Source: Blasia pusilla
Lineage: Eukaryota
Direction of reading: 5' to 3'
DNA length: 64,000 bases
Assembly: GCA_050084515.1 (NCBI GenBank)
Contig: CM114271.1
Location: 38,688,001 to 38,752,000 of the forward strand
How positions within the stretch are numbered: position 1 is the first letter of the stretch; the number at the start of each line of letters is the position of its first letter. Position numbers and translations under genes: made by a program. Under the pieces are notes generated by a model. That model was not told where the DNA came from. It worked only from the letters and a program-made list of their open reading frames with translations, and searched no databases. Positions 1 through 64,000 of this stretch are shown here, one piece after another.

Positions 1-3000
1 AGTAACCATATGCTCTCTCCAACCTTCATAAATTCAACACCAAGGAAGTACTTGAGTTCTCCCAAATCCTTCATATCAAATTCTGCCAGTAAGTTTAGCT
101 TGACTTGTTGTACCATATCCTCAATACTCCCAATAATCAAGAGGTCGTCGACATACAAAAAAATAAGAACCGTATGATCCTGTTCTCTTAAGACATATAA
201 CAAGGAGTCAGAATCACATACCCTAAAATCCAACTCTTGTAGGACGTATGTAATCTTGCCATACCAAGCTCTTGGAGCTTGTTTGAGCCCGTATAGAGCT
301 TTCTTCTACCTGCATACGCGAAATGGAAACTTGGGATGCTCGTATCCAAGTATTTGAGTCATATATACCTCCTCATATAGATCTTCATTCAAGAAGGCAT
401 TCTTGACATCCATGTGATATAATCTCCACTTCTTACTTACTGCAACTACAACCATTGTTCTGGTAGTCGCCATCTTTACAACATGACTAAATATTTCCTC
501 ATAATCGATGCCATATTGTTGTGTATAGTCCTTATTCACCAATCTTTCTTTGTATCTGTTAATTGTACCATCTTGATTGCGCTTGATTTTGTAAATCCAT
601 TTGCAACCAATAGCTTCCTTACCCGAAGGTATATCAAGTCCCAGGTCTATTGATGTCTTAATGTAGCAAGCTCTTCCTCCATAGCTTCAGTCCATTCGAC
701 TTTACTTGTAGCTTCTTCAAAACAACTCGGCTCCTGTTCTTGAAGGGTAGTCATCATATATGCATGATGTGTTGCAAGGAAATCTTCATTTATGAAGCTA
801 TGAATAGCATGTGTGACTCTACTTGATCTACAAAGTTGTTATTCAGAGGTAGATGCCTCTGACACCTAACTCGAGCTCTGACTAGATCAAAAGACTAAAT
901 ACATTATGTTCCCATCCATGGACTCACACATTTAACTCATGAATCTAGGACCTCTCTTAATCCTACATTAGTACTTAGGGAATTTGAAGGTAATGTCTGT
1001 TGGTTTGCAATCATATTCTCCCCCTGAACAGACCAGTTTAGAGGTGGAATAGGCTCAAATGGATCATACAATAACTTTAGCTCATCAAAGACAACGTCGT
1101 GACTAATTATAAGCTTCCTAGAAGATGGAATGTAGCACTTATATCCCTTAGTTCCATCAGCGTAGCCAATGAATATACATCTTTCAGATTTGGGGTGTAA
1201 TTTTTGACGTCTTTTAGAAGGAACATGAGCATAACAAATATAACCGAATACTTTCAAGAAAAGAAAACCAGATTTACTTCTTGTTAAGATTTCAAATGGA
1301 TTCTTATCATGAACTCATGTTGTTGGAGTTCGGTTGATTAAGAAGACTGCACATGCTACACCCTTTGCCTAATACACCTTAGGCATGTTCTTCTCATTCA
1401 ACATAGTTCGTGCCACCTCAATAATATGTGATTCTTCCTCTCAGCCACTCCATTTTGTTGTGGAGTGTAACGGCAAGTCACTTGACGGTGGATGCCATTC
1501 TGACCTAAATAATCATCAAAATCTACTGAAAGATACTCTTTTCCTCCATCACAACGCAATTTCAGAATGTGTTCTCCAGTCTGCTTCTCTACTAAAACTC
1601 TGAACGTTTGGTACAGTGAGAATACCTCTGACTTGGCTTTCAGAAAGTATATCCATATATACCTAGAGAAGTCATCAATAAATGAAAAAAAGTACGAATA
1701 ATCACGAATAATCAACTCTAATATCTTGGATGCTCTTCTACCTTTCTTTCGAAAAGGAAATCTAGCTTTTTTTCCAAATTGGCAAGGAGGACATACCTCC
1801 AACGTAGCAGGACTCGCTAATTTAGGAAGTCCTATTATTAGATTAGATGATGAAAGACTCTGTAATCTTTGAAGATTCATATGTCTAATTCTCTTATGCC
1901 ATATATTTAGATTTGTGACTTATTGGTTAGTTTAATCATACATTGCTGTTTGAATCTTTGGCATAGAAACATCTAATTTGAATATTCTGCCAGATCTAGT
2001 CCCTTTGGCTATCATAGTCTGATCATCTATTGTTTCAATGAAACAACCATCTGTGTTGAACTTCACTTGATAACCATGTTCTACTATCTGTCCTACAGAA
2101 ATCAAGTTTCTTATAATGGTAGGAACATAGAGAAGATTTCCAAGAGCACAAAGACCATATGATGCTATTAGAACTTTATCGATATGCATGATATGATGCT
2201 GAGTGTCATCTCCTATGAGCACAATTGCAAGATCTTTCACCGGCTCCAAACTACTGAACCATTTAGCTTGTGAGATCATGTGATTTGATGCACTAGAGTC
2301 AATATACCAATCTGCTGTCGAGTCTTTCTTGACCATTGCTCCCATATGATGAGTCATGACCAAAAGATGCTCAATTTGTGAATGTTGCTGTTCTTGGTAC
2401 TGCCCTTGGTGTTGTTACTCTACATGGTTTTATTGTTGTAAGGCTTATGTTCTCATATCTACCTTCTTCTTGAAGCAAAACTTTGCATAGTGATCTTTTA
2501 TTTCACAATAATTGTAAGATCTAGGGACCCTCTCCTGTTGACCTCGACCCTAACGGTTTTTCCACCATTACCACCTTGTGATCGTGTTTGATACTGATTT
2601 ATAGTTGATTGAGTAACATTATATTGAGTGCCTCTTCCTCCATATGCTTGATATCCACCATGACCACGGAAGCTTCTACATGACCCTTGCCTCTGTTTGA
2701 TCCATAACCTGCAAATAGCGCACTGTCTTGCAGACTAGATGAGCTACCGCTGCCTACTAGGCGCATCTCTTCACTGATTGATAGTGGGACTAACTCTTGA
2801 AAGGTTGGATACTTCTTTCTCACAAAGATAGAATTCTCAAAGGACTTGTAATCCTTTGGAAGGACTTGAAGAGTGAACAAAATCAGATCATCATCTTCTA
2901 CTGTTACTCCAATATTATTCAACTGATCAACAAAATATATTATACTCAAAATATAATCATTAATGCTCTACGATCCTTTCCTCACTTTGTTCAATTGCTG

Positions 3001-3327
3001 TTTCAATTGAAGCTTTATGGCCTTTGTAGATGTCTCGAATAACTTTTCCAATGCATCCCAGGCCTCCTTTGGAATATCAATATCTTGAATGTGATCTATC
3101 ATTGGCGAATTGATAATTATTGAAATGTAGTGGATTACTTGCCAAGCGTATTTCTTCAAAGCGTGAACATTCAAGTCTGTTGAGTTACCTTCTGGCTTGG
3201 CCTCATCACTAGTGATAAGCTCCCATAGTTCTTGACCCATGAGAAATTGTTTCATACGAAACTTCCAGACATTGTAATTCTGCTTATCTAGCTTATCGCC
3301 TTAATCATATGTTGAGGTATACTCCAT
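1..3327 (-). pseudogene. copia gag-pol polyprotein, fragmented by stops and frameshifts
   Basis: ORFs 2968-3255, 2599-2949, 1932-2363, 1398-1880, 937-1257 and 306-542 carry consecutive gag, PR, IN and RT motifs. Confidence 0.9.
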
Positions 3328-3826
3328 GACGAGCGATTTCACTCACAAAACTGGAATTTCATGCACTCCACTACTCCAATTGAAGCATGGACCACTCCTA
3401 CATAGAAGCCAACCTGAAATGTGCCAAAATTGATCAAATGTTTGAAAGAACTAGTCGAAATTGGCATGTAGAGAGCAAACTGCACTACGTTTCTTCACTC
3501 TTTGCACTTTCCTACATTGAAATTGGTTTCGTAGGACCTCACAATGTCAAAATCATGCAATTTTGGATGTGTTGGAAATCTCTCAACGAGCTCTACAAGA
3601 CGGCTGGAACCAGCCTTCGGGCGTCATTCTAACCTATACGGACCCAGATGGCTAAATCGATCGAAAAAAAAACGCCTCCAAAATTTTATCACCATCAAAG
3701 CTCCACCTGAAATTTGCACCCACTGAGCTTTGAACAAAAATTTCCTTCTCCCCAACTAAAATTGTGCCTTCTCTTACCTCTCTTCTCTCCTCAAACACCA
3801 AGAATGTCAAGTGATGTTCTCATATC

Positions 3827-3838
3827 GCTCTGATACCA
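3827..3838 (-). promoter_or_regulatory. primer-binding site (initiator tRNA-Met) of copia A
   Basis: Minus strand reads TGGTATCAGAGC directly after the LTR-terminal CA (plus-strand TG at 3839-3840). Confidence 0.9.
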
Positions 3839-4339
3839 TGTCAAAACTTGCTAAAGAAGCATAACTGGTGGGAAACGATCCTCACACTCACACAACACCA
3901 TGGAGAACAAAATTTTGCAATGAGAGAATAAGTGGAGGTTGGTCCCCTTCTCAATTATATAGGATATGTACAAGCAACCATAATCTCGAGTTAGACTAAC
4001 TCTGATTAACTAACCCTAGTTAAGATAATCGCGCTTAATCGACTAACCAAGATTAAGCTTCCCTACTTGGTATGAGTACCAAATATAGCAGTTAAGGTAT
4101 CTCAGAGCAAGAAATGCGGAGGAAGGGGTTGTAGGGCCGGGCCAAGATCAGACGGTCTGATTTTGGCCGCCGTGAACAAACAGTGACGGATCAGATAGAA
4201 TATGCGCGAGATCGGACCGTTCGATCTCACAACCCTAGATCTAACAGTCAGGGCTACATACGGTTCCCCATCCCTCCGTCCTAACCTAGATCGGACGTCC
4301 TACATTGAAAAGATCCAAAGATGCAAAATGTAGGCCCCT

Positions 4340-4840
4340 TTTTTGGTCCTTTTAAATATTTCCTAAATTTTCCCTTTATTTGCCTTTTTCCCTCTTTTCC
4401 ATTTTTTTTTTTTTTTCATTTTTCCATCATTTTCCCCATCTTTACCTTTATTTTTTTCCTTCCCCCTTCTAAACTTTTTTCTCTCCGGTTCTTACCCTTT
4501 TCTTAATTTTTCCCTTCTCCTCCCTTTAAAAAATGTACTCTTTCCCACCTTACTACCTTGAAAATTTATTTTTCCAAAATTTCCTTCTCCTTTCCCCATC
4601 CTTACCTTTTTATTTTCTCTTCCTCTTCTAAATTTTTTTCCCTTTTTTTTACTTTTTCCCTTTTAAAAATTCAACTCGCCCACAAGAAATTTCTCACGTT
4701 TCTTTTTCCATGTTTTTTTCCCCATCTTTACCTTCTTATATTTTCCCCTTCTAAATATTTCTCCACAATTTTGCCTTCTCTTACTTTTTTCCTTTCTTTT
4801 CCCTTTTTTCAAAATTTTACTCTTGCATACAAAGATTTCT
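4340..4840 (+). repeat. pyrimidine (T/C)-rich low-complexity tract in the 5' region of Helitron A
   Basis: Runs of T and C. A comparable tract lies on the minus strand in the 5' region of Helitron B (27330-27740). Confidence 0.8.
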
Positions 4841-7103
4841 AACCAATTCTCTTCATGTATTTGGTTGATATCTTATAAGTCCACAAATGGTTGGTGGAGT
4901 GAAGAATTATGCACTTCGTGATATTACAAATTTACCTCTTAACTTGCAGCATGTAGAAGTACCCCCTAGTCCTTTGATTCTAATATCCCCAAGGTACGGT
5001 AACCAAGTTCATGTAATCTCTTTTTACAGTTGGCTTTTGTGAGGGTTTTGCATTGCATTTTTACCCAAGTATTTAACAATATGTTGGCCTTATTGTACAG
5101 ACTTCCTGTTCCAAGAAATCCTTCAGATTTATGCGATTAGCGAAAGGTACTTCACGCCAAGGCGCAAAAACGAAATTGAGCAATTCGTGCTCAAAAGTTA
5201 GGAGATCGGAGAAAATGACAACCCCCGGTTCATTCAACCATCTCCCACGTATGTTTTGCCTACGGACCATATATTGCACTTTGAATTATAATCCCTTCTA
5301 GCCTTTTTTGGCCTACTCAAGCAAATTCGTGGTGTCTCAAACTAACTTTGTTCCATGCTAAGTGATTGATAGACTTATTATTTCATCAAATCCAACTTCT
5401 TTTCATGAATTTCAAAAGGTGTTATGTGGGGATGCCCAGAAATAAAAACTAATTCTATGTGTAAAGAGTTTACCACTGAAAAAACAAAAAAATGCAATTT
5501 ATCATTGAGATTACGAAAGAAGAAGGGAAGTTCAAGGCGGAAGCCGTCACAATCTCTGTGACGATGGAACTACTATGCTAGACCTAAGTTCTTCCTCCAT
5601 GATTAATGATAAAACATGGTATGTATTTTCTCACGTTTGCTATATCATACATACGATGCATATTCCAAGGAAATTTTTATGATGCTATTCTAACTTTTTG
5701 TTTACAGACCCGTGACTCATGAGGGGATTATAGACATTCCCAATATAACATGTAACATTCCTATTATGGAGGATATCTGTGTACCTCGAGATGGACAACC
5801 TATGAATAATTCGATGACCATATGGAGGACATATCTATTCAACAAGATAATGACATTATAGTCGTCGAGCAAGTATCTTCCGCATCTCATGGATTAACTC
5901 TCCCAATTGAGAGAGCTCAATCACCGAGTCATATTTGTGTACGTGAAGATGGTCAACCTATGAATAATGCTACAACTATTATTTAGGACATATCTATTCA
6001 ACAAGATGACGAGGTTATCAATAATATCTCCACACTTAATACATTCGAGGTATCTACTCATGTAACGCCTAGAGTTGTCAAGCAAGTACCTTATGTATAT
6101 CATGGATTAAATATCCCAACCGAGATTTCTCAATCACCGATTCATAATGTTAGACGAGTTTCAAGAGTTAACACGTCACTCAATGTTGCACGAATTCGGA
6201 ACTTCCAAGAGAGCGATATAATGAAGTTAAGACTACGAACAAGTATCAACCAAGTAACTTGGCGTCATACTATTGGTTCTATGATAGAAATATGCCTTTA
6301 ATGCTATGCCCTACATTGGAAGTGTGAAAGGGTGAAGAGTACAAGGTATCAAAACTCGCCGTTGTAATCACGGAAAAGTACAACTCCCATTCTTAAGGTA
6401 TTCTTCTCCTTTCTTGAAATCGTTGATTTCTAGTGTTGGAGCTCAAAGTCTTCGTTTTCTTTCACACACTCAAGCTTATAATTATGCTCTTCAGTAAGCA
6501 TCTATTGGATCTCAAGTCAAGGAGCACGTTGTTGGCACTAGACACTTTCATATTCAAGGTGGAATTTATCACAACATCAGCCCATTTCATCTAGATGAGG
6601 GGAGTAATCCCCAATTTGCTCAATGATACATCTATGACACTCAAAATGAATTGGAAAATCGAGGAAGAGTTATGTATGATGATCTTCGACCAGATATCTT
6701 AAGAGGGTTGCAAGATATGTTACATGAACATAATTCCTATGTGAGGATATTTCCACACATTGCAAATGAGGCAAGTGAACCTAATCTTCGTATCATTCTA
6801 ATGGCGCATAATCAAGGGATGGATTCCAAACGTTATAGCTTACCAACCGTATCCAATGTTGCTGCAATCTTACCTGGTGATGGCAATAAACATCTTAACC
6901 CACGTGATATTATTGTCCAATTACATGGTGGAGGAGTTCGTCATATTTCAGATTTAAATGAAGCGTATGATCCATTGCATTTTGTTCTATTATTTATCTT
7001 GGATGAAGCAAGATGGCATCTAAGAATATTTCTTGGGAGATTTGAAGAAACCACAATTGCCAATATTCCTACTACCGTTGTCGTAAAGTAAAATCAGCCA
7101 GTG

Positions 7104-8355
7104 TGTAAAACTCCTTCCTCGTTAAATGTTAGATAGAGTTTTATTAGTATTAAGTAAATTATCTTAGATAAAAGAAATTCCCATGTTTAAAACTCTTTAT
7201 GTGCCTCTTTTAGCAGGCCCATACTAGGAAAAGACGTAATAAATAAAAGATGACTTTATAAAAGTAAAGTAGTGAGGTTGGTGCTTTAATGGAAAAACAA
7301 AAGTAGTCTTGGTTGGTGGCTATGTTAGTTGGGGTAATTTGGAAAATATCAAGTGGGTAAAAGAGGATATTTTGGAAGAGATAAGAGGAAATCTACTTGT
7401 GTCAAAATGTGATTGGCTAAGCCTTGAGAGGAAGCCATATGGCATAAGATAAGATTAGCTCTATTTCGTACTCTTGTGGATCACTTGTGAGTATATAAAG
7501 AGGAGGGACCTTCAAGGGTTCAACACCTTCTATTCCACATCTTGAGTCTCTCGTGTTACTCTTGAGTGTATGGCTTTAGGATTGCTTGCTCTTCTAATGA
7601 GAATGGATCAACCCTCTTGGGAGAGTAATTTGACCATGGTCTATTCTTCGAGAGATTTCTAGAGTGTGGTGTGTGTGTGGAGATGAGAGGTTTTTCACCT
7701 TAGAGGAGTTTAGTCATACTAAAATAGGGAATGTTTTGGCTTGTTATTTTCCCAATGAGAGTGGATTATTCCTCTTGCGAGAATAATTCCGCCAAAACTC
7801 ATTCTTGAGGAGAGTAGAGAATGTCTGTCAAGCATAGATAGGGGTGGAGCACGAGTTGTGCCCGAATTTCCTTTCCTCAATCCATGCCATGTCAAGGTAC
7901 TCTTTGTAGATAGGCATTGGTTCACTCGCTATTTAATTTATTACTTTGGGGAGGCGTTCATTAACCAGGTCATTCAATCTCAAACTCCGGTGATCCTTCC
8001 TATCGTCACATATGGAAGGACATGGGATTGTAGTTTGTATGTCCTTATATAGCAATCTATGGACGTCAATAGGCCTGCTCAAGTAGGATTTAATAATAGT
8101 TATGCTATCTTCCTCGTGTACATGCGTAAAGTAGTTTATAGGGATTTTATAGTTAGGAATTTCTGGGTCCGATGTTACGAAGAAGTGATCGCTTCGACAC
8201 TTTCATTTGTGATACCTGTTGTGAGAGAATGGAGAGTATACATAATTATTTTGTATTGAAAAAGGAGAACTTCTTAGAGAGTTCATCTTGCATCGACCAC
8301 GTCTGTTGCAGCTAGAAGCCCTGCCCTTACTCGAAGAAAGGCTCTCGACACGACA
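7104..8355 (+). mobile_element. probable solo LTR (~1.25 kb) inserted in the Helitron A coding region
   Basis: TG...CA ends, near-TSD CAGTG/CCGTG (4 of 5 match) and TATATAAA near 7492. Removing it gives a continuous frame (NQPV|HGDMEGFDDC) that is colinear with Helitron B. Confidence 0.6.
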
Positions 8356-10503
8356 CCGTGCATGGAGACATGGAAGGATTCGATGATTGTGTAGAGGAAG
8401 AAAGAATTAATGATGAGATTTCTCATGAAGGAAGGAGAAAAACTGTTATAACGCTATAATTTGCCCCTTTTTGACTTCAAACCCGTGTCAGTACCGAAGA
8501 CGATAAATATTTGCTTCAATTTGGTCTTTTTACTCAAGAATACATGGTTGATATGTATGCTACAATAGAGATGCAAAGGCTATATTGGGTTTGATTAAAT
8601 CAAAAGAAGGTGCAAGCAGAACTATATCAAGGTCTAAAGGATGTCATGTATCAAAGTGACAGAGATGGTGCAAGGTTTGGGAGGCGCATTGTTTTGCCTT
8701 CTTCTTTTAGTGGAGGTCCACGCCATATGCATCAACTTTATCAAGATGCAATCGCCCTTTTAAGGCACCATGGGAAACCGGATTACTTTCTAACAATGAC
8801 AAGCAATCCTAAATGGGACCACATCAACACTATTACCTGATCAACAACCTACTGATAGACCAGATTTGATTGTGCGAGTTTTTGAGAAAAAAAGGATAGT
8901 TATTAAGGCCTATTCTCGAGAAGCATATATTGGGAAAGGTTGTTAGTTGCATTCATGTGGTTGAATTCCGAAAAATAGGTTTACCACATGTACATATTTT
9001 GATTATTCTTGATCATGAGGATAAGTCATGCTCAACATCCGATTATGATGATATAATATTTGATGAGATCCCTAATCTAAACATTCATCCCAGATTTCAT
9101 TCTACACTAGCTAATTGCATGGTTCATGGCCCATGTGGACAACTCAATCCAAATGCTCCATGCATGGATAAGGAAAGCAAGAAGTGTACCAAAGGCTATC
9201 CTAAGTCTTATCGTATGGGATGAGGCACCGATAACTCATCGCCATGCATTTGAGGATGTAAATCAATCCTTTCAAGATATCATGGGAGTGGTATCAGAAG
9301 ACTTGAGGAATGTTCCGTTCGGTGGCAAATTAATGATCTTTGGTGGGGATTTTTGCCAAGTGTTACCTGTTGTTCGTCATGGAGACCGTCCAAAAATTAT
9401 TCAAGCTACATTAAAGAGAGGTCATATTTATGATCTCATGTGAGGGTAATGAATCTTACAACGAATATGAGAGTTGAAAATTTGGAAATGAACATGCGTG
9501 TACAACAACAAGCTTTTGCAGATTGGCTATTGGAGGTTGGAGAGGGTTGTGTGCCTTCCGAATCTCACTTAGGAGAGGATTTTATACGATTTTCAAATGA
9601 TATGGTGACCAAGAGTAAGAAGATAAGTGATCTTATTAACATCATCTATGGAAATGATTATGAAAATTTTCGTGACATCAACTTTTTGAGAGATACAACA
9701 ATTCTTACACCAAAAAATCGATATGTTGATGACATCAATGCAAAAGTGATGTCTCGATTCTATGGAGAGGTAATATTATTTTTCAAATAATTTTCATGTT
9801 ATTTTCTTCATAAGTACTTGGATCATATTATGCATCAAAACTAAAATCATCTTCTAAGGTATGTTTGTTCTCTGCAGGAACGTACTTATCTTAGTATTGA
9901 TTCTGTTCCGAATGAGGGAATGAGTTATATCTATCCGACATAATTCTTAAGTACCTACTTACCATCACGTTTTCCACCACATCGTTTAAGCTTGAAAATT
10001 GATGCACCTATAATGCTTTTACGAAACTTGAACGGTTCAAAGGGACAAGCCAATGAAACTCGATTGGTTATCCGTGGATTTTTGCAACATATTATTGATG
10101 TCAAAATTATCACATATAAGAACATTAGAGATTGAGTCTTTATTCCACGAATTCCATTGATTGCATCATACTCGGATTTACCTTTTGATTTAATTTTCTT
10201 ATTCGTCTTGCTTTTACCATGATTGTCAATAAATCTCAAAACCAAAATTTGAAAAATATAAGAATTTATCTACCTACTTCAATATTATCTATGATCAATT
10301 ATATATAATATTATCTAAAATAAGAATTATCTAAAAATGCACTCACAGGAAATGCAATACTTCAATGAAATAAATTACGCGTGGCACGGATAAGAGTCTC
10401 ACGTGGACAACCGAAGAAAAAAAGAGCGCGAAAGATCTTAAAATTACATCCTCCTCGTAATATATCCTCGGGACCTCAACGTCTCCCATATCTTCCACTT
10501 GAA

Positions 10504-10531
10504 CTAGTAAGGTGCCCGTGCGATGCACGGG
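10504..10531 (-). terminator. Helitron B 3' terminal hairpin and CTAG end
   Basis: Minus strand reads CCCGTGC-ATC-GCACGGG-caccttaCTAG|T: a perfect 7-bp GC-rich stem, then CTAG followed by host T. Confidence 0.93.
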
Positions 10532-12553
10532 TGTAAGAGGGAATACAAAAGATGCAAATAGGCAAGAAGGAATCAATTTTTCTGATCTGATTTTTAAATA
10601 TTTATTTTATCCAAAAATTTCTTTATACAATACATTCCGTGTATAGTCTCCTTCCTTATTTGAATGTTCATCGCTTCCAATTGTAATGTGGATAGAACTT
10701 CTCTTCCCTACTCTAGATAATGCTACATACAATTGGCCATGAGAAAATACTAGAGTAGGCAAGTAAATGCACACCTTTTGCAAAGTTTGACCTTGGGACT
10801 TATTGATAGTCATAGCAAAATCCGGTCGAATAGAGAATGGAAACCTACGTAAATCAAATGGCAAACCTGAATCTGATGCAATCAATGGGATATGTGGAAC
10901 AAAAATTTGATCTCCAATATTCTTCCCTGTGATAATTTCAACATCTATTCAATGTTGCATAAATCCACAAATCACCAATCTTGTCCCATTTGCTTGTCCA
11001 TGTGCTCCATTCATATTTCGTAAGAACATGATTGGTGCCCCAATCTTCAAACACAATCGGTGCGGAGGAAGTCCTGAAAGCAAGCATGTGTTCAAAAATT
11101 CAGTTGGATATATATGAGTCACCCCTTGTTTGGAATAGAGACGATTTGAGGTAAACTTGCTCAGACACAAAATATAATGAGTTTGTAAGAAAAGGTAATA
11201 TTAATATCCAAACTTGTAATTGAATAACTCTTTTATAAAAGTTAAAGGGATTACCTCTCCTGGAAACCGTGATATTACGCTTGCATTTATGTCATCTACA
11301 TCTTGATTTCTCAGAGTCAAAATTTCCGTATCTCTCAAGAAATCAATGTAATTGAATTCGGATGGAAAATTTCCACATATCTAATCAATAAGATCTCATA
11401 TCTTATTACTTCTAGCAACAATTTTAGATGGTAATTGTATAAATTCTTCTCCCAAATGTGGATGCAAAGGTACACGACCCTCTCCCACTTCTAATAACCA
11501 ATGAGCAAAAGCTTGTTGTTCACTATGTAAGTGACCTTCCAACCTCTGAACTCGTATGTTTGTAGTCAACTTCATTAGACCAAAGAGATGACCTCTTTAT
11601 GGTGGCTTTGATGATTTGCGGCCGATCCCCATGACGAACAACAGGCAACACTTAACGAAAATCACAACCAAATACCATAAGTTTTCCACCAAATGGTAAT
11701 TGTCGGTGTTCATAAGAAACAACTCCCATAATATCTTGTAAAGTTCGATTTACAACCTCAAATGTGTGACGATGAGCCATAAGAGCTTCGTCCCATATAA
11801 TAAGCATTGCATCACGGATTAAACGAGCTCCATCACTATTAACCGATAAACTACAATAAGAAAAGGGGAGTAAATTAGAACTTGTGCCACCAAAATTGGA
11901 GGAAGTTAAAATTTGTGCATCACCAAAATTGGCACTTACTTGCAAGTAGAGCTCTCATGAGGATTGATGGGGATTTTGAATTGCGAATGTGGAGTATGTC
12001 CTCCATCTAACAATAGAGCAGCTATTACTCATGATTCCACAGCCAGAGCTATACCTCTTGCACTCCTTACACTTGCAAGAAGAAGATTATATAAAATATT
12101 TTTCCCGTTCCACTTGGGCCATCGATGAATTTTTTTTGGAGATGGTGGAGCATCTAAGCATATTTTATCAAGCTCATCATGTATAGCATCCCAAATAATA
12201 CGTTGTCCTTTATTTAGACATGCTTCTCCCAATTTCACTTGCTCAAATAGTTCTTCTGTATCATACAATAGCTCTTCTTCGTCCAAATATGAATTTGATT
12301 GAAGTCGTTGGAAGTCAGGTTGGGGCATGTCTGGAAAGTCAGAAAATCTTTTTCTTTAATCTTGTAAATAATAATGGACTTCCAACAATGATGTATTAAC
12401 CATAGCATCTTCAACGGGAAGATTAGGAATTCCAATTTTCTACAAAATAGGATGATAATCCAAAATTGGTTAGATTGTTGAATGCTCAATAGAAGATACT
12501 ATTAGGAATGAAAAAAATGATGCAAGGATATTAATAAATTCTTACCAGACGCA

Positions 12554-13136
12554 TGTCGTGCGAATCCACATCGTCATACAACATACATCGTTGAAATACC
12601 ATACTCACATACATACAGAATATAGACGAGAGCATCCAAAAACACAAGTGTACCACAACTGAAATCCGTGAAAGACCTACTGTCATAAAACACGTATAGA
12701 ATCACATACAATCGAGCCAAACCCACTCCACGATGGGAGAATCCAGGTCGAAGCTTGCGGGAACCACCATAGCCAAGAGCTCTACTCACTACCAAGGCTA
12801 ACTCCCAACGCAACAGGCTCAACTCAAAGAACTAACGGTTCTTTGAGTGCACTCCACACTATATCCTCCAACCTAAGAGCGGGCCCTACTGGAAAAGTCA
12901 CCCTCAACTGAGTAACCCCCAACCCTATGTATGAAACCGCATCTCTACCTAGACATTACGGCCCTACATAAGGTATGGCCTCTACTAGCACACTATACTC
13001 AACGGCATAATCCGTATGGTCATGACAGCTGTCGTGCGAATCCACATCGTCATACAACATACATCGCTGACATACCATACTCACATACATACATAACATC
13101 GACAAGAGCATCCACAAACACAAGTGTACCAAAACT
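12554..13136 (-). repeat. composite 3' terminal repeat of DNMT-gypsy copy 1 (plus order A1-B1-gc-A2)
   Basis: The 107-bp A segment occurs twice (12554-12660 and 13030-13136). The 366-bp B segment (12662-13027) recurs at 21993-22358. The internal junction reads CATGACA-GC-TGTCGTG. Confidence 0.92.
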
Positions 13137-13137
13137 T

Positions 13138-13147
13138 GCCCCCCTAA
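13138..13147 (-). promoter_or_regulatory. putative polypurine tract of DNMT-gypsy copy 1
   Basis: Minus strand TTAGGGGGGC lies immediately before segment A. The same motif is at the same position in copy 2 (33582-33590). Confidence 0.7.
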
Positions 13148-13308
13148 CTGGCGGTTAGGTTCCTCTAACTCCCAGGTATCCCTATACATCTACTACATGC
13201 TATACACCTTCATGGATGCACGAATCAGAAGGCTGGGTGCTAGGTTGACCCATCGTTAGTCGCACATCTGTAATCCATATCATGCAAAGATCAAGTAATC
13301 TACCTCTC

Positions 13309-14690
13309 CTAAGTACATCGAAGACAAACCCACCTTCCAGTAGGAACAAAATCCATACGTGGAGTCAAACACATCATGTGCCAACCCCTAGAACACCGAT
13401 CATACACCAACATACGGGCTACGTTTCTAGCAGACCCACACAACATGCACCTCAAACTAGCACGTATTATGGCTAAGCTTGGGTCAACAGTACCATCCAC
13501 ATTTGGAAGATGACATGACGCACAATTACGCACATGGTCCTTCCAAACAACTCCATCACAACCCTCCAACATGAGAACTCCAGAAGCTAACACCTCTCAC
13601 ACTCGTAAAATAGTGCGGCCTGCCATCACATCCAACGTTGTTAGTGCAATCTTCTGCAAATAGACATAGTCCCCCACATGGAACTTACAAATCGATGGTC
13701 GATAACCTCCATCCCGAATGGTTGCATACCGCAACGTATCCCTGTGTTGAGCAATGGCAAGATTCTCAAAGATTGTTGGCATAACTCTCCGAAAGAGCTT
13801 TGCACGTTGAGAACACACTTTCATCCACGTCTATGGGTCATCAAGGTTCACCACCTTACTAGACTCCCGATGAATTGCTACTAGCAAGTCTGGATCTTGG
13901 CCGTATAACAGAAAATAAGGTGAGAAGGAAGCCAAGGATGCTTGGCGACTGAACCTATACCCCATGGCTAACCATGGCAAGTGAATATCCCAATCTCCAA
14001 GATGCCCCTTCTGTAGGACATACTTGCGCAATGCCCTCTTCACCATTTGAACCACACGCTCAGCCAAACCATCCGCCTCTGGATGATCTCGAGACATGGT
14101 CCGATGATCAATCAACACCTTGTCACACAAGACCTAAAACTCACCCTCAAACTTTGTACCCTGGTTGATCAACACTTTAGCTGGTGCACCAAAATGACTA
14201 AGCACTCTATCAAGAAACGCATACGCCGTTCCCTCACTTGCCATGTCCGGTAATGCCACCAACTCAATCCACTTGGAGAAGTGCTCCACCATCACCAACA
14301 CATATCGATGATGTCGTACAGTCAACGGCAACGGTCCCCCAAAGTCCACACTCCAACGGTAACCCAACCCCATAATAGGCAAGGGGTGTAAATGTGGTGT
14401 AGGGGCATTGAATGATGCCCTCACCCGGTCACAAACCATACAATGTGACACCAATTTCTGCACCTCAGTATGCATGCCACGCCACCAATACTGACCAAGG
14501 AGTAAGCTATACGTACGCTTTACCCCAAAATGTTCCAACTCCTCATGGGCATGTCACACAATGCGCTCTCTTTGAGCCAAATGCGGCACTACTTGTACTC
14601 TACCATCCTCCCACACACGGAGAATATGTGTTCCCTCCAATCGATACCTCTTAGCACCTTGAAGAACACGGTCTCGCTCCTTGGCGCTCA
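13309..14690 (-). pseudogene. gypsy integrase with C-terminal PHD finger (copy 1)
   Basis: H-H-C-C zinc motif (HFGVKRT...CMVC), WSVDFGGP, VEHFSKW, NQGTKF, HPEADGLAERVVQ, then CMLC...YDRC..GWHMMCL...GRWVCLRCT. Confidence 0.9.
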
Positions 14691-14965
14691 CTATGCCTGG
14701 CACCCTTCTTGTCCGTAGGAACTCCAACACCAACGCATCATCATGAATATCATGCTGACCGTCCCATCATCTCCAACCTTAGGATCTGAAGGCTGGCCAT
14801 CTACCCTCTGACTAGAGTAAGATGTCATGTGGTCCTCCATACTAGAGTCCATCCCTAACCAACATAAAAAGGCAGATGCATGCCAACCTGGCACCATCTC
14901 CTCATCAACCTTGCCATGCCATCTAGCCCTAGTTGCATCCTCTTGGCTAGTACATGGGTTCCTAC

Positions 14966-16435
14966 TCAACCCATCAGCATCAAGGTTGGCAACTCCAGGT
15001 CTATGTACCACCTGGAAGTCATACTCCTGTAAGATAAGACCCCTGCAAGCTTCCCTGTAAGCTTGTCAGACTCCATCAACCACTTGAGCGGCTGGTGATC
15101 AGTAACAAGGGTAAACTGTGTGCCAAACAAGTAACACCTAAAGTCTGCCACAACCCACACTACTGCCAAGCACTCTCCCTCATATGAACTATAGCGCGAC
15201 TCCGTTGCATTATTCGAACGACTTGCATAGGCCACCACAAACTCCATGTGCTCATCATCATGTTGTGTCAACACCGCTCCAAGTCCCAACCTACTCCAAT
15301 CAGTGTGTAATTGAAATGGGCGCCCTCTGATAGGTCTCCTCAAGATAGGCGCAGTCACCAACTGGGCCTTGAGCTCCACTAAAGCTCTCTCCTGATCATC
15401 TCCCCGGTGCCACTCCTGATCTGATTTCAGCAATTGGTTCAAAGGCTTTGCCATAGCACTAAATCCCTTCACATACCTCCGATAGTAGTTCGCCAATCCC
15501 ATGAATGCCCGAACTCTACTCACATCTACCGGAAGAGGAATAAGTGCAATAGCCTCCTCCACCTTTGCTTGCTGAACTCCCAAACCACCTGGATAGATCA
15601 CATGACCCAAGTACTCAACATCCTCATGGAAGAACTTACACTTTCCAAGATGCAAACGTAGACCATGAGCTTTCAACCGCTTAAACACAATATGCAAATG
15701 TATATGATGCTCCTCCACCGTGTTACTGAACACCAAGATATCATCAATGTAACACCAAAAAAAATTCAATCCTGCTAGGATCATGTCCATCACTCTCTGA
15801 AACTCGACAGGTGCATTCTTCAACCCAAAGGGTAAGAATTTCCATTGGTACAAAAAATCCTTGCCATGAGAGTTGACACCCCAAAATGATGTCTTGGCTT
15901 TGTCACTCTCTCGAATTGGCAACTGATGGTATCCTGCCCGAAGATCCAAAGTACTGAAAATCTTTGCTTGTCCCACCACATCAAAGATCTCCTCAAGTGT
16001 AGGCATGGCATACCTATCGGCCTTGGTCTGCCGATTGATAGGGCGGTAATCTCCACACATCCTGCTAAAAAGGATGTGCATGTAGTTGCCATGCACATCC
16101 TTTTTAGCAGGCGTGACAGTGGCTGATGCATACTCTCCATGCGACAACTCCACTAATCGAGCCTCCAAAAGGTCCAACGTCCTACTCTGAATCATGTCCC
16201 TCTCCATATCACTATATCGGTAGGGACGACGGAAGATTGGCGAATCACTAGCCAAATCAATCCGTATACCGGGTCCAACCAAAGCACCCAACTCCTTCAT
16301 GCTAAAGGCAAAATAACTCCTATAAGCACGTATGAATTGTGTCAAACGTCGTTTCTCACCTCCCCTAAGCTTGGGCCCAAGTAATGGCTCCCAAGTCTCC
16401 TCTACTGGTACACTAGAGGGAGAGGACGACGCCAT
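14966..16435 (-). pseudogene. gypsy reverse transcriptase and RNase H (copy 1)
   Basis: RMCGDYRPIN, STLDLRAGYHQ, LPFGLKNAP, CYIDDILVFS, YLGHVI, FMGLANYYRRYV, LHTDWS, VAYASR, YEGECLAVVW, VTDHQPL. Confidence 0.95.
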
Positions 16436-16689
16436 TGGCCCCTATGCAACCCCCTCACAAGATGGTACACCCTTAGCTACACCATCATCTGAGCAAATAA
16501 CTCCTCCACTAGCATGAGCAACCAACTCTACATGCCCAGCCATTACATCCCATTTACTCCAAGGATGCAAAATACTATTCTCCTCGCCCCTAGCCGATGT
16601 CTCTACCATCCCGGTAGCCATTGAGCTCATCATAAGGGGTGGAAGACCCATAGACATAGTCCAAAGTCGACGTTGCTTGGCCATACCAA

Positions 16690-17650
16690 GACTCAAAATC
16701 CAGGTCAAACAATTCAGGTCCATGGCCTGACCCAACGCATGATGTCGTGAAGCCTCACAAATGGAAGCAACCGTTGTCACACCAGTAGCTAATCCTATCG
16801 CACGCTCTCTCTCATCAGCGTTAGGCTCCACCAACTGTTGCACATGAGAATCCCATACAAGCCCGGGACCACCTTCCCTGTAGGCATGTGACGAGGGAAA
16901 ACTTACAAATGTGGGTAGTTCCATCCTAGGCTCGCCCACACGGTTCACTACTGCCATGGGTGACCGATCAATAACCCTCACCACCTGAGAAAGTCGCCCA
17001 ATATCCAAGATACTATACACTGTAAGGCAAGGATCCCACTGCACTGCATCATATGCTCGACGTAGAACCTCCCTAGGCAACAAGTTTGTCCAACACAAGC
17101 GTGGATGATGTGCACACGAGCCAACTCGCGCTGCATCCAACAACACCGCTAGTCCAATCCAAGACCGCATCTCATGAACACTTGCCATCATCCGGGTCCG
17201 AGTGTCACCCAACAATGAAACATTCTCCAGAATGTAAGATGAAGTACGTGCTTGATGAACCTAAAGATGTCATAACACCCGTAACATCTCCCAAAACAAT
17301 CGAAACCTAGGGTCATGTAATCCCTCACCACGAAGAGCACGTGTATGACCCTGACATGGCCATCCAACAATCACCAAATCCACAGGACAAACCCTCTCAA
17401 GGTCCTGCGCCCCCAACAATGCAATGTGTGACGGCAAAGCACGTTGGTACCCACGAATAGCTGATGGAGGAAACAACTCAGGATATCTCCGCATCAACTG
17501 ACGAATATGTTGGGATGAGACTCTCTGGGCCATCTCATCTTGCTCTATATCTCCGCACAGGAATACCGGCCTGCAACATTGCAGCCAAACCATTGCTAAT
17601 CCCACCAAAGAGATCAAACACACAAATGCCCTCTGGTGGATACTGCCATA
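16690..17650 (-). pseudogene. C5-cytosine DNA methyltransferase domain (DNMT3-like) inside pol, copy 1
   Basis: Motifs in canonical order: I VFDLFGGISNGL, IV DLVIVGWPCQGH, V GLHDPRFRLFWEMLRVL, VI YIL(ENV) across a frameshift, VIII SCAHHPRLCWTNL, IX ERERAIGLATGVT, X RHHALGQAMDLNCL. Confidence 0.9.
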
Positions 17651-18099
17651 CAATGGGTGTAGTATCCAAAGGGGATAACCCAATTGGACCAGAAGTAGGA
17701 GTCCGCCGTGGGGCCTCCTCTTCCTTGTGAGGTATAACAGTCTCACACCAAGCCTCATGCACTAGGCGATCAGCCTCTTGCCGTAGTGCACCGCATGAAC
17801 ACCAAAGTGGCACATCCAACGATGAGGATACCATTGCTGCAAAACTAGGGACCTCCTCTACCTCCTCATGCACAAGAGAATCCATAGCAGAAAGATTACC
17901 CTCCAAAGAGTCTCCTGGCCAAGTGACTACTCCACAAAAACCATCCACAGATGCTAACACCGTCGCGGGAAGCCTTCCTGGTCGATACCCATAAATACAT
18001 CTCGCAGGAACCTGGCTCATACGTCCATCCCCGGACTGCCAACCAGGTCTATAAGACGATGTCTAAGTCCAGTAGTCCATCTGAAAACCCATCGGGTAC

Positions 18100-18400
18100 A
18101 ATACTGCTCCTCCAACTAGTACATCATACGACTCGGGTGACGTGACCATTGCAGGTACTGCCAACTGGGAGCTATCAATTGCATGATCTGGTCTCAACTA
18201 TACATAAAACTTCTCCCGTGTCATGTATTGAGTCCTATCATTGGCTCCTCCAAGTGATGTTTGAATCTGGAATGGGCAAGGCTCAAAGCTGTGACCTCCG
18301 AATACCCAAACCAATACATGTCGCCTTTCCGAACATCAAAGGTTGGGCACCAGGGTCTAACAAGACTCTATCTGGTCTATACACCTATCATGTAGGACTC
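18100..18400 (-). pseudogene. aspartic protease (copy 1)
   Basis: My translation of 18325-18370 gives RVLLDPGAQPLMFGK. Copy 2 has LVDSGAQPLMLG at the equivalent position. Confidence 0.75.
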
Positions 18401-18848
18401 ACCAATTGGAATATCCCACTCCGGTTGTCCAACATACATACACCAGGTGTAAGCCTCTCACGATCAATGGCTGGCCGGGCTGGTAATGCATCCATCTTCG
18501 CCGTTGCTGCCTGCCAAGTAGCAATGGTACTCAATGCTACACCTGACATAGAGGGTCGCTCCACCGCAACACCCTCATCCACCTCAGCACCTGTAGCAGT
18601 AACACCCCACGTTCACATAACGTGGCTGGTAGCTGAAATACATGAGCTAAGTCAACTACTAAAGCCATTAGCTCCGTGGCCAAAAATAATGGGGATCCCA
18701 ACACTGAAGTTGCCATCCGCAATACTGCACTGGATGGTGCATCCGTATCTACTACACGCGATGTAGATGCCCTAGTCCCCACTGTAGGCTCAATAGGCTG
18801 TGTAGGAACCATGGATGGAGTCCTAAGCACCTCAGACAACAAGAATGA

Positions 18849-20495
18849 CTAGGGAAGCCTAACCTGCCTCCCAACCTCACCCCTCTGTGGATCCAACTCC
18901 ACAGTAGCACCACGTGGCTCTGACGCTCGAGTGGCTCCTCTCGTAACTGCAGATGATGCCTCAACATGTGCTACACTCGCCATATAAGAGAGATCATCCC
19001 CTCCATAAGAGGTGGAAGCCCCTGCTCCCGAACTTGCTCTATGCTGGATACCAGCCATAGTAGCCAACTTCTGCTCCAACTGCTCAATTTTGGCAGCCAG
19101 AGCTAACTCTATCGTAGTGATAGGGGTAGCCAACGTAGGCTCTCCAACCAATGGTCCATCTCTACCATCCCTACCACCTTGGCCTCTTGGAGCTACTCCA
19201 CCACGGCCGCGGCCTGATCTCAACTCTGGATGAAGATCAAAGCAGCGCTCTCGAGGATGACCTGGTCTCCCGCAATGATCACATTGAGTTGGGGCCAAAT
19301 GAGGCCCATCCTCCAAAGTCCGTCTCCCATCCTCTTGGGGGAAAAACCTCCTAACATGATCACCTCCACATGTCCAACATGATTGTCCTTGCTGCGGGGC
19401 AGCAAATGAAGGCAATGGTCTCTGGGCAAGTGTCCCTCTAGGACCTAAATGAGGTCGTGTGTACCCCCCACAACTCCCACTACTACTACTACCACCACTA
19501 CTACGAGACTGTGAGGTGGAGTGCTAAACACGAGAAGTAGTAGTTGTATCCCTACTGAATGCGGATGCCACCACTCTCTCCTCCACAATGTTAAGCTCAA
19601 TCTTGTCAAATAGAGCAAACATATGGGTCAATGTGGGTGAATCATCACTCATAAGAGTAGCATCACGTACCCTACGGCGCAATTCTCTGTCCAAGATCCC
19701 ATACCAAAATTGGAGTGCATGAGCCTCACTCACACCATGGGTAAGTGAAATCAAGCGTCGCATACGAGTGTATGCCTCACGAAGACTCTCACCAGTCTTT
19801 CGCTCAAATTCCTGAAGACTCCTCAACTTCTCTATCTTCACTCCCTGATAGTTCTTCTTCAACCTCTTGAAGAACTCTGCAACCGGGCTGAACGATGGTG
19901 GGGCACTAGTACCTCCACTAGTACCCCCACTGGTACCTCCACTAGTACCCCCACTCCAGCTCGTACTTGTACCACTCAACGTCGGGCTGGCTGGAATAGT
20001 AGGAGCACTACTACCAATACCACAATGGGTGATAGACACATAGCCTGGAGACCAATGTTGTCTACACGCCTCAATCTCAGCAACATGGTCCTTCCTAAAC
20101 TCATGGTTATCGTCCATGGATGGTCCCTCCAAGTGCTGAAACGACCCCTTCCAAGCCAAGAAGGGTGTAAACAATGTGGCGTTCCGCAACATCTGCATAT
20201 CATACCACGTATCAAACTCCTGAATGAAGTCCTCCAACTCAATGGTGCCCACTGCACCCGAGTATCGTCGTGGGCCCTTCATGGCCCCATATATCCCGTC
20301 CATGTTCCAACTCAATGGAGCTGCAACACTCGATAACAACGTAGAAGACTCGATGTTTGGAACACCCTTGTCCTCCTCTTCATCAACCTTCGAAAGTGGA
20401 AAAGGTAGCCGATACCTCAATCCACTCCATGTAAAACCACCATTGTCCGCACCACGGTCCCCAACCAGACCAACAGACAGCTCTGTGATGACCAA
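18849..20495 (-). pseudogene. gag with two zinc knuckles (copy 1)
   Basis: Retrotransposon gag-like GESLREAYTRMRRL...QFWYGILDRELRRRV, followed by CWTCGGDHVRRF and CDHCGRPGHPRERC. A 12-bp tandem repeat encodes (SGGT)n at about 19906-19955. Confidence 0.85.
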
Positions 20496-21992
20496 CGCCG
20501 ATGCCGTACCACCACCAAATCACCACCACTAAGTAATCGAGTGACGTCGATGTCGCTATACTAGCTCTACTAGCTATGGGTGTAGGCAACCTAACCTGTC
20601 ATCACCACAAGAAGCCTCCGGCGGTCTATTGGTCATCACTCCGGCCTCACTATTGGTAGCACACATGAGTAAAACTACTCTGGAAATCAATGTCAACCCT
20701 AAAAATGGGCGCGCAAGCAAGAAGCAACGATGGAGGGGATCCAAACATATGAAGTCCAACGACAACCCTCCAATCGCAAATGGAAATCAAGCTAACAAAA
20801 TCCACCAAACATGGCGCCCCCTGAATCCACAGAACCCACCACAAAATTCTAATGCAATAGCTACTCCGCCGTTAGTCGATGACTTGCTAGTCGCACTCGC
20901 AGCCCTTAAAAATATCACCTGCATGGAGAGGCTACACCGTACTATGCGTTAGAGGTCCATCAACCAAAAACTCGAGATGCATAAAGCGCCTAACACATCT
21001 CCGAACAACACCAAATGAGCTACACCAGTGTGTACACTGGCATAGTTAAGAACTCAGCAGTTAAACGTCTTCCAGGCAGAATAGCCCAAAGATGGGTGAC
21101 CAATTATGCAACACTTAACTCACAAATCCTGCAAAAACTGCCTCATACCCAAGCAAGCAAGCAAGCTTGCTTGCTCCTTGCTCCTTACTCCGCCTCTCAC
21201 CCCCACTCGCCCCGAGCTACCACGAGTTGCCTCGAATCCTCAAAACGCTGAGACATGCCACGTTTGCCATGCTTCACTATGGAGAGAGGCCCAACCAAGG
21301 CGCCCCCAGCGGGATAGGCGTCTCCAACAACAGACGAATCACCAACCAACCAGCCCCTCCGATTTGTTGTCCACCATAGCCAGACCTTGAGCTAGTGCGC
21401 AAAATTTTGATCAGCAATTACTCCACAAATCCTCAACCAAGATTGAATTTTTTTCAACTTAAATTCAATTGGCCACCATATCTATCTCTCCACAAAAAAT
21501 CAGCTACAACCGAGCCCTGTACTTTGAGCTAAAAATCAGACAAACTTGATGTCCATACACCTCCAGAATCACAAATCCGACAGGGCTTCCGCCCAGATTC
21601 ATGCACACAGAAATCCGCAACGCTCCACACACTCAAGCAGATAGCTTCACATGAGATCACAATACAAGTAGTAACATGAACCTCTCACCCAATCTGGATG
21701 AACTTCAACAGTGCTTCTGCACTCCAAGCTCTCCACATCAGAAAACCGTTGAACACGAACCAGAATCTTCAATCCTTGATAACTTCCAACTCCCTTAACA
21801 AAATCCGACGATCTAAAGCGCGTTGGAAAGCTCTCAGCAAGGCGCTTTTTTCCCACACAACCACACCAGATTCACACCTCCAACATAGGCCACAAGCCAC
21901 GAACATCCACGGCTGAGTACACAATCAGCCCTAACCAGATCCTACTGATCCACGATCGAAGCTACCATCGATCTACTCTAGTTCTTTGAGTT

Positions 21993-22358
21993 AAATGCAT
22001 CAAAGACATACTATCATAAAACACGTATAGAATCACATACAATCGAGCCAAACTGACTCTACGATGGGAGAATCCAGGTCGAAGCTTACTGGAACGACCA
22101 TAGCCAAGAGCTCTACTCACTACCAAGGCTAACTCCCAACGCAACAGGCTCAACTCAAAGAACTAACGGTTCTTTGAGTGCACTCCACACTATATCCTCC
22201 AACCTAAGAGCGGGCCCTACTCGAAGAGTCACCCTCAATTGAGTAACCCCCAATCCTATGTATGAAATCGCATCTCTACCTAGACATTACCGCCCTACAT
22301 AAGGTATGGCCTCTACTAGCACACTCTACTCTACGACATAATCCGTATGGTCATGACA
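21993..22358 (-). repeat. 5' terminal repeat (segment B only) of DNMT-gypsy copy 1
   Basis: Matches 12662-13027 over 366 bp and lacks segment A. It contains a TATA-like motif (22191-22195) and an 11-bp hairpin (22153-22179). Confidence 0.92.
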
Positions 22359-23801
22359 TACGGTTCATATAAGAGATCTTCTACTAGTGGAAGCAAGAAT
22401 TTATTCCAAAGTGTTGCAGTTTGAGCATGTGTGTTGTACGATATAATAATTGCAAATAAGCGACAAAGTAAAGAACCTATACGAATTGTAGTAGCTTCTT
22501 CAAAGCAAGAGAACACTTCCCTATCATCCTCAAGAAGTCCCAATTGGATAGAAGCCTCCTTGAATGTTGGACATAATACCCCATTAACAATTCTCTAACA
22601 TTCATACGTAGTTGCTCCTCGAACATGATGGAGAAGTAATCTCAACCAATGATGTTCTCCTTCACCTATGAGGAATTAAACTAAATGAGTTTATCCCAAC
22701 ATATAGATACATCGCTTTAGAGGTGGAATATAAAAGAAAGAAGTTGTGAGCATTTACTTGGATGAGTAAGGTATAAGCGACCAATGGGATGGCCACAACC
22801 ATTTTGTTTTTGTACCCTACGAATCCATCTCTTGTTACTCCAACGATAATAAGAAGGAAAATCTATGTATAGATGTTTTCCAGCACTAGAGTCAGATAGA
22901 TTGGTTGCAAACCATTGGGTCAATATTGTCTATCTTTTTAGTTGCAAAATATCTCCAAGAGAGACAACATCATTGAAGTAGACTAATTGTTGTTCCGGAA
23001 GATGGACTGCTAGTTGTACGATGCTTGGAAGTTCAACATGTAGACTAAACTTAAAGAGACGCCAACATGCCTCCGAAGAAAAAATATATTTGGAATAATG
23101 AGAATACCAAATATTTGAGTACGGACAATCACATGAAGTTGAGAAGTAAAATATAATGCATCAGAGAAGTCAATCCATAAAATCATACCTCGCATCAAGA
23201 TATGATGTTGTCTCGTCAATAACTTCAATTACATTGGATGTATCCATATCCTTTGACAACTTAAATGACACAGCAGCAGATCCTTTATAAACATATTTGT
23301 ATAAGTACTTGACAGCAGAAACACTACTTGTAATCTCCAAATTAATGTGACAATCAAATAGGATGCATAACATCGGATCGTAAGGTACAACCCAACGATT
23401 ATCCAATGAATGTTCGCTCTTAATTATTGCCCTTCAATTCTCCAATCTACAAAAACACAATAACAATCGTAATTAATCATGAATGAATGTATTAGAAGGA
23501 ATCATGAATACATATGCCTTAAAAATAAAAGGGTCCTTACCTACGATATATCGTATAACCATCTTTTGTTTGGGTAGTGTTGGACGCAAAAGCTTAAGGA
23601 TAGCCTTTTGTACATTTTTTTGTTTCCTTATCCATACACGGAGCATTTGGATTTAATGGTCCATATGGTCCGTGAACCATGCAATTAGTAACGGTAGAAT
23701 ATAACCTTGGATGGGTAGATTGATCAGGGATTGTAGCTGAAATGATACGATCATAATCAATTTTGGTACGTGGTTTATCCTCATAACCTAGAACAATAAG
23801 G

Positions 23802-24442
23802 TGTCGTGCGCATACACATCGCTACACAACATACATCGCTGTCACCGAACACACACACAAACACGCATGATCCCATGCTAACTCATGGCATCCAAACAAC
23901 GAGACAAGAAGAACCAAAATATCTCCAATAAAGTAAGATCCAATCTCTCTCTCCACCATCTCACACCATAGCTCTCAAAGGTGTGCACTATCTCTCATGT
24001 CAAACCAAACCCACTCTCCTAATGAGAGGTTTGGGTTACACTCACAAGGCAAGGTACCATAGCTCCGCCGCCTCATGCCAAGAGGTTCAACAAAGAGAGA
24101 ATGAGCTCTCAAGCTCTCTCTCCTTGAGGTATACCCCTCTCCTCTCCCAAGCTCTCTCCATGGTAACCTATTCTCCCAAGTCATCTCCTTGGCTCTTGAC
24201 CTGATGTAGGAGGTCAAGGGCCACTTACCAAAAATAGTAAGTCAATCATATACTCAAAATGGTACTTATCTAAAATAGTAAATTCCTCAATATGGCTCCA
24301 AATGAGCCGAAACGAAGGGGAAACCTGTTATCTCAGGTTTCAAGGGCCTCGATGAGGTCACCTCGACCTCATCGGGCGTGTCCTCCACTACTCATGAAGG
24401 CGCTTTATTAGATCCCACCGATCTATCCTAAAAGACGTGACA
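23802..24442 (-). mobile_element. solo terminal repeat of the DNMT-gypsy copy-2 family
   Basis: 641 bp, near-identical to 32810-33450, with TG...CA ends and an exact 4-bp TSD AAGG (23798-23801 and 24443-24446). It splits the Helitron codons GLPHVHVL|IVLG. Confidence 0.95.
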
Positions 24443-27400
24443 AAGGACATGCACATGCGGTAATCCTCTTTTTTGGAATTCCACCACATGGATGCATCCT
24501 ACAACTCGGCCTAATATCTGCTTCTTGATGATAAGTCGTAACAACTGCTTCTTTTTCTTCGCAAAAACCCGCACGACCAAATCTGGTCGGTCTGCAGTTG
24601 ATTGGCCAGGTAATAGGGCTGATGTAATCTTCTCCTACTTTGGATTGCATGTCATGGTTAAGAAGTAGTTAGGCTTCCCAAAATGTCGTACAATTGTCAT
24701 TGCATCATGATATAATTGATGCATATGACGTGGCCCTCCAGTAAAAGAAGAAGGTAATATAATGCGTTTCCCAAGCCTTCGGCTATCCGCATCTTGTCGA
24801 TGCATGGCATCCTTTACCCCTTGACATAATTCAGCCCTAAACTCCTTCTGATTTAAGCGTATCCATGATAATCATTGCATTTCCACAGTGGCATAGAGGT
24901 CAGCGATATATTCTTGAGTAAGTTGACGAAGCCGCAATAAGCGATTGTCATCTTCTCCTCCAACCCGCGTTTGAAGTCGAAAACATGCAAATTGCAAGGC
25001 CATAATACATTTTGTTCTTCTTTCCTCAACAATATCACCATAAACTATGTCCTCATCCATGCAATCATCTGAAGGTTCAGGATGTCCCTCCTCTCCATGA
25101 ATAATATGGCCCAATCATCACGATTCTCTACAACCTTCAATTCGCCCAAAGGGTATTCCAAGACGCCAACCTGCTTCACCATAGATAAATAACAAAACAA
25201 AGTGTAAGGGAATATATGCTTTGTTGAGGTCGGATATACGTTTGACTCCTCCTCCATGTAGTCGTATATTTATATCACGATGCTCAACGTGTTCACTTCC
25301 ATCACTCGGCAAAATAGCAGCAACTTCAGAAGCAATTGGTAAGTTATAGCGCTTTGCATCAAGACCTCTCTTACTTGCCTTGAGAATAATCCACATATTA
25401 AGATCACTTGCTGCATATGGCATATGATGAAAGATCTTCACATATGGATTGCATTCATGTAACATGTCTTGGAGACCTTTCAAAATATCCATATTAAGAT
25501 TAGAAGATGTAGACATAACTCTAACACGATTTTCCAATTCATTTGTAGTATCATGGATGTATAGTTGAGCAAATTGGGGATGTCCCCCTATATTAGGATG
25601 TAAAGGTCCAATGGAATGATAAATCCTGCCTTGGACCCTAAAGTGTCCAGTATCACCAATTTTTTCGTTTACATGTACCCCAGTAGATGCAAGTTGAAGT
25701 GCCGAATTATAAGCTCGAGCATGTATAAGAAAATGAACGCTTCTAGGACCAACACCCGAAATCAAGGATTTCAGAAATGGAGGAGATGATCTCAAGAGAG
25801 GTAAGTATATTCTTCCATGGCCACAACACATGCCATATGGTGAGTCACCAAATTTAGTACCTTTGACCACTTCACATTTCCAATACAAACATATCTCTGT
25901 CATAGAACCTAATGTATGATGACCGCTGATATGATTCAAACTCCTTTGTAATCGTAACTTATGAATATCACTTTCTTGAAAATTTGGCCTCCTTGCAAGA
26001 TTGAGTAATGTATTTAATCTTAAAACTCTATATCAAGGGTAGACGACGCACAAATTATAGAAGTATTTGGTATAGTGGCACGTTGTGGAGATAACAAAAC
26101 TTCATTAGGAGACATGGCATCTACTCTTGACCTTGATTCATCCCCAAGTTGGGCAAAAGTCGACGAATTGCTGGAAACTTCATCTTGAACAGGAATAAGA
26201 AGAGTGGTCGACAAATTGTTGATAAATCCATCTTGAACTCGAATAGGAAGAGCGGCTGAAGAATTTTTGACAACTTCATCTTGAATTGGAATAGGAGGAG
26301 TGGTAGGTAACTCAACTTGTGGTGGCCCAATCGTGGATGTATTCTCGATAACTTCATGAAATGCACTTTCAACTAACTCGAGTCTTGGCGATATATAAAT
26401 ATAGTCCGTTGATTGTTCGCTCACTTCTTGATTTTCTTCTACTATTATTCCATCCTTATTGGAAGGCTTGAGAAAATATGTCAAAATATGGATAAGAATA
26501 AATAAAAATCAAATATGGAGTAAATCAAGTAGTTATGAAGTGAATCAAATATAAAAAGTTAGATATAGGTACCTATTCAATGGAATATGTGCAATACTCT
26601 CAGGTTGAACTTGACCATTAAGCCCTTTCCTTCTTTTTCTATACTCTCCATAGTAATTCCTCTTTTTTTCTCTGAGAGCTTCCATTCTATCAGCTCGAAT
26701 AGCACGCTTTTGTTTTTGGGCTTCACCACGTAGAACTTTCCGAAAGTCACGTATATTGACAGGATTCAATGGGATTGGAAGTTTGGAACAACACATGAAT
26801 GTTAAAAGATTACGAAATCAAATGAAAAGTCAATATTTTGTGGGGTGGGAAATTGGACATGCTAAATGAGTGTCGATGTAGTAAACTTACGTTGGAGATG
26901 TTTTAGGTCAGAGTTCATCTTCAAGATGTGTTTGTTGTGCTAAGATTTCCTTGCGACAGACACGCTTTTTTTTTTTGTGCATTCGCACGCATCAATTTTC
27001 GGAAGCCACGCAAATCCGTAGGATTCGATGGAAGAGGAAGTCTATGCAACAATTGGGTTTATTGCATGAGAAAAATATATTGTCGAGAAAATGGTATGTA
27101 AGGCATCATGATTGAAATGGAAATAAGGTGCTTACTTCCTTACCCTAAGCAAAGGTTCTTACATCGGGGAGGTATTCTTCGATACTTCAATATGTCTTCC
27201 CGAACTTTGTTGTGAAATTGGCATATTTGTAATAATACCAAGTGGTCGTCTCTCCCTGTTTAGTGACAATCCGCCAACACTCACCATCTACATGACACAT
27301 AATGGAAGTATTGAGAATTGAAATAAAATGACCAAAAGAATAAATAATAAAAAGAAAAAAAAAGAAAAGAGAAGAAAAGAAAATAGGAGAGAAGAGAAGG

Positions 27401-28027
27401 GAAATTAGTAGGGGAAATTATTCATTTCGAATTTGATTTTCTGTAAAAATTAGAAATTGAATGAAAAATAAAATAAAATTGTAAAATAAAATTTAGGGAA
27501 AGAAAAGAATTTAGGGAAGAAGAGTAGGGGATTTTGATTATTTATTTTGATTTTTTCTAAAATTGGAAAAAATTGGAAAAAATGGACTAATTTAAAGTGG
27601 GAAGAGGGAAAAATCCTTTAAAAAAATTTGTGGGAACAAATGAGAAAAAAATTGATGGGAATAGGGGGAATAAATTGGGAAAAAGGTAAAAAAGGGAGAA
27701 AATTACATTTTAAAAAAAATTATAAGGAAATTAAAAAAAGCCACGTTCAGTAGGCCGAACCTGGCCATAACCTAGCCCTCCCAACCCTAGGCCTGAATCG
27801 AGCCCTCGCACCCTAATCGCGCCGCCTTTGAATCCTAGGGTCAGATTTGAACCCTTCTCCCATCTAACGGCCAAGCAAAACAGGCCGTTAGATCCCTCCC
27901 CCCTCCACCCTTCCCCCTACCCAATCGTCCAACCCTTCCTCCCTCACTCCCTCTCGCATTCCCTGCTATGCTCGCGCTCCTTGATCGTCCGCCCTCCCCT
28001 GATCCTCGTGGGCACTCAAGCGCGCTT

Positions 28028-28723
28028 GAGCCCTCAGGCGCCCCCTCTCCCACTCCGTGCTCTATTCATGCGCTCAAGCGCGCCCCTCCTCCCGGCTCAT
28101 GCGCACTCGAGCGCACGGATCATCATGGTGCAACCCAAGCCTGCACCATCTCGAAGTCGAACATCTCCCCTGAGAATCATCGCCTTTGAGACTTGATCTG
28201 CACTCGGATTTTAACATTGAAGGTCAGTTTTGGCTATGCAGTTGGGCTCTCGGGGTTTCGTGACAGTCAAGCTCATCCCCCATTGGTTCTGCTCTACGGT
28301 CTATTTCTTCCCCTAACTTTTCGGCTCTCGTGTTATCTTGCTAGGCTCTCTTGCTAGTCGTTCAACTTTGGGGTATTTTTGACAATTGGGCTCTCGAGCC
28401 CTCAAGCGCCCCCTCTCCAAGTCCGTGCTCTACTCATGCGCTTGAGGGCGCCCCTCCTCCCGGCTCGTGCGCACTCGAGGGCACGGATCATCATGGAGAG
28501 ACCCAAGCCTGCACCATCTCGGTGCTCGAACATCTCCCCTGAGAATCGTCTTTTGAGACTCGATCTGCACTCAAATTTTTACATTGAAGGTCAGTTTTGG
28601 CTGCGCAGTTGGGCTCTCGGGGTTTTATGACAGCCATGCTCATCCCCCACCGGTTCTGCTCTACGGTGATCTTGACAGTCGATTTCTTTCCCTAACTTTT
28701 CGGCTCTCAGGTTATCTTGCTAG
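28028..28723. repeat. ~320-bp direct duplication
   Basis: 28028-28343 is repeated at 28396-28723 (gagccctca...gttatcttgctag). Confidence 0.85.
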
Positions 28724-29060
28724 TCGTTCGACTTTGGGGTATTTTTGACAGTCGAGCTCTCTTGCTAGTTGTTTGACTCGGGTGCTTTTGACAGTCGGGC
28801 TCTCACGACATTGCAGATTGGGTCCGGGGGATTTTTTTACAGTCGAGTTCTCACGACATTGCAGATTGGGTCTCGGGGATTTTTTTACAGTCGGGCTTCG
28901 GATCCCTAGAAGTTTGGCTACTGAGTCATTTTTTATGGTTGGACTCGTTTGATAGTTCACTCTTTTAGCATAGCGCATCGGGCCTCGGCAGTTTTTTGAC
29001 AGTTGGGCTACGGATCCCTAGCAGTTTGGCTACTATGTGTCTTTTGATAGCCACGCTCTT
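28670..29060. repeat. degenerate short tandem array with core TTTT(G/T)ACAGTCG(G/A)GCT, units of about 40-50 bp
   Basis: The core recurs near 28745, 28787, 28835, 28883 and 28993. ctcacgacattgcagattgggtc occurs twice. Confidence 0.75.
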
Positions 29061-30230
29061 GTTTGCCAGTATAGAATTTTGGCTTAGCAGCTCGGCTCTT
29101 AGGTATTGTCGATTGTCGTGATCATTTTGGAAGCGCCCAGAGCTTCTTTGAAGCTCTTTTCTCTCCGAGATTTACCTGTGCTATTACACATGTACACGTG
29201 GGACAGGTAGGGGCAAAATGAGTGGAGTTAGTACTTGAGTTGAGTACTGAAAGAGGGGCAGGTAGAGACATTCACATTTTCTCAAAACTCTCCAAGTCGC
29301 TTTCAATTCAAAGTAAGCAGTACATGACTGTCTGATCTACTCTACTCCTGATCGGCATACTTACCCTCTCCTACATCCCAAATTCAGATATGGATATGAA
29401 TATTCACTACAACTTCTTTCCCCTTCTGCCCTCTATGTGGTGATTTCTTCGTGCATTGTGGATCATCCCTACGTGTGGTAGGCACACTGGGAGTTACCCG
29501 GGACCTTCCCTTTGATGGTGAGCTTTTCTGATTTCGGTTAGTGCGCGGGGTCATTTTCCGCTTCTTAGCAGAGGCTCCCTCCTCGGTATGTTCCCTTTCT
29601 ATGTTGTGCCTCCTTATGCGATACGGAGGAGTTCCTTCCTCCTCTACAGCGTTTATTCCCTCTCCTCCAATTGGCTTCAGATCGTACCCTTTGTTTGAAT
29701 CCGCAAGGTGGACTGCAGCGAGCATGGAGTCCTTTATTGCATACTCAAAGCCGGGAGCATGCACGGGGGTGAGTGGCTCTCCCCAAGTAGGACTATCTCG
29801 ATGCAACTTGTTCCATTTGCTCAAGCGCATACAGTCCCCTTGAGATATTGGAGACCATTTTGTACTCTCCAATGCTTGGAGATCCGGTGACTTTACACCG
29901 TAATGTTTTTTCGAGCTCATTACCTTGGACACACTCTTTCCTTTCCCTTGTGTTGACATTTTCGTTCCATCTCTAGGTAGTTTCCGTTCTGCACCTTTGC
30001 TGTTTCGGATGTTGCAGATGTCGGTAGATGGTTAGAATGTGAGGAGCTCTGGAGGTGCTGGAGCAAACGTCGAATGTGGAGCAAGCCTCTCGAAAAGCCG
30101 TTAAAGTTGTTGCAGATCTCGAGTAGGGTCAGGGACGTCAAAGAACGGGGAGTTGATCTTGAGATCACATCAAGGGCCGCTTAATCGGGGCAGACTGAGC
30201 TTGAATCAAACGCCTCTCTTCGGGAGTACT

Positions 30231-30631
30231 TGTCAAATAGAATGTCCAAAAGCCTAGCTTTTGGTTAGCTTGCTATGTTCATCCGCAACTACATAGAGCT
30301 CAGTACTTTAGTTCATAGAGCTCAAAGCAATGTAGACTCGTAAAGTAGAGACATGTCTTACTCTATCTAGCAATAAATGAAGTTCAGCGTGTATGAATGA
30401 TGCAATAGAGCTTGATGAATGAATGAGTTCACTTTACCTGTCAAATAGAATGTCCAGAAGCCCAGCTTTTGGTAAGCTTGCTCTGTTCATCCCCCACTAC
30501 ATAGGGCTCATTACTTTAGTTCATAGAGCTCAAAGCAATGTAGACATGTCTTACTCTATCTAGCAATAAATGAAGTTCAACGTGTATGAATGACGCAGTA
30601 GAGCTTGGTGAATGAATGAGTTCACTTTACC
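30231..30631. repeat. tandem duplication of 208 bp and 193 bp
   Basis: tgtcaaatagaatgtcc...ttcactttacc at 30231-30438 and again at 30439-30631. The second unit lacks 15 bp. Confidence 0.9.
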
Positions 30632-30946
30632 TCAGCAGTCGTTGTGAGAAAAATGGGGAGTGTGTAATTAGTAAGAGGGAATAAATAAGGGTGAAGTTTG
30701 AATTCACAACCCTCGCAGTCACAACTTCTCGACAAATGAGAAGCCAATCTCATCGGACGACGCTGGTTTGAAGGATCCAAACCGTCAAGGACAAAAGGAC
30801 AAGAATTTGAAACAAAAGTTGCGGCCTAAAATGAAACCCTAAGTCCGTCGCACGTGCTAGGTCGGCTTCAGACGCACGAAAATTCCATGTTCGTAAAAAA
30901 AACTGTTACACGAGGCTATGAACAAAACCCTAAAACAGACTGCTTG

Positions 30947-31978
30947 TGTCGTGCGCCTACTCTCCTTGAACGTTAATCTCGTTTGTTGCGGAAGCGTGCG
31001 TTCAGTAGGTCACGCTCTCAACGCTGATCTGCATCCAAACACGCACTTCGGTTAGTCGGGTCTTGGATCAATCAGCGGGATTACTTTCCGAGTTCTCGTC
31101 TCGGACTCTCTTCAAGCTCAACCTTCCTAGTTTCGCGGTTTCCAACACGGGCAAGTCTCGAAAGACTTGGGGACAGACTTTTCAGTCGGTTCGGGAACTG
31201 AAACGGCGTTTCGCGCCTAGCGGTTCCAACTGTCCGATGAACATCCAATGAGTTCCTCACCAAGACTCGCACGAAGTGAATCTTGGGTTGGAATCCAAGT
31301 GTGGCATACAAAGTCCACTCCCTTGGATCAGGTTTGGGTTTCGGGTTTCCACGCCAAACTCCCGTTCCATCCCGTGCCTCTGAAACGCCGTTTGGCGCCC
31401 AAAGTGGGGTTTTGTTTCCTGAGACATCTCAGAGAAGGTACTCCCCTTACTAGTACTTCTGGGGATCTCCGGGGGCCCCCTACATTTAGGGAAAGACACC
31501 CGGGCCTCTCCAATTGGCCCTCAACCCGATTGCTCTCTCAATCGTTTTCAGCCAATATCTCAGCCTGTACTTATGTATTTGCTGAGATCTTTGGTGCGTT
31601 GGAAGCGTCTCAAGATCAGCTTTCCAACGCGCTCTTATTTGTCCCAAACGCATCTTGGAGCTCAACGTTATGGTCCTAAACACAGTCAGATTCTCCCAAA
31701 CGCTAGTCGTGTTCCAAACTGGTTCTCACCTCTTTGGCAACTAACCTCCCAAGACTCAACTCATCTCAAGTCTCGGCTCGCGTTTGGTCTAGGTTTCCTG
31801 GTCGCAACCACTAACGCATGAAATGCACAACTCTGTTCCGCGTTTCGTCTCTTAGACTTTTCCAAGAGACTCTTCCAAACGCCTCTCCAAAGCGCAAACC
31901 TCGCGGCGTGAGTTCCTTTGAGTTCTGATGTTTCGCTTGGCGCGTATTTGGTGTTGTTTGGTTATGAGGTTCACGACA
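30947..31978 (-). repeat. 3' LTR of the chromovirus
   Basis: TGTCG...CGACA, about 1.03 kb, adjacent to PPT AAGGAGGGGTGAG on the minus strand, matches 46367-47389. Confidence 0.93.
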
Positions 31979-32644
31979 CTCACCCCTCCTTAGAAGGTTG
32001 ATGTCCTCATCAACGCAAACCTTATTGAGGTTAAGTTCTGGGAAGCCGACCCCTTAACACAAAATTGCGTTCTGGTAGCTAGCCCGCAATTCCTCTTTTT
32101 GGCTTAAGTCTTAGGTTGTCGCTTGCAGCACTTAGACTTATTAGCTTCTGCTTTCCGATGAGCCTAGAGTAGTTCTGCTGAACTAATCTAACTATCAAAA
32201 TAAGCTCACTAAGTCTGCCACCTAACACTTCACTCACTATTTGTAAACAACCGCCTGTCTACCTAGCCAACTCGTACTACTTTTGGGTCACCTATACTCC
32301 ACCTAGGCGCGTCACTAGGTTCAGTCATGAAACATGAATGAGATCACCACAAACCCCAAGACAGACTCATCTGCCCCGCCGTTAGGGCGAGCCCAAATGC
32401 TAGTACTTCAACACTTGGTCCTGATCTAGATGCCTTATTTGAATACAAGCTCTCACCTCAAATACTCATTGTTTGGTCTCCTTGACTTACATCCTAAGCA
32501 TATGAAGAACTACTCAATGCCTTGCAAAACCAAACTCAAAATTACAATACAAGCATCGAACCTCCAAATCCATGTCTTCTTTATTGCAACAACTAAACCT
32601 TTCTAGTTACAACGGGTTATCGGCCCAAGCTTTCCGGTCACAAG

Positions 32645-32809
32645 TTATGTCCATTGCTTCACCATGTACTGACGCACGTGCCTTTCTTGCATCCATCTGA
32701 AGTCACGCAATGCTTCTTGCGCATCTTCTAGATCCGCCTCCGCAATCCAAGTCGCCTCTTTCACATGATAGCCTTTCCACTTGACCAAGTACTCGTACTT
32801 GGTGGCCCT
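32645..32809 (-). pseudogene. chromodomain of the chromovirus integrase (C-terminal half)
   Basis: ATKYEYLVKWKGYHVKEATWIAEADLEDAQEALRDF. It joins ETILRSTRR (42325-42355) once the nested element is removed. Confidence 0.9.
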
Positions 32810-33760
32810 TGTCGTGCGCATACACATCGCTACACAACATACATCGCTGTCACCGAACACACACACAAACACGCATGATCCCATGCTAACTCATGGCATC
32901 CAAACAACGAGACAAGAAGAACCAAAATATCTCCAATAAAGTAAGATCCAATCTCTCTCTCCACCATCTCACACCATAGCTCTCAAAGGTGTGCACTCTC
33001 TCTCATGTCAAACCAAACCCACTCTCCTAATGAGAGGTTTGGGTTACACTCACAAGGCAAGGTACCATAGCTCCGCCGCCTCATGCCAAGAGGTTCAACA
33101 AAGAGAGAATGAGCTCTCAAGCTCTCTCTCCTTGAGGTATACCCCTCTCCTCTCCCAAGCTCTCTCCATGGTAACCTATTCTCCCAAGTCACCTCCTTGG
33201 CTCTTGACCTGATGTAGGAGGTCAAGGGCCACTTACCAAAAATAGTAAGTCGATCATATACTCAAAATGGTACTTATCTAAAATAGTAAGTTCCTCAATA
33301 TGGCTCCAAATGAGCCGAAACGAAGGGGAAACCTGCTATCTCAGGTTTCCAAGGGCCTCAGCAGGTCACCCTCGACCTACTGGGCATGTCCTCCACTACT
33401 CATGAAGGCGCTCTATTAGATCCCACCGATCTATCCTAAAAGACGTGACAGTTGTCGTGCGCATACACATCGCTACACAACATACATCGCTGTCACCGAA
33501 CACACACACAAACACGCATGATCCCATGCTAACTCATGGCATCCAAACAACGAGACAAGAAGAACCAAAATATCTCCAATCGCCCCCCTAGCTGGTGGTT
33601 AGGTCCCTCTAACTCCAGATAGCCATCTATCCCTACCTACCATGACATACATCTCTCGGACGCTAAGAGCAAGAAGGCCGGGTGCTCATGTGGCCCCATC
33701 GTTAGTCGCCTCCTTGTCATCCATGTCATAGACACAAGTCGGAATGTAGAACTACCTTCT

Positions 33761-35147
33761 CTATGTACATCTGGGACACATCCATCGTCCCTGAGGAACC
33801 CTAGTGAGAGGTGGCGTCAAACATGCCATATGCCATCCTCTCGAACACCCATCACAGACTAGCATCGTGGCCGCACCACGGGCAGAACCACACAACATAC
33901 AACGCAAGCCTGCAGGAACTACTACTAAGCTCGGATCTACTGTACCATCAATGTTAGGAATGTGACATGGCGCACAATTACGCACATGGTCCTTCCATAC
34001 CATACCATCGCGTCCCTCCAGCAAGAGAACACCCGATGGCAAAATGTCACGCACTCTCAGGATAGTGCGCCCTGCAGTCACATCCAACGTCGTCGGTGCC
34101 GTCTGCTGCAAATAGACATAATCTCTTTGATGAAACCTCCGGATAGTTGGTCGATAACCACCACCTCGAATAGTCGCATACCTCAACGTATCCCGATGCT
34201 GTGCAATCGCCAAGTTCTTAACGCCATGGGCATCACTCTCGAAATAACTCACCCTCTCGAGAACATGCTCGCACCTATACATCTGGGTCATCAAGGTTCA
34301 GCACCTCACCAGCATCTCGACGAATGGTCGCAGGTAAATCTGGCTCTCGGCCATAAAGTAGCAAGTACGGTGAAAAAGACGCTAAGGATGCCTGCATGCT
34401 GAATTTGTATCCCATCGCCAACCATGGCAACTAGAGGTCCCAATCTCCTAGGTGACCTCTCTGCAAGCCATACTTGCGTAAACCCCTCTTCACCATCTGC
34501 ACAACTCTCTCCGCTAATCCATCCGCCTTAGGATGATCTCGCGAAGTCGTGCGGTGGTCGATGAGCGCCTGATCACACAAGGCTTGGAACTCACCGCGAA
34601 ACTCGGTACCCTGGTTTGTCAACACCTCAGCTGGTGCGCCATAATGACTTAGCACTCTGTCAAGGAAGGCATAAGCTACTCCCTCACTTGCTTTGTCAGG
34701 CAAAGCAACCAACTCGATCCACTTCGAGAAGTGCTCGACCATCACCATCACCAACACATAACGACTATGACGCTCCGTCAAGGGCAAAGGTCCTGCAAAA
34801 TCCAAACTCCATCTATACCCTAAGCCCATGATCGGTAATGGATGCAACTGTGGAGTCGGAGCATTGAACGATGCTCGGACCCGATCACACACCATGCACC
34901 TGGCAACAAACTGCTGAACGTCAGTCCGCATGCCTCGCCACCAATAATGAATCTGGAGCAAGCTATACGTCCGCTTCACCCCAAAGTGACCCAACTCCTC
35001 GTGGGCATGCTGCACTAGTCGTGCTCTCTCCAAAGGATGCGGCACTACGCGTACTCTGCCATCCTCCCAAACCCTCAAAACATGTGTCCCCTCCCAACGG
35101 AACCGTCGGCCCATTTGTAGGATCCGATCCCGCTCTCTAGCATCCAT
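33761..35147 (-). pseudogene. gypsy integrase with intact C4HC3 PHD finger (copy 2)
   Basis: HAHEELGHFG...CMVC, WSLDFAGP, TNQGTEF, DGLAERVVQ, then CMLCGSARGAATMLVCDGCSRGWHMACLTPPLTRVPQGRWMCPRCT. Confidence 0.93.
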
Positions 35148-35402
35148 GGTGCTCGCAAGGCGCCGAGACGAAGGTACTCTAAGACTACTCCATCATCATG
35201 AATATCTCGGCCACTTGTTGTGTCCTCACTGGCCTCGGGATCCAAAGACTCTCCACTAGACCTCGCCATCGAAGTCTCCACACTCTGGCTCTCCATAGCC
35301 AACATGCCTAAATAGGCTGACGCGTGCCATCCTGGCACCGACTCCTCATCACTCTCTCCATGCCATTGAGCTCCAGTCGCATCTCGCTGACTCGGGCATG
35401 GG

Positions 35403-36835
35403 TTACGACTCAACCCATCTGCATCCTGGTTGAGCGTTCAGTCTATGTACCACACGAAAATCATACTCCTGCAACAACAGAGCCCATCTCGCAAGCTTCC
35501 CTGTAAGCTTGTCGAACTCCATCAACCACTTCAGTGGTTGATGATCAATGATGATGGTAAAGGGGTTGCCGAATAAGTAACACCTAAAATGCGCGAGACC
35601 ACACCGCATGACCAAGCACTCACCCTCATACGAGCCGCCTTCGCCTCTGCGGCGTTGTTCGAGCGGCTAGCGTAAGCCACCACAAACTCTCTACCCTCAT
35701 CATCATGCTGGGTGAGCACCGCTCCAAGCTCCAACATGCTCCAATCTGTGTGCAACTGGAAAGGACGCCCCCTCATCGGTCTCCTCAAGATGGGTGTGGA
35801 CGTCAACCTGTCCTTGAGCAACTGAAATGCTCGCTCCTGCTCATCCCCCCAGTGCCACTCGTGATCCACCTTGGTGAGCAAGGTCAGCGGCTTTGCAATC
35901 GAACCGAATCCCTTGATGTATCGCCGATAGAAGTTCGCCAATCCCATGAATGCGCAAACACGGCTCACATCTGTAGGGCGTGGAATGCGTGAGATAGCCT
36001 CTACCTTCGTCTGCTGAACACCAAGGCCCCCTGGTTATATCGTATGACCCAAGTACTCAATCTGGTCGTAGAAGAACTTGCACTTGCCTAGATGTAGCTT
36101 CAGCCCATGTAATTGCAATCGTCGAAACACCTCCTCTAGATGTTGCTCGTGCTCCTCAAACGTGGCGCTAAAGACTATGATGTCATCAATATAACACCTA
36201 GCAAAATCCAGACCAGCCAAGATCCTATCCATGACCCTCTGAAACTCAGCCGGGGCGTTCTTTAACCCAAATGGTAAGAACCGCCACTGGTACAAACAAT
36301 CCTTCCCGTGAGGATCGATGCCCCAAAATGCCGTCTTCTGCCTGTCCTCCAATCTGATAGGCAGCTGATGATATCAAGCTCGCAAATCCAATGAACTGAA
36401 GACCTTTGCGTGACCAATCACATCAAAGATCTCCTCAGGGGTGGGCATGGCATACCTATCGGACTTCGTTTGCCGATTGATAGGTCGGTAATCCCCACAC
36501 ATCCGCCTATCCGTCCAATTGCCATGCACATCCTTCTTGGCGGGCATGACAGTGGCAAATGCATACTCTCCATGCGATATCTCCACTAGTCCAGCTCCGA
36601 CCAAGTCTTGGCTCTTACTCTGAATCAGAGCCCTCTCCATATCACTATACCTGTAGGGTCGTCGGAAGATCGGCATATCACTCGACAACTCAATGCGGAT
36701 CCCCGGTCCCTTCAGCGTACCCAAATCCTCCATGCTAAACGCAAAGCAGCTCCTATAACTCCTGAGGAACTGATGTATTCGGCGCCGCTCTCCTCCTGTC
36801 AACTTAGGGCCCATATCTGGCTCCCAAGTCTCCAT
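35403..36835 (-). pseudogene. reverse transcriptase and RNase H (copy 2), frameshifted
   Basis: RMCGDYRPIN, LPFGLKNAPAEFQR, CYIDDIIVFS, FMGLANFYRRYI, LHTDWS, IDHQPLKWL. Confidence 0.93.
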
Positions 36836-37179
36836 CGTGACTACGGTAGGACTCTCCGGCGCGGGTATCGGTGGTTGCTATGGTGCAACCCCGTCTCGAA
36901 CAACAACACTTGGCCGCTCTCCTGCAGCCAACTGCAAACTCTGATCTCCTCCACGTGCAATGCCCAAAACCACGCTCGATGTTGTGGCTATCATCTCCTT
37001 GCATACCTTCAAAACATCCCAAGAAGTCCAAGGGTGTCTCTCCCGATCTCCCCTGGTGCGTAGATCTCCTCGGGTCTCGCCCCCAGCCGTTGCCTCCACC
37101 GTCTCGGTAGGCATGGGGCTCACCAACGCAACATTGTGATCTGTCGCGATCTCATACGACGCCGCTCACCACTCCCAAG

Positions 37180-38140
37180 GCGAGGATCCATGTCAAGAAG
37201 TTCAGGTCCATCGCTGACCCAAGACATGGCGTCGCGTGATGCCTCGACATCGATGGTACGCTGCCGTCACTCTGTGGGAAATCCCATCGCCGCTCTCTCT
37301 CTCGGCGTTGGGCTCCACCAACCGCTGAACCTGGTCATCCCAAACCAAGCAGGATCGGCCTCCTTGTATGCACGGAAGCGGAAAACTCACAAACGTGGGC
37401 AAGGCGCCGGGCTTGCCTACCCTGTTGACCCCGATCGGCGGTGGTCGATCATCGTGCCTCACCGCCTCTGTGATCGGCGACTGGATCGAATGGAATCCAC
37501 TAACAAAGGGAGGGGCGCTCCACTCTCGCATACGCCCTCCATAACACCGCATGGGGCACCAAGTTGGTCCACCATAGAGGCGGGCGATGGGCTCTAGAAC
37601 CTACACTTGCCGCATCCAAGAACACTATTGGGCCGATCTAGGCACGCACCTGATGAGCACTCATCACGACCCGTGACCAAGAGTCTCCTAAGATCGGCAC
37701 ATTCTCCAGAATGTAGGCTGGAGAACGAGACTGGTGCTCCTGCAACTGCCGTAAGACCCTCAACATCTCCCAAAACAACCTGGACCGAGTGTCAGCCAAC
37801 CCGCTGCCTCGTCCAACACTCGATTGGCCCTGACATGGCCAACCAGCAATGACCAAATCAATGGTCCCTACCCGCTCTAAGTCCGGCGCCCCCAACAACA
37901 AAATATCCCTCGGTAGGGAATTCTGGTACCCTGTACTGCGGACGCAAACAATAAGTCGGGAAAACGTAGGCGTAATTGCGCCACATGTTGTAGTGAGACG
38001 CGCCTCGCAACATCATCACTCTCCACATACAAATCTTCGGCCAGACTCGCACTCTCGCTTGCAAAACAAAGACTAACCCGATTCTAATCACTCCAAAGAG
38101 ATCTAACACTCGAATACCCTCCTCCGGGTACACCACACAA
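37180..38140 (-). pseudogene. C5-cytosine DNA methyltransferase domain inside pol (copy 2)
   Basis: PEEGIRVLDLFG (motif I), DLVIAGWPCQGQSSVG (IV), GLADTRSRLFWEMLRVL (V), AYILENVP (VI), LVEPNAERE (IX), RRHVLGQ (X). Confidence 0.9.
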
Positions 38141-38599
38141 TGGGTGTAGTATCCAAGGGTGTCATCGTAGCACTCCCGCTACCTCGGGTTCCTCAGACTG
38201 TCACGCCTGGTGCAAACGCCTCGCTCCACGCTGATGCCGTGCACGTGTGCATCCGCTTAATCGTTGAAGCTCCTCGCCGAGCCCCACACCGGCACCTCTC
38301 CTCCACGGAATGATGCGGCTACAATAACACTCCTCTCCATAGAAATGTCGAACAGGAGTATCTCTGCATGGACATGTCCCTCAATCAAATCACTAGGCCA
38401 AGTGATGGGCACGCTAAATCTTTGCTAAGGTCGCCATCTCTCCTCGCCGTTCGATCATCGCACTGTGAATTGAACGGGTAATGAGCTAAGGCGCCCATCA
38501 CCTGGATCGCCATCCTGGTCGTAGGGACGCCGACTCCTCCCGTAATCCAGGGAAAACCCCATCGGGTATAACATCGCTCCACCAACCAAGATGTCGAGG

Positions 38600-40930
38600 A
38601 CTCAAAGATCGATCACTATCGCCTTGGCGCGCACCACGGACTCATCGCCAGGATGTCCGGCGAATACCCACCACAACCTCCTGTCGGGTGATATACTGTG
38701 TGGTACTCGCTCCACCCAAGGATGTCTATATCCGAAATGGACAACACTCCACATCGGCTCTCGTCAAGCCCAATCCTCGAATGACGCTTTCCCCAACATC
38801 AAGGGTTGCGCTCCCGAATCAACAAGGCGCTGCGGACTAAAAGATCTACCTCCGGGACTCACCAAGCTGGAAGACCTCTCCTCGGTTATCCAAAGCAACA
38901 CAACACCAGGAGAAGCCATGCACGCTCTATCGCAGGTCTAGCGGGCATCTCCGCCATCCTAGCGACCCCATGACCGCCATGAATCGGCGTGGATCGCCCG
39001 TGCATCCGCTCCAAGGGCAGGTCCATCACCTCCTCTGCAATCACCTCAACGTGATGCGGGAACTCCAACTCGCGCTCACATAGTGAAGCGGCCAGTAAAA
39101 AGCCTCGGCGGGCGTACCCCAACGTCATAACATCGGAAGCGAGAAAATAAAGGAGTGCGGTACACAACGGTGGCGCCCCAACAACGTGTTTCGACACATA
39201 GAGTCGCCGCTTTTCGCTTCTCCCATCGCCCTCCGTGCTTGCACACAACAACATTACCAACTCTCCGGGAACTTTGATGAGGACCCATCGATGGGGTCCT
39301 CATCGCTTCGGACAACGTGAAAGATTGAGGAAGCCTCGTTGTGGATCCAACTCTGTCGCTTCCAGCGTCACAAGCTGCGGCGGCCTCCATCTAGGCAACC
39401 CCGACATCCATCCGGGATCCTCCGGATCTCGGCTGCTCCATATGATGTCGATGCCACGGATCCGGCATCGGGTAACCTCAATGCCATAGCGGCAATCTGC
39501 TCCTGTAGCTTTTGTATCTAAGCAGCCATCCCAGCCTCACGTCCGGCATCTCCCTCGGCGCGTCTAGGTGGTGGTACTCTACCTCCTCCACGGGCAGCTC
39601 CACCACCCTGTCGGGCAACTCCAGCTCCTCGTCCCCCAACGGGACCACCTGGAGCACGATCTCTAGGCCCACTCGGACCGGCTACTCGCTCTGGTGCCCT
39701 CTCTAGCCCTCGGTCCAGACGTAACTCAGGATGTAAACTAAAACACCTGGCGCGTGTATGACCATACCTCTGACAATAGTCACACTGATAACCTCCTGGT
39801 GCAGCACCATCTCCTCCTCCATGCTATGGCACACGTCCATGACCCTGACGAGTGCAATCGCGCTGATGATGGGCTCCACCACATGACCAACAAGTAATAG
39901 TAGGCGGCTGCTGCTGAGCCGCATATGAAGGCGCAGGTCTCGTGGCACGGCCTCTCGGTATCCTCCCTGAGCTCGTGGTGCCCACGGTCAACCTATCTCG
40001 AGTCACGTTCTTTGCCGCAGGTGGTGCGAGACAATCGTGGATTGCTCGCCAGAACCCATGGTGGCTACGCTCTCCTCCGCCATGTTGCGCTCAATGTTCT
40101 CGGCGGTCCTAAAACATCTCTCAACGAGGGGAGGTGTTCATAAGAAGCACCCCTCCCGCACCCGTGTCCGCAGGTCGGTCGAAAGATCGCACACCATGAC
40201 CGGATAGCTGAGCCTCTATCACCCCCGAGTGGCGTTGATCAACCGGCGCAGCGAGTGTAAGCCTCACGCAAACTCTCACCCGGCGCCTGTGGAAGTCGTG
40301 GATGCTCTGCAACTTCTCCGTCCGTACCCCTAGTAGCTCGCCCTCAACTCAAGCAAAGAACTCAACCACAGGGTTGAACCGGGGACGAACCCGACTAGAC
40401 GGTGCAAACCTAAACCCTAAACCCGACTAGACGGTGCAATTGCTCCCGTGCGAGTGATCCCCCCTAAAACGTCACTAGTGGAAGAGGGAGTAGCCTCTCC
40501 TGACTCCTCCTCCTCATCTGGGAACGGCTCCGTCCATGACACATAATGTGGGTCATAGTAGAGCCTCCACGCCTCGATCTCACATGCATATCTCGAGAGA
40601 ACTCATGGTAATCGTCCATGGCGCCCCCTCTAAATCTTTGGAACATACCGTTCCATCTTTGTAAACGGGTTGAACTCTCTAGAGTGGCCCCCGGGAGTCG
40701 CACCAACTCCTAAACTCGCTTTAAAATCGTGCAACTCAATCGTGCCCCTCGCACTGAAAACCTCACGCGGTCCTCTACCCCGGTCGTCCATCTCGTACGC
40801 CCAACTGGTAGGACCACTCACAATGTGTGGCGATGTGCTCACAAACTCCTCTACACCCTCCCCCTTGTCTGACAATGACACAGAAGGAGGTCGAGGTGGT
40901 CCCTCACGTGGAGACCCTCGAAACCTCACG
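38600..40930 (-). pseudogene. gag and protease of copy 2, heavily frameshifted
   Basis: GTIELHDF, AMDDYHEF and CWSCGGAHHQRDC match copy 1 gag. LVDSGAQPLMLG lies near 38790-38830. Confidence 0.75.
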
Positions 40931-42371
40931 CCACTCCGCGTAAAACCTCTAGAGCTACTCTCGGGTTCACCACCTCGCCTCTCAAAGTCCCGAACAGACT
41001 CCGTGATGACCCTCGTGCCCCTCTCACCCGATCACTCTGAACCTCGTGAGGAATCCCTCAATCACTCATCCCAAACATGCGGCACTCGATCTACACTCTC
41101 TCTCCCCAAGACGTGTAACGTGCGGAAACACGCGGCGTGGTGCGGCAAATCGACCAGGCTATCATCTCATCGACAACCTACCCTCAACTCTGGACATCCC
41201 ACACAGGTCTATGTCCCCTAAACCACATACATAAATGATGCTCTCAGCATCCACACACCCAATATCCCCAAATAAATCCCAGAATCCCTCACACGTGCAG
41301 GGTAAAGGACCAGAATGGGTAACCTGAACACATGTCAATGTCGCTCCCCAGCAACTAAAAATCTCGACCCCAACTCGATCGTGGAGACAACTCCTCCAAT
41401 CAGCAAGTCATACTCCTCCCGTCATCGATCTTTGCTCAAAACTCCTCGATAGACAAATGCGGTCCCGGCCGAACGGTGCGGCGTTAAAGGCGACGAACGG
41501 CTACGAACGGCGCGGCCCTCGATGGTGGGATGCGGCACTCGGCGCATACCCTCCTCAATCAATAATAATCCCACACTCTGCTCCACAATGACGGTGCGGC
41601 TCGCGTCGAGATGGTGCGGTGCGCCACCCCAGCAGCGCACGGCGCGGCAATCGGCGGCGCGTTGCGGCTACGGGCGCCACGGCACGATACTCGATCGCCG
41701 CTCAGCGGCTACCAATCACAACATAGCAGCATGAAATCAAAACTCAAACACCATAACCGAGGTCATCGCCTTCATGGTTGATGAAGAAAGCTGCGATGAC
41801 GGTGGCGGCCAAAACAAAGTACGTGGTGGCGACGCAAGTCAAGGAATCAACGAACGTCATTGAAGACCCTCCACTCCGTAATGGCGGCAATGGCCACTCT
41901 CCTAATGAGAGGCTTGGGTTACACTCACAAGGCAAGGTACCATAGCTCCGCCGCCTCATGCCAAGAGGTTCAACAAAGAGAGAATGAGCTCTCAAGCTCT
42001 CTCTCCTTGAGGTATACCCCTCTCCTCTCCCAAGCTCTCTCCATGGTAACCTATTCTCCCAAGTCACCTCCTTGGCTCTTGACCTGATGTAGGAGGTCAA
42101 GGGCCACTTACAAAAATAGTAAGTCGATCATATACTCAAAATGGTACTTATCTAAAATAGTAAGTTCCTCAATATGGCTCCAAATGAGCCGAAACGAAGG
42201 GGAAACTTGCTATCTCAGGTTTCCAAGGGCCTCAGCAGGTCACCCTCGACCTACTGGGTGTGTCCTCCACTACTCATGAAGGCGCTCTATTAGATCCCAC
42301 CGATCTATCCTAAAAGACGTGACACCCTACGTGTGGAACGCAGAATGGTCTCAACCTCGAACTCTGGTTCC

Positions 42372-45300
42372 TCATTTCTGATGACCGGTTGTGGTCTCAA
42401 CATCATCATCCTTTCGCTCCGGACGCATATTGTCTTGAAGATACTTCTTCAATAATGACACATGGAAAGTCGGGTGAATCTTGAACTCGTTTGGCAGCTC
42501 CAACGTGTATACATCCTCAAACGGCTTTGCCTTGATCACATACGGTCCAGCATACTTGGCTGACAATTTTGCGGACAATTCCTTCGGAAGAGTGAGATTC
42601 TTAACACTCAACCACACTTTTTCCCCAACTTGGAAACTCACCTGGCGCCGACTTTTGTTAGCATGCTTTATGTACCTTAGTTGAGCTTTGGTGAGACTTT
42701 CTCTCGCTCGCTCTTGTTGTTCCTGCATTTCCACTAACAAACATTCCGCCGTTGCTTGAGGAGTGTGTGTCGATGTATTGCCCTTCGAAAGAGCTAAGTC
42801 AAGAGGCCCTTCTGGTTCTCTTTGATACGCCTGAAGAAACGGAGATTATCCGGTTGCAGAATGCGTAGTCGAGTTGTAACAATACTCAGCCATACTTAAC
42901 CACTTGGCCCAATCTCTTTGGTCCGCACTCACGTAATTCCGTAAGTATTGGTTTACGACCGAGTTTACTTTTTCCGTTTGCCCATCCGTTTGAGGATGGA
43001 AGGCCGTACTAAAGCTGAGTTTGGTCCGGAACCTCCTGAATAGATGTTTCCAAAAAGCACTGGTAAACTTCGGATCCCGATCGGACACAATGCTCCTAGG
43101 CAATCCGTGCACACGCCACCAACCATCCAGGAATAGTCGGGAAGTCGTGTAGGCCGTCGCAGACTCTCTCGTCGGCACAAACCTCCCCAACTTACTAAAC
43201 CGATCAACTATCACAAGTATAGCGTTGTATCCCTCAGATTCTGGAAGACTCGTAATGAAATCCATGCTAATGCTTTGCAAGGGTCCCTCCGGGATTGGCA
43301 AAGGATGAAGTAAACCTTGTTTCTTCGCATAAGACACGCGGTTCACTTGGCAGGTCACGCATGTTTTCACATATTGAACAACATCTTCCTTCATGTTGGG
43401 CCAGAAGAACCTCTTAGACAAAACAGCAAGAGTGGATTTCTCCCCTTTGTGTCCCGCCAAAGGTCCATCATGACATGCCACAAACACCTTGGTCCGTAGC
43501 TTGCCTTGGCCTACATAGATCCTGCTCTGCTTAAACCTTAGCAAGCCGTGTCTCAAACTCAGATTGGCCACCTTCTCGCCCCGCTTTAACTTCCCAAGGT
43601 ACTCCTGCTTATGCATCCTTCATGTATCCTTCACGAATCCTTCTTTCCAAGTCTGTTTCATTAGGGAACATTGCTCTCAACACTTGTGTCGTCGATGGCA
43701 TGTGTTCATCCCTGCGACTTAACGCATCTGGAATGACATTGTCTTTCCCCGGCTTGTGGATTAGCTCCACATTCATCAACGCCAAGGTATCATGCCACCG
43801 AAGTTGTTTTGGCGTCACGCGATCCTGGGTCTCAAAATACTTGAGCGATATGTTATGTGTGAATACTCGAGTCCTGTGAAGTCCCAAATAGTGACCCCAC
43901 TTCCTCAAGCAATGAACCACCGCAAACAACTCTTTCTCATGAGTAGGCCATCTCCTTTCGGTGTCGCTAAGGTTCTTGCTTTCGTATGCTACAGGCCTCT
44001 CTTTTTGCACCAACATTCCTGCAATCGCGAAATCACTAGCATCCGTGTGCACCTCGAACGGTTGTTCAAACTCCGGAAGTTTCAGAACTAGTTCCTGCGA
44101 GAGGATCTCTTTGACTGGATTGAACGCTTTATCCACTTCCTCGGTCCATGTAGTATTGGCAAAATTTGGGGTCCAATCCGTGAGAGGTTTCACTATGCCC
44201 GAAAAGTTCTTCACGTATGTCCGGTAAAACTGGATAGCTCCGATGAACCTTCTCATCCCCTTCACCGTGGAAGGCGGTTCCCATTCGGCAATTGCGCTCA
44301 CCTTCTCCATGTCTGGACTCACTCCATCCGCACTAACCACATGCCCCAAGAACTTGATCTTCGTCAAACCGAACTCACTCTTATCCGCATTCGCATACAG
44401 CTTGTTCGCCCTAAGTTTCTCAAACACCGTCTTCAAATGTCGAGCGTGCTCCTCTAGTGTTTTCGAATAGATGAGTATGTCATCTATATAGATGATCACA
44501 AACTCATCCGTCTCCTTGTGAAAGATGGAGTTCATCAAAGTGGTAAACGTCGGAGGCGCATTACAAAGACCGAAAGGCATTACTACAAACTCTAACGAAC
44601 CGTATCTCGTTCTACACTCAGTCTTCTCTACATCCGCTTCGGCAATCCGAATCTGATAATATCCTGATTTCAGGTCAATCCGGCTGAAATACTTGGCACC
44701 CGACAATCGATCAAAGAGGTCATCCATCCTCGGTAGAGGATAGTTATTCCTTACCGTCACTTTATTCAGCGCCCGATAATCAACACAGAGTCTCAACTTC
44801 CCATCCTTCTTCTTTACAAAGAGGACGGGCGCCCCATAAGGTGACTTGCTTGTTCGGATGTAACCCCTCTCCAGAAGTTCACCCAACTGTTTCTTCAACT
44901 CAGCAAGTTCCTCTTGATTCAACCTATATGGTGCCTTTGAAGGTGGTTGAGATCCTGATATCACCTCAATCTTATGATCAACCGCCCTATGTGGTGGCAA
45001 CTCAGTCGGAAGCTCCTTAGTCAACACATCTCCAAATTCTTTCACAACTTTTTTGAGTGTTTCAGGGATCCCCCTTGAAGCTGAGTTCTGATCTCTGCAT
45101 CTCGCGCTTGCATCATCCTCTACTCGTCTCATCAAGCAAAGGAATCCTTCCTCTAACTCGGCCAAACTCGTCCTCGTGATGGCGTTCACCAACTCCGTCT
45201 TTCTAGGCACCTCACGAACCAATCTGACGTCCGTCCGTTTGCCGTTAACCAAGACGCTCAACCTCAAAGGTCTCCGCCTCAGTTCCACCTCATACGCATA

Positions 45301-45735
45301 CAAGAACGTGTTCCCCAAGACTCCGTCGATTCCGTCCATGTCGCAAACTGTAAAATTCTCCTTCAACTCAAATACTCCGCAACTCACAACTAGCCCTAAA
45401 ACCAGATCTGATGTCTGGTGGGACTTGCCTCCCGCGAATCCTACCCTAATGGGTTCATCCGCCTTGGTGGTCGGCAATCCCAACGTTTTTACAATTCTCG
45501 GACTCAAGAATGAGTGCGAAGCACCTGTATCAACGAGCAACATCACATCGCGATTAGCGATCTTGGATCCTAGGTAAACCAGATTGGGCATTCTCTTGGT
45601 GACTTGTAGAGATGTATCTAGATCTCCCTCCGATAAATGCTTAGCGGCAAACGCAATCATACTCAGTTTACTAACCTTGGGCCTAACACATTCCTTAGCC
45701 ATATGTCCGGGTTCGCCACAATTGTAGCAAATCGC
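42372..45735 (-). pseudogene. chromovirus pol (zinc knuckle, PR, RT, RNase H, integrase)
   Basis: CYNCGEPGHMAKEC, LLVDTGASHSF, RLCVDYRALN, MPFGLCNAP, YIDDILIYS, VHTDASDFA, HDGPLAGH...CVTC, ISMDFITSLP, SDRDPKF, HPQTDGQTE, YAGPY, IHPTFHVSLLK. Confidence 0.95.
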
Positions 45736-46352
45736 TTTGGCATTCGTTGACTTCGTAAACGGCGGCCCCTTGGCTTCGCGTTGAGTTCCACTCGTTTCGC
45801 CGCTGGGGCGAGAGACCCTCCATGGTCGCGTTCACCCCCATTCCAAACCCTCTTGGATGTCCCTTTGTTCTTCTGTAACTTAGAAAAACTTTTTGTCTCA
45901 AAGGGTTTTGGGTGTTGGACTTCATCGTCCCCAATCCGCTTGGCTAGTCTCAAGAGATCCGCGCATGTCTCTGGGATGTGAGGCATACAAAAGAGAGCCT
46001 TCTCGGCACTTGGTTTGAGCCCACTTCTCGGATCGTTTAAGTTTGGACCCGCAGGTCCCGCGGAAAGATTTTCGGTTGGAACATCCTCATGTCGGGGACT
46101 CGGCACTTCGGGAGTCGCAAATTCCACCTCCGGCTCTCGGTCCGTCATTGATTCGTCTCTTGGCTTCTTTGCTTTGACTCGCGGTTTCCTCGGTTCTTTG
46201 CCCTTGGTCGCCATTTTCGAGTTGTCGCCTTTTCTCAGATCTCCTCCTCGCCTCTTGCGTTCCTCCTCGGCGTCGCGGTCTTCCGGCTACCTTGAGTTCT
46301 CCCCAAACGTCCAGATCTTCAACGACCCCAAGTTCACGCTCATCAAGGAATT

Positions 46353-46364
46353 GCTCTGATACCA
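46353..46364 (-). promoter_or_regulatory. primer-binding site (tRNA-Met) of the chromovirus
   Basis: TGGTATCAGAGC lies two bases after the LTR end at 46367. Confidence 0.92.
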
Positions 46365-46366
46365 CG

Positions 46367-47995
46367 TGTCGTGGGCCTACTCTCCTTGAACGTTAATCTT
46401 GTTTGTTGCGGAAGCGTGCGTTCAGTAGGTCACGCTCTCAACGCTGATCTGCATCCAAACACGCACGCCGGTTAGTCGGGTCTTGGATCAATCAGCGGGA
46501 TTACTTTCCGAGTTCTCGTCTCGGACTCTCTCTTCAAGCTCAACCTTCCTAGTTTCGCGGTTTCCAACACGGGCAAGTCTCGAAAGACTTGGGACAGCTT
46601 TTCTGGTCGGTTCAGGAACCTGAAACGGCGTTTCGCGCCTAGCGGTTCCAACTGTCCGATGAACATCCAATGAGTTCCTCACCCAGACTCGCACGAAGTG
46701 AATCTCGGGTTGGAATCCAAGTGTGGCGTATAAAGTCCACTCCCTTGGATCAGGTTTGGGTTTGGGTTTCGCGCCAAACTCCCGTTTCATCCGTGCCCTC
46801 AAACGCCGTTTGCGCCCCAAAGTGGGGTTTCGTTTCCGAGACATCTCAGAGAAGGTACTCCCCTTACTAGTACTTCTGGGGATCTCCGGGGCCCCTACAT
46901 TTAGGGAAAGACACCGGGCCCCTCATTGGCCCTCAACCCGATTGCTCTCTGAATCGTTTTCGGCCAATATCTCAGCCTGTACTTATGTGTTTGCTGAGAT
47001 CTTTCGTGCGTTGGAAGCGTCTCAAGATCAGCTTTCCAACGCGCCCTTACTTGTCCCGAACGCATCTCGGAACTCAACGTTATGGTCCTAAACACAGTCA
47101 GATTCTCCCAAACGCTAGCCGTGTTCCAAACTGGTTCTCACCTCTTTGGCAACCAACCTCCAAGACTCAACTCATCTCAAGTCTCGGCTCGCGTTTGGTC
47201 TAGGTTTCCTGGTCGCGACCACTAATGCATGAAACGCACAACTCTATTCCGCGTTTCGTCTCTTAGACTTTTCCAAGAGACTCTTCCAAACGCCTCTCCA
47301 AAGCTCAAACCTCGCGGCGTGAGTTCCTTTGAGTTCTGATGTTTCGCTTGGCGCGTATTTGGTGTTGTTTGGTTACGAGGGTCGCGACACCGTGCCTCTG
47401 AAACGCCGTTTGGCGCCCAAAGTGGGGTTTCGTTTCCCGAGACATCTCAGAGAAGGTACTCCCCTTACTAGTGCTTCTGGGGATCTCCGGGGGCCCCCTA
47501 CATTTAGGGAAAGACACCCGGGCCTCTCCAATTGGCCCTCAACCCGATTGCTCTCTCAATCGTTTTCGGCCAATATCTCAGCCTGTACTTATGTATTTGC
47601 TGAGATCTTTGGTGCGTTGGAAGCGTCTCAAGATCAGCTTTCCAACGCGCTCTTATTTGTCCCGAACGCATCTCGAAGCTCAACGTTATGGTCCTAAACA
47701 CAGTCAGATTCTCCCAAACGCTAGTCGTGTTCCAAACTGGTTCTCACCTCTTTGGCAACTAACCTCCCAAGACTCAACTCATATCAAGTCTCGGCTCGCG
47801 TTTGGTCTAGGTTTCCTGGTCGCAACCACTAACGCATGAAATGCACAACTCTGTTCCGCGTTTCATCTCTTAGACTTTTCCAAGAGACTCTTCCAAACGC
47901 CTCTCCAAAGCGCAAACCTCGCGGCGTGAGTTCCTTTGAGTTCTGATTTTCGTTTGGCGCGTATTTGGAGTTGTTTGGTTATGAGAGTCGCGACA
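46367..47995 (-). repeat. 5' LTR of the chromovirus (46367-47389) abutting a second, partial LTR (47390-47995)
   Basis: 47390-47995 corresponds to about 31372-31978 and ends in CGACA followed by the TSD. Confidence 0.9.
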
Positions 47996-48999
47996 GCTTG
48001 GGACATAAGCGTGAAACATTCTCGTTCGGTTGAAGTGCCACGTGGCACGAGGAGAGGTGTTTGCGCAGCTAGAAGGGACTCTCCCTAATAGTATAGATGA
48101 GCAACCATGCCGCCCAGCTTTCGTGCGTCATGCCACATCGCCTGCCGTCCTCGTGCCTCCATGCGTGCGTGCGTTCACTCCCTCCCTCCCTTGAGGCTCC
48201 CTCGAGGTCCTGCGGCGGAGGGAACAAAAGAAATCACGGAGCATGGACGTCTGTGACTCTGTGCGCGAGCCCGGATGGCGAACATTCTCTCCACATGCGC
48301 TTGCATCGGGAGTCCTGGGAGGGTGTCCGACACGCACGGAGCCGAGAATCTGCGGGGTGTTGCGCTGGGATGATCCGGGGTTACGAGCAATCGTAGCCGG
48401 CTAAAATAAAAAAATTCCGATTCAAACCAAACTCGTCGGAAAGAAACTGGCAGGTTTAGGGGGATTTCTTTGTAAACGTATCTGAAATGCCGGTTGGAAA
48501 TCTAAATTTACCGGTCCGGGCTCTGGATCACCGGTTCTCGTGGAAAAACTCCCCGGCCTACGATGGACACAAGCGAGAGGCGGCATCTGCTGACAGGAGT
48601 GCGTGCGCACACCGGGTGGGCTGTAGTAAGTCGGGGGGAATTCACCCGCCGTGTCGCATCGGACTCAGCCTCCTGGAGTTCAGGACGGAGGGCAGGGCGG
48701 CCCGAAGGTGACGCAAGCCTGCTAGCGTTCATTCGAGGAGCTTGGAACGGGGGTTGCGATCCGCCAGAGTTTCACTCGACTTTCTGGCAGTGCAGAGCGA
48801 TGGAGGACTGCAGACTGAACGTGGGAGACTCGGAATTGGGTGCGATTCCGACCTGTCCGTCGTGGCGTCAAAAGCCTTTCACTCGGCAAAGTCATGATGG
48901 CAGGGCTGTATTGGAGTTTCGAGAGTCGAGTGCAGTAATTGTTGTTGTTCAATCGTGGGGAGGAAGAAATTAGCATTTGGGAAACCATGAAATTCACGT

Positions 49000-51900
49000 T
49001 TCCGTCAGTTCACTCGGTCACAGCCAGCCGAATCCCTCCATCCCTGACGGAGATCTGGAAATGTGGAACACCCTCAGAAAACCCTTCGATGTCTGCCCAT
49101 CTTCTCATCATTTCCCGACGGAGATCTGCAAGTGCGCGACACGGAGACTGACCTACCATCTGAGAGCGGTGGGCGTTTACAAGATGCCGTCAGTACTCTG
49201 GAGGGGGAGCCAAACGTCTCACAATTCCCGGCTCTTCCTGCACACAAGCGCAATACTTCCTTCAAACAGAGTTCGTAACTAATCCAATCCTTCCTGTTAC
49301 TTCTTCGAGAAAACCAACCGATTTCGACCCGAAGAATAGGTATTGAGCTGGGAATGGTCCACCAGAAACGAACTATGTAACTGGAAGGGACATGTAAAGT
49401 TTTCTTCCGGGATAGTAACTGTGTTAGCAAGGCCGAGAACAGACCTTTGCCAACCACAACACTATGGCACCCGATTTCTAGTTTATCTTGTATATTCATT
49501 CGAAGGACGGCGAACCACAGACTTTCCTGAAGTTCTGCAGCACGAAGTTGAGGTCCGATGGCTTAAATTGCGTTAATTCCAGTATCGACAACTATCCGGG
49601 CCGGTCGGCTTCGTTCTTGGTAGAGGACAAGCGGCATTACTGTGGGATCCGGAGCTCTATCCAGCTTTCTAGGATGGCTGCACGAGTGGCAGTCCCACTC
49701 CCACCACATCATTCATTGCACTCACCCACTGAGACAGACATGTATCGCTAAAGCAACGCCGTGTTAGCAGCGTGATATTGTGCGCACCCAGTCGCCCCTC
49801 TGATTCATCGGCGACTAGCTACAGTTCCTCATCTCAACAGTGGAACATTCAAAAATTCGAAAATCCGAAGGCGATTCGCTGAATCCGACGGGAAACTGCA
49901 CGGGGTCCAACCACAGGCTTGCTGCAATCGAGGCAGTTGCGTTCTCCGAGGACAGCGAGAGCATGAGAAAGGATGCGCACCGGAGAGAATCGCTATCCGT
50001 TCAAGCTAATCAGGCGTCGGATAATGCTGTCAGATGCTCCAGCACCTGCATGTTAAGTCTCATCCATATGCACATCCCCACTCATCGATAAGTTACACCT
50101 CAAGGAGTATGTCCCATGCCAAAGTCCTTAGCATATCGTGCACTTTTGCGCTCGCGTGTGGTTGAGGGGACCGCAAGATTCGCTCCTTGAGAAAATGGAT
50201 TCCGAAGCCCATATCTCTGCGAGACCGAGTCCATGAAACCTTCGGGCCTAGCGTGCTTTGCTTAGCCGATCGGAAGGCTACGCACTCGGCGACACCGCTC
50301 TCCAATTCACGTAAGCAGGGCACTTGTACACCGCGATGCTAAGATCTGAGCTTCCATCTACAGCTTTCACGTTGGAGAATCTCGCAGGTCTCCGTTTACG
50401 GGTGCTAGATTTCTGCCGCATACTCTGCATAGATGATGTGGTTCGGCGGGGAAGATGTAAGCTTCTGTATTAAATAGCCTAACGCGGCAGGGAGAGACTT
50501 CCAGGCTCTGCCTAACCTGCCTGTCTTGAGACCGCTCCTTCCTTGCGAGATAAGTCGAAAGTAGAAACGCCTGTCGAGATTTCACCGAGTCCAAGAACTT
50601 TCCAGGAGAGACTTACACGAAAGTCCAGTAGAGTTGCTTGCGGAATCCTCGATCCGAGTGTACATGTATGTCTTCGGCGCGCTTCGAATCTGGGACTGGA
50701 TTAGGTGCGGCAGTCGTGGAAGGGTATCTGCGATGGCTGCCCGAGCTCCATTCCCCACCACGTCTCTTGTCGTTATTCGTCGTCCGCAATATCAACTGCG
50801 TTTTCTACGAGAGTGTTCTGATCTAAGCGTTACTGGTACGTACAGAATCGCGAACTAATGAAGTCGCAGAGGCTCTTACAACTTGAGATCCCGGAGCCAT
50901 GGTGTGATTTCATGCGTGGTGGATTCGGAGTGTAGACAAGGGCATCATGATTCTGCAGTTAGCAACGCACATTCATAACAGCACCTCGTCCACTGCTACT
51001 GCACTTCATCAATTTCTGAACACCGATGGTCTGATGAGACGCAGTGGTAATTACACAGACGCGGGGGCTGTAGTAGATTTGATCTTTATTTGAACAAGAG
51101 TTTGTATCAATCATATAATTACGCGACCAACCGCTACAAGCTAAGCCTTGCACTATTTTTTTTTTTTAAATTTCAGCTGTGAAAACCTTGAAATACTAGA
51201 GTGCTAAAAGTCTAATCATGATTTAATTTCTCCAGTATATATACGATGCCGTGGCTAATGTTACAGAAGGAAATGAAGCGTTCCGAGCAGCAGAGTGTCC
51301 TCGATTGTGGTTAGAGCAGGAGAGTCTCTGAAGGTGGCATGGACAATCTACAAGGATGCATGCGAAATAATGCAATCGAACTCCGTATTTCTACATAATT
51401 CGCCTCAAATTCTACTAACAGGAGATGCCTAAATCACGCTCGCAACGATTGAGCAGTATGGGACACAACTACCTCGTGATGATGCACTCTGCGGAATTGA
51501 AAGTGCAAAATCAATATCTCCTCATGTGGTCTAGACAGAGCCGTTCTTCGTCGACAGTCGTGCCTATTCTCTCGTTAGGAACTCTGGTAAGATCCCAAGA
51601 AGAGTCGTCATACACCAACGAGGTCATGTTCCCCTTTCCCGCTAGAGATATCATGCGGAAGTAGACGTCCCGTAGCTTCGTAAGGAAGCTCATGGGAGAA
51701 ATCATGCAGAACCGCCGCAGTTTCGGCATTTTCAAGCCCCACGATTTCTTCCCCATTCTGCAGATTCTCATTTTCCTCTTCCGCGGAGAGTAACATCGCC
51801 TATTCATTCGCTGGTAGGTGTTCTGATAACGGTGTTTCTTCACACGTCTCCACATGAAAGGAAGGAAGCCCGAGTAACCTTCCATGGTAATCTCAATTGC

Positions 51901-54300
51901 CAGAGGATCTTGTGGCGCACAGTCAGCTGTTTATCGAATCCTCGCGTATTCACCCGTCGCATAGAAACTCTCGTCCACAGGACCTTCACAAATTCGCTCG
52001 CGTCTCCGAGCGTAATCTGAGGCGCGTCTATTTGCGCAACGTCCTCGGATATGTGGCGGAAGACTCCACAGCTGATCACGGATGAGAATTGGAAGAAGCT
52101 GTCCTCTGCTTGGAAAAACGATCCCCAAATGCAGCCTTTCCTGCTTCTGATCAGAGGACCCGAGGAAGAAAAGCAGTCAGCCACTATGTCACGACAGTGA
52201 CGACCTTCGACAATCGGAGCAGGAAATCCTGAGACCGGACAGAGACCCCGGAGAGTCGACGGCAGACTCAGTGCTACGATTCTTGGCAACCCCGAGAGAG
52301 AAGTGGAGAGCACGACTGATGCGGTTCCGGAACTCCGAGCCGCGGCGGACTGCAGGGGCGGAGGGAAGCCGCGCTGAATATGAAGGAGTCGCGCGCTGAA
52401 AGTGCTGCTGAATCCAACGCAGAAGGATCCTCGCCTCGTCAGTAGGGATGACGAAGTGCCGCAGCGTGGTATTGATTTCGATGCGGTAGGCCTCGGCATG
52501 AGTCATAAGTCCTTCAACAAAACGTGCTCACTCATCACTTATGTATCTGTTACGCACGAAGACGCAGAGGCGGTCCAGGGGACCGGTAACTGTTAATAAC
52601 TCCATCCGCAGCAGACTTTGTATCCCAAGATCCGCACTCTCAGCCCGACGTCCGCCAAAGTGAGGAATATTTTCCCGGGGCTCTGCCGGTTCGGTCGACG
52701 GCGTGGATCGCTATCGCCAGAGGCTTCGCGGAATTAGGGTGATCGGGAAGGGACGCAAATTCGGTTGTGTCAGCCTTCCACCGGTACAACCGCGTGCGCT
52801 AAAGCCGTGGGCCCTTTTCCCCGCCAGTGGTTGGTTGTTGCGTAAGGCGATTTCACCGAGCGTAGGGTCATGGAGCCCGCTGTGCGGCAGACCTCCATGG
52901 GAATACCCTTCTCTTGTTTACACTTCTCCCTCCACGACGTGTCCCGGGAGTCGCATGTGGGGCGTTTGTTTGTTGGGGGCAAAATAGCCGCTGGCGCTTC
53001 GGACTTCCGTGTGTTATAGCAACTCAGCAAGCAAGCGCTGTGGCCGTGGATAGCCGCCTTTACAATTTGTTGGGGAGTTTTAAAACATGCGTTTGTTCCA
53101 CGCGCGCTAGACAACGGACGCCATTCTGTCGTTCATCGTCCACGCAAACCTATGGGTGGCGTCCGACAGGCTGGGATTCGGCCGCCTGAGCTCACGGAAA
53201 CCTGACCTGCTCCTCTCCTCGTAGGTAGGCGAAGATTCATTCCTACGAGCTTGAACAGTAAAAAGCATTCTTACACGCTGGAGTCCGGCGTCTGAGCCAT
53301 GACCCCAATGCTATCGTCTATGGACAGTATTCAATCTCGATCAAATAAAGCGCGCAGCAGCACCTCAGGGCCTCAGTTAGAGAAAGACGGTAGATACTCG
53401 ATGGGGTGCTGCCTTTCGACTTCCGCCCTTGGCTGTCTCATTTGTCCCGATACAGATGCAAGTCTTCAATGCGAGAGCGCCCACGGGATCGGATCGGGTC
53501 CGTTACTGGGGTCAAGCTGACCGAGCCGTACGCTCCTGCGTTTACCAGGATGAGTGAGGGAGGGTACACGATCGGGGAACACATACGATTGGTCGAGCTC
53601 TCCCACCTCGACGACACTCCCGTCATGAAATAATGATATAAACAGGTCCTTTATTGAAGTTCTTGCATGATGCCGAGGATGGTTCCAGGACACCAGAGAC
53701 AGACAGTATCTTGTGGTCGATCTCTTGCTATCATGGACGAGTAAGTAGGAGGGGAACTGGAAAGTTAATACCCTCCATTACTTGCTAGAACACGTACCGC
53801 TCCTGGATAATGCCATGTCGCCGCATAGCCGGTGTGTCTCACGGACTCTCACCAAAGTGCAAGTGATCAACGGACCAAGAGACGACAAACTCTGGGAATG
53901 GGAAGGAGTGGGATGGAGTCCGATGGACATGTCGTCGAGGTTCTTCCCGAATATGGCGGAGGTGATCATCATTCCTCCATATCCCTCGGAGAACGAGCTA
54001 GTAGACTTCTGTTAGTATTCCACGCTGAAAGGGAATGACGGAAATCTTACCGATAGGTTGACGCGAAGTTTTAAGCTCTATATTGAATGGGCTACAACGT
54101 CGTCTTCTTTGATTCCAGCTTGCGTAGTGGGGAAAGAGTGGCAGTCCATTTCCACAATTTGTCGTATGTTCGCTATCATTGATCGGCGTCGAACTCGTAT
54201 ATTTTATATTGAAAACCGCTCGCCTCACAGCGTTTACCACGTCTTCTGGAACCTTGCTCTCTTTCATGCCACTGGTGACAATTGCCGAAGTCTGTCAGCA
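49000..54300 (-). pseudogene. possible highly degenerate NB-ARC-LRR (NLR) gene
   Basis: Weak motif echoes in the expected order on the minus strand: KILSVSGV (P-loop region, ~53700), SLILVN (kinase-2-like), GRSRI...YRDK (RNBS-B-like), QQIVKA..HG (GLPL region), LHD..LGEIA (MHD-like, ~52870), then LRWI...LPS and CLREL (LRR-like). No motif is intact. Confidence 0.3.
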
Positions 54301-54439
54301 GTCATCTGTACTTTCCTTTGAGACAGAAGAATCATTTTTAATGGCGCCCCGGCGTCGAGCGACAAGGATTCCTGAGGAACGGGAGTCATTCCTGCACTAA
54401 AGACACCCAGCTATGGCTTCTCTTAACAGGACCCGAAGA

Positions 54440-57400
54440 TGAAGTTTATTTCAGCAATTCTGCTGAGCGGAATTAACTGGTCACACCCATGTGAAGAGTT
54501 TTATACATGAGTTTTGATTGGAGCCTAACTCGTCTATGCAGCGTTTACGTTGCACCCAACTTGCCTTGCAGCGTTTACGTTGAAGCCTGTAACAAACGGT
54601 GCAGCGCCCAACTTGCCTTGCAGCGTTTACGTTGAATCCTGTTTGTTTACGGTGCAGCGCTGCTTGTTGCCGTTTACACATTCCAACATCCTCCCTAAAC
54701 GGAATCCTCTTTGAACACATATGTTTTTACACGAATCTAAAACACCAAGAAGTGATCTAAATCTTTCAAACTTAGCAAAGTAGGGAAGGCCTTTGGTGAA
54801 GATGTCAAGAACTGCTCGTCTCCGGACACCACACAACATTAATGTCCCCACTCAATACCTTTTCTCGAACAAAGTGATCTGCGCCGATATGTTTGGTTCG
54901 TGAATGGAAGAGTGGATTTCTGGACAAATAAATAGAACTAATGTTATCTCCCAAGATTACAGTAGGATCAGATTAGGTAAACCAAGTTCAGCCAATAGTC
55001 CTCTAAGCCATATGGCTTCCGTTGTGGCATTTGTCAATCCACGGTACTCTCTGCCTCCGTGGAAGATAGAGAAATTGAGGCTTGCTTCTTTGATGAGAAG
55101 CTCACGGCCGCACTTCCAAAGGAGAAGAAATATCCACGAAGTTGATCTGCGACGATTGGACAACTGCATAATCAGCATCCGAGAATCCCAAGATTATCGA
55201 AGCTTGTTGGATTCTCTCTCTAGGCAAGCCCACATGTGTTTGTACCCTTAAGATACCTTGCCACCCTCTTTGCTGCAATAAGGTGAGACTTTCGGGGATC
55301 AGCCATATGTTGACTGATCTGGCTTACTGCATATGCAATATGTGGTCGGGAGTTGGTGATATAGATAAGTGAGCCCACCAATTTTTGGTACTCTTTCAAG
55401 TCCACCTTCTCCTCTTGATCATTATAAGTAAGTCTCTCTCACTTGTCGGAGTGGGCGTTGATTTGCAGATCCTCTAGGCCAAAAGTTTGAAGCAAGATAG
55501 CTATATGCCTTTCTTGAGTCAAGAAGGTCATTTTGGCCCTCGCTTTACTTCAAGTCCTAGGCAGAAGTGTAAACTCCCAAGATCTTTCATTTTGAATGAA
55601 GAGGAGAGTCCTTCTTTAAGATCACGTATCCCTTGTACATCATCTCCAGTAATGATCAAGTCATCCACATATAAGATCACAATGACAATCCCGTAAGTAG
55701 AGATCTTGAGATAAAGGTTCGGGTCGTGTTTACTCTTTGCAAATCCAAGTTTGTTTAACATAGTCGAGTCATAGGTTTGATTCCAGATTCGATTTGCTTG
55801 CATCAGGCCATAAAGAGCTTTCGCATCTCTTGCAAACAAGGTCTTGATTCGGGAGCAAGATAAAGCCTTGAGGTTTTTGTAGATATACCTCTTCTTCCAA
55901 AGTGCCATTTAAGAAGGCATTTTGAACATCCATCTGCAATAGGGGCCAATCAAACATGACTGCAAGAGATATGATCACTCGAATCGTGGTCATTTTTTCA
56001 ACTGATGCATATGTCTCATCATAATCAATGCCTTGGCGTTGTCGATAGCCTTTTGCTACTAGCTTTGCCTTGTACCTGGACAACGATCCATCAGCGTTAT
56101 ACTTACACTTATAAACCCACTTTGTAGGGATAGCAGTCCTCCCTGATGGGAGACGGACCAGGTCCCATGTTCGGTTGGCAACTATGGCATTGTACTCCTC
56201 GGTCATTGCATGTTGCCAATGTGGATTAGTGCATGCCTCTTGGAATGATTGAGGCTCAATGGGAGCTTGCTGAAATGGTGTATGACTTAGAAAGAAAGCC
56301 ATGTGTAAAATATAATCCTCTCGTAAGTTGGAAGGAAGTTGGCGTAGTCGACTTGACCTTCGAGGAGGTGGTAGCGTAAGTGTGGACTCCATATCGTCCA
56401 ATCCTTGACCTCTTTCACCAAGTGTTGGTGGTGGATCAACATGAGTTGTGGGCCCTCAGGATGGTGTATCCTTGTCAGATTCATTTTCTGACTCCTCATT
56501 CGGGGAGGTTTGAGGCCACTCTCGGTCGTTTGATTGATGCTCTTCGGAGTGGGGAGTGTCTTCATCAAATATGACGTCACGGCTCATAAACACCTTGTGG
56601 TGTTCCAAGGAGAAGAGCTTGTAAGCTTTCTCTCTAGTGCCATAGCCAATAAATATGCATCTCACACTTTTATCATCAAGTTTTCTCCTCAATTCTTTTG
56701 GTATATGTGCATAAGCTCCACACCCAAAGATTCGAAGGTGTGAGACATCTGGTTTGATGCCAATGAAGACTTCTTCAGGCGTTTTCTCCTCCAAAGCCCT
56801 TGTTGGGCACTTGTTGAGGATGTAGATGGCCGTGTTTATGGCCTTTGCCCAGAGATAGTTGGGGAGATTTCGCCCCTTCAACATGCACCTTGCCATCTCA
56901 ACTACCATTCGATTCCTCCTCTCAACAATACCATTTTGTTGTGGGGTGTAGGCCGTAGTAAGTTGATGTCGGATGCCATGATCGTAACAAAAGGTCTCAA
57001 ATGCTTTCCCCATGAATTCAACTCCCCTATCCGTTCGTATCACCTTCACCTTTAAGGGCGGCTCGCCAAGGTGTAGATGCAAGGATCCCACTGCTGTAGT
57101 AGATTGAGTTCTCATCAATGTAAGAAATTTCTTGAGTATACCTAATGCATTGGATTTGTGTTGTAGGAAATAAACCCACATAAATCTTGAATGGTCATCA
57201 ACTAATAGCATGTAGTACCTTGCCCCTGATAGTGAAGCCGTTTGAATTGGTCCTCCAAGGTCGATGTGGACTAGGTGGAGGGGAGTTGGAGCCCTTGAGA
57301 GGGTATGTTTGTCAAACTTTTGCCTCGATTGCTTGCCTCGTAAGCAAGTGTCACAAGTGGATATTTCTCCACTTAATTTAGGTAACCCTCCAACCATATT

Positions 57401-59518
57401 GTCTTTGCTTAACAACTTGAGGCCCTTCGTGTTAAAGCGCCCAAGTCTTTCATGCCAAACTTGTAGTTGGTTTGAAGATCTTGCAAATAGTTGAGGGCTC
57501 GGCTTGCTAAGAAGTTTATATAGTCGTCCATACCTTACTCCTTGGGCAGTGACAGAATTATGGGCCTCTCGTAAGAACTCGCATCCTTTGGAATCAAAAA
57601 CAACCTTCATATTCTCTCTTTCGGTGATCTGGCCGATGGAGATAAGGTTGTGTGTTAAAGCTGGAATATGCCACACATCCTTGATTGTATAATCTTCACC
57701 CGAGGGCAATGTCACTTGCACATCTCCTTCCCCAATCGCAGAGTGAATGGAGCCGTCTCCCATTGATACTTAAGGTTCATTCATCAAAGGTTTGTAAGAT
57801 GTGAACCAACCTTTATTTTTGATCATGTGGTTGCTGGCGCCGCTATCAATGAACCACTTGTCCACTTGGTTTGTGGTAACCAATGCCGAGATAAGTCCTC
57901 GTGCATCATCTTCACTTTCTGGTGTGAGTGCTCGATTGGTTCTCCCATTTCTCGAGGAAGCTTATTTGCTTTTCTTGTGGTCTCATTGATCAATTGTGGC
58001 GATCATTCCTGTACCAACATTGATTGGAGTCATGGCCAATCTTACCGCATATTGTGCACTCCTTCTTGCTGGTAGTGCTATAGGTCTTACCATTGAACTT
58101 TTTTTCGGTGGTGCGGAAGGTTTGGGCCTTTGGTCCGGATGTGTTGCGCTCTTGTGATCGCCTTTCTTCATATTGACGAGGGAATGTTCCCTTCTTCTGG
58201 CTGAATAGAGCGCTAGGTCCCGATTCTTATCCTTCTTGGGCAGCAAGGTCGTTGCGTCTCCTTTCTTCGTCAAATAGGAGTATGCATAGTTCAGAAAAAG
58301 TAGGCGTCTTTTCTCTCACGGCTAGAGAGTTTATGAAGTCCCCGTAGGGGTCTTGGGCCACACTATTCATCATAGTGGCTGCCATGGTTTCATCATCAAT
58401 TAAGACCTTAACTTCTGCCAAATCATCTCTTAGCTCTTTCATAATGCTGAGGTGTGAATACATAGTCGAGGTCGAGCTCATCTTCATTGAGTAAATTCGC
58501 CTCTACAATGCCAATTTTCCGGTCATGCTTGTGCTAGCATGAACCGCTTCAAATGTAGTCCAAGCTTCTTTGGAGGTCTCTGCATGTTTCAAATGAGGGA
58601 TTTGAGAATCTCTCGTTGATATCATCAGAATTCCAAGGGCCTTTCGATCTCTCTTCTCGAAGTCTTTCGTGGCTCGAGCATCCATATTCGAGGTCTTCTC
58701 TTCTCTGCCATCAACTATATCGTAAAGATCAGATGCCATCAGAATAGCCTTCATCCTGTATCGCCAAGTGCCGTAATTGTTCTCATCGAGCTTGTGGCTC
58801 TCACTCAATATGTTGTCGGTAAGGCTCGTCATCTTTGATCTTGATAGGTGCTCGCTTCGATCTTGCTAGTCTTCCTTGCCTGCATATGATCGACTTCTTA
58901 TTGCTAGTCTTCTTCCTCTTCTTTCAGCTTGATATTTGCCCCTGTGAGAAAAGAAAAAAGAAAAATAAGGTACAAACTGGGTACACACTTCTCTTCACTT
59001 GCATGCTCCTGTTTTCTATCCAGAGTTTTGTCCTATTTTCACTGTATATGAGTACCTCTATTGGGAGTACGCTTATTGTCCCTGTCAAAAGGTTACAGAG
59101 TTCTGCCTGTCCTATTCTCTCTGTATATGAGTACCAATCTCACTCGGAGTAGGAAGTAGCTCTCGTAAACTGCTAGGTGCAATTTCAGCTTGTGAGAAAT
59201 TGTTAGAGATCTCACGCGTAATATGCACGAGTTTCAGTTTGTAAGAAATTGTTAGAAATCTCACATGAAACCTGCTCTGATACCATGAAGTTTATTTCAG
59301 CAATTCTGCCGAGCGGAATTAACTGGTCACAGCCATGTGAAGAGTTTTATACATGAGTTTTGATTGGAGCCTAACTCGTCTATGCGGCGTTTACGTTGCA
59401 CCCAACTTGCCTTGCAGCATTTACGTTGAAGCCTGTAACAAACGGTGCAGCGCCCAACTTGCCTTGCGGCGTTTACGTTGAATCTTGCGCTGCTTGTTGC
59501 CGTTTACACATTCCAACA
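54440..59518 (-). mobile_element. Ty1/copia LTR retrotransposon B, full length but frameshifted
   Basis: LTRs 54440-54688 and 59286-59518 (TG...CA), exact TSD GAAGA (54435-54439 and 59519-59523), PBS-Met 59274-59285, PPT AGGGAGGA 54689-54696. Confidence 0.96.
54730..58832 (-). pseudogene. copia B gag-pol polyprotein
   Basis: KLDENNYGTWRYRM, WFIDSGASNHM, LVHIDLGGP, LVDDHSRFMWVYFL, RTDRGVEF, PQQNGIVERRN, QMDVQNAFLNG, LYVDDLII, YQKLVGSLIY, DIFTKGL. Confidence 0.94.
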
Positions 59519-61176
59519 GAAGACTCGTACTTCCCGTAGACATCTACGGCCACCAAATCCGAAGTGGCAGAAAGAAAGATGCACTACATGCAAAAGACCA
59601 GAAACTATCCGAACGCGTAAAGTAGCGTATCAATAACTCGTCAGGGCAGAGAAGTCTCGTCATCATCACTGTCAAAATCGGCCTACGCACTCACGAGTCA
59701 AAGAGGAAAGGTCCCATAAATCCTGACTACTTTCTAAGCAACGATACAGAAGAAATCACCTGTCTCGTACCCTCCATGGCATAGGTTTTCCTGTTATTTA
59801 CTAGGAAACGAAAGGCGGAAAGGGGAAACGTTCGTGAAATGCATACTGTGACCAGATGCCCTAGTGGGGGGAGACCGAAAGAAATCACGTGGAACAGTCG
59901 CACTAACGGGGAAACGTGAGAGACCTCGCCAATCGCCGATCACACTAGTGAACTGTTCGAAGAAAAAGCACCGCGTCAATTTAGCGCATCTACATCTCCA
60001 CACGCTGCGCGGACCCTTTCATGACGGTGAAATCCTAACCGGGACGACGCAAAGGAGGAGGAGATGCCTTTTCAATCCTCACGAATCTAGGCAGGAAATC
60101 TTTGGATCCATGACAATGAAGCCTGTCAATGAGCGCGTAGATGCCACAATCTCAGCGGAAATTCACCTCGACGCACACACCTACCGAACGGATGAGATTA
60201 AAGTGTTCCGCTCTGATACCACGCCCAAGAGACGGAGAGTAACACGTAACCGAGACGTGAGAATGTGTGACGGGCCGAAAAGCAGGTGCGGTTTTCACCT
60301 ACACACGAATGTGGCGTAGTAGTCATACTCTGCAGCGAAGGCAAACGTCAATGATCCACACCCTAGAGAAGACCAAAAGCAACTGCAAATCTTCGCTACA
60401 ATCCAAACTCGACCCGTTGAACTCGCTTACAACAGTAAACTGAAAACCATCCACTTTGACACTAGAAACTCTATCCCATCCACCATCAAGTTGACCCAGC
60501 CGTCTGTAGACACTGCAGAGCGCCATGGCAGGCTTCCACGACCACAACTGCCTCAGGTGAAAAAACCTCGCACTTATTCCGCACACTCAATTTTTGAAAC
60601 TGTCTGTTTCAGTCGCCCCCCAACTCCAGCACCACAATGACACCCCTCCACTCCCATACCCATCACTCCGCCATCGCCCACTCCCCCTAGTTCACTAGAA
60701 GACAAACCGTCACCCAATCTAAGATGGCTGGTGGCACCCTTTCTCCCGCTGGCCCCCGCGGGAATCATTCCTAGGGTCGAGACCGCTACCGACGAGTTGG
60801 AGTGGCCGCTAAGTTAGAGTTCAACAAGGTGCGTGTGGGCATGGCAATGATAGCGGCGATCGCATCATTGCGAACTGCGAATGTGGCATGTTCTCCTTTT
60901 AAGGGTTCAAGTCACCGCACTGATTAGGTTCTGTCCGGGCCTCCAAAACCACAAGGTGCTAGTGCATCTGGAATAAAAAGTGTTTAAATAACTTTCAATA
61001 GATTAAATAGTTTTAGGTGAAGAGGCTAATGGTATTAATTCAAATATTTGGTAAATTGTATTATGGAGGATTAACATTTTTTTAAGTTGGTAACAAACGG
61101 TGAGATGGTAATGTAAAAATAATGGGGAGATGTTATTGCATCAAATCAAAAATATTTATTTCATTCAAATATTTTT

Positions 61177-64000
61177 TTATATATTACCTTTAGTGTATAT
61201 AATCTTTTTTATTTGAATGTTTATATTTCCAATTGTAATGTGTATGGAAATTCTCTTTTCTATTCTAGATAATACTATGTATAATTGATAATAAGAAAAT
61301 ACATGAATAAACAAGTAAATGTCAACCTTTTGCAAAGTTTGATCTTGAGACTTATTAGTTGTCATAGCAAAATTGGCCGAATAGGGAATTGAAACCTACA
61401 TAAATCAAATGGCAAACCAAAGTCGGATGCAATCAATGGGATACGTGGAATAAAAAATCGATATCCAATATTCTTCCCTATGATGATTTCAGCATCTATG
61501 CAATGTTGCATAAATCCATGAATCACCAATCTAGTTCCATTTGCTTGTCCATGTGAGTCATTCATGTTTCATAAGAGCATTATTTGTGCACCAATCTTCA
61601 AGCACAAACGATGCGGAGGTAGTCCAAAAGACAAGCATGTATTTAAAAATTCAGTTAGATATATATGAGTCATCCCCTCATTCGGAATAGAATCGATGTT
61701 GAGGTAAACTTGCTCCTCTATACAATATGTAGTGAATAGGTGAGAAAAAATAATATTACAATCCAAACTTCTGTAATTAAAAGTTGCAATAAGAGAAGAG
61801 TAAAAATGGTTATCTATCTAGGAAATCGAGACATCACATCTCCATTTATTTCATCAACATCCCTATTTCTCAGGGTCAAAGTAGCCGTATCTCTCAAGAA
61901 ATCAATCTCATGAAAGGATTGTCGTAGATCAAGTTAATAAGATAGCCTCTATTATTACTATTAGTGAAAATTGCATATGGTAATTGAATAAAGTCTTCTC
62001 CCAAATGAGGATGCAAAGGAACACGGCTCTCCCACTTCCAATAACTAATCGGCAAAAGCTTGTTGTTCAATACACAAATGACCTTCCAACCTTTGAACTC
62101 GCATATTTGTGGTCAATTTTATCAACTTTACATTAGACCAAAGAGATGAGCTCTTTATAGTGGCTTGCACGATTCTTGGCCGATCCCCATGATGAACAAC
62201 AGGCAAAACTTGACGAAAGTCACCACCAAAAACCATGAGTTTTCCACCAAATGGTATATGTCATAGGTCATCAGAGACCGTTCCCATAATATGTTGTAAA
62301 GTGAGACTCATAGCCTCGAATGCATGACGATGAGTCATATGAGCTTTGTCCTATATAATGAGCATCGCATCACGGTGCATTGTCACTATTGACTGATAAA
62401 CTATAAACGACATAAGGAAGTAAATAAGAAAACTTCATATTTGGAGTTATGAAATTAAATATATTGATAGAATTGGACATAATACAAGTAATGGCACTTA
62501 CTTGCAAGTAGAGCTCTCATGAAGATTGATAGGGATCTTGAAGCGTGAATGGGAAGTACACCCTCCATCTAACAATAGAGCAGCTATTCGAGATGATGCT
62601 ATTGCCAAAGCGATACCGCTTACATTCCTTACACTTGCAAGAAGAAAATTTCATAAATAAGTCTTTCCCGTTCCACCTGGACCATCGATGAAATTTTTTT
62701 TGGAGATGGTGGAGCATTTGCGCATATTTTATCAAACTCATAATGTATAACATCCCAAATCAGACGTTGTCCTTCATTTAGACATAATTCTCCAAGTTTT
62801 ACTTGCTCAAATAATTCCTCAGTAGCATAGTTCTTATTCCTCCAAATATGAATGTGAATGTCCGCTTTGGAAATTAGCTTGGGGCATGTCAGGAAAGTCA
62901 GATAGTCTCTTTCCTTGATCTTGTAAGTAATAGTGGACTTCCAACAATGCACTATTCATCAAATCATCATCAACAAGAAGATTTGGAATTCATATTTTTG
63001 GCAATTCGACAATTTCATAATACATGTTTGGTAAATCAAATGGCCAAGAAAAGATACTTCTATTAAGAAGGGAGCGAATGATTTAAGGATAGTAATTTCT
63101 TACCTCACGTCGTTCATATAAGAGATCTTCTACCAATGGATTGAAGAACTGAATCCATAATATAGCTGGTTGAGCCGGTGTGTTGTAAGCTAAAATAATT
63201 ACAAATAGTCGCCAAAGTGAAGAACTAGTAGGCATCATAGCAGCTTCTTCAAAACAAGAGAATACTTCTCTATCATCCTCCAGAAGTCCTAATTGGATTC
63301 TAGCCTCTTTGAATGTTGGACATTATACTCCGTGAAAAGTTCTCAAGCATTCGTATGTAGTTGCTCCTTGGACATTATGGAGGTAATATCAACCAATGAC
63401 GTTCTCCTTCACCTATAGATGAGTGAAATAAATTAGCTCAACCCTTTCCATGATAATTCACTCATTTAGATGGTAGAATAGTGAAATCCAATATCCAAAC
63501 AAATATTTAATGAACTTTTGAGTATTCACCTCGATGAGTAAGATATAAGCGGCCAATGGGATGCCCACAACCATTTTTTTTATCCTACCAATCCATCTCT
63601 TTTTAGTCCAACGATAATATGAAGGAAAATCTATATAGAGCTATTTTGTGGCGTTTGAGTCAGATAAATTAGTTGCAAACCATTGTGTCAAATTTTTCTC
63701 TCTATTTACTTGTAACACATCTCTGGGGTCGTCAACATCATTGAAGTACACCATTTGTTGTTCCGGAAGATGAATAGCTAATCGCACAATACTTGGAAGT
63801 TCAGCATGTAGACTAAACTTGAAGAGTTGCCAACATGCCTCTGAAGAAGATATATATCTAGGAGAATAATTCCGAGTATTGAATTAAGCAGAATGAAAAA
63901 GTAGAGTGTACAAAAAAATTATACTTCAACCAAAAATCATTAGAATCATACCTCGCATCTAAATATGATGTTGTCTCATCAATGATTTCCATTGTGATGG
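61177..64000 (-). mobile_element. Helitron C (C-terminal RepHel region; continues beyond the window end)
   Basis: DETTSYLDAR, FGGDFRQVLPVV, KLTTNMRV, GLPPHRLCLKIGA, NGTRL, RFQFPIRP, TNKSQDQTL. Colinear with Helitron B, including intron positions. Confidence 0.9.

What the first reader, a model, noticed from the sequence alone, without database searches (positions are those of the whole stretch)
12554..22358. Ty3/gypsy retrotransposon encoding a DNMT3-like cytosine methyltransferase between protease and RT
Seen: a set of C5-MTase motifs (I DLFGGI, IV GWPCQG with the catalytic Cys, V, VI ENV, VIII AHxPRLxWTNL, IX ERERAIG..GxT, X LGQAMD) at about 16690-17650. They lie on the pol strand between PR and RT. 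Established: the VIII-X wording resembles DNMT3 (AHRARYFWGNL, ExERxFGFP..YT, R..LLGRSW). DNMT-bearing retrotransposons were reported in dinoflagellates and charophyte algae (de Mendoza et al. 2018, Nat Commun). I do not know of a characterised example in a land plant. Inference: the MTase is part of the polyprotein and is packaged into particles, where it could methylate the new cDNA or the insertion site, so the element would write its own epigenetic state.
Basis: partly seen in the sequence, partly recalled or inferred. Interest (0 to 1): 0.93.

Follow-up and report, generated by a model that had tools for sequence, protein, structure and literature searches.

The report
Dead retrotransposon carrying a DNMT3-like methyltransferase
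This is a broken copy of a jumping gene whose family carries its own DNA-methylating enzyme; the kind was known from one green alga, and here it turns out to be common in mosses and liverworts, including a laboratory model plant in which its purpose could be tested.

Summary
Window 12554-22358 (minus strand) is one Ty3/gypsy-type retroelement. It has a C5-cytosine methyltransferase domain between protease and reverse transcriptase, in the RT frame.

The domain is DNMT3-like:
- A family profile hits DNMT3A at 1.5e-17, DRM at 2e-9 and bacterial enzymes at about 4e-5.
- A confident model matches DNMT3A/B/C at TM 0.78-0.81.

This copy is dead. It has at least 5 frameshifts, at least 14 stops and 94.5% alike repeats.

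The family is not a single-ORF element. ORF1 is Gag-PR-DNMT. A conserved in-frame UAG/UAA sits in 48 of 50 same-frame copies, mostly followed by CAA CCN. RT-RH-IN-PHD follows in the same frame.

The repeats are split as A-coding-B-A-B. De Mendoza 2018 (PMC5890265) describes the same for KnitGypsy-Dnmt3 of Klebsormidium.

All 35 organism-named relatives are bryophytes: Marchantia, Sphagnum, Calypogeia and Riccia. I found no paper describing them.

A second, divergent copy lies at 32802-42324.

Verdict: a new member of a known kind. What the methyltransferase does is untested. I favour methylation of the element's own new DNA, at about 0.4.

The parts
21993..22358 (-). Repeat A1, the 5' terminal repeat of element 1. 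It begins TGTCATGACC.
   Evidence: 94.5% alike over 366 nt to 12662-13027. Boundary sequence read.
19524..20303 (-). Gag part of ORF1. The start MDGIYGA is at 20303.
   Evidence: Aligns from residue 1 of the Marchantia ORF1 protein P0088. Start motif located. Pfam Retrotrans_gag only 0.0047, below its cut-off.
19242..19283 (-). CCHC zinc knuckle of Gag, CDHCGRPGHPRERC.
   Evidence: Pattern found. The name of the motif is recalled.
18271..18603 (-). Protease region of ORF1, degenerate: 3 stops and no intact D-S/T-G motif found.
   Evidence: tblastn to P0088 residues 558-666, which hold the LLDSGA site of the intact relative.
17616..18287 (-). Conserved linker between PR and the methyltransferase. 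It matches no Pfam family.
   Evidence: tblastn to P0088 residues 661-907, 65% identity, 2 stops. No Pfam hit.
16718..17615 (-). DNMT3-like C5-cytosine methyltransferase catalytic domain, motifs I to X. It is broken by one frameshift (between about 17547 and 17623) and two in-frame stops (17272-17270 TGA, 17263-17261 TAG).
16445..16717 (-). C-terminal tail of ORF1 after motif X. It is predicted disordered in the intact relative.
   Evidence: Residues 336-398 of the model of P0003 have pLDDT below 50. Alignment.
16442..16444 (-). Conserved in-frame stop (TAG) between DNMT and RT. It is the proposed leaky stop.
   Evidence: 48 of 50 same-frame copies have TAG or TAA at this position.
14966..16441 (-). 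RT and RNase H, the start of ORF2 and the only long open stretch (491 codons). YIDD is at 15751-15740.
   Evidence: RVT_1 7.5e-32, RT_RNaseH 4e-30. YIDD located.
13831..14553 (-). Integrase: HHCC zinc finger at 14553-14431, then the DDE core. It is in another frame than RT and carries stops.
   Evidence: Integrase_H2C2 3.4e-13, rve 1.9e-8. Frames and stops.
13315..13449 (-). PHD finger at the C-terminus of the integrase.
   Evidence: PF00628 at 2.9e-7, residues 50-94 of ORF 13596-13309.
13135..13145 (-). Polypurine tract AGGGGGGCAAG, directly before repeat B1.
   Evidence: Read. The same AGGGGGG lies before B1 in element 2, L035 and L079.
13030..13136 (-). Repeat B1. It ends ..CGCACGACA.
   Evidence: 93% alike to 12554-12660.
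12662..13027 (-). Repeat A2.
12554..12660 (-). Repeat B2, the 3' end of element 1. It ends ..CA.
32802..42324 (-). Element 2, a second and divergent member of the family. Repeats: A1 41894-42324, B1 33445-33580, A2 33019-33450, B2 32802-32937. DNMT remnants at about 38155-36950, stop TAG CAA CCA at 36880-36878, PHD at 33901-33821. A 4-bp duplication AGGG flanks it.
   Evidence: tblastn 45% identity. Repeats 98.8% alike. Ends read. Stop. PHD 5.2e-12. At least 30 stops.

Best explanation
WHAT IT IS (odds about 0.9). Window 12554-22358, minus strand, is a dead copy of a lineage of Ty3/gypsy-type retroelements of the kind described as KnitGypsy-Dnmt3 in the charophyte Klebsormidium nitens.

In intact relatives the layout is as follows:
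- repeat A
- a long leader
- ORF1, which is Gag (with a CCHC knuckle), protease, a linker of about 200 residues, a DNMT3-type catalytic domain and a disordered tail
- one in-frame UAG
- ORF2 in the same frame, which is RT, RNase H, integrase and a PHD finger
- a polypurine tract
- repeats B, A and B

HOW IT WORKS (inferred).
1. Ribosomes mostly stop at the UAG. Gag-PR-DNMT is therefore the abundant product.
2. A small share reads through. The context UAG CAA CCN is close to the CAR YYA signal of tobacco mosaic virus. Readthrough gives the full polyprotein with RT, IN and PHD.
3. Because the methyltransferase is fused to Gag, it should enter the particle with the RNA.

MY PREFERRED FUNCTION (odds about 0.4). 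The methyltransferase methylates the element's own double-stranded DNA copy, before or at integration. New insertions then arrive already marked, while the PHD finger steers the integrase to chromatin.

SHOWN AND NOT SHOWN.
- Shown here: the domain identity and fold, the domain order, the conserved stop and frame, the split repeats, long-term constraint on the domain, and transcripts of relatives.
- Not shown: readthrough, packaging, any enzymatic activity, and the substrate.
- This copy makes no protein of use.
For: IDENTITY OF THE DOMAIN
- PF00145 scores 22.1 bits on the broken copy, and 35.6-45.5 bits on intact relatives.
- A profile of 9 family members against solved structures gives this order: DNMT3A 1.5e-17, DNMT3B 4.4e-15, DNMT3C 1.3e-14, DRM 2e-9 to 1e-6, HaeIII/HhaI about 4e-5, DNMT2 about 2e-4. 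No DNMT1 appears at E 0.01 or better.
- The AlphaFold model of the natural relative P0003 used 87 aligned sequences and is confident (pLDDT 85.6, pTM 0.83).
- Every listed Foldseek match up to rank 50 is DNMT3A, 3B or 3C. TM normalised to the target is 0.77-0.81 for catalytic-domain chains, with E down to 1.1e-18.

ELEMENT CONTEXT
- RT, RH, IN and PHD are confirmed by Pfam.
- The DNMT tail and the RT head are adjacent in 61 of 82 sequences examined.

CONSERVED STOP
- Of those 61, 50 keep one frame across the junction.
- Of those 50, 48 have a stop at the homologous codon: 36 TAG and 12 TAA.
- 46 of the 48 are followed by CAA CCN.
- 2 have a sense codon there, and 11 of the 61 differ in frame.
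- The stop is present in five diverged lineages: element 1, element 2, the main metagenome family, L049 and L080.
- Protein models from Marchantia (P0087, P0088), Calypogeia (P0004) and unnamed sources (P0089, P0006, P0003) end at the same place.
- The CAR YYA rule was read in a passage of PMC2754532.

CONSTRAINT ON THE DOMAIN
- Across 87 proteins that are 25-85% identical to the first, these are at least 90% conserved: the motif IV Cys, the EN of ENV, H/R/R/W/N of motif VIII, P/E/R/E of motif IX and R/G/D of motif X.
- Between two families with open frames, dN is 0.28 and dS is 1.77, a ratio of about 0.16 (L004 against L049).

ONE LINEAGE
- In an RT tree of 112 tips, all 67 DNMT-bearing elements fall on one side of a split with support 1.0.

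SPLIT REPEATS
- The order A..B-A-B is seen in element 1, element 2, L035 and L079.
- The ends are TG..CA. The 4-bp duplication is exact in element 2 and L079.
- This matches the legends of de Mendoza 2018.

TRANSCRIPTION OF RELATIVES
- Three RNA-seq runs of the organism that holds this DNA laid 1304-1399 reads each on element 1.
- Almost all reads were 95-99% alike, and mostly first mate on the + strand, which in most stranded libraries means RNA of the element's sense strand.
Against: THIS COPY IS BROKEN
- ORF1 changes frame 3 times and has 9 stops.
- ORF2 changes frame twice and has at least 5 stops.
- Motif VIII differs from the family at three positions.

MOST COPIES ELSEWHERE ARE BROKEN TOO
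- Only 4 of the 82 sequences scanned have a methyltransferase frame open for 400 or more codons: L004, L011, L049 and L080.
- Only L049 has long open frames on both sides.

CONSTRAINT WITHIN ONE FAMILY IS WEAK
- Median pairwise dN/dS is 0.57 for the methyltransferase core, against 0.46 for RT-RH.
- Variants shared by copies have a nonsynonymous to synonymous count of 197/95, against 167/61 for private ones. For RT-RH the counts are 160/116 and 173/78.
- Within that family, therefore, the methyltransferase looks less constrained than RT.

OTHER POINTS
- dS of 1.77 is near saturation, so the ratio of 0.16 is rough.
- No conserved RNA structure was found after the stop.
- An ATG two codons after the stop in element 1 and in the main family leaves reinitiation open.
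- The RNA reads come from other copies. Only 2-6 reads per run are 99% or more alike. Depth over the methyltransferase is low (0-14), and the main transcribed relative has a 1-kb deletion in IN.
- The only assay of a Gypsy-borne DNMT3 in print gave no methylation in yeast. The authors call it inconclusive, because human DNMT3B failed there too (passage read).
- I made no tree with host DNMT3 or Klebsormidium sequences, because none could be fetched here.
Confidence: 0.78

Rival explanations
1. The methyltransferase is active but works in trans on the host genome. It might mark other transposons, host genes or chromatin near the insertion. Or it might act as a brake that lowers the element's own expression, so that host and element both persist.
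For: - ORF1 placement makes it an abundant product that need not stay in particles.
- De Mendoza 2018 discusses both ideas (Discussion read).
- Element 1 has a low CpG observed/expected ratio of 0.57 with TpG/CpA at 1.27. That fits long-standing methylation of the copy.
Against: - The flank at 1-12500 has the same CpG ratio, 0.58. The depletion is therefore not special to the element and may be the host's doing.
- No methylome was examined.
- Fusion to Gag-PR favours action inside the particle (inference).
Confidence: 0.2
2. The domain no longer methylates DNA. It binds nucleic acid, methylates the RNA genome, or serves a structural role in the particle.
For: - KnitGypsy-Dnmt3 gave no DNA methylation in yeast, and the same paper raises RNA methylation for the LINE-borne enzyme.
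- One full-length relative (P0109) has GWECQ in place of GWPCQ.
Against: - The catalytic Cys, ENV and the motif VIII-X residues are at least 90% conserved over 87 diverged proteins.
- The fold matches DNA-bound DNMT3A/B at TM about 0.8.
- Solved DNMT2, the RNA enzyme, is a far weaker match, at about 2e-4.
Confidence: 0.1
3. The domain is a captured host fragment that rides along without use and is decaying. The family survives in spite of it.
For: - Most copies are broken.
- Within-family dN/dS of 0.57 is not far from the decay of dead copies.
Against: - RT-RH of the same copies gives 0.46, so the value mostly reflects dead copies.
- Between families the ratio is about 0.16.
- The domain is kept in a lineage with 662 clusters at E 1e-30 or better in a 50%-identity library. 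The caveat is that the profile also covered gag and PR.
- It is kept in two different positions of the polyprotein.
Confidence: 0.05
4. ORF2 (RT-RH-IN-PHD) is made by termination and reinitiation at a nearby AUG rather than by readthrough of the stop.
For: An ATG lies two codons after the stop in element 1 (TAG GGG CCA ATG) and in the main metagenome family (TAG CAA CCC ATG).
Against: - Element 2 (TAG CAA CCA CCG) and L049 (TAG CAA CCA GTG) have no ATG there, and L080 has one only at the fourth codon.
- The two ORFs share a frame in 50 of 61 cases, which reinitiation does not require.
- The CAA CCN context resembles a known plant readthrough signal.
Confidence: 0.2

Closest known systems
KnitGypsy-Dnmt3 of Klebsormidium nitens (de Mendoza et al. 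2018, PMC5890265; passages and Discussion read, figures and supplements not seen)
   Same: - Gypsy-type domain set with an integrase.
- An unrearranged DNMT3-type domain inside the polyprotein.
- Key catalytic residues kept, with purifying selection.
- Repeats in the order A-coding-B-A-B.
   Different: - The host group here is most likely a bryophyte; the named relatives are all bryophytes.
- I could not see their figure, so I do not know whether their domain order is PR-DNMT-RT as here, or RT-RH-DNMT-IN as in 65 of the 274 relatives I scanned.
- The passages I read do not mention a stop between DNMT and RT or a PHD finger. 'PHD' occurs 0 times in the main text.
- Direct sequence kinship was not tested.
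SymbioDIRS-Dnmt3 of Symbiodinium (same paper)
   Same: - A DNMT3-type domain in a retroelement polyprotein.
- A-coding-B-A-B repeats.
- Two coexisting domain orders.
- Shown to methylate CG de novo in yeast.
   Different: It uses a tyrosine recombinase. The element here has a DDE integrase (rve, H2C2) and 4-bp target duplications. Its RT lineage is different according to the paper.
Host DNMT3A/3B/3C catalytic domains (solved structures)
   Same: Best sequence and fold match. Same motif order I-IV-VI-VIII-IX-X.
   Different: - Only 19-23% identical.
- No PWWP or ADD domain. The only histone-reader-like module, a PHD finger, sits on the integrase in the other ORF.
- A stretch of about 55 more residues lies between motifs VIII and IX. 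The alignment has 320 columns against targets of about 285 residues (my reading).
Plant DRM methyltransferases
   Same: DNMT3-related, and found in plants.
   Different: DRM has a rearranged motif order. Here the order is the usual one, and DRM scores far lower, 2e-9 to 1e-6 against 1.5e-17.
Chromoviruses (Ty3/gypsy with a chromodomain after the integrase)
   Same: A chromatin-reader domain fused to the C-terminus of the integrase, presumably for target choice.
   Different: In the RT tree the DNMT-bearing clade is separate from 44 relatives of the window's own chromovirus.
Leaky stops of tobacco mosaic virus (UAG CAR YYA) and of gammaretroviral gag-pol
   Same: An in-frame UAG between an abundant upstream product and the polymerase. 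The hexamer after it is CAA CCA in element 2 and L049, and CAA CCC in the main family (rule read in PMC2754532).
   Different: - Readthrough is not shown here.
- Element 1 itself has GGG CCA.
- No downstream structure was found.
- The stop lies after PR and DNMT, not after Gag.
- The gammaretrovirus comparison is recalled, not read.

Membership tests
C5 cytosine DNA methyltransferase (PF00145) | Match to the family model at or above its curated cut-off | tested here: met
   The broken copy read with X scores 22.1 bits against a cut-off of 22. One piece alone scores 16.8, below the cut-off. Relatives score 34.4-45.5 bits and 35.6 bits.
C5 cytosine DNA methyltransferase (PF00145) | Motifs I, IV (Pro-Cys), VI (ENV), VIII, IX and X, in that order | tested here: met
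   All six are located in order on the minus strand. They are conserved in alignments A1, A2 and A4. The motif names are recalled.
DNMT3 subfamily | Closer to DNMT3 than to DRM, DNMT1, DNMT2 or bacterial enzymes, by sequence and by fold | tested here: met
   Profile ranking. All listed Foldseek matches up to rank 50 are DNMT3A/B/C.
DNMT3 subfamily | Placement inside the DNMT3 clade in a tree with host DNMT3, DRM and bacterial sequences | not testable with these tools
   No host DNMT3, DRM or Klebsormidium sequences could be fetched as usable records. Only family members were returned.
DNMT3 subfamily | N-terminal PWWP and ADD reader domains of the host enzymes | tested here: not met
   No such Pfam match in ORF1 pieces or in P0088. 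Only the catalytic domain is DNMT3-like.
Ty3/gypsy (Metaviridae) LTR retroelement | Gag, then PR-RT-RH-IN in that order, with a DDE integrase | tested here: met
   Pfam. Order. PR is seen only by alignment to P0088, whose LLDSGA site is intact.
Ty3/gypsy (Metaviridae) LTR retroelement | Two identical long terminal repeats flanking the coding part | tested here: not met
   The repeats are split: A at the 5' end and B-A-B at the 3' end. TG..CA ends and 4-bp duplications are present.
KnitGypsy-Dnmt3 kind (Gypsy-DNMT3 of streptophytes) | Gypsy domain set, plus a DNMT3 domain in the polyprotein frame, plus A-coding-B-A-B repeats | tested here: met
   against the description read.
KnitGypsy-Dnmt3 kind (Gypsy-DNMT3 of streptophytes) | Sequence kinship with the Klebsormidium copies (shared clade of RT and DNMT) | not tested
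   No Klebsormidium record was among the named hits. Supplements of the paper are closed.
DIRS-order elements | Tyrosine recombinase instead of a DDE integrase | tested here: not met
   rve and Integrase_H2C2 are present, and no phage-integrase match was found. Only the repeat layout is DIRS-like.
Chromovirus | Chromodomain at the integrase C-terminus | tested here: not met
   A PHD finger is there instead.

The most novel reading that the evidence does not exclude
A lineage found across bryophytes, and probably older than land plants, makes a DNMT3 enzyme as the tail of its major Gag-PR protein, ahead of a leaky UAG of the plant-virus type.

Its split repeats are the footprint of a circular, two-LTR form.
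- The polypurine tract lies directly before B, so reverse transcription should give an LTR of B plus A.
- The A|B junction is what joining the two cDNA ends would give.
- The integrated unit begins and ends exactly at the B|A junction, which reads CA-NN-TG.

On this reading the integrase cuts an internal junction of a circular DNA, and that extrachromosomal circle is the methyltransferase's substrate.

This would explain why both DNMT3-bearing retroelement groups known so far, one with a tyrosine recombinase and one with an integrase, share the A-coding-B-A-B layout. It would mean that these elements set the epigenetic state of their copies before they enter the chromosome.
Probability: 0.15. 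Interest if true: 0.85.

Novelty: new member of a known kind. Interest (0 to 1): 0.6.

Why it matters
What a methyltransferase does for a retrotransposon has been open since 2018. The two known hosts, Symbiodinium and Klebsormidium, are hard to manipulate.

This window shows that the same kind of element, with the same odd repeat layout, is abundant in bryophytes. Full-length ORF1 models, Gag-PR-DNMT without a stop, are annotated in Marchantia polymorpha; P0088, for example, stands for 18 member sequences. Marchantia has transformation, methylation mutants and methylomes (recalled). The question therefore becomes testable in a model land plant.

Three details found here sharpen the hypotheses:
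- The enzyme is on the Gag side of a conserved stop.
- The integrase carries a PHD finger.
- Two domain orders exist within one RT lineage.

For genome annotation there is a practical point. Gene models in Marchantia and Sphagnum named 'DNA (cytosine-5)-methyltransferase' or 'PHD-type domain' are pieces of these elements, not host genes.

Tried and rejected
- **Whole genome.** None is held, so copies in the window's own genome could not be counted.
- **The search of earlier findings.** It was closed.
- **First structure model.** With 9 aligned sequences it was poor (pLDDT 50.2) and was not used. The second, with 87 sequences, was used.
- **RNA structure after the stop.** The consensus fold was only -2.72 kcal/mol with 5 pairs, and one of my six stretches (L016) was mis-placed. 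No structure is claimed.
- **Naming the organism.**
  - The window's chromovirus ORF found nothing above 63% identity. Its named hits were Closterium, Riccia and angiosperms.
  - Rfam gave 0 matches and ARAGORN 0 tRNAs.
  - Cluster look-ups gave no organism names.
  - Run names were coded.
- **The look-up of sequencing runs.** No RNA holder was listed among the indexed runs. The RNA evidence comes only from the three raw-read runs laid.
- **ESM Atlas.** The nearest cluster is a eukaryotic, mostly streptophyte PF00145 cluster. Phage clusters score the same 0.96. This is a lead only.
- **tRNA-type primer binding site.** I looked after A1 and saw none. A conserved CAAAGAACT follows instead. It is left unexplained.
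- **Rejected readings.**
  - A chance motif match is ruled out by E-values down to 1e-152.
  - A host DNMT3 gene hit by a transposon is ruled out because the domain is joined to PR and RT in 61 of 82 sequences.
  - A locus-specific chimera is ruled out by the second copy in the window and the relatives elsewhere.

Full report
**1. What is in the sequence**

Stop-to-stop reading of 11500-23500 shows a run of minus-strand reading frames. Pfam names them as follows:

| Feature | Window | Pfam result |
|---|---|---|
| gag-like | 20519-19524 | 0.0047, below cut-off |
| RT and RNase H | 16441-14966 | RVT_1 7.5e-32, RT_RNaseH 4e-30 |
| Integrase zinc finger and core | 14553-14134 | 3.4e-13, 1.9e-8 |
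| PHD finger | within 13596-13309 | 2.9e-7 |

- Motifs IV to X are in the RT frame.
- Two stops interrupt that frame, at 17272-17270 and 17263-17261.
- Motif I is in another frame, so there is one frameshift between about 17547 and 17623.

Read through with X, the stretch just reaches the Pfam cut-off for PF00145 (22.1 against 22 bits). Its best solved relatives are DNMT3B chains, 8 of 9 hits at about 1e-4.

**2. The copy is dead**

I compared it with an open Marchantia ORF1 (P0088) and an open ORF2 from a metagenome locus (L049).
- The ORF1 part changes frame three times and holds 9 stops.
- The ORF2 part changes frame twice and holds at least 5 stops.
- The two A repeats are 94.5% alike.
- CpG observed/expected is 0.57 with TpG/CpA at 1.27. 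The low-GC flank has 0.58 as well.

Nothing this copy encodes can act.

**3. It belongs to a large family**

*Named relatives.* The broken domain finds 85 proteins of similar length (E down to 4.7e-152) and 25 longer ones.
- Of the 85, 20 carry an organism name: Marchantia polymorpha 9, Calypogeia fissa 5, Sphagnum species 5, Riccia sorocarpa 1.
- Of the 25, 15 carry a name: Marchantia 14, Sphagnum fallax 1.
- All 35 are bryophytes. The rest are unnamed metagenome or assembly proteins.

*Wider library.* A profile search of a library clustered at 50% identity gave 15,927 hits at E 0.001 or better and 662 at 1e-30 or better. The profile also covered gag and PR, so the lower counts are inflated. 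The 150 listed all match the methyltransferase part at E 2e-89 or better.

*Second copy.* The window holds a second member at 32802-42324, only 45% identical in the domain.

*Metagenome loci.* A scan of metagenome contigs gave 121 relatives, of which 80 loci were kept.

**4. The domain is DNMT3-like by sequence and by fold**

A profile of nine members ranks solved structures in this order:

| Solved structure | E-value |
|---|---|
| DNMT3A | 1.5e-17 |
| DNMT3B | 4.4e-15 |
| DNMT3C | 1.3e-14 |
| Plant DRM | 2e-9 to 1e-6 |
| HaeIII and HhaI | about 4e-5 |
| DNMT2 | about 2e-4 |

DNMT1 does not appear at E 0.01 or better.

A first model with nine sequences was poor. With 87 sequences the model of the natural relative P0003 is confident for residues 1-333 and disordered after that (pLDDT 85.6, pTM 0.83).

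Every listed Foldseek match up to rank 50 is a DNMT3A, 3B or 3C chain. TM is 0.77-0.81 on catalytic-domain chains, with 19-23% identity.

The motif order is the ordinary one, not the rearranged order of DRM. There is no PWWP or ADD domain.

**5. The reading frames: a conserved stop, not one ORF**

In element 1 a TAG (16444-16442) separates the methyltransferase tail from RT, and both are in one frame. I located the tail and the RT head in all 82 sequences, that is 80 loci and the two window elements.
- They are adjacent in 61 of 82.
- 50 of those 61 keep one frame across the junction.
- 48 of those 50 have a stop at the homologous codon: 36 TAG, 12 TAA, no TGA.
- 2 of the 50 have a sense codon there (TAY, GAG).
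- 11 of the 61 differ in frame, as expected of decayed copies.

Many loci are copies of one family, and some are the same locus assembled twice, so the count is not 48 independent events. However, the stop is present in five diverged lineages: element 1, element 2, the main family, L049 and L080, which has TAG TAG. Protein models from Marchantia (P0087, P0088), Calypogeia (P0004) and unnamed sources (P0089, P0006, P0003) end at that very place. Other gene models (P0092, P0100) skip it as if it were an intron.

In 46 of the 48 the next two codons are CAA CCN. Element 2 and L049 have CAA CCA, which fits the CAR YYA hexamer needed for readthrough of the tobacco mosaic virus UAG (passage of PMC2754532). 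Element 1 has GGG CCA.

No conserved structure follows the stop. An ATG two codons downstream in element 1 and in the main family, but not in element 2 or L049, leaves reinitiation as a rival.

So the family's layout is this:
- ORF1 is Gag-PR-linker-DNMT-tail.
- ORF2 is RT-RH-IN-PHD, most likely made by readthrough.

One distant relative (P0109, 1946 residues) has PR-DNMT-RT-RH-IN-PHD in a single frame without the stop.

**6. Two domain orders in one lineage**

Among 274 fetched proteins with the domain:
- 65 have RT before it. The order is RT-RH-DNMT-IN-PHD, as in P0116 and P0123.
- 11 have it before RT.
- 198 hold no RT.

*RT tree.* It had 112 tips. I kept hits covering more than 330 of 410 query residues, 183 in all. 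All 67 with the domain were used, and the first 45 of 116 without it. All 67 DNMT-bearing elements fall on one side of a split with support 1.0, together with one protein in which I detected no domain. Within that side, the 62 RT-first elements form a group (0.94) apart from the 6 DNMT-first ones. The outgroup consists only of relatives of the window's chromovirus, so other gypsy lineages were not sampled.

*Domain tree.* It had 193 tips: 188 of 274 proteins with at least 70% model coverage, 3 open locus frames and the 2 window copies. The named bryophyte sequences and both window copies form a clade of 28 tips (support 0.96) with no RT-first member inside. Element 1 sits next to the Marchantia and Sphagnum-like groups.

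**7. Selection**

*Across the wider family.* Over 87 proteins that are 25-85% identical to the first, these are at least 90% conserved:
- the catalytic Cys
- E and N of ENV
- H, R, R, W and N of motif VIII
- P, E, R and E of motif IX
- R, G and D of motif X

*Between two families with open frames.* The core has dN 0.28 and dS 1.77, a ratio of about 0.16. This is rough, because dS is near saturation.

*Within the main metagenome family.* I used 38 of 82 sequences with one alignment piece over at least 85% of the reference. Merging copies at least 99% alike left 34, and L049 was set aside. That gave 528 pairs.
- Median dN/dS is 0.57 for the core and 0.46 for RT-RH, the latter from 120 pairs.
- Nonsynonymous to synonymous counts are 197/95 for variants shared by copies and 167/61 for private ones.
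- For RT-RH the counts are 160/116 and 173/78.

Most of these copies are dead. They carry 0 to 11 stops in the 451 codons, and only L004 and L011 have none. The within-family figures therefore mostly measure decay. Even so, they show the methyltransferase as less constrained than RT there. This counts against a strong claim.

**8. The repeats**

*Layout.* Element 1 has the following:

| Repeat | Window |
|---|---|
| A1 | 21993-22358 |
| B1 | 13030-13136 |
| A2 | 12662-13027 |
| B2 | 12554-12660 |

Element 2 has the same order. So do loci L035 and L079. L039 shows B1 and B2 only, and L030 shows nothing, so 2 of 4 loci are complete.

*Ends.* The unit starts TG at A1 and ends CA at B2. The flanking 4-bp duplication is exact in element 2 (AGGG) and L079 (CATA), off by one in L035, and not recognisable in element 1. 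A run AGGGGGG lies directly before B1 in all four.

*Published parallel.* This is the 'A-coding region-B-A-B' layout that de Mendoza 2018 describes for SymbioDIRS-Dnmt3 and, in a legend, for KnitGypsy-Dnmt3. Together with the gypsy domain set and the DNMT3 domain, it places the window's element in the same kind as KnitGypsy-Dnmt3.

*My own inference, untested.* The layout may be that of a two-LTR circle opened at an internal CA-NN-TG junction. The notebook gives the argument.

**9. Expression**

Three RNA-seq runs labelled with the organism that best holds this DNA were laid on element 1.
- 1399, 1304 and 1369 reads fitted, from about 6 to 12 in 100 of each run.
- All but 6, 4 and 2 were 95-99% alike, with consistent differences. 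They therefore come from other copies of the family.
- First mates lie almost only on the + strand. In most stranded libraries this means RNA of the minus strand, the element's sense strand.
- Depth is highest over RT and IN (up to 89), low over the methyltransferase (0-14) and gag, and near zero over the leader.
- A skip of 1007 bases in IN shows that the main transcribed relative is a deletion copy.

Relatives are transcribed. This copy is not shown to be.

**10. Mechanism**

*Shown:* identity, order, frame, conserved stop, repeats, long-term constraint and transcription of relatives.

*Inferred:*
- Ribosomes mostly end at the UAG, so Gag-PR-DNMT is the abundant product.
- Being fused to Gag, the enzyme is packaged.
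- It methylates the element's double-stranded DNA copy, before or at integration.
- The PHD finger tethers the integrase to histone tails.

De Mendoza 2018 proposes cDNA methylation for the DIRS elements and lists alternatives (Discussion read). These are avoiding recognition as foreign DNA, protection from deamination, an effect on chromatin at the insertion site, and self-restraint that benefits the host.

I give cDNA self-methylation about 0.4, action in trans or self-restraint about 0.2, a non-DNA or structural role about 0.1, and a useless passenger about 0.05.

**11. Novelty**

The kind is known. In print I found it only for Klebsormidium. Two later papers refer to 'streptophytes' without naming a land plant (passages read).

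Five searches of the paper library found no description in a moss or liverwort. The library lacks most subscription journals, and supplements were closed, so a list of species in a supplement may exist.

These points are new relative to the passages I read:
- the bryophyte range
- the conserved stop that puts the enzyme on the Gag side
- the PHD finger on the integrase
- two domain orders in one RT lineage

The window's organism could not be named. By the company its element keeps it is probably a bryophyte.

**12. Verdict**

The claim of a self-writing epigenetic state is a hypothesis about intact relatives, not a property of this locus. The interest lies in the family, and in the fact that a model liverwort carries open copies.

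Noticed in passing
window 32802-42324 (minus): A second DNMT-bearing element of a different family. Its A repeats are 98.8% alike, yet the coding part has at least 30 stops and several frameshifts against the references. This looks like a recent insertion of an already broken copy, perhaps moved by proteins of another copy. It interrupts the chromodomain-coding end of a chromovirus whose own repeats lie near 30946 and 46366. The 4-bp duplication is AGGG.
   Followed up: partly
window 11652-12355 and 22331-22594 (minus): Element 1 sits inside another mobile element's reading frame. The flank 11652-11954 is a PIF1-like helicase (3.1e-16). I take it for a Helitron, from recall; the other flank pieces gave no Pfam match.
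   Followed up: partly
window 12554-13145, 21993-22358; L035 and L079: The junctions of the split repeats read CA-NN-TG: B1|A2 is CA GC TG, or CA AC TG in element 2, and A2|B2 is CA GT TG. The polypurine tract lies before B1. This would fit an integrated two-LTR circle cut at an internal junction. Inference only.
   Followed up: partly
window 21940-21992; L035 6318-6370; L079 6477-6530: After repeat A1 there is no TGG-type tRNA primer binding site. A conserved CAAAGAACT follows two bases after the repeat in element 1, L035 and L079, but not in element 2. How minus-strand synthesis is primed is unknown.
   Followed up: no
window 13781-14789: RNA reads of three runs skip 1007 bases here, with 9 other letters in between and no GT..AG ends. 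The most transcribed relative therefore carries a deletion in the integrase.
   Followed up: no
L049 321-6809: The best preserved relative found. It has a 957-codon gag-PR frame, one stop, a 438-codon DNMT frame, the conserved TAG CAA CCA, and then 766 open codons of RT-RH-IN up to the contig end. The extra stop between PR and DNMT is seen in this copy only.
   Followed up: partly
P0077, P0092, P0100 (Marchantia and Sphagnum gene models): Public gene models stitch pieces of these elements together, for example PR end plus DNMT parts plus IN-PHD. They splice around the conserved stop and carry names such as 'PHD-type domain' or 'DNA (cytosine-5-)-methyltransferase'. They are element fragments, not host genes.
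   Followed up: partly

Follow-up and report, generated by a model that had tools for sequence, protein, structure and literature searches.

Split direct repeats, arranged as A1-internal-B1-A2-B2, are described for the PAT, Ngaro, and TOC elements of the DIRS order (PMC8969392, PMC4157794), and DIRS elements are stated to make no target duplication (PMC8969392). According to the legend of its Fig. 4c, the paper on KnitGypsy-Dnmt3 of Klebsormidium nitens presents an element with gypsy domains and DIRS-type repeats (de Mendoza 2018, PMC5890265). Self-priming was reported for the Tcn1 elements of a moss and a club moss (PMC6317226), and for SM-Tcn1 the LTRs are given as 440 bp long with TG..CA ends and the duplication as 5 bp (PMC2864245). 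Retroviral integrases have been reported to cleave palindromic LTR-LTR junctions (PMC1905944, PMC1180852, PMC4372172).

The elements described here come from a 64-kb stretch of Blasia pusilla DNA, which is called the window below. They belong to a known but barely described kind. Their layout has previously been noted once, in an algal relative and without explanation, and they add a bryophyte member. The preliminary description of this locus had assumed that the layout was new; because it is already in print for that relative (PMC5890265, Fig. 4c legend), it is less new than was thought.

Two Gypsy Copies with Permuted Repeats

The window contains two diverged Ty3/gypsy copies on the minus strand, W1 (copy 1) and W2 (copy 2), whose coordinates are read in the sense direction, that is, along the minus strand (Table 1). 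Both follow the sense order L - primer site - gag/DNA methyltransferase/reverse transcriptase (RT)/RNase H/integrase/PHD finger - polypurine tract - S - 2 bp - L - S, with the primer site of W2 itself deleted, and both end in TG..CA. Their likeness to each other, about 74%, is confined to pol. The 5′ end thus consists of L only and the 3′ end of S-nn-L-S, so that no two complete, like LTRs surround the internal region, and the repeats are distributed as A1-internal-B1-A2-B2. L and S correspond to segments B and A of the preliminary description; its order B-internal-PPT-A-CA.nn.TG-B-A was confirmed in both copies and is shared by 11 metagenome loci, and the features it had listed were recovered in place or within 1–2 bases.

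In self-BLAST, the two S segments are 91% identical in W1 and 100% in W2, and the two L segments 94.5 and 98.8%, respectively. Since S1 and S2 are as alike as L5 and L3 inside each copy, both repeat pairs appear to be remade in every cycle. The window is a nest of retroelements, and a neighboring chromovirus carries a partial tandem duplication of its LTR.

Table 1. Coordinates in the window of the features of W1, W2, and the solo unit.
Feature	Position	Strand	Evidence or remark
W1, whole integrated element, L-PBS-internal-PPT-S-GC-L-S	12554..22358	-	Self-BLAST, sequence, paralogous empty site
W1 5′ L (L5)	21993..22358	-	94.5% identity to 12662-13027; alignment with 16 relatives
W1 self-primer sequence TAGTTCTTTGAGTT, putative RNA 5′ end	22152..22165	-	14-nt perfect complement of the first 14 nt past 5′ L
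W1 primer-binding site of self-priming type AACTCAAAGAACTA	21979..21992	-	Kept right after 5′ L in relatives
W1 gag-like ORF	19524..20519	-	Retrotrans_gag 17.6 bits, below cut-off
W1 C5 DNA methyltransferase remnant	17195..17383	-	PF00145 18.7 bits, below cut-off 22; motifs PCQ and ENV visible
W1 reverse transcriptase and RNase H	14966..16441	-	RVT_1 111 bits, RT_RNaseH 104 bits
W1 integrase, H2C2 zinc domain and DDE core	14089..14577	-	PF17921 50.5 bits, rve 33-37 bits
W1 PHD finger, integrase C-terminus	13315..13449	-	PF00628 26-27 bits, cut-off 24
W1 polypurine tract AGGGGGGCA, directly upstream of S1	13137..13145	-	Tract and flank kept in all relatives and W2
W1 internal S (S1), RT-defined U3 start, ends ..GACA	13030..13136	-	
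W1 back-to-back integration ends GACA-GC-TGTC, candidate att	13024..13033	-	Spacer GC 13029-13028
W1 3′ L (L3)	12661..13027	-	
W1 terminal S (S2)	12554..12660	-	Joint with L3 at 12660/12661, U5 end plus U3 start
W2, whole integrated element, same layout as W1	32810..42324	-	Nested in the chromodomain of another gypsy element
W2 5′ L	41894..42324	-	Last 81 bp of U5 and primer site deleted
W2 polypurine tract (33581-33590) and internal S (33453-33580)	33453..33590	-	
W2 spacer AC (33451-33452) and full 3′ L	32938..33452	-	L3 = 33450->32938
W2 terminal S	32810..32937	-	100% identical to internal S
Solo L-S unit, W2 family	23802..24442	-	TG..CA ends, perfect 4-bp duplication CCTT

The Layout Is a Trait of the Lineage

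Copy counts given here cover the window and 76 related metagenome loci, among which 11 further independent copies have the full layout. The resulting 13 independent copies are W1, W2, L016, L018, L019, L026, L031, L033, L034, L043, L056, L061, and L069, with the reservations that L033 ends at a contig edge, that S2 is truncated in L019, and that S1 is partly deleted in L018. About 18 other metagenome copies have the form L-internal-S, which lacks a terminal repeat. A canonical 5′ end, with S upstream of L, was found at none of the 19 5′ ends; a score of permuted against canonical copies had been proposed earlier as a check. The mirror form L-S-nn-L-internal-S was likewise absent from all 19 5′ ends, against 13 copies of the observed form. 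A check of the opposite strand of the metagenome loci revealed no extra copies or solo units.

The outer ends of W2 were independently confirmed by an empty-site form that skips 32806-42324 (joint 32805->42325), which was found in one DNA contig of run X3 and two RNA reads of run X23, and W2 is flanked by a 4-bp duplication, AGGG, at 42325-42328 and 32806-32809. For W1, a paralogous empty site lies at about 62998-63112; a target duplication was not recognizable around this copy (CGTA versus TGCG).

These data bear on the view that the layout is secondary and that ordinary LTR elements acquired it through nested insertion, unequal recombination, or misassembly. The crowded surroundings and the duplicated LTR of the neighboring chromovirus lend this view some color. 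Against it, the layout, with target duplications of its own, was found in two or more families and in several metagenomes, at 13 independent sites in all; the empty-site allele fits the outer ends exactly; and S and L lie 2 bp apart, with no separate duplication around the L-S unit. Assembly collapse is excluded because the repeats differ by 1–14%. We therefore regard a secondary origin as very improbable and close to refuted. The observation is real and due neither to chance nor to misassembly, because 11 independent metagenome loci repeat it, three of them with perfect 4-bp duplications, and the L-internal-S-nn-L-S layout is a trait of the lineage.

Integration Ends and Joints

As in Ty3/gypsy elements, TG..CA ends (TGTC...GACA) are accompanied by a short target duplication. 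A perfect 4-bp duplication flanks 10 of the 14 two-ended units, namely four of the five complete full-form copies (AGGG, AAGG, TCTC, AATC), five of the eight complete L-internal-S copies (ATTA, TACA, TACA, ATGC, TTCA), and the single solo unit; among the remaining L-internal-S copies, two duplications match at three of four positions and one at two of four. The termini TGTCATGAC...CGCACGACA match those of the LTRs of the neighboring canonical chromovirus (TGTCGCGAC...GCGCACGACA).

Integrated copies thus run from the TG of L to the CA of S. Within the RT-defined LTR, TG and CA ends stand back to back, as had been noted for the two copies in the window, and the CA-nn-TG spacer is 2 bp in 13/13 copies, its letters varying (GC, AC, or AT). 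This strict spacing could just reflect the rarity of indels.

The other junction, between L and terminal S, is a clean joint of U5 end and U3 start, which agrees with the earlier proposal of joined cDNA ends near 12661 and 32937. It is exact in 8 of the 11 readable W1-like joints (TTTTC/AGTTGTGG; 10 loci and W1), and W2 has an exact joint of its own sequence (ACTTT/ATTGGAG). The joints of L016 and L061 are one letter off, at a position that varies in internal S too. L056 has an extra G and L026 an extra CG, both matching the polypurine-primer end, and L026 also has a 17-nt U5-like slip; joint variants other than those of L016 and L061 are copy-specific. A variable joint beside an invariant CA-nn-TG had been anticipated: the invariance of the spacing held, while the joint turned out to be mostly exact, with few variants. 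AATTG at the start of S2, seen in three loci, was considered as an S2-specific marker and rejected, since internal S copies carry it too.

Enzymes and Family Placement

The pol order in W1, W2, and their relatives is RT - RNase H - integrase, as in gypsy elements, with RVT_1, RT_RNaseH, Integrase_H2C2, and rve on one strand. At its C-terminus, the integrase has a PHD finger (26.9 bits in W1, 34.9 bits in the relative L026) in place of a chromodomain. In the read-through translation of the gag-like ORF of W1, CX2CX4HX4C strings resembling zinc knuckles can be seen. PF00145, located upstream of RT, exceeds the cut-off of 22 bits in several relatives (P0042, 36.5 bits; and, in translations with X at stops, L029, 35.7; L036, 29.1; L001, 29.0), and the homologous region was found in more than 30 loci and in W2. 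Only remnants of the methyltransferase are kept in W1 and W2, and all copies examined are degenerate. The best hits are from liverworts (Calypogeia, 79%), together with moss-type metagenome contigs, and identity of the window RT to K. nitens proteins is 42–48%. W1 and W2 belong to a streptophyte Ty3/gypsy lineage with gag, C5 DNA methyltransferase, RT, RNase H, DDE integrase, and PHD finger. Because relatives carry the C5 DNA methyltransferase, we place this family beside KnitGypsy-Dnmt3 of Klebsormidium.

The three sense frames of the whole internal region of W1, read with X at stops, gave no hit to a tyrosine recombinase domain (PF00589, Phage_integrase) at E<=0.01, and none was found in the ORFs of the relatives. 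The occurrence of a DDE integrase in a split-repeat element, as claimed in the preliminary description, is borne out. A tyrosine recombinase acting in trans from a DIRS-like element, with the integrase as a relic, might be envisaged, as split direct repeats are otherwise described only from recombinase elements in the sources cited here. We can hardly credit this explanation: DIRS elements are described as making no target duplications (PMC8969392), 4-bp duplications and TG..CA ends are the rule in this lineage, W1 has no recombinase domain, and the integrase domains are kept in all copies examined.

Self-Primer and Expression

A candidate primer site at the end of the 5′ L segment had been proposed earlier. 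It does abut 5′ L, and it is a self-primer site, not a tRNA site; no tRNA-type primer site follows 5′ L. Besides the self-primer sequence, L5 of W1 holds an upstream copy of the primer site and a TATA-like box; in the alignment with relatives, this box lies about 30 nt upstream of the self-primer sequence. Self-primer and primer site of W1 are perfectly complementary over 14 nt, all 14 of which are paired in the minimum-energy fold; more generally, such folds pair the primer site with the RNA 5′ end. A 12-nt self-primer segment is retained in 14 of 17 5′ L sequences, and in 12 of these 14 at least 10 of the 12 positions are Watson–Crick complementary to the site past L. In L019, the pairing is preserved through two double (compensatory) changes. 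Judging from these features, the primer site is a Tf1-like self-primer, with the predicted transcript start placed by the TATA-like box; this start would be at 22165 in W1 and at 33113, or the equivalent position, in the W2 family.

The self-primer pair of the W2 family is a different one, which occurs in 39 DNA contigs and 38 RNA reads. The account of W2 given earlier has to be corrected in that its own 5′ L has lost the end of U5 and the primer site (Table 1). Since this deletion removed both, the leader of W2 has no self-primer match of at least 8 nt. In copies of the W2 family elsewhere, the 81 bp run on into a self-primer site, and W2 itself has both the 81-bp U5 end (32938-33018) and, at 33099-33113, the self-primer sequence CTCATTCTCTCTTTG in its full 3′ L. 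These 81 bp, which separate L from S2 and also occur in the solo unit, were considered as an insert inherited at the joint; this was rejected, as reads show a normal U5 end. The two raw-read runs from which the RNA evidence was taken, X22 and X23, contain sense-strand RNA of the W2 family, with a depth along W2 of 16–20 reads at 32920 (S2) versus about 140 at 33038.

Possible Replication Cycle

Because the self-primer site follows 5′ L and the polypurine tract precedes S, the LTR that RT would define in cDNA is S-nn-L, which is the A-nn-B proposed earlier; the polypurine tract indeed adjoins S (A), and the self-primer site adjoins 5′ L. In this assignment, S, nn, and the first half of L would make up U3, and the remaining half of L would be R-U5. 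The data support a circular permutation of the landmarks of reverse transcription relative to the integrase ends.

From the anatomy of the integrated copies, a two-LTR-circle mechanism is plausible. The integration substrate would not be plain linear cDNA; instead, the two cDNA ends would be joined head to tail in a two-LTR circle or in a comparable molecule, extended or concatemeric, and the element's integrase would cut one internal CA-nn-TG and insert the permuted molecule, giving L-internal-S-nn-L-S. This product would be the only form that can be transcribed again into terminally redundant RNA. L-internal-S copies would mostly arise from later S-by-S deletions, or from L-by-L deletions of the mirror form, or alternatively from cutting at both sites; solo L-S units would result from L-by-L recombination. 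On balance, we think it probable that the RT and integrase ends are permuted and that a joined-end substrate is cut at an internal CA-nn-TG by the element's own integrase; the reported cleavage of LTR-LTR junctions by retroviral integrases (PMC1905944, PMC1180852) is a precedent.

The preliminary description had held that a circle predicts the layout. It does predict the observed form; however, with two identical CA-nn-TG sites per circle, the mirror form is expected as often, and its absence from the 19 5′ ends argues against the simplest version of the two-LTR circle. For the circle to survive, the mirror form would have to collapse at a rate at least about 10-fold higher, or one of the sites would have to be marked.

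The one-sidedness of the 13 copies is explained by a scheme with no closed circle, in which RT would extend the plus strand past the U5 end by a jump onto the U3 end of the minus strand. The resulting cDNA would be linear and would bear a third, incomplete LTR at its right end alone, and integrase would use the TG of the left LTR and the outermost right CA; unextended cDNA would yield L-internal-S, which would explain the many such copies with intact duplications. Joints that are exact or have one or two extra letters are as expected from template jumps. Yet the extended end must become double-stranded, and there would be no known reason why only the plus strand should jump. To our knowledge, end-to-end jumping at this step is no established part of the replication of LTR elements. 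We consider this scheme rather unlikely.

Templated inheritance of a PAT/Ngaro-like kind would account for the one-sidedness as well. RNA would run from 5′ L through L3 into terminal S, the L/S joint would be copied from the parent, and internal S-nn-L would serve as the template that restores the ends. The layout equals the A1-internal-B1-A2-B2 described for tyrosine-recombinase elements (PMC8969392, PMC4157794), and some RNA depth does reach S2. However, the primer site follows 5′ L and R lies inside L; minus-strand transfer would accordingly go to L3, and the RNA tail downstream of L3 would never be copied. Moreover, the 81-bp "insert" of W2 and the solo unit is ordinary U5, the AATTG variant is not confined to S2, and the joint variants are copy-specific rather than clade-specific. 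Such inheritance therefore seems quite improbable to us.

Under integration from joined ends, the age of the L-internal-S copies (~18, more numerous than the 13 full forms) is of interest. Their median terminal branch is 0.0755 (n = 14) compared with 0.056 (n = 9) for the full form, a difference with one-sided p = 0.025 and two-sided p = 0.051 when W1 and W2 are left out and p = 0.37 when they are included. The longer branches fit later decay; the age difference is weak. The youngest L-internal-S copies are about as young as full forms, so that L-internal-S may be a primary product, in which case the integrase may also cut internal sites on linear or one-LTR forms.

We would go one step further only tentatively, and with more doubt than confidence: a retroviral-type DDE integrase may routinely integrate joined-end (circular) cDNA in vivo by cutting the palindromic CA-nn-TG in every LTR. 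On this view, it is the replication cycle, rather than a tyrosine recombinase, that would account for split repeats, and this lineage would be a living model of a pre-DIRS state, in which an LTR element already used circles for integration and its integrase had yet to give way to a recombinase.

Implications and Comparison with Known Systems

Because this lineage combines split direct repeats with TG..CA ends, target duplications, and a DDE integrase, it is unsafe to use such repeats as a diagnostic of tyrosine-recombinase elements. LTR-finding pipelines are expected to misplace the ends of the full form, since they would pair L with L and see no duplication, and to miss L-internal-S because it has no terminal repeat. 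Whether integrase can use abutted LTR ends in vivo is an old question of retrovirology, for which the family provides a natural test; its layout also bears on the origin of DIRS-like elements from LTR elements. The range of methyltransferase-bearing gypsy elements is extended from a charophyte alga to bryophytes. Our literature search, which left most subscription journals outside its reach, found no report of such elements in bryophytes and no mechanistic account of split direct repeats with gypsy domains and integrase.

Circle junctions of IS3 and IS30 consist of abutted element ends with a short fixed spacer that are cut together. They serve as an analogy only: these are bacterial DNA transposons without reverse transcription, and the homology claimed extends to the DDE fold at most. 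In the two-LTR circles of foamy virus and HIV-1, abutted CA..TG ends are likewise described as an internal substrate of integrase (PMC1905944, PMC1180852, PMC4372172). The retroviral LTR-LTR junction is made by joining of cDNA ends, as a side path, whereas the CA-nn-TG of this lineage is inherited in every LTR and the joined cDNA ends would form another junction, L/S. With Tf1/sushi and plant Tcn1 elements, the lineage shares a primer site complementary to the start of its own RNA and not to a tRNA; those elements have ordinary LTRs and a chromodomain, in contrast to the permuted LTRs and the integrase PHD finger found here.

PAT, Ngaro, and TOC elements share the split-direct-repeat layout with W1 and W2. 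They are described as having a tyrosine recombinase and no target duplication (PMC8969392, PMC4157794), whereas the present lineage has a DDE integrase, TG..CA ends, 4-bp duplications, and gypsy-type RT and RNase H. KnitGypsy-Dnmt3 is described as carrying a C5 DNA methyltransferase inside Pol and gypsy domains with DIRS-like repeats; the paper itself reports neither a primer site nor a polypurine tract, target duplication, end structure, or mechanism (PMC5890265). Its host is an alga and those of the W1/W2 lineage are bryophytes, and the likeness between the two rests on that published description and on the RT identity to K. nitens proteins given above.

Structure of the two copies

Self-BLAST showed that the window is made up of nested retroelements, among which copy 1 and copy 2 are minus-strand Ty3/gypsy elements with split, permuted repeats (Table). 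The longer repeat is denoted L and the shorter one S (B and A of the preliminary description), with L5 and L3 for the 5' and 3' L, S1 and S2 for the internal and terminal S, PPT for the polypurine tract and nn for a 2-bp spacer. The closest relatives of the RT proteins of the window are those of liverworts (Calypogeia fissa, 79%; Marchantia; Riccia), followed by those of charophytes (Klebsormidium, Closterium). Copy 1 and copy 2 are ~74% alike in pol only, and their L segments cannot be aligned.

Positions of the permuted elements, the host chromovirus and their parts in the window (L029 in its own coordinates)
Feature	Position	Strand	Remarks
Copy 1, whole element	12554-22358	minus	sense order L-primer site-gag-methyltransferase remnant-RT/RNase H-integrase-PHD-PPT-S-GC-L-S
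Copy 1 L5	22358->21993	minus	then primer site
Copy 1 gag	19524-20519	minus	
Copy 1 methyltransferase remnant	~17195-17383	minus	decayed; PCQ and ENV motifs kept
Copy 1 RT/RNase H	14966-16441	minus	
Copy 1 integrase	14089-14577	minus	
Copy 1 PHD finger	13315-13449	minus	PF00628, 26.9 bits
Copy 1 polypurine run	13145->13137	minus	AGGGGGGCA
Copy 1 S1	13136->13030	minus	then GC spacer
Copy 1 L3	13027->12661	minus	
Copy 1 S2	12660->12554	minus	
Copy 2, whole element	32810-42324	minus	order as in copy 1; spacer AC
Copy 2 methyltransferase region	37167-38032		decayed
Solo L-S unit, copy 2 family	23802-24442		
Chromovirus hosting copy 2	30946-47995	minus	canonical
Host chromovirus RT	45018-43807	minus	
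Host chromovirus integrase	43451-43053	minus	
Methyltransferase region of L029	8859-9734		metagenome locus

The PHD finger, which is found without a chromodomain at the integrase end of this lineage, scored 34.9 bits in a metagenome locus (L026:10067-10201). S of copy 1 and of all other loci is GT-rich with TGTA/TGTG runs, and is conserved across subfamilies at 80-90%, more than L (about 72-78%); such conservation points to a possible cis role besides that of the terminal integrase site, e.g., in 3'-end formation or packaging.

In the chromovirus hosting copy 2, the primer site is of tRNA-Met type (TGGTATCAGAGC), a polypurine tract is present, the LTRs measure ~1030 bp and the duplication is 5 bp long (CAAGC); copy 2 interrupts its chromodomain. 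The first ~600 bp of the 5' LTR of this chromovirus are present in an additional tandem copy (47995-47390 before 47389-46791), which is 97.5% alike to the 3' LTR versus 94.4% to its neighbour.

Layout across the lineage

Metagenome contigs were scanned with RT, and L and S blocks were mapped on the resulting 76 loci (L001-L076); loci with flanks judged identical by eye were merged, and four in which S is cut short (L014, L025, L064, and L076) were left out of the classes. The split, permuted repeats reported in the preliminary description were confirmed in both window copies and recur in the lineage, the full form (..PPT-S-nn-L-S) being found in 13 independent copies including these two, although L033 ends at a contig edge, the last S of L019 is truncated and the first S of L018 is partly deleted. 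In ~18 further independent copies, the S on the PPT side abuts unrelated DNA, so that they read L-primer site-internal-PPT-S with no terminal repeat (hereafter L-internal-S). All 19 independent 5' ends consist of one L and, immediately after it, the primer site; neither the canonical form (S upstream of L) nor the mirror form (L-S-nn-L) was found among these 19. The split-repeat layout is thus a trait of the lineage.

Both forms are intermixed in every clade of the RT tree. The median terminal branch was 0.0755 for L-internal-S (n=14) versus 0.056 for the full form (n=9), with a one-sided p of 0.025 without the two window copies and a two-sided p of 0.37 with them. Longer L-internal-S branches are consistent with later decay, while L-internal-S could also be of primary origin.

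Insertion ends and target duplications

AGGG lies on both flanks of copy 2, and CCTT on both flanks of the solo L-S unit. Position 32805 was joined to 42325 in one DNA contig (run X3) and two RNA reads (run X23), with 4 letters fitting either side; this junction corresponds to the host element of copy 2 without the insertion (empty site). Perfect 4-bp duplications also flank three further full-form copies from the metagenome (AAGG, TCTC, and AATC) and five of the eight complete L-internal-S copies (ATTA, TACA, TACA, ATGC, and TTCA), the other three matching at 3/4 (two copies) or 2/4 positions (one copy). The repeat interrupted by copy 1 has an uninterrupted paralogue near 62998-63112, while a target duplication is no longer recognisable in the flanks of copy 1. 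The outer ends of these elements are real insertion ends.

The repeat hosting copy 1 (10596-12439 and 22363-23230) has a second, uninterrupted copy at the right end of the window (61150-63993, 77-79% alike). In addition, three inverted matches between 6402-9209 and 23590-25786 (70-82% identity) bracket the region of copy 1 and the solo unit, and could represent an inverted duplication or the arms of some larger element.

Target duplications are reportedly absent from DIRS elements, according to a passage of PMC8969392. No Phage_integrase domain was detected in the three sense frames of the whole interior of copy 1 (X at stops) or in ORFs of relatives; together with the duplications, this rules out a tyrosine-recombinase element, the DIRS-like repeats notwithstanding. 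An assembly artefact or chance nesting was likewise rejected.

Integrated units start with TGTCATGAC (L) and finish with CGCACGACA (S), nearly matching the LTR termini TGTCGCGAC...GCGCACGACA of the ordinary chromovirus hosting copy 2.

Self-primer and ends of reverse transcription

The stretch directly 3' of L5 shows no likeness to a tRNA; its complement is a segment of the central part of L (14 nt, perfect, in copy 1). This segment is retained in 14 of 17 aligned L5 and pairs at 10 or more of 12 positions in 12 of these 14, while in L019 pairing is preserved through two double changes. Segment and primer site also pair in minimum-energy folds of the stretch between them, and a TATA-like box lies ~30 nt upstream of the segment. 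This is Tf1-type self-priming, a mode predicted earlier for Tcn1-clade elements of mosses and club mosses (passages of PMC6317226). The primer-site sequence is repeated inside L immediately 5' of the inferred start of transcription (22152-22185; same place in the L of relatives); this second version, which would be transcribed in L3 only, pairs with the self-primer segment in a short hairpin (CTCAAAGAAC-loop-GTTCTTTGAG).

L5 of copy 2 itself has no self-primer site. However, 39 DNA contigs and 38 RNA reads from the same species show the 81 bp downstream of L in the 3' unit continuing into bases that complement CTCATTCTCTCTTTG, a stretch inside L; the copy 2 family therefore also self-primes. 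These 81 bp are the normal U5 end, which copy 2 lost at its 5' end together with the primer site. Sense-strand RNA depth of the copy 2 family (32600-42500) drops about five-fold between ~36900 and 37200, from ~60-110 in the 3' part to ~10-30 in the 5' part, which may reflect a transcript of reduced length, 3' bias or diverged copies that do not map equally well.

Among non-coding stretches, the block GGAAGTTAGAGGGACCTAACC..AGCTAGGGGGGCG immediately 5' of S is the most strongly conserved in the whole lineage, and even copy 2 retains it. In ordinary LTR elements, the primer site and the PPT fix the U5 end and the U3 start. Because here the primer site follows L and the PPT precedes S, U3 would start at S and U5 would end with L; reverse transcription is thus predicted to produce an LTR of the form S-nn-L. 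Inside every LTR so defined, the integration ends stand back to back as CA-nn-TG, with a spacer of 2 bp in 13/13 copies and varying letters (GC, AC, and AT).

For the copy-1-like family, 11 L|S joints were readable; 8 of these are an exact U5 end plus U3 start (TTTTC|AGTTGTGG), and that of copy 2 is likewise exact in its own sequence. L016 and L061 differ by one letter, at a position also variable in internal S copies. The single-copy variants, an extra G in L056 and, in L026, CG (with which the polypurine primer ends) plus a 17-nt U5 slip, look like imprecise primer removal.

Proposed mechanism

Within copies, S1 and S2 are as alike as L5 and L3 (100% and 98.8% in copy 2), indicating that both pairs are remade in each cycle. 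According to the standard mechanism, the positions of the primer site and R would leave the RNA tail beyond L3 uncopyable, so the L|S joint would have to arise by joining the two cDNA ends. The permutation, the integrase-type ends with their duplications and the self-primer are observed; beyond these, we infer that the integration substrate is cDNA with its ends joined, of which integrase would cut one internal CA-nn-TG site and insert the permuted molecule. The resulting L-internal-S-nn-L-S alone would give RNA with R at both ends, and would therefore be the only replication-competent form.

The preliminary description, whose interpretation the data support in part, had proposed a two-LTR circle opened by integrase at this site, and in its general form, joined-end cDNA cut at the internal CA-nn-TG, we regard this proposal as reasonably probable. 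Permuted ends, integrase-type termini and duplications speak for it, and retroviral integrases were reported to cut the palindromic two-LTR-circle junction (PMC1905944, PMC1180852, and PMC4372172). The main difficulty is one-sidedness, because a closed circle with two identical sites should yield the mirror form equally often, and this was seen at 0/19 5' ends. The mirror form, with 340-bp repeats 115 bp apart, might collapse rapidly into L-internal-S, which would also account for L-internal-S being the commonest form. A one-sided substrate, e.g., linear cDNA with its plus strand extended by a template jump, would be another way out of the missing mirror form, but we think it rather unlikely. 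Cutting of joined-end cDNA is the reading we prefer.

Methyltransferase and published relatives

Relatives of the window copies encode a C5 DNA methyltransferase domain within Pol, on the upstream side of RT; its scores exceed the Pfam cut-off in P0042 (36.5 bits) and, with X at stops, in L029 (35.7), L036 (29.1), and L001 (29.0). Copy 2 and >30 loci contain the homologous region. These data suggest that bryophytes, and not Klebsormidium alone, harbour gypsy elements with a methyltransferase.

In KnitGypsy-Dnmt3, a gypsy element of Klebsormidium nitens, Pol includes a Dnmt3 domain (de Mendoza et al., 2018, PMC5890265), and a figure legend of that paper describes DIRS-type repeats combined with gypsy domains. 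This description adds nothing further on ends, priming, or mechanism; the figure and supplements may hold more. The name is absent from the other papers of the literature searched, which gave no account of a mechanism and reported no such elements in bryophytes. Because the layout was already printed for KnitGypsy-Dnmt3, our core observation is not new; our additions are the self-primer, the finding that RT ends are permuted relative to integrase ends, target duplications of 4 bp, copies that lack terminal repeats (L-internal-S), the absence of the mirror form, and bryophyte members of the lineage. KnitGypsy-Dnmt3 and the present lineage share gypsy domains, a methyltransferase in Pol, and DIRS-like repeats.

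Follow-up and report, generated by a model that had tools for sequence, protein, structure and literature searches.

Split direct repeats and probable self-priming in a methyltransferase- and PHD-bearing Ty3/gypsy lineage of Blasia pusilla

Introduction

The Tcn1 elements and the Tf1/Sushi relatives are classed as chromoviruses and have ordinary long terminal repeats (LTRs). In Tf1 and Tf2 of S. pombe, Tj1 of S. japonicus, and the plant Tcn1 clade, the primer-binding site (PBS) has complementarity with the element’s own 5' end (PMC7175516, PMC4600332, PMC6317226). For Tf1, the first 11 nt are described as pairing with this site, with RNase H cutting between bases 11 and 12 (PMC7175516, PMC4600332). 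Among plants, REXdb predicts self-priming for Tcn1 and TAR only (PMC6317226). Reverse transcription, as laid out in PMC7175516, sets one end of the cDNA at the PBS and the other at the polypurine tract (PPT).

Other elements depart from the ordinary LTR layout. The PAT-like, Ngaro, and VIPER elements have split direct repeats of the form A1...B1-A2-B2 (PMC4157794, PMC6681497, PMC7192593), and the primer of DIRS-1 is given as unknown in PMC7192593. Cleavage of 2-LTR circle junctions by integrase is also reported for foamy virus and HIV-1 (PMC1180852, PMC4372172). LTR circles are usually called dead ends in retrovirology (PMC4372172), and whether they can be real integration precursors is an old question in that field.

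A Gypsy polyprotein with a cytosine methyltransferase was described in Klebsormidium nitens as KnitGypsy-Dnmt3 (de Mendoza et al. 2018, PMC5890265). According to the legend of Fig. 4c in that paper, the repeats are DIRS-like (A-coding-B-A-B), and the domains are those of Gypsy; the main text does not contain the words “priming,” “PBS,” “polypurine,” or “circular.” In the literature searched, the KnitGypsy name occurred in de Mendoza et al. 2018 only, and a 2026 preprint mentions the lineage in passing. In the mainly open-access main texts searched, no account was found of how this lineage primes or by what route it integrates. Another PHD-bearing element, the active Gypsy-7a_cRei of Chlamydomonas reinhardtii, has LTRs with subparts, and its left LTR is shown without the last 8 bp of the right one (PMC9940879, Fig. 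6).

The window considered here is a 64,000-nt stretch of the Blasia pusilla genome (assembly GCA_050084515.1, contig CM114271.1, forward-strand positions 38,688,001 to 38,752,000). It holds an element on the minus strand, from 22358 to 12554, that combines features of several of these systems.

A Ty3/gypsy element with the layout A-internal-B-A-B

The preliminary description of the window had treated the repeats of this element as ordinary LTRs. That view has to be given up. The layout is A-internal-PPT-B-A-B, not two equal LTRs bounded by a PPT and a PBS. The left end is repeat A1 (21992..22358, minus), which starts with TGTCATG and has no B before it. At the other side of the internal region, a PPT (13137..13150, minus) lies directly before repeat B1 (13030..13136, minus), followed by repeat A2 (12661..13027, minus; 94.5% to A1) and repeat B2 (12554..12660, minus), whose right end reads ...CACGACA. 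The seam between B1 and A2 is an uncut palindrome, GACAGCTGTC (13024..13033), which equals the right end, 2 nt, and the left end. A pair of ordinary LTRs with a truncated 5' LTR was rejected as an explanation since all sampled 5' ends begin at the same base without B: in the family of this element (family 1), 30/30 start at the first base of A1 with unrelated flanks, and in family 3 (below), 15/15 likewise have no B before A.

The polyprotein order is gag, C5 methyltransferase, reverse transcriptase (RT), RNase H, DDE integrase, and PHD finger, all on the minus strand. The gag region (18852..20519) is interrupted, has zinc-knuckle-like motifs, and matches PF03732 weakly (E 0.005). The C5 cytosine methyltransferase domain (16697..17761), also interrupted, matches PF00145 weakly in this copy, with E 3e-11 in the related element called copy 2. 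The RT and RNase H (14969..16441) are of the Ty3/gypsy type; the best solved-structure match of the RT is the Ty3 RT (E 7e-62), the next entry is at 1e-44, and retroviral RTs fall behind. The integrase (13600..14760) has an H2C2 finger and a core whose D, D, E residues, with their 35-residue spacing, are invariant in 18 relatives, the window copy being interrupted. A PHD finger (13312..13450; PF00628, E 3e-7) closes the polyprotein. No chromodomain match was found in the element, and the PHD finger takes that place at the integrase end. Similarly, a profile scan of 44 of the 52 element open reading frames of at least 70 aa gave no match to a tyrosine recombinase, and an element of that kind was rejected. 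Troyka was also set aside, since its CG...CG ends, 3-bp duplication, and animals-only range, as given in PMC12440569, differ from the TG...CA ends and 4-bp duplications seen here.

Judged by its domains, then, the element is a Ty3/gypsy element with a DNA methyltransferase (DNMT), a PHD finger, and a DDE integrase. It can be called KnitGypsy-Dnmt3-like, as it has both the C5 methyltransferase inside a Gypsy Pol and the DIRS-like A-B-A-B repeats, a kinship that is drawn from shared domains and layout as compared by description. The nearest named relatives among 120 protein matches listed are two Marchantia polymorpha proteins (72-79% identity), and no named K. nitens sequence is among them. In a FastTree RT tree of 122 rows, built without a Tf1 or Tcn1 reference, the element falls in a 97-row clade (SH 97) that is rich in PHD/DNMT proteins, has chlorophyte members, and lies apart from the chromovirus of the window. 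These relationships point to a liverwort as the probable host.

Several neighbors of the element can be mentioned. It sits in a repeat (10596-12546 and 22363-23230, compared with 61150-63993), of which an empty paralog is found at 63104-63112. Related repeats at 25121-26032 read like a Helitron Rep by eye, with no Pfam match. The chromovirus (31372-32809 and 42325-47995) is split inside its chromodomain by copy 2; its 5' LTR is tandemly doubled (46791-47995), and it has a TGGTATCAGAGC site at 46353-46364.

A probable primer-binding site complementary to the element’s own repeat

At the inner edge of A1, the minus strand reads AACTCAAAGAACTA (21992-21979), the exact complement of TAGTTCTTTGAGTT at 22165-22152. 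The 14-nt complement noticed in the preliminary description is therefore real in this copy, but its length does not hold family-wide, where it is 12-13 nt and the 14th base is private to this copy. The base matching the first A of the site is C in 29/29 other family-1 copies. A1 therefore extends to 21992, and what the family shares is the site ACTCAAAGAACTA (21991-21979, minus), 0 nt from the A1 end. By its complementarity, this is the candidate PBS. Among the same 29 copies, chosen by a query containing the site, the complement is kept over 13 nt in 24 and over 12 nt in 26. Position 13 varies in 4/29, a weak hint that the working primer of family 1 may be 12 nt long. An anchored complement of such length was seen in 0/5000 dinucleotide shuffles of the repeat, the longest being 12.

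The segment also lies where a transcript might begin. A TATA-like motif, ATATA (22191..22195, minus), is found 26 nt upstream of the start of TAGTTCTTTGAGTT, as described earlier, and at the same offset as the TATA of families 2 and 3; a promoter role is presumed. The putative self-primer (22153..22164, minus) would be the first 12 nt of the transcript, or 13 if the start is at 22165; an initiator-like YA points to 22164. Behind the final GT of the primer is a TGRRCC motif (22147..22152, minus), common to the three families as TGAGCC, TGAACC, or TGGGCC, which may be the cleavage context. The primer segment is also the 3' arm of an 11-bp inverted repeat (22179-22169 and 22163-22153), again in agreement with the earlier reading.

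A tRNA primer was looked for in 30 distinct tRNA genes, which come from 30 of the 63 loci listed and represent 15 anticodon types, and was rejected within that set. There is no TGG behind the 5' repeat, and the post-repeat sites begin with AC. No tRNA of the set had more than 6 nt of complementarity, the best matches being 5-6 nt. TGG-type sites are indeed present on other elements of the window, as the preliminary description held, although its count was one short: there are four TGGTATCAGAGC sites (3827, 46353, 59274, and 60210), compared to 0.25 expected. We take these to be of the initiator-tRNA type.

Covariation in three families

Covariation between the segment behind the TATA and the post-repeat site had been proposed as a check of self-priming, and it was found in three families whose A repeats have no significant similarity (best E 0.1-0.95). 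The families have three different post-repeat sites, each complementary to its own segment about 30 nt behind the TATA. The spacing from complement to PBS is 161, 160, and 161 nt in families 1, 2, and 3. In all three, the last two bases of the complement are GT, with TGRRCC next, and a YA falls within it 30-32 nt after the TATA’s first T. Shuffling gave 0 matches in 5000 trials for each family. The sites of families 2 and 3 were predicted from the hairpin behind the TATA before the sequences were fetched.

For family 2, 20 5' regions were fetched by way of their 3' ends, and A1 was recovered in 18. All 18 have ACAAAGAGAGAATGAG or a close variant; the full 16-nt complement is present in 8 of them and an intact 13-nt complement in 11. 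Copy 2 (32810..42324, minus; duplication AGGG) has the same layout and belongs to this family, not to that of the 22358-12554 element. The equivalent site is absent from copy 2, as was noted before, but the cause is a deletion of about 830 nt that takes the A1 end and the PBS, and other family-2 copies carry their own site. Family 3 was found by a pattern search. Its first four regions comprised two complete A1 copies, one truncated A1, and one family-2 element; ACATGAGAAAGATG stands behind A1 in both complete copies, and the exact complement is present in 12 of 15 further copies, chosen by a query containing the site.

Pattern and protein searches of the genome for a fourth family yielded families 1-3 only. 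First-look candidates per query numbered 2698, 6497, and 4293, which are not copy numbers. Outside this genome, the relatives with DNA context came to one metagenome contig, too short for repeats; 66 loci from a viral collection were distant, and the best 4 of the 66 had no such repeats. Solo A-B units are also found, one of family 2 in the window (23802..24442, minus; duplication CCTT) and one of family 3 elsewhere (L188:946-1561; duplication CCCC).

The hairpin and the RNA reads

The 5' arm of the inverted repeat (22169..22179, minus) lies upstream of the presumed start, so that its place in the RNA would be the 3' copy, where it would mask the primer segment. When RNA was folded from the YA, the predicted pairing of primer and PBS was 0.99 for this copy, 0.95 for family 1, 0.74 for family 3, and 0.22 for family 2. 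With the upstream arm added, it fell to 0.02 for this copy and 0.00 for families 1 and 3. The family-2 fold is ambiguous, with 0.22 from the presumed start compared to as much as 0.65 with the arm. In families 2 and 3, the site is perfectly complementary to the 3' arm and is not identical to the 5' arm, which relies on G-U for its pairing; this points to a hairpin of the sense RNA. Such a hairpin would be able to arise only in the 3' repeat copy, hiding a spare primer there. No structured RNA family matched the repeat at E 0.1.

Three raw RNA-seq runs were picked by their species label, and 6-12% of each was scanned; 635-680 reads per run fell on 20400-22500. Most of these are 90-95% alike, so they derive from other copies. 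The family is transcribed in sense, first mates on the plus strand being read as minus-strand RNA, as in most stranded libraries. The leader and gag are covered to a depth of about 5-50 and A’s first half to 100-190; for 22033-22103 the depth is 67-69, and for 21962-22032 it is 19-37. On the upstream side, 116-157 reads per run cross from B into A; downstream, crossing from A into B was seen, among the groups listed, in one group of 6 reads (one run, one contig). It follows that, as for an ordinary R/U5 boundary, most 3' RNA ends lie inside A2, and that B2 is mostly outside the RNA. No pile of RNA 5' ends is present at 22164 among those listed, and depth there is dominated by 3'-derived reads; the comparison has no power at that position. 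A sequence search of sequencing runs had no RNA run among the matches listed.

Two features of the reads stand by themselves. A 289-nt back-jump inside A (22037-22325), with GTAT at both sides, was seen in 3, 8, and 5 reads of the three runs and could have arisen by tandem duplication within a copy or by template switching. At 22197, on the RNA 3' side just before the TATA motif, 26 first mates start in one of the three runs; these may be PCR copies.

Integrated ends and seams

Integrated copies have TG...CA ends, with exact 4-bp target duplications in 15/18 family-2 pairs and 5/9 family-1 pairs. The flanks of the window copy, CGTA and TGCG, are not an exact duplication. When its central 2 nt are removed, the two halves of the B1|A2 palindrome are the integrated ends TGTC and GACA. 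The PPT ends with GGGGGGCG in all three families, and B follows it immediately; A, in turn, runs right up to the PBS. At the A2|B2 seam, the PBS-side and PPT-side ends are bluntly fused. The ends defined by the PBS and the PPT are thus found joined inside the right-hand repeat, not at the edges of the element.

The seam varies slightly. An extra base is present in 3/35 family-1 seams (G twice, the last PPT base, and T once), in 6/35 of family 2 (A, the first PBS base), and in 0/5 of family 3. These bases match primer remnants. On a star-like, weakly resolved tree of 29 of 30 rows (L105 was left out as misaligned), five family-2 carriers need 5 changes, of which the strong branches force 2. B1 and B2 have no fixed differences. 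At subfamily (non-deamination) sites they agree in 39/40, 38/38, and 37/37 elements, while deamination sites are discordant, which argues that one template gives rise to B1 and, by recopying, to B2. Gene conversion between repeats can add to this concordance. One case of it, with the 5' end as donor, was observed at L094:1690-1702 with L123, where the B1|A2 seam is replaced by the element’s own left flank (AGGAAGGG).

The mirror form, A-B-A-internal-B, was looked for with a query taken from a natural B-A-PBS sequence, and the best 40 matches did not contain it. Four of the 40 have the whole of B in front of A-PBS, all with a PPT upstream and thus tandems, and 2 have a short B remnant behind unrelated DNA. 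In the family-2 tandems L132, L290, L293, and L294, the order is internal-PPT-B-A-PBS-internal, with an ordinary-looking complete LTR between two bodies. In a different arrangement, L016 (5' end) and L045 (3' end) bound an A-internal-PPT-B element with the duplication ATTC and without A2-B2; recombination between B1 and B2 could produce it, and so could the insertion of a circle with one repeat. The last 45 nt of B are 85-96% conserved across the three families (13023-13069, 33446-33492, and L131), while A shares only TGTCA. The conserved end of B is probably a one-sided subterminal signal for the integrase.

Discussion

Very probably, the element primes reverse transcription with the 5' end of its own transcript. 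This proposal of the preliminary description is supported by the covariation in three families and by a search of 30 distinct tRNA genes without a match beyond 6 nt, the start site being deduced from the promoter-like sequence. Transcription would start inside A1, about 30 nt behind the TATA and near 22164. The first 12-13 nt of the transcript would then anneal to the site immediately behind A1, so that a loop of 160 nt is closed; the complementarity and its covariation are observed, and the pairing is computed. By analogy with Tf1, an RNase H cut after the final GU would free a 3' OH. In the 3' repeat copy, the upstream hairpin arm would cover this segment and so keep it from competing. The likeness to Tf1 is that the PBS is complementary to the element’s own repeat, with no match longer than 6 nt in the tRNA genes compared. 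The element differs from Tf1 and Tcn1 in its PHD finger and DNMT, the lack of a chromodomain match, the 12-13-nt primer, the masking hairpin, and the split repeats.

One could ask whether another RNA serves as the primer. It is highly unlikely that a half-tRNA or other small host RNA primes and that the self-complement is a regulatory fold, for example, for dimerization or translation. Half-molecule tRNA priming is reported in plant copia lineages (PMC6317226), and the tRNA set compared comprised 30 distinct genes of 15 anticodon types. Three different host RNAs would be needed, yet every site follows the post-TATA segment of its own family at a distance of 160-161 nt, the best tRNA match is 5-6 nt, and the sites begin with AC, not TGG. 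Equally improbable is a primer from the 3' copy, in which RNA cut or ending after the A2 segment pairs with the PBS and the hairpin is a processing signal. The hairpin does appear to act at the RNA level, given its G-U pairs, and it can form only where U3 is transcribed, that is, in A2. However, it hides the segment (pairing 0.00-0.02 in families 1 and 3), the depth past 22153 stays at 67-69, higher than the 19-37 of the following bin, which shows the 5'-only level, and in each of the three families the segment starts at the TATA+30 initiator. In family 1, 11 letters are common to the site and the 5' hairpin arm, as might be expected of a duplicated protein-binding motif without a priming role; this, or plain chance, has next to no likelihood given 0/5000 shuffles per family, a fixed spacing, and sites in families 2 and 3 that fit the complement of the 3' arm and not the 5' arm itself.

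From a self-primed start, the standard strand transfers would yield a linear B-A-internal-B-A molecule whose ends, set by the PPT and the PBS, have no integrase signal; the seam positions are what is seen of it. The two ends would be fused, either by ligation to a 2-LTR circle or by an end-to-end RT jump. Integrase would then cut GACAGCTGTC in the upstream repeat and insert A-internal-B-A-B with a 4-bp duplication, the product that is observed. If the ends of B-A-internal-B-A are joined and the upstream palindrome is cut, the result is precisely A-internal-B-A-B. A likely history, judging from these seams, is end-joining followed by an integrase cut at the internal site. That the joined form is specifically a closed circle is conceivable, if a little short of probable. 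Self-priming and end-joining with the internal cut, taken together, are on balance probable. A symmetric circle holds two palindromes, so A-B-A-internal-B would also be expected; the mirror product was not found, and the cut must therefore be biased. Perhaps, as a guess, this is due to the palindrome lying only 105-140 bp from the joined ends.

A rather unlikely alternative keeps self-priming and dispenses with the end-joined intermediate. Here, a transcript, perhaps a minor one, runs through B2, and RT template switches build a linear A-internal-B-A-B whose ends are already TGTC and GACA, the A|B seam being an inherited relic. This accounts for the single permutation seen. Some RNA does cross from A into B (the 6 reads noted above), and DIRS-1 cDNA, long assumed to be circular, is reported as mostly linear (PMC7192593). 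Against it, no primer or PPT is present at the integrated ends, while a PBS and a PPT meet exactly at the A|B seam in three families. The variants at the seam correspond to primer remnants and occur at scattered points of the tree, fixed differences between B1 and B2 are absent, and most 3' RNA ends lie inside A.

The end-joining route has partial parallels elsewhere. As in foamy virus and HIV-1, a DDE integrase would cut a palindrome of two joined ends. In the accounts of those viruses, the palindrome is the circle junction and the product an ordinary provirus, whereas here it is a templated part of the repeat that lies away from the joint, and a permuted product results. Like PAT, Ngaro, and VIPER, the element has split direct repeats and solo A-B remnants (compare the SIRE of VIPER). 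Those elements are described as integrating via a tyrosine recombinase, in contrast to the DDE integrase, 4-bp duplications, and Ty3-type RT found here. The repeats of Gypsy-7a_cRei are much longer than those here, but both are PHD-bearing Gypsy elements, and its 8 bp could possibly be a tiny B in the same permutation, which is a guess.

Self-priming alone would be a modest extension of a known mechanism. A broader reading is that a widespread green-plant LTR lineage with a DDE integrase requires end-joining, has moved its integration signal to an internal palindrome, is self-primed, and disarms the second primer with a hairpin; as a whole, it stands about evenly between right and wrong. If it is true, self-priming arose apart from Tf1/Sushi, and split direct repeats are a consequence of the route with any integrating enzyme. 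This anatomy also suggests a way in which such repeats could be rebuilt and primed, which is relevant to the tyrosine recombinase elements. In practice, an abundant family will be drawn wrongly by LTR finders built on the assumption of two equal repeats with a tRNA site. The primer, PBS, PPT, seam, and palindrome are now named as short, testable sites, and the genomic copies, in their hundreds to thousands, look like a record of a circle-type integration route.

Follow-up and report, generated by a model that had tools for sequence, protein, structure and literature searches.

The segment at 32810–42324 on the minus strand of the window (the whole stretch of 64,000 nucleotides that was analysed), termed copy 2, was identified with a probability of roughly 0.85 as a defective member of a high-copy Ty3/gypsy-type retrotransposon family in the streptophyte 'Gypsy-DNMT3' lineage. 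It is inserted in an older, ordinary Gypsy element. Its regions are arranged in the order gag/CCHC, protease-like region, DNMT3-like C5 methyltransferase (DNMT), in-frame TAG, reverse transcriptase (RT), RNase H, integrase, and C-terminal PHD finger. What the earlier note had observed was confirmed, with two corrections given below, and its interpretation was upheld in part. The DNMT-carrying kind of Gypsy element (KnitGypsy-Dnmt3), DIRS-like repeats included, is already known; it was originally reported from a green alga and is seen here to be common in mosses, liverworts, and their algal relatives. The new features are a stop between DNMT and RT whose leaky-type context is conserved, a PHD finger of a class resembling readers of unmodified H3K4, a polypurine tract kept ahead of the repeat B1, and a self-priming-like site after the repeat A1 in copy 1, an element of another family with the same architecture at 12554–22358 of the window (minus strand).

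Coding regions and decay of copy 2

Pfam searches on the minus strand of copy 2 yielded C-5 DNA_methylase, RVT_1, RT_RNaseH, Integrase_H2C2 with rve, and PHD; all features given below lie on this strand. ORF1 consists of gag, the protease-like region, and the DNMT3-like C5 cytosine methyltransferase. The gag-homologous region was located at 39057–40791 by frameshift-aware alignment to the Marchantia model P0003 (6 stops and 11 frameshifts), with a CCHC knuckle, YQCDYCQRYGHTRARC, at 39740–39787 inside the open frame 39518–39823. The protease-homologous region at 38350–39056 was aligned to residues 560–800 of P0003 (4 stops and 8 frameshifts); no protease Pfam match was found in copy 2 itself, and aspartyl-protease matches were found at the same relative position in the relatives P0016 and P0018. 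The DNMT domain occupies 37194–38130 (PF00145 and alignment; 1 stop and 5 frameshifts).

ORF2 begins with RT and RNase H at 35463–36877 (Pfam RVT_1, RT_RNaseH, and RT_RNaseH_2; aligned to P0010 and P0211), followed by a DDE integrase at 33908–35170 with an H2C2 zinc domain, the rve core, and a C-terminal region (PF17921 and PF00665; bounds by guide alignment). The last domain is the PHD finger at 33767–33901 (PF00628, E 5.2e-12), which retains 8 of 8 zinc ligands, and the stop codon of ORF2 lies directly beyond it at 33761–33763. The best PDB sequence matches of the finger were CHD4, PHF12, KAT6A, KDM5B PHD1, DPF3, PHF21A, ATXR5, AIRE, and UHRF1. The fingers of these proteins are readers of unmodified H3.

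The TAG between ORF1 and ORF2 (36878–36880) is homologous to the stop of copy 1 at 16442–16444. Of 42 metagenome relatives in the same frame, 39 have exactly one stop there (30 TAG and 9 TAA), and CAA comes next in all 39; the context reads CAA CCC in the relatives and CAA CCA in copy 2. P0003 terminates exactly at the homologous stop. An ATG lying 6 nt past the stop is conserved in the 39 relatives and copy 1, and therefore re-initiation is possible and read-through is not the sole reading. This ATG is absent at the homologous place in copy 2.

Open frames anywhere in copy 2 do not exceed 253 aa, and those in its gag-protease-DNMT part do not exceed 137 aa. ORF1 carries 13 stops and 28 inferred frameshifts, that is, about 41 disruptions, in which the frameshift counts for gag, a poorly conserved region, are possibly inflated by the alignment method; ORF2 carries 4 stops and 6 frameshifts. 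Judged from its reading frames, copy 2 is dead: it can no longer make any element protein and hence is not autonomous. If it moved at all, any movement would be via proteins from relatives.

The methyltransferase and its history

The Pfam match to C-5 DNA_methylase covers 37638–38012 (E 2.9e-11), and GWPCQG, LFWEMLRVL, and YILENVP are all read in this open frame. The earlier note had described the three motifs as conserved in both copies, which holds for the first two; the third reads YILENVS in copy 1. Motifs I, IV (GWPCQG), VI (ENV), and VIII–X are recognisable in copy 2, with motif I being FGVI rather than FGGI. DNMT3A was the best PDB sequence match of the DNMT fragment from the window (E 2.6e-4). 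An AlphaFold model (pLDDT 85) of the relative P0175, which shares 76% identity with the DNMT of copy 1, was searched with Foldseek, and the PDB matches were all DNMT3A/B/C among those listed (to rank 49; best E 8e-18).

A comparison of selection on DNMT and RT had been proposed, and the DNMT proved to be constrained, although less than RT. Between copy 1 and copy 2, pN was 0.29 and pS 0.72 in the DNMT, giving a pN/pS of 0.40 (0.35–0.47) at saturated dS, vs 0.25 in RT; among related metagenome copies, median dN/dS was 0.57 for DNMT and 0.37 for RT-RNase H. The DNMT is old, and these values show past purifying selection weaker than that on RT. The claim that the domain is an old, selected feature and not a one-off capture thus stood for the lineage, as DNMT-before-RT elements also occur in Marchantia, Calypogeia, Sphagnum, and Closterium, but not for copy 2, whose DNMT is a pseudogene.

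There is a real, though minority, chance that family 2, or a sub-lineage of it, has long been copied by the proteins of other elements and that its DNMT is a decaying, unselected relic. Disruptions in copy 2 amount to about 10 per kb in gag-protease-DNMT vs about 3 per kb in RT-integrase-PHD, whereas those in copy 1 are even (2.8 and 2.3 per kb). The terminal branch of copy 2 is 0.46 in the DNMT tree vs 0.16 for copy 1, compared with 0.13 vs 0.15 in the integrase-PHD tree. Reads cover the DNMT bins about half as deeply as pol (means 693 vs 1,332), and copy 2 has no primer site after A1. However, at four indel sites (37213, 38778, 38892, and 39141), 56–86% of family reads lack the state seen in the window, and the last three sites coincide with inferred frameshifts or are no more than 6 nt away from them; therefore, other family members are less broken. 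Moreover, copy 2 retains undamaged catalytic motifs IV and VI, the CpG o/e of 0.93 in ORF1 is unlike long neutral decay in a methylated genome, and pN/pS is 0.40. We prefer the reading of copy 2 as a defective member of a lineage with a selected DNMT.

The view of copy 2 as a second, diverged family of the same architecture was also supported, by shared domain order, a TAG at the homologous place, and separate branching. DNA identity between the copies is 67–72% and is restricted to DNMT-pol (about 72% in pol); none was detected in gag or across the greater part of the repeats. In both the DNMT and integrase-PHD trees, copy 2 branches outside a group of copy 1 and elements of Sphagnum, Marchantia, and Calypogeia. 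It is very improbable that the two families each took in a host DNMT3 independently and that the architecture is convergent. Passages in PMC5890265 and bioRxiv 10.64898/2026.05.21.726589 describe repeated acquisition of DNMTs by retrotransposons, but the DNMT has the same position in both copies, as the earlier note had said, between protease and RT, the TAG occupies a homologous codon, and linker and tail sequences are alignable. In addition, both copies fall in one 27-row DNMT clade (SH-aLRT 100), with a congruent 9-row clade in the integrase-PHD tree (support 99).

Split repeats and insertion

The repeats of copy 2 are split in the layout A1...B1-A2-x-B2 and are not plain LTRs. A1, the 5' terminal repeat (41894–42324), begins with TGTCACG at 42324 and is followed by the 5' untranslated region (40792–41893). 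At the other end, a conserved polypurine-tract block ending in CCAGCTAGGGGGGCG (33581–33616) adjoins the upstream side of B1 (33453–33580, ending ...CACGACA), the internal copy of the 3' terminal segment; the block is nearly the same in copy 1 and in the metagenome loci L056, L073, and L040. After a 2-nt spacer, AC (33451–33452), follow A2 (33019–33450), the 81-nt segment x (32938–33018), which is absent from copy 1, and the 3' terminal segment B2 (32810–32937), ending with GACA at 32810. In copy 1, A1, B1, A2, and B2 lie at 21993–22358, 13030–13136, 12662–13027, and 12554–12660, respectively.

Self-blastn and alignment gave 98.8% identity between A2 and A1 over 432 bp, with four transitions (two within one CpG) and one indel, and self-blastn detected a 129-bp repeat of B (32809–32937 and 33452–33580) with 100% identity. 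A solo A-x-B unit of the same family at 23802–24442 (minus strand) is 97.7% identical to 32810–33450, and the repeats are indeed nearly identical, as had been noted. The lack of similarity claimed between the B segments of the two copies applies to the first ~90 nt, but the last 37 nt are alike (33 of 37 identical).

The termini of copy 2 read TGTC...GACA and are flanked by the 4-bp duplication CCCT (32806–32809 and 42325–42328); AAGG flanks the solo unit, each match having a chance of 1/256. TG..CA ends with 4-bp target duplications were found at four of six ends examined, namely copy 2, the solo unit, L073 (CATA), and L040 (TCTC), while copy 1 was not clear-cut and the end of L056 was damaged. 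Such ends with flanking duplications show that insertion was by a DDE integrase.

Bases placed on 33451–42495 accounted for 0.51% of 1.97 Gb from run X20; the family is highly abundant, mostly as solo A-x-B units. The difference between A1 and A2 is 0.9%, B1 and B2 are identical, and copy 2 has a CpG o/e of 0.90. Recent activity, as previously claimed, is upheld in that the insertion of copy 2 is fairly young, but only 1,480 of 87,677 placed reads are at least 99% alike (64,020 are 90–95% alike), and the copy is not autonomous.

The B1|A2 joint (...GACA nn TGTC...) corresponds to the 3' end of the element joined to its own 5' end. In independent read sets, about 520 reads contain the B|A joint with 1–2 variable letters between; where A ends, 2,871 loose read ends run into x, and 306 reads join A directly to B. 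In reads, x is next to about 81% of A ends, and about 10% of A ends run on into the 5' untranslated region of copy 2. The split layout is also present in L056, L073, and L040, 8 of 33 metagenome loci of at least 9 kb contain B-A-B pairs, and all five full elements seen share the identical repeat permutation. We consider it most unlikely that the split repeats and frameshifts are long-read assembly errors: although 19 of 28 ORF1 frameshifts are skips of 2 nt that look like 1-nt deletions, only 5 of 34 frameshift contexts contain a run of at least four identical bases, the B|A, A-x, and A|B joints appear in raw Illumina reads (two runs) and contigs (two others), and unrelated metagenome contigs have the same layout. 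Split direct repeats of the form A1...B1-A2-B2 are the PAT/Ngaro layout, but a DIRS/PAT-like tyrosine-recombinase element is very improbable, given the DDE integrase, the TG..CA ends with 4-bp target duplications, and the lack of any tyrosine recombinase in Pfam searches of copy 1 and copy 2.

In copy 1, A1 is immediately followed by a 14-nt perfect complement to an inner part of A, and the same sequence, CTCAAAGAAC, follows A1 in L056, L073, and L040. Copy 2 is without this self-priming-like site: no complement to A within 2 mismatches was found, alignment of the 40 nt after A1 against A included, and its 5' untranslated region has no recognisable primer-binding site and nothing conserved with that of copy 1 in local alignment.

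Proposed mechanism and comparison with known systems

The conserved stop context suggests that read-through of TAG would yield the ORF2 product; the DNMT would then be produced alongside Gag and protease and in larger amounts than RT and integrase. The putative methyltransferase of intact relatives may methylate new element DNA or its surroundings. By analogy with the chromodomain of chromoviruses, the PHD finger may tether the integrase to chromatin without H3K4 methylation. The split repeats could arise from a circle formed from normal [B-A]...[B-A] cDNA and opened at the B|A joint. Such a circle would contain the B|A joint twice, in identical form, yet one permutation is shared by all five full elements. 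In alignment, x has no match to the rest of copy 2 but adjoins most A ends, and is therefore inherited or remade faithfully; a simple end-joined circle does not explain its faithful presence.

Among known systems, the nearest was described in Klebsormidium nitens as KnitGypsy-Dnmt3 (de Mendoza et al. 2018, PMC5890265) and has since been named 'streptophyte Gypsy-DNMT3'. By its published description, it shares Gypsy domains, a non-rearranged DNMT3-type methyltransferase in the coding region, DIRS-like repeats, purifying selection on the DNMT, and a streptophyte host; the legend of Fig. 4 in PMC5890265 likens its repeats to the DIRS layout. Unlike in K. nitens, hosts here are land-plant-like, with the nearest proteins from liverworts and mosses, and copy number is very high, whereas PMC5890265 reports few copies. 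The DNMT here is part of ORF1 and precedes a conserved stop, while that source places it in the 'Pol polyprotein ORF'; the PHD finger has 0 occurrences in its main text, figures and supplements aside. The same paper states that the Klebsormidium Gypsy DNMT gave no methylation in yeast, from which its authors draw no conclusion.

Chromoviruses likewise carry a chromatin reader at the very end of the integrase, presumably steering integration; the reader here is a PHD finger instead of a chromodomain, and the DNMT is extra. Copy 1 and its metagenome relatives, with an A-complementary stretch after A1 and no tRNA-type site, resemble Tf1/Sushi (Tcn1) elements, a clade that PMC6317226 mentions in mosses and club-mosses; the split repeats, unlike plain LTRs, and the siteless copy 2 differ from them. 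DIRS/PAT/Ngaro elements have similar split direct repeats, with the internal B|A joint equal to the end-to-start joint, but here an integrase replaces the recombinase, and the ends are TG..CA with flanking target duplications. Leaky-stop gag-pol expression is known from the murine leukaemia virus type and from the UAG-CAR-YYA context of plant viruses. The single in-frame UAG between polyprotein parts and the conserved downstream context appear analogous here, but the upstream product carries the DNMT besides Gag and protease, and a conserved ATG lies shortly downstream. Finally, a C5 DNMT and a reader domain at the end of the integrase are also found together in the RT-RH-DNMT-INT-PHD Gypsy elements of algae and Cymbomonas and in the EpiLTRs. 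According to bioRxiv 10.64898/2026.05.21.726589, the DNMTs of EpiLTRs are sister to DNMT4 and are linked to an adenine methylase and a chromodomain. In the RT-RH-DNMT-INT-PHD elements, the DNMT follows RNase H, and these elements make up the opposite side of the DNMT tree (SH-aLRT 98).

Domain architecture, class and relatives of the element

Copy 2 is a retroelement of 9.5 kb on the minus strand (32810-42324). Pfam analysis of that strand identified a C-5 DNA methylase domain (PF00145, 37638-38012, E 2.9e-11) followed by RVT_1, RT_RNaseH, Integrase_H2C2 and rve, in that order; a CCHC knuckle precedes the methylase. A PHD finger is the last domain (E 5.2e-12), and the stop codon of ORF2 lies one residue past its last Cys. 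The domain order of copy 1 (12554-22358, minus strand) was the same by Pfam; its ORF2 likewise ends one residue past the last PHD Cys. These results confirmed the DNMT-plus-PHD element that an earlier note, made from the sequence only, had described, including the motifs GWPCQG, LFWEMLRVL and YILENVP in copy 2, the last of which reads YILENVS in copy 1.

With gag lying ahead of RT, RNase H and integrase, an order obtained by both Pfam and guide alignments, the element follows the plan of Ty3/gypsy (Metaviridae) elements, and the TG..CA ends and 4-6 bp target duplication characteristic of this group were also present in copy 2. Two identical long terminal repeats were absent, the 5' terminus consisting of repeat segment A and the 3' terminus of B-A-(x)-B. 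No aspartic protease was matched by Pfam in either window copy; the protease region aligned to relatives, and Asp-protease matches occurred at that place in two related proteins, P0016 and P0018. A DIRS/PAT-like YR retrotransposon was ruled out by the DDE integrase, the lack of a tyrosine recombinase and the target duplications. A chromovirus was also ruled out, as the integrase C-terminus is a PHD finger and there is no chromodomain.

The methyltransferase motifs I, IV, VI and VIII-X are in the normal, non-rearranged order within the coding region. The best PDB sequence match of the copy 2 DNMT fragment was DNMT3A (E 2.6e-4), barely ahead of M.HhaI, and the C-terminal half of the copy 1 DNMT had no PDB sequence match at E 0.01 or better. 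Foldseek search with the model of the related protein P0175 (pLDDT 85) yielded DNMT3A/B/C throughout the PDB matches listed to rank 49, with a best E of 8e-18 and a TM of approximately 0.8 on the target. The PHD finger of copy 2 retained 8 of 8 Cys4-His-Cys3 ligands. Its best PDB sequence matches were CHD4, PHF12, KAT6A, KDM5B PHD1, DPF3, PHF21A, ATXR5, AIRE and UHRF1, which are known to read H3 tails without modification (H3K4me0); a Trp occupies the position of the cage residue of H3K4me3 readers. As a lead from sequence likeness, the finger is a candidate reader of the unmodified H3 tail. The PHD finger of copy 1 (13309-13596) is without one zinc ligand (LVYDRC, against LVCDGC in copy 2).

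In protein searches, the DNMT half of copy 1 matched 19 longer proteins and the copy 2 DNMT fragment matched 33; in both cases the named ones belong to Marchantia polymorpha, Calypogeia fissa and Sphagnum, with identities of up to 65-72% and 71%, respectively. The INT-PHD part of copy 2 matched 72 proteins, including two at 82-83% identity, one of them from Marchantia, and one of the chlorophyte Tetrabaena at 51%; K. nitens was not among the named matches of these protein searches. An exhaustive search returned 767 representatives with E values of 1e-3 or lower, of which 403 reached at least 1e-10 and 23 at least 1e-30. When 189 proteins were sorted by which copy-derived probes each matches, 24 had the DNMT before RT (type I; including Marchantia, Sphagnum and Closterium), and 55 had it after RNase H and before the integrase, usually with a PHD finger (type II; including Cymbomonas, P0052, P0058 and P0082). 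The DNMT probe was the sole match in the other 110. Pfam agreed with the type II order RT-RH-DNMT-INT-PHD for 3 of 5 proteins tested.

A rapid maximum-likelihood analysis of 112 DNMT domains parted types I and II by one branch (SH-aLRT 98) and put both window copies with bryophyte proteins into a 27-row clade (100), where copy 2 lay outside the group formed by copy 1, Sphagnum, Marchantia and Calypogeia (85-88). An INT-PHD tree of 114 rows contained a 9-row clade (99), within which a 6-row subclade (99) held copy 1 and left copy 2 outside. The terminal branches of copy 2 and copy 1 were 0.46 and 0.16 in the DNMT tree and 0.13 and 0.15 in the INT-PHD tree. With type I relatives in Marchantia, Calypogeia, Sphagnum and Closterium and the copies in one clade, the proposal that the DNMT is an old feature of the lineage was borne out.

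Split repeats, ends and replication signals

Self-comparison and alignments indicated that the direct repeats of copy 2 are split and are not plain LTRs. Read along the minus strand, A1 (41894-42324) opens the element, and B1 (33453-33580), a 2-nt spacer, A2 (33019-33450), the 81-nt segment x (32938-33018) and B2 (32810-32937) close it. B2 is identical to B1, and A1 and A2 differ by 4 transitions, 2 of them at one CpG, and 1 indel in 432 bp. The element begins with TGTC and ends with GACA, with CCCT on either flank. The solo (23802-24442) consists of A-x-B between two AAGG duplications. Copy 1 is laid out likewise, except that x is missing and the spacer reads GC; the flanking CGCA and TACG give no clear target duplication. 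The B segments of the two copies are unlike over their first ~90 nt and identical at 33 of the last 37 nt. For x, no convincing match was found on either strand of the rest of copy 2.

Inverted matches with 67-74% identity connect 6156-9202 with the DNA on both sides of the solo (23597-26028); they represent another repeat family, which may have been interrupted by the solo insertion. The flanks of copy 1 (10596-12546 and 22363-23230) match a second, uninterrupted copy of a different repeat at 61150-63993 (76-77% identity). The paralogous empty site that follows from this, near 63104/63112, is too diverged to decide the target duplication of copy 1.

A polypurine block (...CCAGCTAGGGGGGCG) lies immediately 5' of B1 in both copies and in three related metagenome elements, L056, L073 and L040. 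Immediately following A1 in copy 1, 14 nt (21992-21979) form a perfect complement to 22165-22152 within A1, and CTCAAAGAAC after A1 is shared by copy 1 and the same three elements. This complement looks like a Tf1-type self-priming site. Copy 2 had no complement to A in the 40 nt after A1, nor elsewhere within 2 mismatches; a 10-nt inverted match (41767-41776 / 42275-42284) was rejected as its primer site, being estimated at chance level. The 5'UTRs of the two copies shared no conserved block.

From the polypurine-tract-like and self-priming-like sites, the functional LTR would be B-A, and a two-LTR circle opened at the B/A joint would yield the genomic permutation A-body-B-nn-A-B. The B1/A2 joint of copy 2 reads ...GACA-AC-TGTC..., i.e. 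the 3' end of the element is joined to its 5' end. We put the probability that genomic copies are such permuted two-LTR circles at roughly 15%. The model is favored by the precise A2/B2 joints of copy 1, L056 and L073, by the 4-bp target duplications of L073 (CATA) and L040 (TCTC), and by the 2-nt spacer between B and A, which varies among AC, GC, TC and AT. It is burdened by the single permutation shared by all five full elements and by x, which would have to be faithfully inherited or remade. At the A2/B2 joint, L040 carries an insert of ~20 nt that is lacking in copy 1, L056 and L073.

Constraint, decay and abundance

Copy 1 and copy 2 were compared by the Nei-Gojobori method on a guide-based alignment that favors amino-acid likeness and thus biases pN downward; over 303 codons the DNMT gave pS 0.72, pN 0.29 and pN/pS 0.40 (bootstrap 0.35-0.47). 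The corresponding pN/pS values were 0.25 for RT, 0.25 for RNase H, 0.20 for the integrase, 0.32 for the PHD finger and 0.60 for gag. Synonymous sites are saturated between the window copies (pS 0.64-0.78), and hence pN/pS alone is trustworthy; the nominal DNMT dN/dS of 0.16, at a saturated dS of 2.4, is unreliable. The comparison of DNMT with RT suggested in the earlier note pointed to a constrained DNMT, less so than RT. Among metagenome copies, median pairwise dN/dS was 0.57 for the DNMT (n = 55; 923 pairs with dS 0.1-0.3), 0.87 for near-identical DNMT pairs and 0.37 for RT-RH (n = 16; 65 pairs), values that mix selection and decay as 35 of the 55 DNMT copies contain more than two stops. Our reading is that long-term selection has probably maintained the DNMT of the lineage, under a weaker constraint than that on RT.

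Between the DNMT tail and RT, both copies have an in-frame TAG at a homologous codon of the minus strand (copy 1, 16442-16444; copy 2, 36878-36880), and the Marchantia model P0003 terminates exactly at the homologous stop. A single frame was kept in 42 of 52 metagenome loci with both sides of the stop, and 39 of these 42 had exactly one stop (30 TAG and 9 TAA). CAA follows it in 39 of 39 and CAA CCC in 37 of 39, with an ATG 6 nt downstream. The context in copy 2, TAG CAA CCA, resembles the leaky UAG context of plant viruses. Such a conserved stop could be read through, or else translation could re-initiate at the downstream ATG.

Frameshift-aware alignment of intact relatives (Marchantia P0003 and P0010, and P0211) to both copies gave the following stops and frameshifts in copy 2 and copy 1, respectively: 6 + 11 and 2 + 1 in gag, where counts are possibly inflated by poor conservation; 4 + 8 and 4 + 1 in the protease region; 2 + 2 and 0 in the linker; 1 + 5 and 2 + 1 in the DNMT domain (38130-37194 in copy 2); 0 + 2 and 0 in the ORF1 tail; and 4 + 6 and 4 + 3 in ORF2. 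Independently of these counts, the longest open frame in the gag-PR-DNMT part of copy 2 is 137 aa. Only 5 of 34 frameshift contexts held a run of at least 4 identical bases, and the frameshifts are thus not homopolymer-linked. Selection on the DNMT, which had been claimed earlier, probably holds for the lineage by pN/pS and does not apply to copy 2 itself.

Copy 2 is nested within a conventional Gypsy element without DNMT, whose LTRs (30946-31979 and 46366-47390) are 94.8% identical and which encodes CCHC-PR-RT-RH (43609-45831), an integrase (42846-43619) and an SH3_Tf2-1 domain (42372-42845). Its 5' LTR region contains a tandem duplication of ~600 bp (46791-47389 / 47390-47995).

Reads of two raw WGS runs, ~1.97 Gb from each, were mapped at 90% likeness or better, and the bases mapped on 33451-42495 amounted to 0.51% of those read from run X20. 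Depths, which are sums over both directions and not convertible to copy numbers, were 1,100-1,670 in the RT-INT bins, 490-950 in the four DNMT bins, 370-570 in the 5'UTR and about 3,000 in the bins holding A or B. There were 2,871 loose ends at which A continued into x (~81% of A ends), with a consensus identical to 32989-33018; direct A-to-B joins were found in 306 reads, and a window-like 5'UTR followed A at only approximately one-tenth of A ends. Because x mostly follows A and continuations into the 5'UTR are few, most units are A-x-B solos or 3' ends.

The repeats of copy 2 are 98.8% identical, compared with 94.5% in copy 1, and its higher CpG o/e (0.90 vs 0.55) fits these younger repeats. 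The 87,677 mapped reads of run X20 comprised only 1,480 that were at least 99% alike, 22,177 at 95-99% and 64,020 at 90-95%. Recent activity of the family, as earlier supposed, thus gained partial support only: it agrees with the young repeats, including the identical B1 and B2, but not with the scarcity of closely alike reads or the dead state of the copy. Of 1,127 variable places, 633 were C>T or G>A changes. An indel relative to the window was present in 56-86% of reads at four sites (37213, 38778, 38892 and 39141), which are among the 12 best-supported of 253 indel positions; the last three are no more than 6 nt away from frameshifts inferred in copy 2. Air metagenome runs (X6 and X9-X11) contained 11-28% of the sampled words of the element, only a hint, which spores or fragments carried in the air from the host or from a relative would fit.

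Significance and comparison with known elements

Transposons that carry an enzyme normally used to silence them present a puzzle, and the published example from the plant lineage comes from a single alga in which copies are few. To this our results add that liverworts, Sphagnum and Closterium widely harbor the lineage, which can account for approximately 0.5% of a large genome, is divided into old families, and always carries the DNMT together with a PHD finger at the integrase terminus and a conserved, putatively leaky stop context. Marchantia and other tractable hosts are thereby available for asking what a transposon gains by methylating DNA, and the coexistence of split repeats with integrase-type insertion raises a testable question of how the ends are regenerated.

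One joint reading, which we consider unlikely, would combine Tf1-like replication with an integration that uses the circle junction (GACA nn TGTC) internal to circularised cDNA, making each genomic copy a permuted two-LTR circle. The DNMT3 would be expressed from the abundant Gag-protease reading frame, and the PHD finger would steer landing into H3K4-unmethylated chromatin. If true, this would be a self-methylating, self-targeting element, ranging from zygnematophyte algae to mosses and liverworts and capable of attaining thousands of copies in a land-plant genome.

We concluded that the element is an additional member, abundant and represented here by a dead copy, of the already described streptophyte Gypsy-DNMT3 kind. 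No paper describing bryophyte Gypsy-DNMT3 elements was found in the literature searched, with subscription journals outside its coverage. The accessible text of a classification of plant Gypsy lineages (PMC6317226) contains 0 occurrences each of PHD and methyltransferase, and PMC12344493 and bioRxiv 10.64898/2026.05.21.726589 treat streptophyte Gypsy-DNMT3 as known. In PMC5890265, KnitGypsy-Dnmt3 is described as a Gypsy element that contains a DNMT3 and has 'the same structure of repeats as a DIRS retrotransposon'; it is present in few copies in K. nitens with Ka/Ks < 0.2 among them, and no methylation was detected in yeast, a result its authors call inconclusive. The present element resembles KnitGypsy-Dnmt3 in having a DNMT3-type, non-rearranged C5 methyltransferase inside its coding region and in combining a DIRS-like repeat layout with Gypsy domains, as a figure legend of PMC5890265 also describes.

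Follow-up and report, generated by a model that had tools for sequence, protein, structure and literature searches.

The window, the whole 64,000-nucleotide stretch of Blasia pusilla DNA that was analysed here (contig CM114271.1, positions 38,688,001 to 38,752,000), carries two decayed copies of a Ty3/gypsy-type retrotransposon whose polyprotein includes a DNA methyltransferase-like domain and ends in a PHD finger. The features of copy 2, in which the finger is intact, are:

32810..42324, minus strand: copy 2, a Gypsy-DNMT3-type element (self-BLAST and inspection of the ends)
32809..32937, minus strand: terminal repeat B, 100% identical to the internal repeat B
33019..33450, minus strand: repeat A, 3' copy, 98.8% identical to 41894-42324
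33452..33580, minus strand: internal repeat B, just past the PHD stop codon, 100% identical over 129 nt to 32809-32937
33767..33901, minus strand: intact C4HC3 PHD finger, Cys1 to Cys8 (Pfam, AF2, Foldseek)
33902..34225, minus strand: integrase C-terminal region, with a helix, an SH3-like beta barrel, an N-C-A-P-C-H-L-P motif and a linker to the PHD finger (tblastn, AF2, column conservation)
34431..35192, minus strand: integrase H2C2 zinc-binding domain and catalytic core, rve (Pfam PF17921, E 1.8e-18; PF00665, E 5.1e-11)
35369..36856, minus strand: RT and RNase H region, frame broken (tblastn, P0022 residues 436-938, 45.5% identity)
37482..38012, minus strand: fragment of a DNMT3-like C5 cytosine methyltransferase (Pfam PF00145, E 2.9e-11; tblastn)
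41894..42324, minus strand: repeat A, 5' copy (self-BLAST)

A target duplication of 4 bp, CCCT (32806-32809 and 42325-42328), bounds copy 2, which reads on the element strand as A-coding-B-A-x-B, where x is an 81-nt segment at 32938-33018. Its tblastn alignment to the relative P0022 extends from 37916 to 33767 in four pieces and two frames, changing frame three times, and Pfam places an RT_RNaseH_2 match at 35531-36034. The second copy and a solo remnant are laid out as follows:

12554..22358, minus strand: copy 1, older and decayed (self-BLAST)
13315..13449, minus strand: copy 1 PHD finger with Tyr instead of Cys3 (TAT at 13402-13404), followed by the stop codon at 13309-13311
14134..14553, minus strand: integrase H2C2 and rve domains of copy 1 (Pfam)
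14966..17761, minus strand: single frame with the DNMT3-like domain, RT and RNase H of copy 1 (Pfam RVT_1, E 7.5e-32)
19524..20519, minus strand: probable gag of copy 1 (Pfam Retrotrans_gag, E 0.0047, a weak match below the curated cutoff)
23802..24442, minus strand: solo A-x-B remnant of the copy 2 family, 97.7% identical to 32810-33450

The two stretches of repeat A in copy 1 (12662-13027 and 21993-22358) are 94.5% identical and those of repeat B (12554-12660 and 13030-13136) 92.5% identical. The long frame of this copy contains three internal stops before the terminal one, aligns by tblastn with P0022 residues 30-897 and reads continuously from the DNMT domain into RT within one ORF. Both copies are dead, interrupted by stop codons and frameshifts, and any function of the finger is therefore attributable to the family and not to these loci. 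Copy 1 is inserted in another repeat, an uninterrupted paralogue of which lies at about 61150-63993, and the solo remnant, with a target duplication of AAGG, sits in a Helitron Rep-like ORF whose Helitron_like_N domain starts at 24443. All three insertions within the window are inside other transposons, a pattern that would fit targeting but could instead reflect survival in gene-poor DNA.

The two decayed copies belong to the published Gypsy-DNMT3 family, whose order is gag, DNMT3-like domain, RT, RNase H, integrase and PHD finger. Pfam gives the Ty3/gypsy order of RT, RNase H and integrase (H2C2 plus DDE core), the duplications (CCCT, AAGG) are of 4 bp, the ends are TG..CA, and PF00145 is matched inside the pol region of both copies. 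The terminal repeats are split (A..B-A-B) and are not simple LTRs; both copies have the DIRS-like layout A-coding-B-A-B. Elements of this kind were described as KnitGypsy-Dnmt3, or 'streptophyte Gypsy-DNMT3', retrotransposons (de Mendoza et al., 2018; PMC5890265) and were named again more recently (bioRxiv 10.64898/2026.05.21.726589); the DNMT3 assignment of the Klebsormidium family comes from the former study, in which the A-coding-B-A-B layout is described in the legend to Fig. 4c (PMC5890265). The window copies share with KnitGypsy-Dnmt3 a Ty3/gypsy pol with a DNMT3-like domain and this arrangement of repeats, and the RT subclade of the window copy also contains P0315 and P0319 from Klebsormidium, the former with a DNMT and the latter ending in a PHD. 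The window copies differ from KnitGypsy-Dnmt3 in their liverwort-type host genome, in having their closest proteins in Marchantia polymorpha and in a PHD finger that is more basic than that of Klebsormidium. The term 'PHD' is absent from the main text and three supplementary files of PMC5890265, although its Fig. 4c may depict the domain, and an integrase C-terminal PHD of Gypsy-DNMT3 elements is not described in the searchable full texts of the literature. Three other sources say no more than that PHD fingers are encoded by retrotransposons in general (PMC6673714; PMC8557442; bioRxiv 10.1101/2021.11.30.470311). Both the element family and its DNMT3 were in print before, and the PHD finger is a refinement, not a new kind of system.

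An earlier, sequence-only reading of this DNA had described an intact PHD finger in copy 2 and a Cys-to-Tyr change in that of copy 1, and translation of both copies confirms this. In copy 2, the finger is part of P0001, a 178-aa frame on the minus strand (window 33761-34297) whose N-terminal ~24 residues are in the wrong frame owing to a frameshift between 34226 and 34277 (tblastn). Its spacing is C-x2-C-x11-C-x2-C-x4-H-x2-C-x14-C-x2-C, followed by T and the pol stop codon (Cys1 at 33899-33901, Cys8 at 33767-33769, stop at 33761-33763), and the HMMER search that the reading had proposed returns a full-length match to PF00628 (P0001 residues 133-177; model positions 1-47 of 47; E 5.2e-12) at 46 bits, the cutoff being 24 bits. 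In copy 1, the finger lies in a frame at 13312-13764 with an in-frame stop upstream of it at 13597-13599, and its Cys3 codon is TAT where that of copy 2 is TGT. The C-terminus of copy 2 is a genuine PHD finger and not a chance match, since PF00628 is also carried by 63 of the 72 longer homologues that were not selected by motif. The eight zinc ligands are invariant in all 45 sequences of alignment A1, which were picked by their match to the C4HC3 pattern, and 68 of the 150 best representatives at 50% identity extend to the PHD. Several Closterium proteins of the same subclade stop just before it; the finger may be dispensable there, or the gene models may be cut short. Purifying selection has acted on the finger as on its neighbour, dN/dS between copies 1 and 2 being 0.11 for the finger (46 codons) and 0.10 for the 105 codons next to it, rough values only as dS is saturated.

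AF2 predicts an interleaved two-zinc PHD fold with a small beta sheet (residues 131-178, pLDDT 89-95) behind an integrase barrel with strands at residues 60-110 (pLDDT 85-95). Foldseek superposes the predicted finger on the PHDs of DPF3b, ATXR5-H3, BAZ2A/B, UHRF1 and BHC80 with an rmsd of 0.6-1.4 A over 45-49 columns. A shared Tudor-PHD architecture was considered in view of the top Foldseek matches, PHF1/MTF2 and UHRF1, and was rejected at an rmsd of 13-16 A; these are read as two separate matches, to barrel and to PHD. A second zinc site in the N-C-A-P-C-H motif was likewise rejected, because C111 and H112 are near-invariant whereas C108 (30/45) and H104 (29/45) are not, which leaves the ligand set incomplete. 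The best 60 of 112 PDB matches of the finger include CHD4, PHF12, KDM5A/B PHD1, KAT6A/DPF, BHC80, ATXR5, BAZ2A/B, AIRE and UHRF1. Judged in part from entry titles, these 60 are presumably all PHDs that bind the unmodified H3 N-terminus, and none among them is of the ING, BPTF or TAF3 type. PHDs of the ING/BPTF/TAF3 type, which read H3K4me3, have an aromatic cage with a Trp two residues before the zinc-binding His. The window finger has Gly154 at this position, as do 44 of the 45 aligned sequences, and so lacks the mark of an H3K4me3 reader; the earlier observation that Gly replaces the cage Trp was therefore correct, and it extends to 81 of the 91 family PHDs examined.

In BHC80, D489 and E488 contact the unmethylated K4 amine. 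For KDM5B PHD1 bound to H3, PMC4225485, which mentions H3K4me3 recognition by PHDs in general terms only, assigns D308 to K4, E321 to T3, D328 to a salt bridge with R2 and W351 to the A1 pocket. Mapped on that complex, the window finger retains the strand M145-L146-V147 before Cys3, which would pair with H3 residues 2-4, Asp149 in place of D328 (Asp in 40/45 sequences) and Trp172 in place of W351 (42/45), and P168, G170 and W172 of the P-x-G-x-W loop for A1 are present and conserved, which together suggest the groove of an unmodified-H3 reader. The acids are missing: the D308 position is taken by A129/G130 and that of E321 by A142, the residues before Cys1 are A129, G130, L131 and R132, and the C2-C3 loop has no acidic residue and one basic one. 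A K4-contacting acid is present in 38/48 fingers of subclade A, 11/13 basal fingers and 16/30 of subclade B; as the K4 and T3 acids are missing in the liverwort-type branch, strict H3K4me0 reading is not to be expected there. The net charge of the finger is +5 in the window, with means of +2.2 in 17 close relatives and -4.1 in 28 distant ones, and a charge of +5 is not what one would expect where the ligand is itself a very basic peptide. Hence the resemblance to PHDs that read unmethylated K4, noted from the sequence, stands for the fold and the A1/R2 groove, but not for K4me0 specificity. The likeness to readers of the H3 N-terminus (KDM5B PHD1, BHC80, AIRE PHD1, CHD4 PHD2, DPF3b PHD2, ATXR5, BAZ2A/B and UHRF1) consists in the fold, the strand before Cys3, the Asp after it, the P-x-G-x-W loop and Gly instead of Trp; unlike these, the window finger lacks the K4 acid (and the T3 acid found in KDM5B), is basic and is attached to a transposon integrase, not to a chromatin enzyme.

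Binding of the H3 tail by the window finger is plausible on these grounds. Docking of PHD residues 124-178 and two Zn to residues 2-41 of an H3 encoded at locus L001, without alignment, gave a score of 0.44, with 0.00 for the best of three controls, in a model that does not address methylation state. Of 78 solved complexes 51 attain the mark used, as do 2 of 108 mismatched pairs; with scores of 0.60 or under, however, only 5 of the 78 solved complexes attain it, together with all 4 of the passing mismatches (of 180). At least 87% of contacts are shared between the runs, partner pLDDT being at least 53, and since similar complexes have already been solved the pass may reflect memorised structures. 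Structure prediction with an H3 peptide, proposed as a check in the earlier reading, places the finger above its controls and gives H3 binding weak support.

The finger had also been described as standing in place of a chromodomain. In an RT-RH tree (FastTree, 227 rows, of which one is known to bear a chromodomain), the proteins whose PHD follows the integrase, 85 in number, all belong to a single green-lineage clade (149 rows, support 90) with members from Marchantia, Calypogeia, Klebsormidium, Closterium, Haematococcus and Tetraselmis. In all 85, the PHD is 184-216 residues past the end of the integrase-core match, whereas the DNMT shifts its place along the polyprotein; this fixed distance beside a mobile DNMT links the PHD with the integrase and not with the methyltransferase. 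Six basal rows of the tree have the PHD before the integrase, and the window's clade has it after. Pfam finds no chromodomain (PF00385) in the ORFs of the window or in 35 family relatives scanned whole, and Chromo is present in 0 of 26 scanned tree neighbours of the PHD clade. The sole sampled protein with a chromodomain, P0231 from Tarenaya, lies outside the PHD clade at 40% RT identity. The PHD thus appears from the tree to be ancestral to the 149-row clade and not a recent swap in a chromovirus. As to position the earlier description holds, the finger following directly on the SH3-like integrase barrel; as a replacement it does not, given a PHD ancestral to the clade and no chromodomain in the relatives and neighbours scanned. 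A chromodomain hidden in the tails that extend past the PHD of distant relatives was also sought, and none was found at E up to 1 in 15 proteins; these tails give only faint matches to D12 adenine methyltransferases (E 0.03-0.18).

In chromoviruses, the chromodomain follows the integrase and has been linked to the targeting of heterochromatin (Gao et al., 2008, cited in PMC6673714). The elements described here resemble chromoviruses in having a putative histone reader fused to the integrase C-terminus after an SH3-like module, with tethering presumed in both, and differ in that the reader is a PHD finger and not a chromodomain. The green-algal LTR retrotransposon REM1 (Perez-Alegre, 2005, cited in PMC8557442 and PMC6673714) reportedly also has a PHD finger. 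For Gypsy-7a_cRei, the figure legend places the PHD between RH and INT (legend in PMC9940879). The window elements are like Gypsy-7a_cRei and REM1 in using a PHD as an accessory domain of a green-lineage LTR-retrotransposon pol, but unlike Gypsy-7a_cRei the window's clade has it after the integrase. In the Protein Atlas, the only matches are unnamed PHD clusters from Streptophyta and Chlorophyta.

Collectively, we somewhat favour the view that the PHD is a C-terminal accessory domain of the integrase, most likely a chromatin tether that acts through the free H3 N-terminus and biases insertion. The finger, placed after the SH3-like barrel, would bind A1, R2 and T3 of H3 on nucleosomes, and an intasome held in this way would be biased in its choice of insertion site, the task that the chromodomain has in chromoviruses. 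The finger might instead act with the element's own DNMT3, as in the animal ADD, binding H3K4me0 and directing or licensing methylation of the new copy or its surroundings. The presence of a DNMT in the same polyprotein, on which the sequence-only reading had built this coupling, is borne out, and its likeness to DNMT3 is suggested by PDB matches: the best for the DNMT region of P0022 are DNMT3B/3A/3C at E ~1e-6, M.HaeIII following at 4e-5. Consistent with coupling, DNMT and PHD co-occur across the clade (a DNMT-like region in 71 of 155 tree rows), distant members have acidic fingers of the K4me0 type, and the order RH-DNMT-IN-PHD in subclade A could allow DNMT, integrase and PHD to form one mature protein. 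Like animal DNMT3, such an element would pair a cysteine-rich putative reader of the H3 tail with a DNMT3-type catalytic domain in one product; unlike the ADD, which is GATA-like plus PHD, the finger is one canonical PHD and lies at the distal end of the polyprotein, beyond RT, RNase H and integrase. For the subclade of the window, P0257 (PR-DNMT-RT-RH-IN-PHD) shows the DNMT between protease and RT, ~1100 residues away from the PHD and separated from it by RT, RNase H and integrase. The mobility of the DNMT relative to the constant PHD-integrase distance, together with the want of a K4-contacting acid in the window finger, renders coupling distinctly unlikely.

The charge reversal and the loss of the K4 and T3 acids raise the alternative that the basic liverwort-type finger has changed its ligand and binds, instead of the H3 tail, the acidic patch of the nucleosome, the N-terminus of another host protein or nucleic acid in the form of target DNA or cDNA. 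Retroviral integrase C-terminal domains likewise bind nucleic acid, and UHRF1-type PHDs accept non-histone N-termini (PAF15 and Stella, from PDB entry titles). However, the A1/R2 contacts Asp149, Trp172, Pro168 and Gly170 are still conserved and H3 docks above controls, albeit weakly; purifying selection equal to that on the adjacent domain also counts against the alternative, though it does not discriminate between ligands. A new ligand is on balance rather unlikely. Very improbable is a relic, either a finger handed down without any function or one whose zinc sites do no more than stabilise the C-terminal part of the integrase. The two copies in the window are dead, the finger of copy 1 lacks a zinc ligand and some Closterium proteins end before the finger, all of which would fit a relic, but the invariant ligands of the motif-selected alignment, the retention of PF00628 in most unselected homologues, a dN/dS of about 0.1, the persistence of the finger from chlorophytes to bryophytes and the conservation of H3-groove surface residues beyond the zinc ligands argue against it.

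A kit of reader, integrase and writer, in which an integrase with a C-terminal H3-reading PHD accompanies a DNMT3-like enzyme throughout this green-lineage Ty3/gypsy clade, could predate the chlorophyte/streptophyte split, with the liverwort-type branch having since re-tuned its reader, through loss of the K4 and T3 acids and a rise in charge from about -4 to up to +5, to another chromatin state or ligand. This is a speculative and doubtful proposition; were it true, these elements would form a natural series in which the choice of insertion site evolves by a few surface changes on one small domain. How mobile elements turn host epigenetics to their own use can be seen in retrotransposons that encode DNA methyltransferases and readers of chromatin, and here the integrase-linked reader is a PHD and not a chromodomain, conserved from green algae to bryophytes beside a DNMT3-like enzyme. 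Whether the PHD tethers integration as chromodomains do, and whether the charge reversal in the liverwort branch alters target choice, are testable questions, for which the chromatin maps and genetic tools of Marchantia make a test practical.

Two minus-strand Ty3/gypsy elements, both decayed, each have a PHD finger at the end of pol: copy 1, the older of the pair, and copy 2. Translation of 33761-34297 on the minus strand in copy 2 yields a 178-residue open reading frame (P0001); its residues 1 to about 24 are out of frame (tblastn places the frameshift between 34226 and 34277) and the last 46, followed by a stop, read C-x2-C-x11-C-x2-C-x4-H-x2-C-x14-C-x2-C-T. The Pfam profile PF00628 (PHD) covers residues 133-177 over the entire model (E 5.2e-12; 46 bits against a cutoff of 24), bearing out the intact C4HC3 finger described in the sequence-only reading. 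Its accompanying observations also stand: the Cys3 codon of copy 1 (13402-13404) is TAT, encoding Tyr, against TGT in copy 2, and the residue two before the zinc-ligand His of the copy 2 finger is Gly. Copy 1 has in addition an in-frame stop (13597-13599) upstream of its PHD, and copy 2 has the same parts as copy 1, broken into more pieces.

Coding domains and repeats of the element copies
13315-13449, minus: copy 1 PHD finger, the same as in copy 2 with Cys3 changed to Tyr
14134-14553, minus: copy 1 integrase H2C2 and core, between RNase H and PHD
14966-17761, minus: copy 1 C5 cytosine methyltransferase domain, then RT, then RNase H, all in one frame interrupted by three stop codons (Pfam)
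19524-20519, minus: copy 1 gag, weak match
33767-33901, minus: copy 2 PHD finger (Pfam PF00628); stop codon 33761-33763
34431-35192, minus: copy 2 integrase (Pfam, tblastn)
35369-36856, minus: copy 2 RT-RH (Pfam, tblastn)
37482-38012, minus: copy 2 DNMT (Pfam, tblastn)
42324-41894, minus: copy 2 5' repeat A, 98.8% identical to the other A
33580-33452, minus: copy 2 internal repeat B, 100% identical to the terminal B
33450-33019, minus: copy 2 3' repeat A, after the internal B and before an 81-nt segment (x)
32937-32809, minus: copy 2 terminal repeat B, after the 81-nt segment
23802-24442: solo A-x-B remnant, flanked by AAGG (4-bp target duplication)

The element is of the Gypsy-DNMT3 kind described in Klebsormidium; a 2026 preprint names "streptophytes (Gypsy-DNMT3)". 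The intact relative P0257 runs protease, DNMT, RT, RNase H, integrase, PHD, and the DNMT region of another relative, P0022, has DNMT3B, 3A and 3C as its top solved matches (E ~1e-6), above M.HaeIII. Unlike simple LTRs, the repeats are split direct repeats, ordered on the element strand of copy 2 as A, coding region, B, A, 81-nt segment, B. Copy 1 shares this plan (identity 94.5% between its A copies and 92.5% between its B copies; B-A-B region 12554-13136), and the arrangement matches the A-coding-B-A-B layout of KnitGypsy-Dnmt3 (Fig. 4c legend, de Mendoza et al., 2018; PMC5890265). A DDE integrase is present despite this layout, the element ends are TG..CA and copy 2 is flanked by CCCT, a 4-bp target duplication. 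Recombination between the two A copies would leave a solo remnant of just this A-x-B form. Residues 107-114 of P0001 (33956-33979), where the SH3-like barrel of the integrase ends, form a strongly conserved motif, N-C-A-P-C-H-L-P (C111 in 45 of 45 and H112 in 44 of 45 aligned sequences); a complete zinc-ligand set is not evident in that alignment.

The finger is shared with many relatives. A word-indexed search with P0001 against longer proteins gave 72 matches, of which by our count 63 combine PF00628 with integrase domains and several have PF00145 besides; the sources named are Marchantia polymorpha (up to 83% identity), Calypogeia fissa, Sphagnum fallax and Tetrabaena socialis. With the intact relative P0011 as query, exhaustive HMMER searching returned 247,176 proteins at E ≤0.001; in 68 of the 150 top-ranking 50%-identity representatives the alignment runs through the PHD. 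A second indexed search, with RT-RH, adds Klebsormidium nitens, several Closterium species, Chara, Haematococcus and Tetraselmis. Because one Klebsormidium protein (P0315) has the DNMT and another (P0319) a C-terminal PHD, the published Klebsormidium family very probably has the finger as well. Six Closterium proteins in the RT subclade of the window copy (P0102, P0265, P0274, P0284, P0288, P0317) end about 20 residues short of the site where the PHD would start, and come either from elements without the finger or from truncated gene models.

Relationships were examined with a FastTree of the RT-RH region, rooted on three angiosperm rows, whose 227 rows (each with at least 400 aligned residues) were drawn from the 274 that gave a BLAST hit, out of 324 sequences in the comparison (322 collected proteins and two window ORF translations). 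Every row in which the PHD follows the integrase (85 in all) sits in one 149-row clade (support 90; 99 for an inner 146-row node) in which the names are exclusively green-lineage, while animal rows, angiosperm rows and the window's other Ty3/gypsy element lie outside. Also outside is the sole chromodomain protein sampled, P0231 from Tarenaya (40% RT identity). No chromodomain turned up in the window ORFs or in 35 family relatives covered whole by Pfam, or in scans of 26 neighbours without a PHD. On the strength of the tree placement and these scans, the proposal that the finger stands in place of a chromodomain holds for its position, but replacement is unsupported. In six sister rows the PHD lies between RNase H and integrase, matching the placement in the legend for Chlamydomonas Gypsy-7a_cRei (PMC9940879).

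Within the clade, subclade A (64 rows, support 97; Klebsormidium (1), Haematococcus (2)) has a tail of 100-430 residues after the finger in 46 of 48 cases and the DNMT between RNase H and integrase in 47 rows. Subclade B (74 rows, support 80; Marchantia, Calypogeia, Klebsormidium, Closterium and window copy 1) has a terminal PHD in 30 of 30 and the DNMT before RT in 13 rows. The distance from the end of the integrase-core match to the PHD start is 184-216 residues in every case, so the PHD travels with the integrase, whereas the DNMT moves. The post-PHD tails of P0028, P0029 and P0049 give faint matches to D12-class N6-adenine methyltransferases (PF02086, E 0.03-0.18), a possible connection to the LTR elements with an adenine methyltransferase in bioRxiv 10.64898/2026.05.21.726589.

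What the finger might bind is suggested by its solved neighbours. By sequence, the best 60 of 112 PDB matches are CHD4 PHD1/2, PHF12, KDM5A/B PHD1, KAT6A/B, DPF2/3 and KMT2C/D, as well as BHC80, ATXR5, BAZ2A/B, AIRE, UHRF1 and ORC1b. Several are named by their entry titles as readers of the unmodified H3 N-terminus, which we take to be true of the remainder. The AF2 model (mean pLDDT 76; 89-95 across the finger) superposes on the fingers of DPF3b, ATXR5-H3, BAZ2A/B, UHRF1 and BHC80 with an rmsd of 0.6-1.4 Å. Contacts were mapped from KDM5B PHD1 with H3K4me0 (PMC4225485).

H3 contacts of KDM5B PHD1 (PMC4225485) and the corresponding P0001 residues
K4: D308; Ala129 (beside Gly130); lost
T3: E321; Ala142; lost
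R2: D328; Asp149; kept
A1: W351; Trp172, with Pro168 and Gly170; kept
Backbone pairing: L324-L326; Met145-Leu146-Val147; kept

The loop between Cys2 and Cys3 of the window finger holds no acidic residue. The window finger carries a net charge of +5, against a mean of +2.2 in 17 close relatives and -4.1 in 28 distant ones; clade means are +0.3 in subclade B, -4.7 in subclade A and -2.8 in the basal rows. Across the family as a whole the finger resembles a K4me0-type reader; in the window's branch the A1/R2 core is retained and the features that would sense K4 are lost. The likeness to readers of unmethylated H3K4 that had been proposed holds for the core, the fold and the solved neighbours, but not for the K4 and T3 acids, which the window finger has lost.

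Between copies 1 and 2, dN/dS is 0.11 for the 46 codons of the PHD and 0.10 for the 105 codons next to it; the ratio is rough since dS is saturated, but pN is nonetheless well below pS. Docking of the window finger with two Zn against residues 2-41 of canonical H3 (metagenome locus L001), with no alignment used, scored 0.44 against 0.00 for the best of three controls (contact agreement at least 87%, partner pLDDT at least 53), and was graded as weak support. Of 78 solved complexes, 51 pass the docking mark, as do 2 of 108 mismatched pairs; at scores of 0.60 or below just 5 of the 78 pass, together with all 4 passing mismatches (of 180). The structure prediction with an H3 peptide suggested earlier came out above its controls, but the pass may reflect memory because like complexes are already solved.

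The most fitting reading of the finger is a putative H3-tail reader that tethers the integrase and that, in the window's branch, may not be specific for K4; the observation behind the sequence-only reading is confirmed and its interpretation partly supported. That PHD fingers are frequent in retrotransposons is a general statement in the literature (PMC6673714; PMC8557442; bioRxiv 10.1101/2021.11.30.470311). In the article texts searched, we found no description of an integrase-terminal PHD in Gypsy-DNMT3, of its clade-wide conservation with DNMT or of the charge shift.

Each of the window's three insertions of the element is nested in another transposon. Copy 1 interrupts a repeat that has a paralogue at 61150-63993, the solo remnant adjoins a Helitron Rep-like ORF that starts at 24443, and copy 2 lies between the pol stop (42372) of the other Ty3/gypsy element and its 3' LTR (30946-31979). 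Targeting and survival are alike compatible with these three cases, which cannot separate them. The entire window is rich in transposons. Helitron_like_N ORFs at 24443-24871 (minus; E 1.6e-18, 8.9e-24) are cut exactly at the solo insertion. The second, unrelated Ty3/gypsy element (42372-47995) has zf-CCHC, protease, RT, RNase H, integrase and SH3_Tf2-1, and lacks PHD, DNMT and chromodomain; its LTR-like repeats, 46366-47390 (with a tandem extension to 47995) and 30946-31979, enclose copy 2. Two Ty1/copia-type fragments (55769-57769 and 1398-2414, minus) carry Pol_BBD, gag_pre-integrs, rve, SH3_retrovirus and RVT_2. A weak, below-cutoff match to the Aquarius (intron-binding protein) insert domain (29387-30031, minus; PF21144, E 3e-4) may mark a host-gene fragment between transposons.

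Raw RNA-seq reads from three runs of one study, under the same species label, align to copy 2 at 95-99% identity, with the first mate on the plus strand in more than 90%. In the usual stranded libraries this orientation denotes sense transcripts of a minus-strand element. Depth is about 30 in the PHD bin, 8-18 in most integrase/RT bins and below 9 in the DNMT and gag bins. Because most reads differ consistently from copy 2, they show transcription of the family and not of this locus itself. A few reads (1, 7 and 2 in the three runs) run directly from 33828 to 34078 and leave out 249 nt (33829-34077), among them the first half of the PHD; since the skipped stretch has TA..AG ends on the plus strand, which are not intron-like, some of the transcribed copies probably carry a deletion here.
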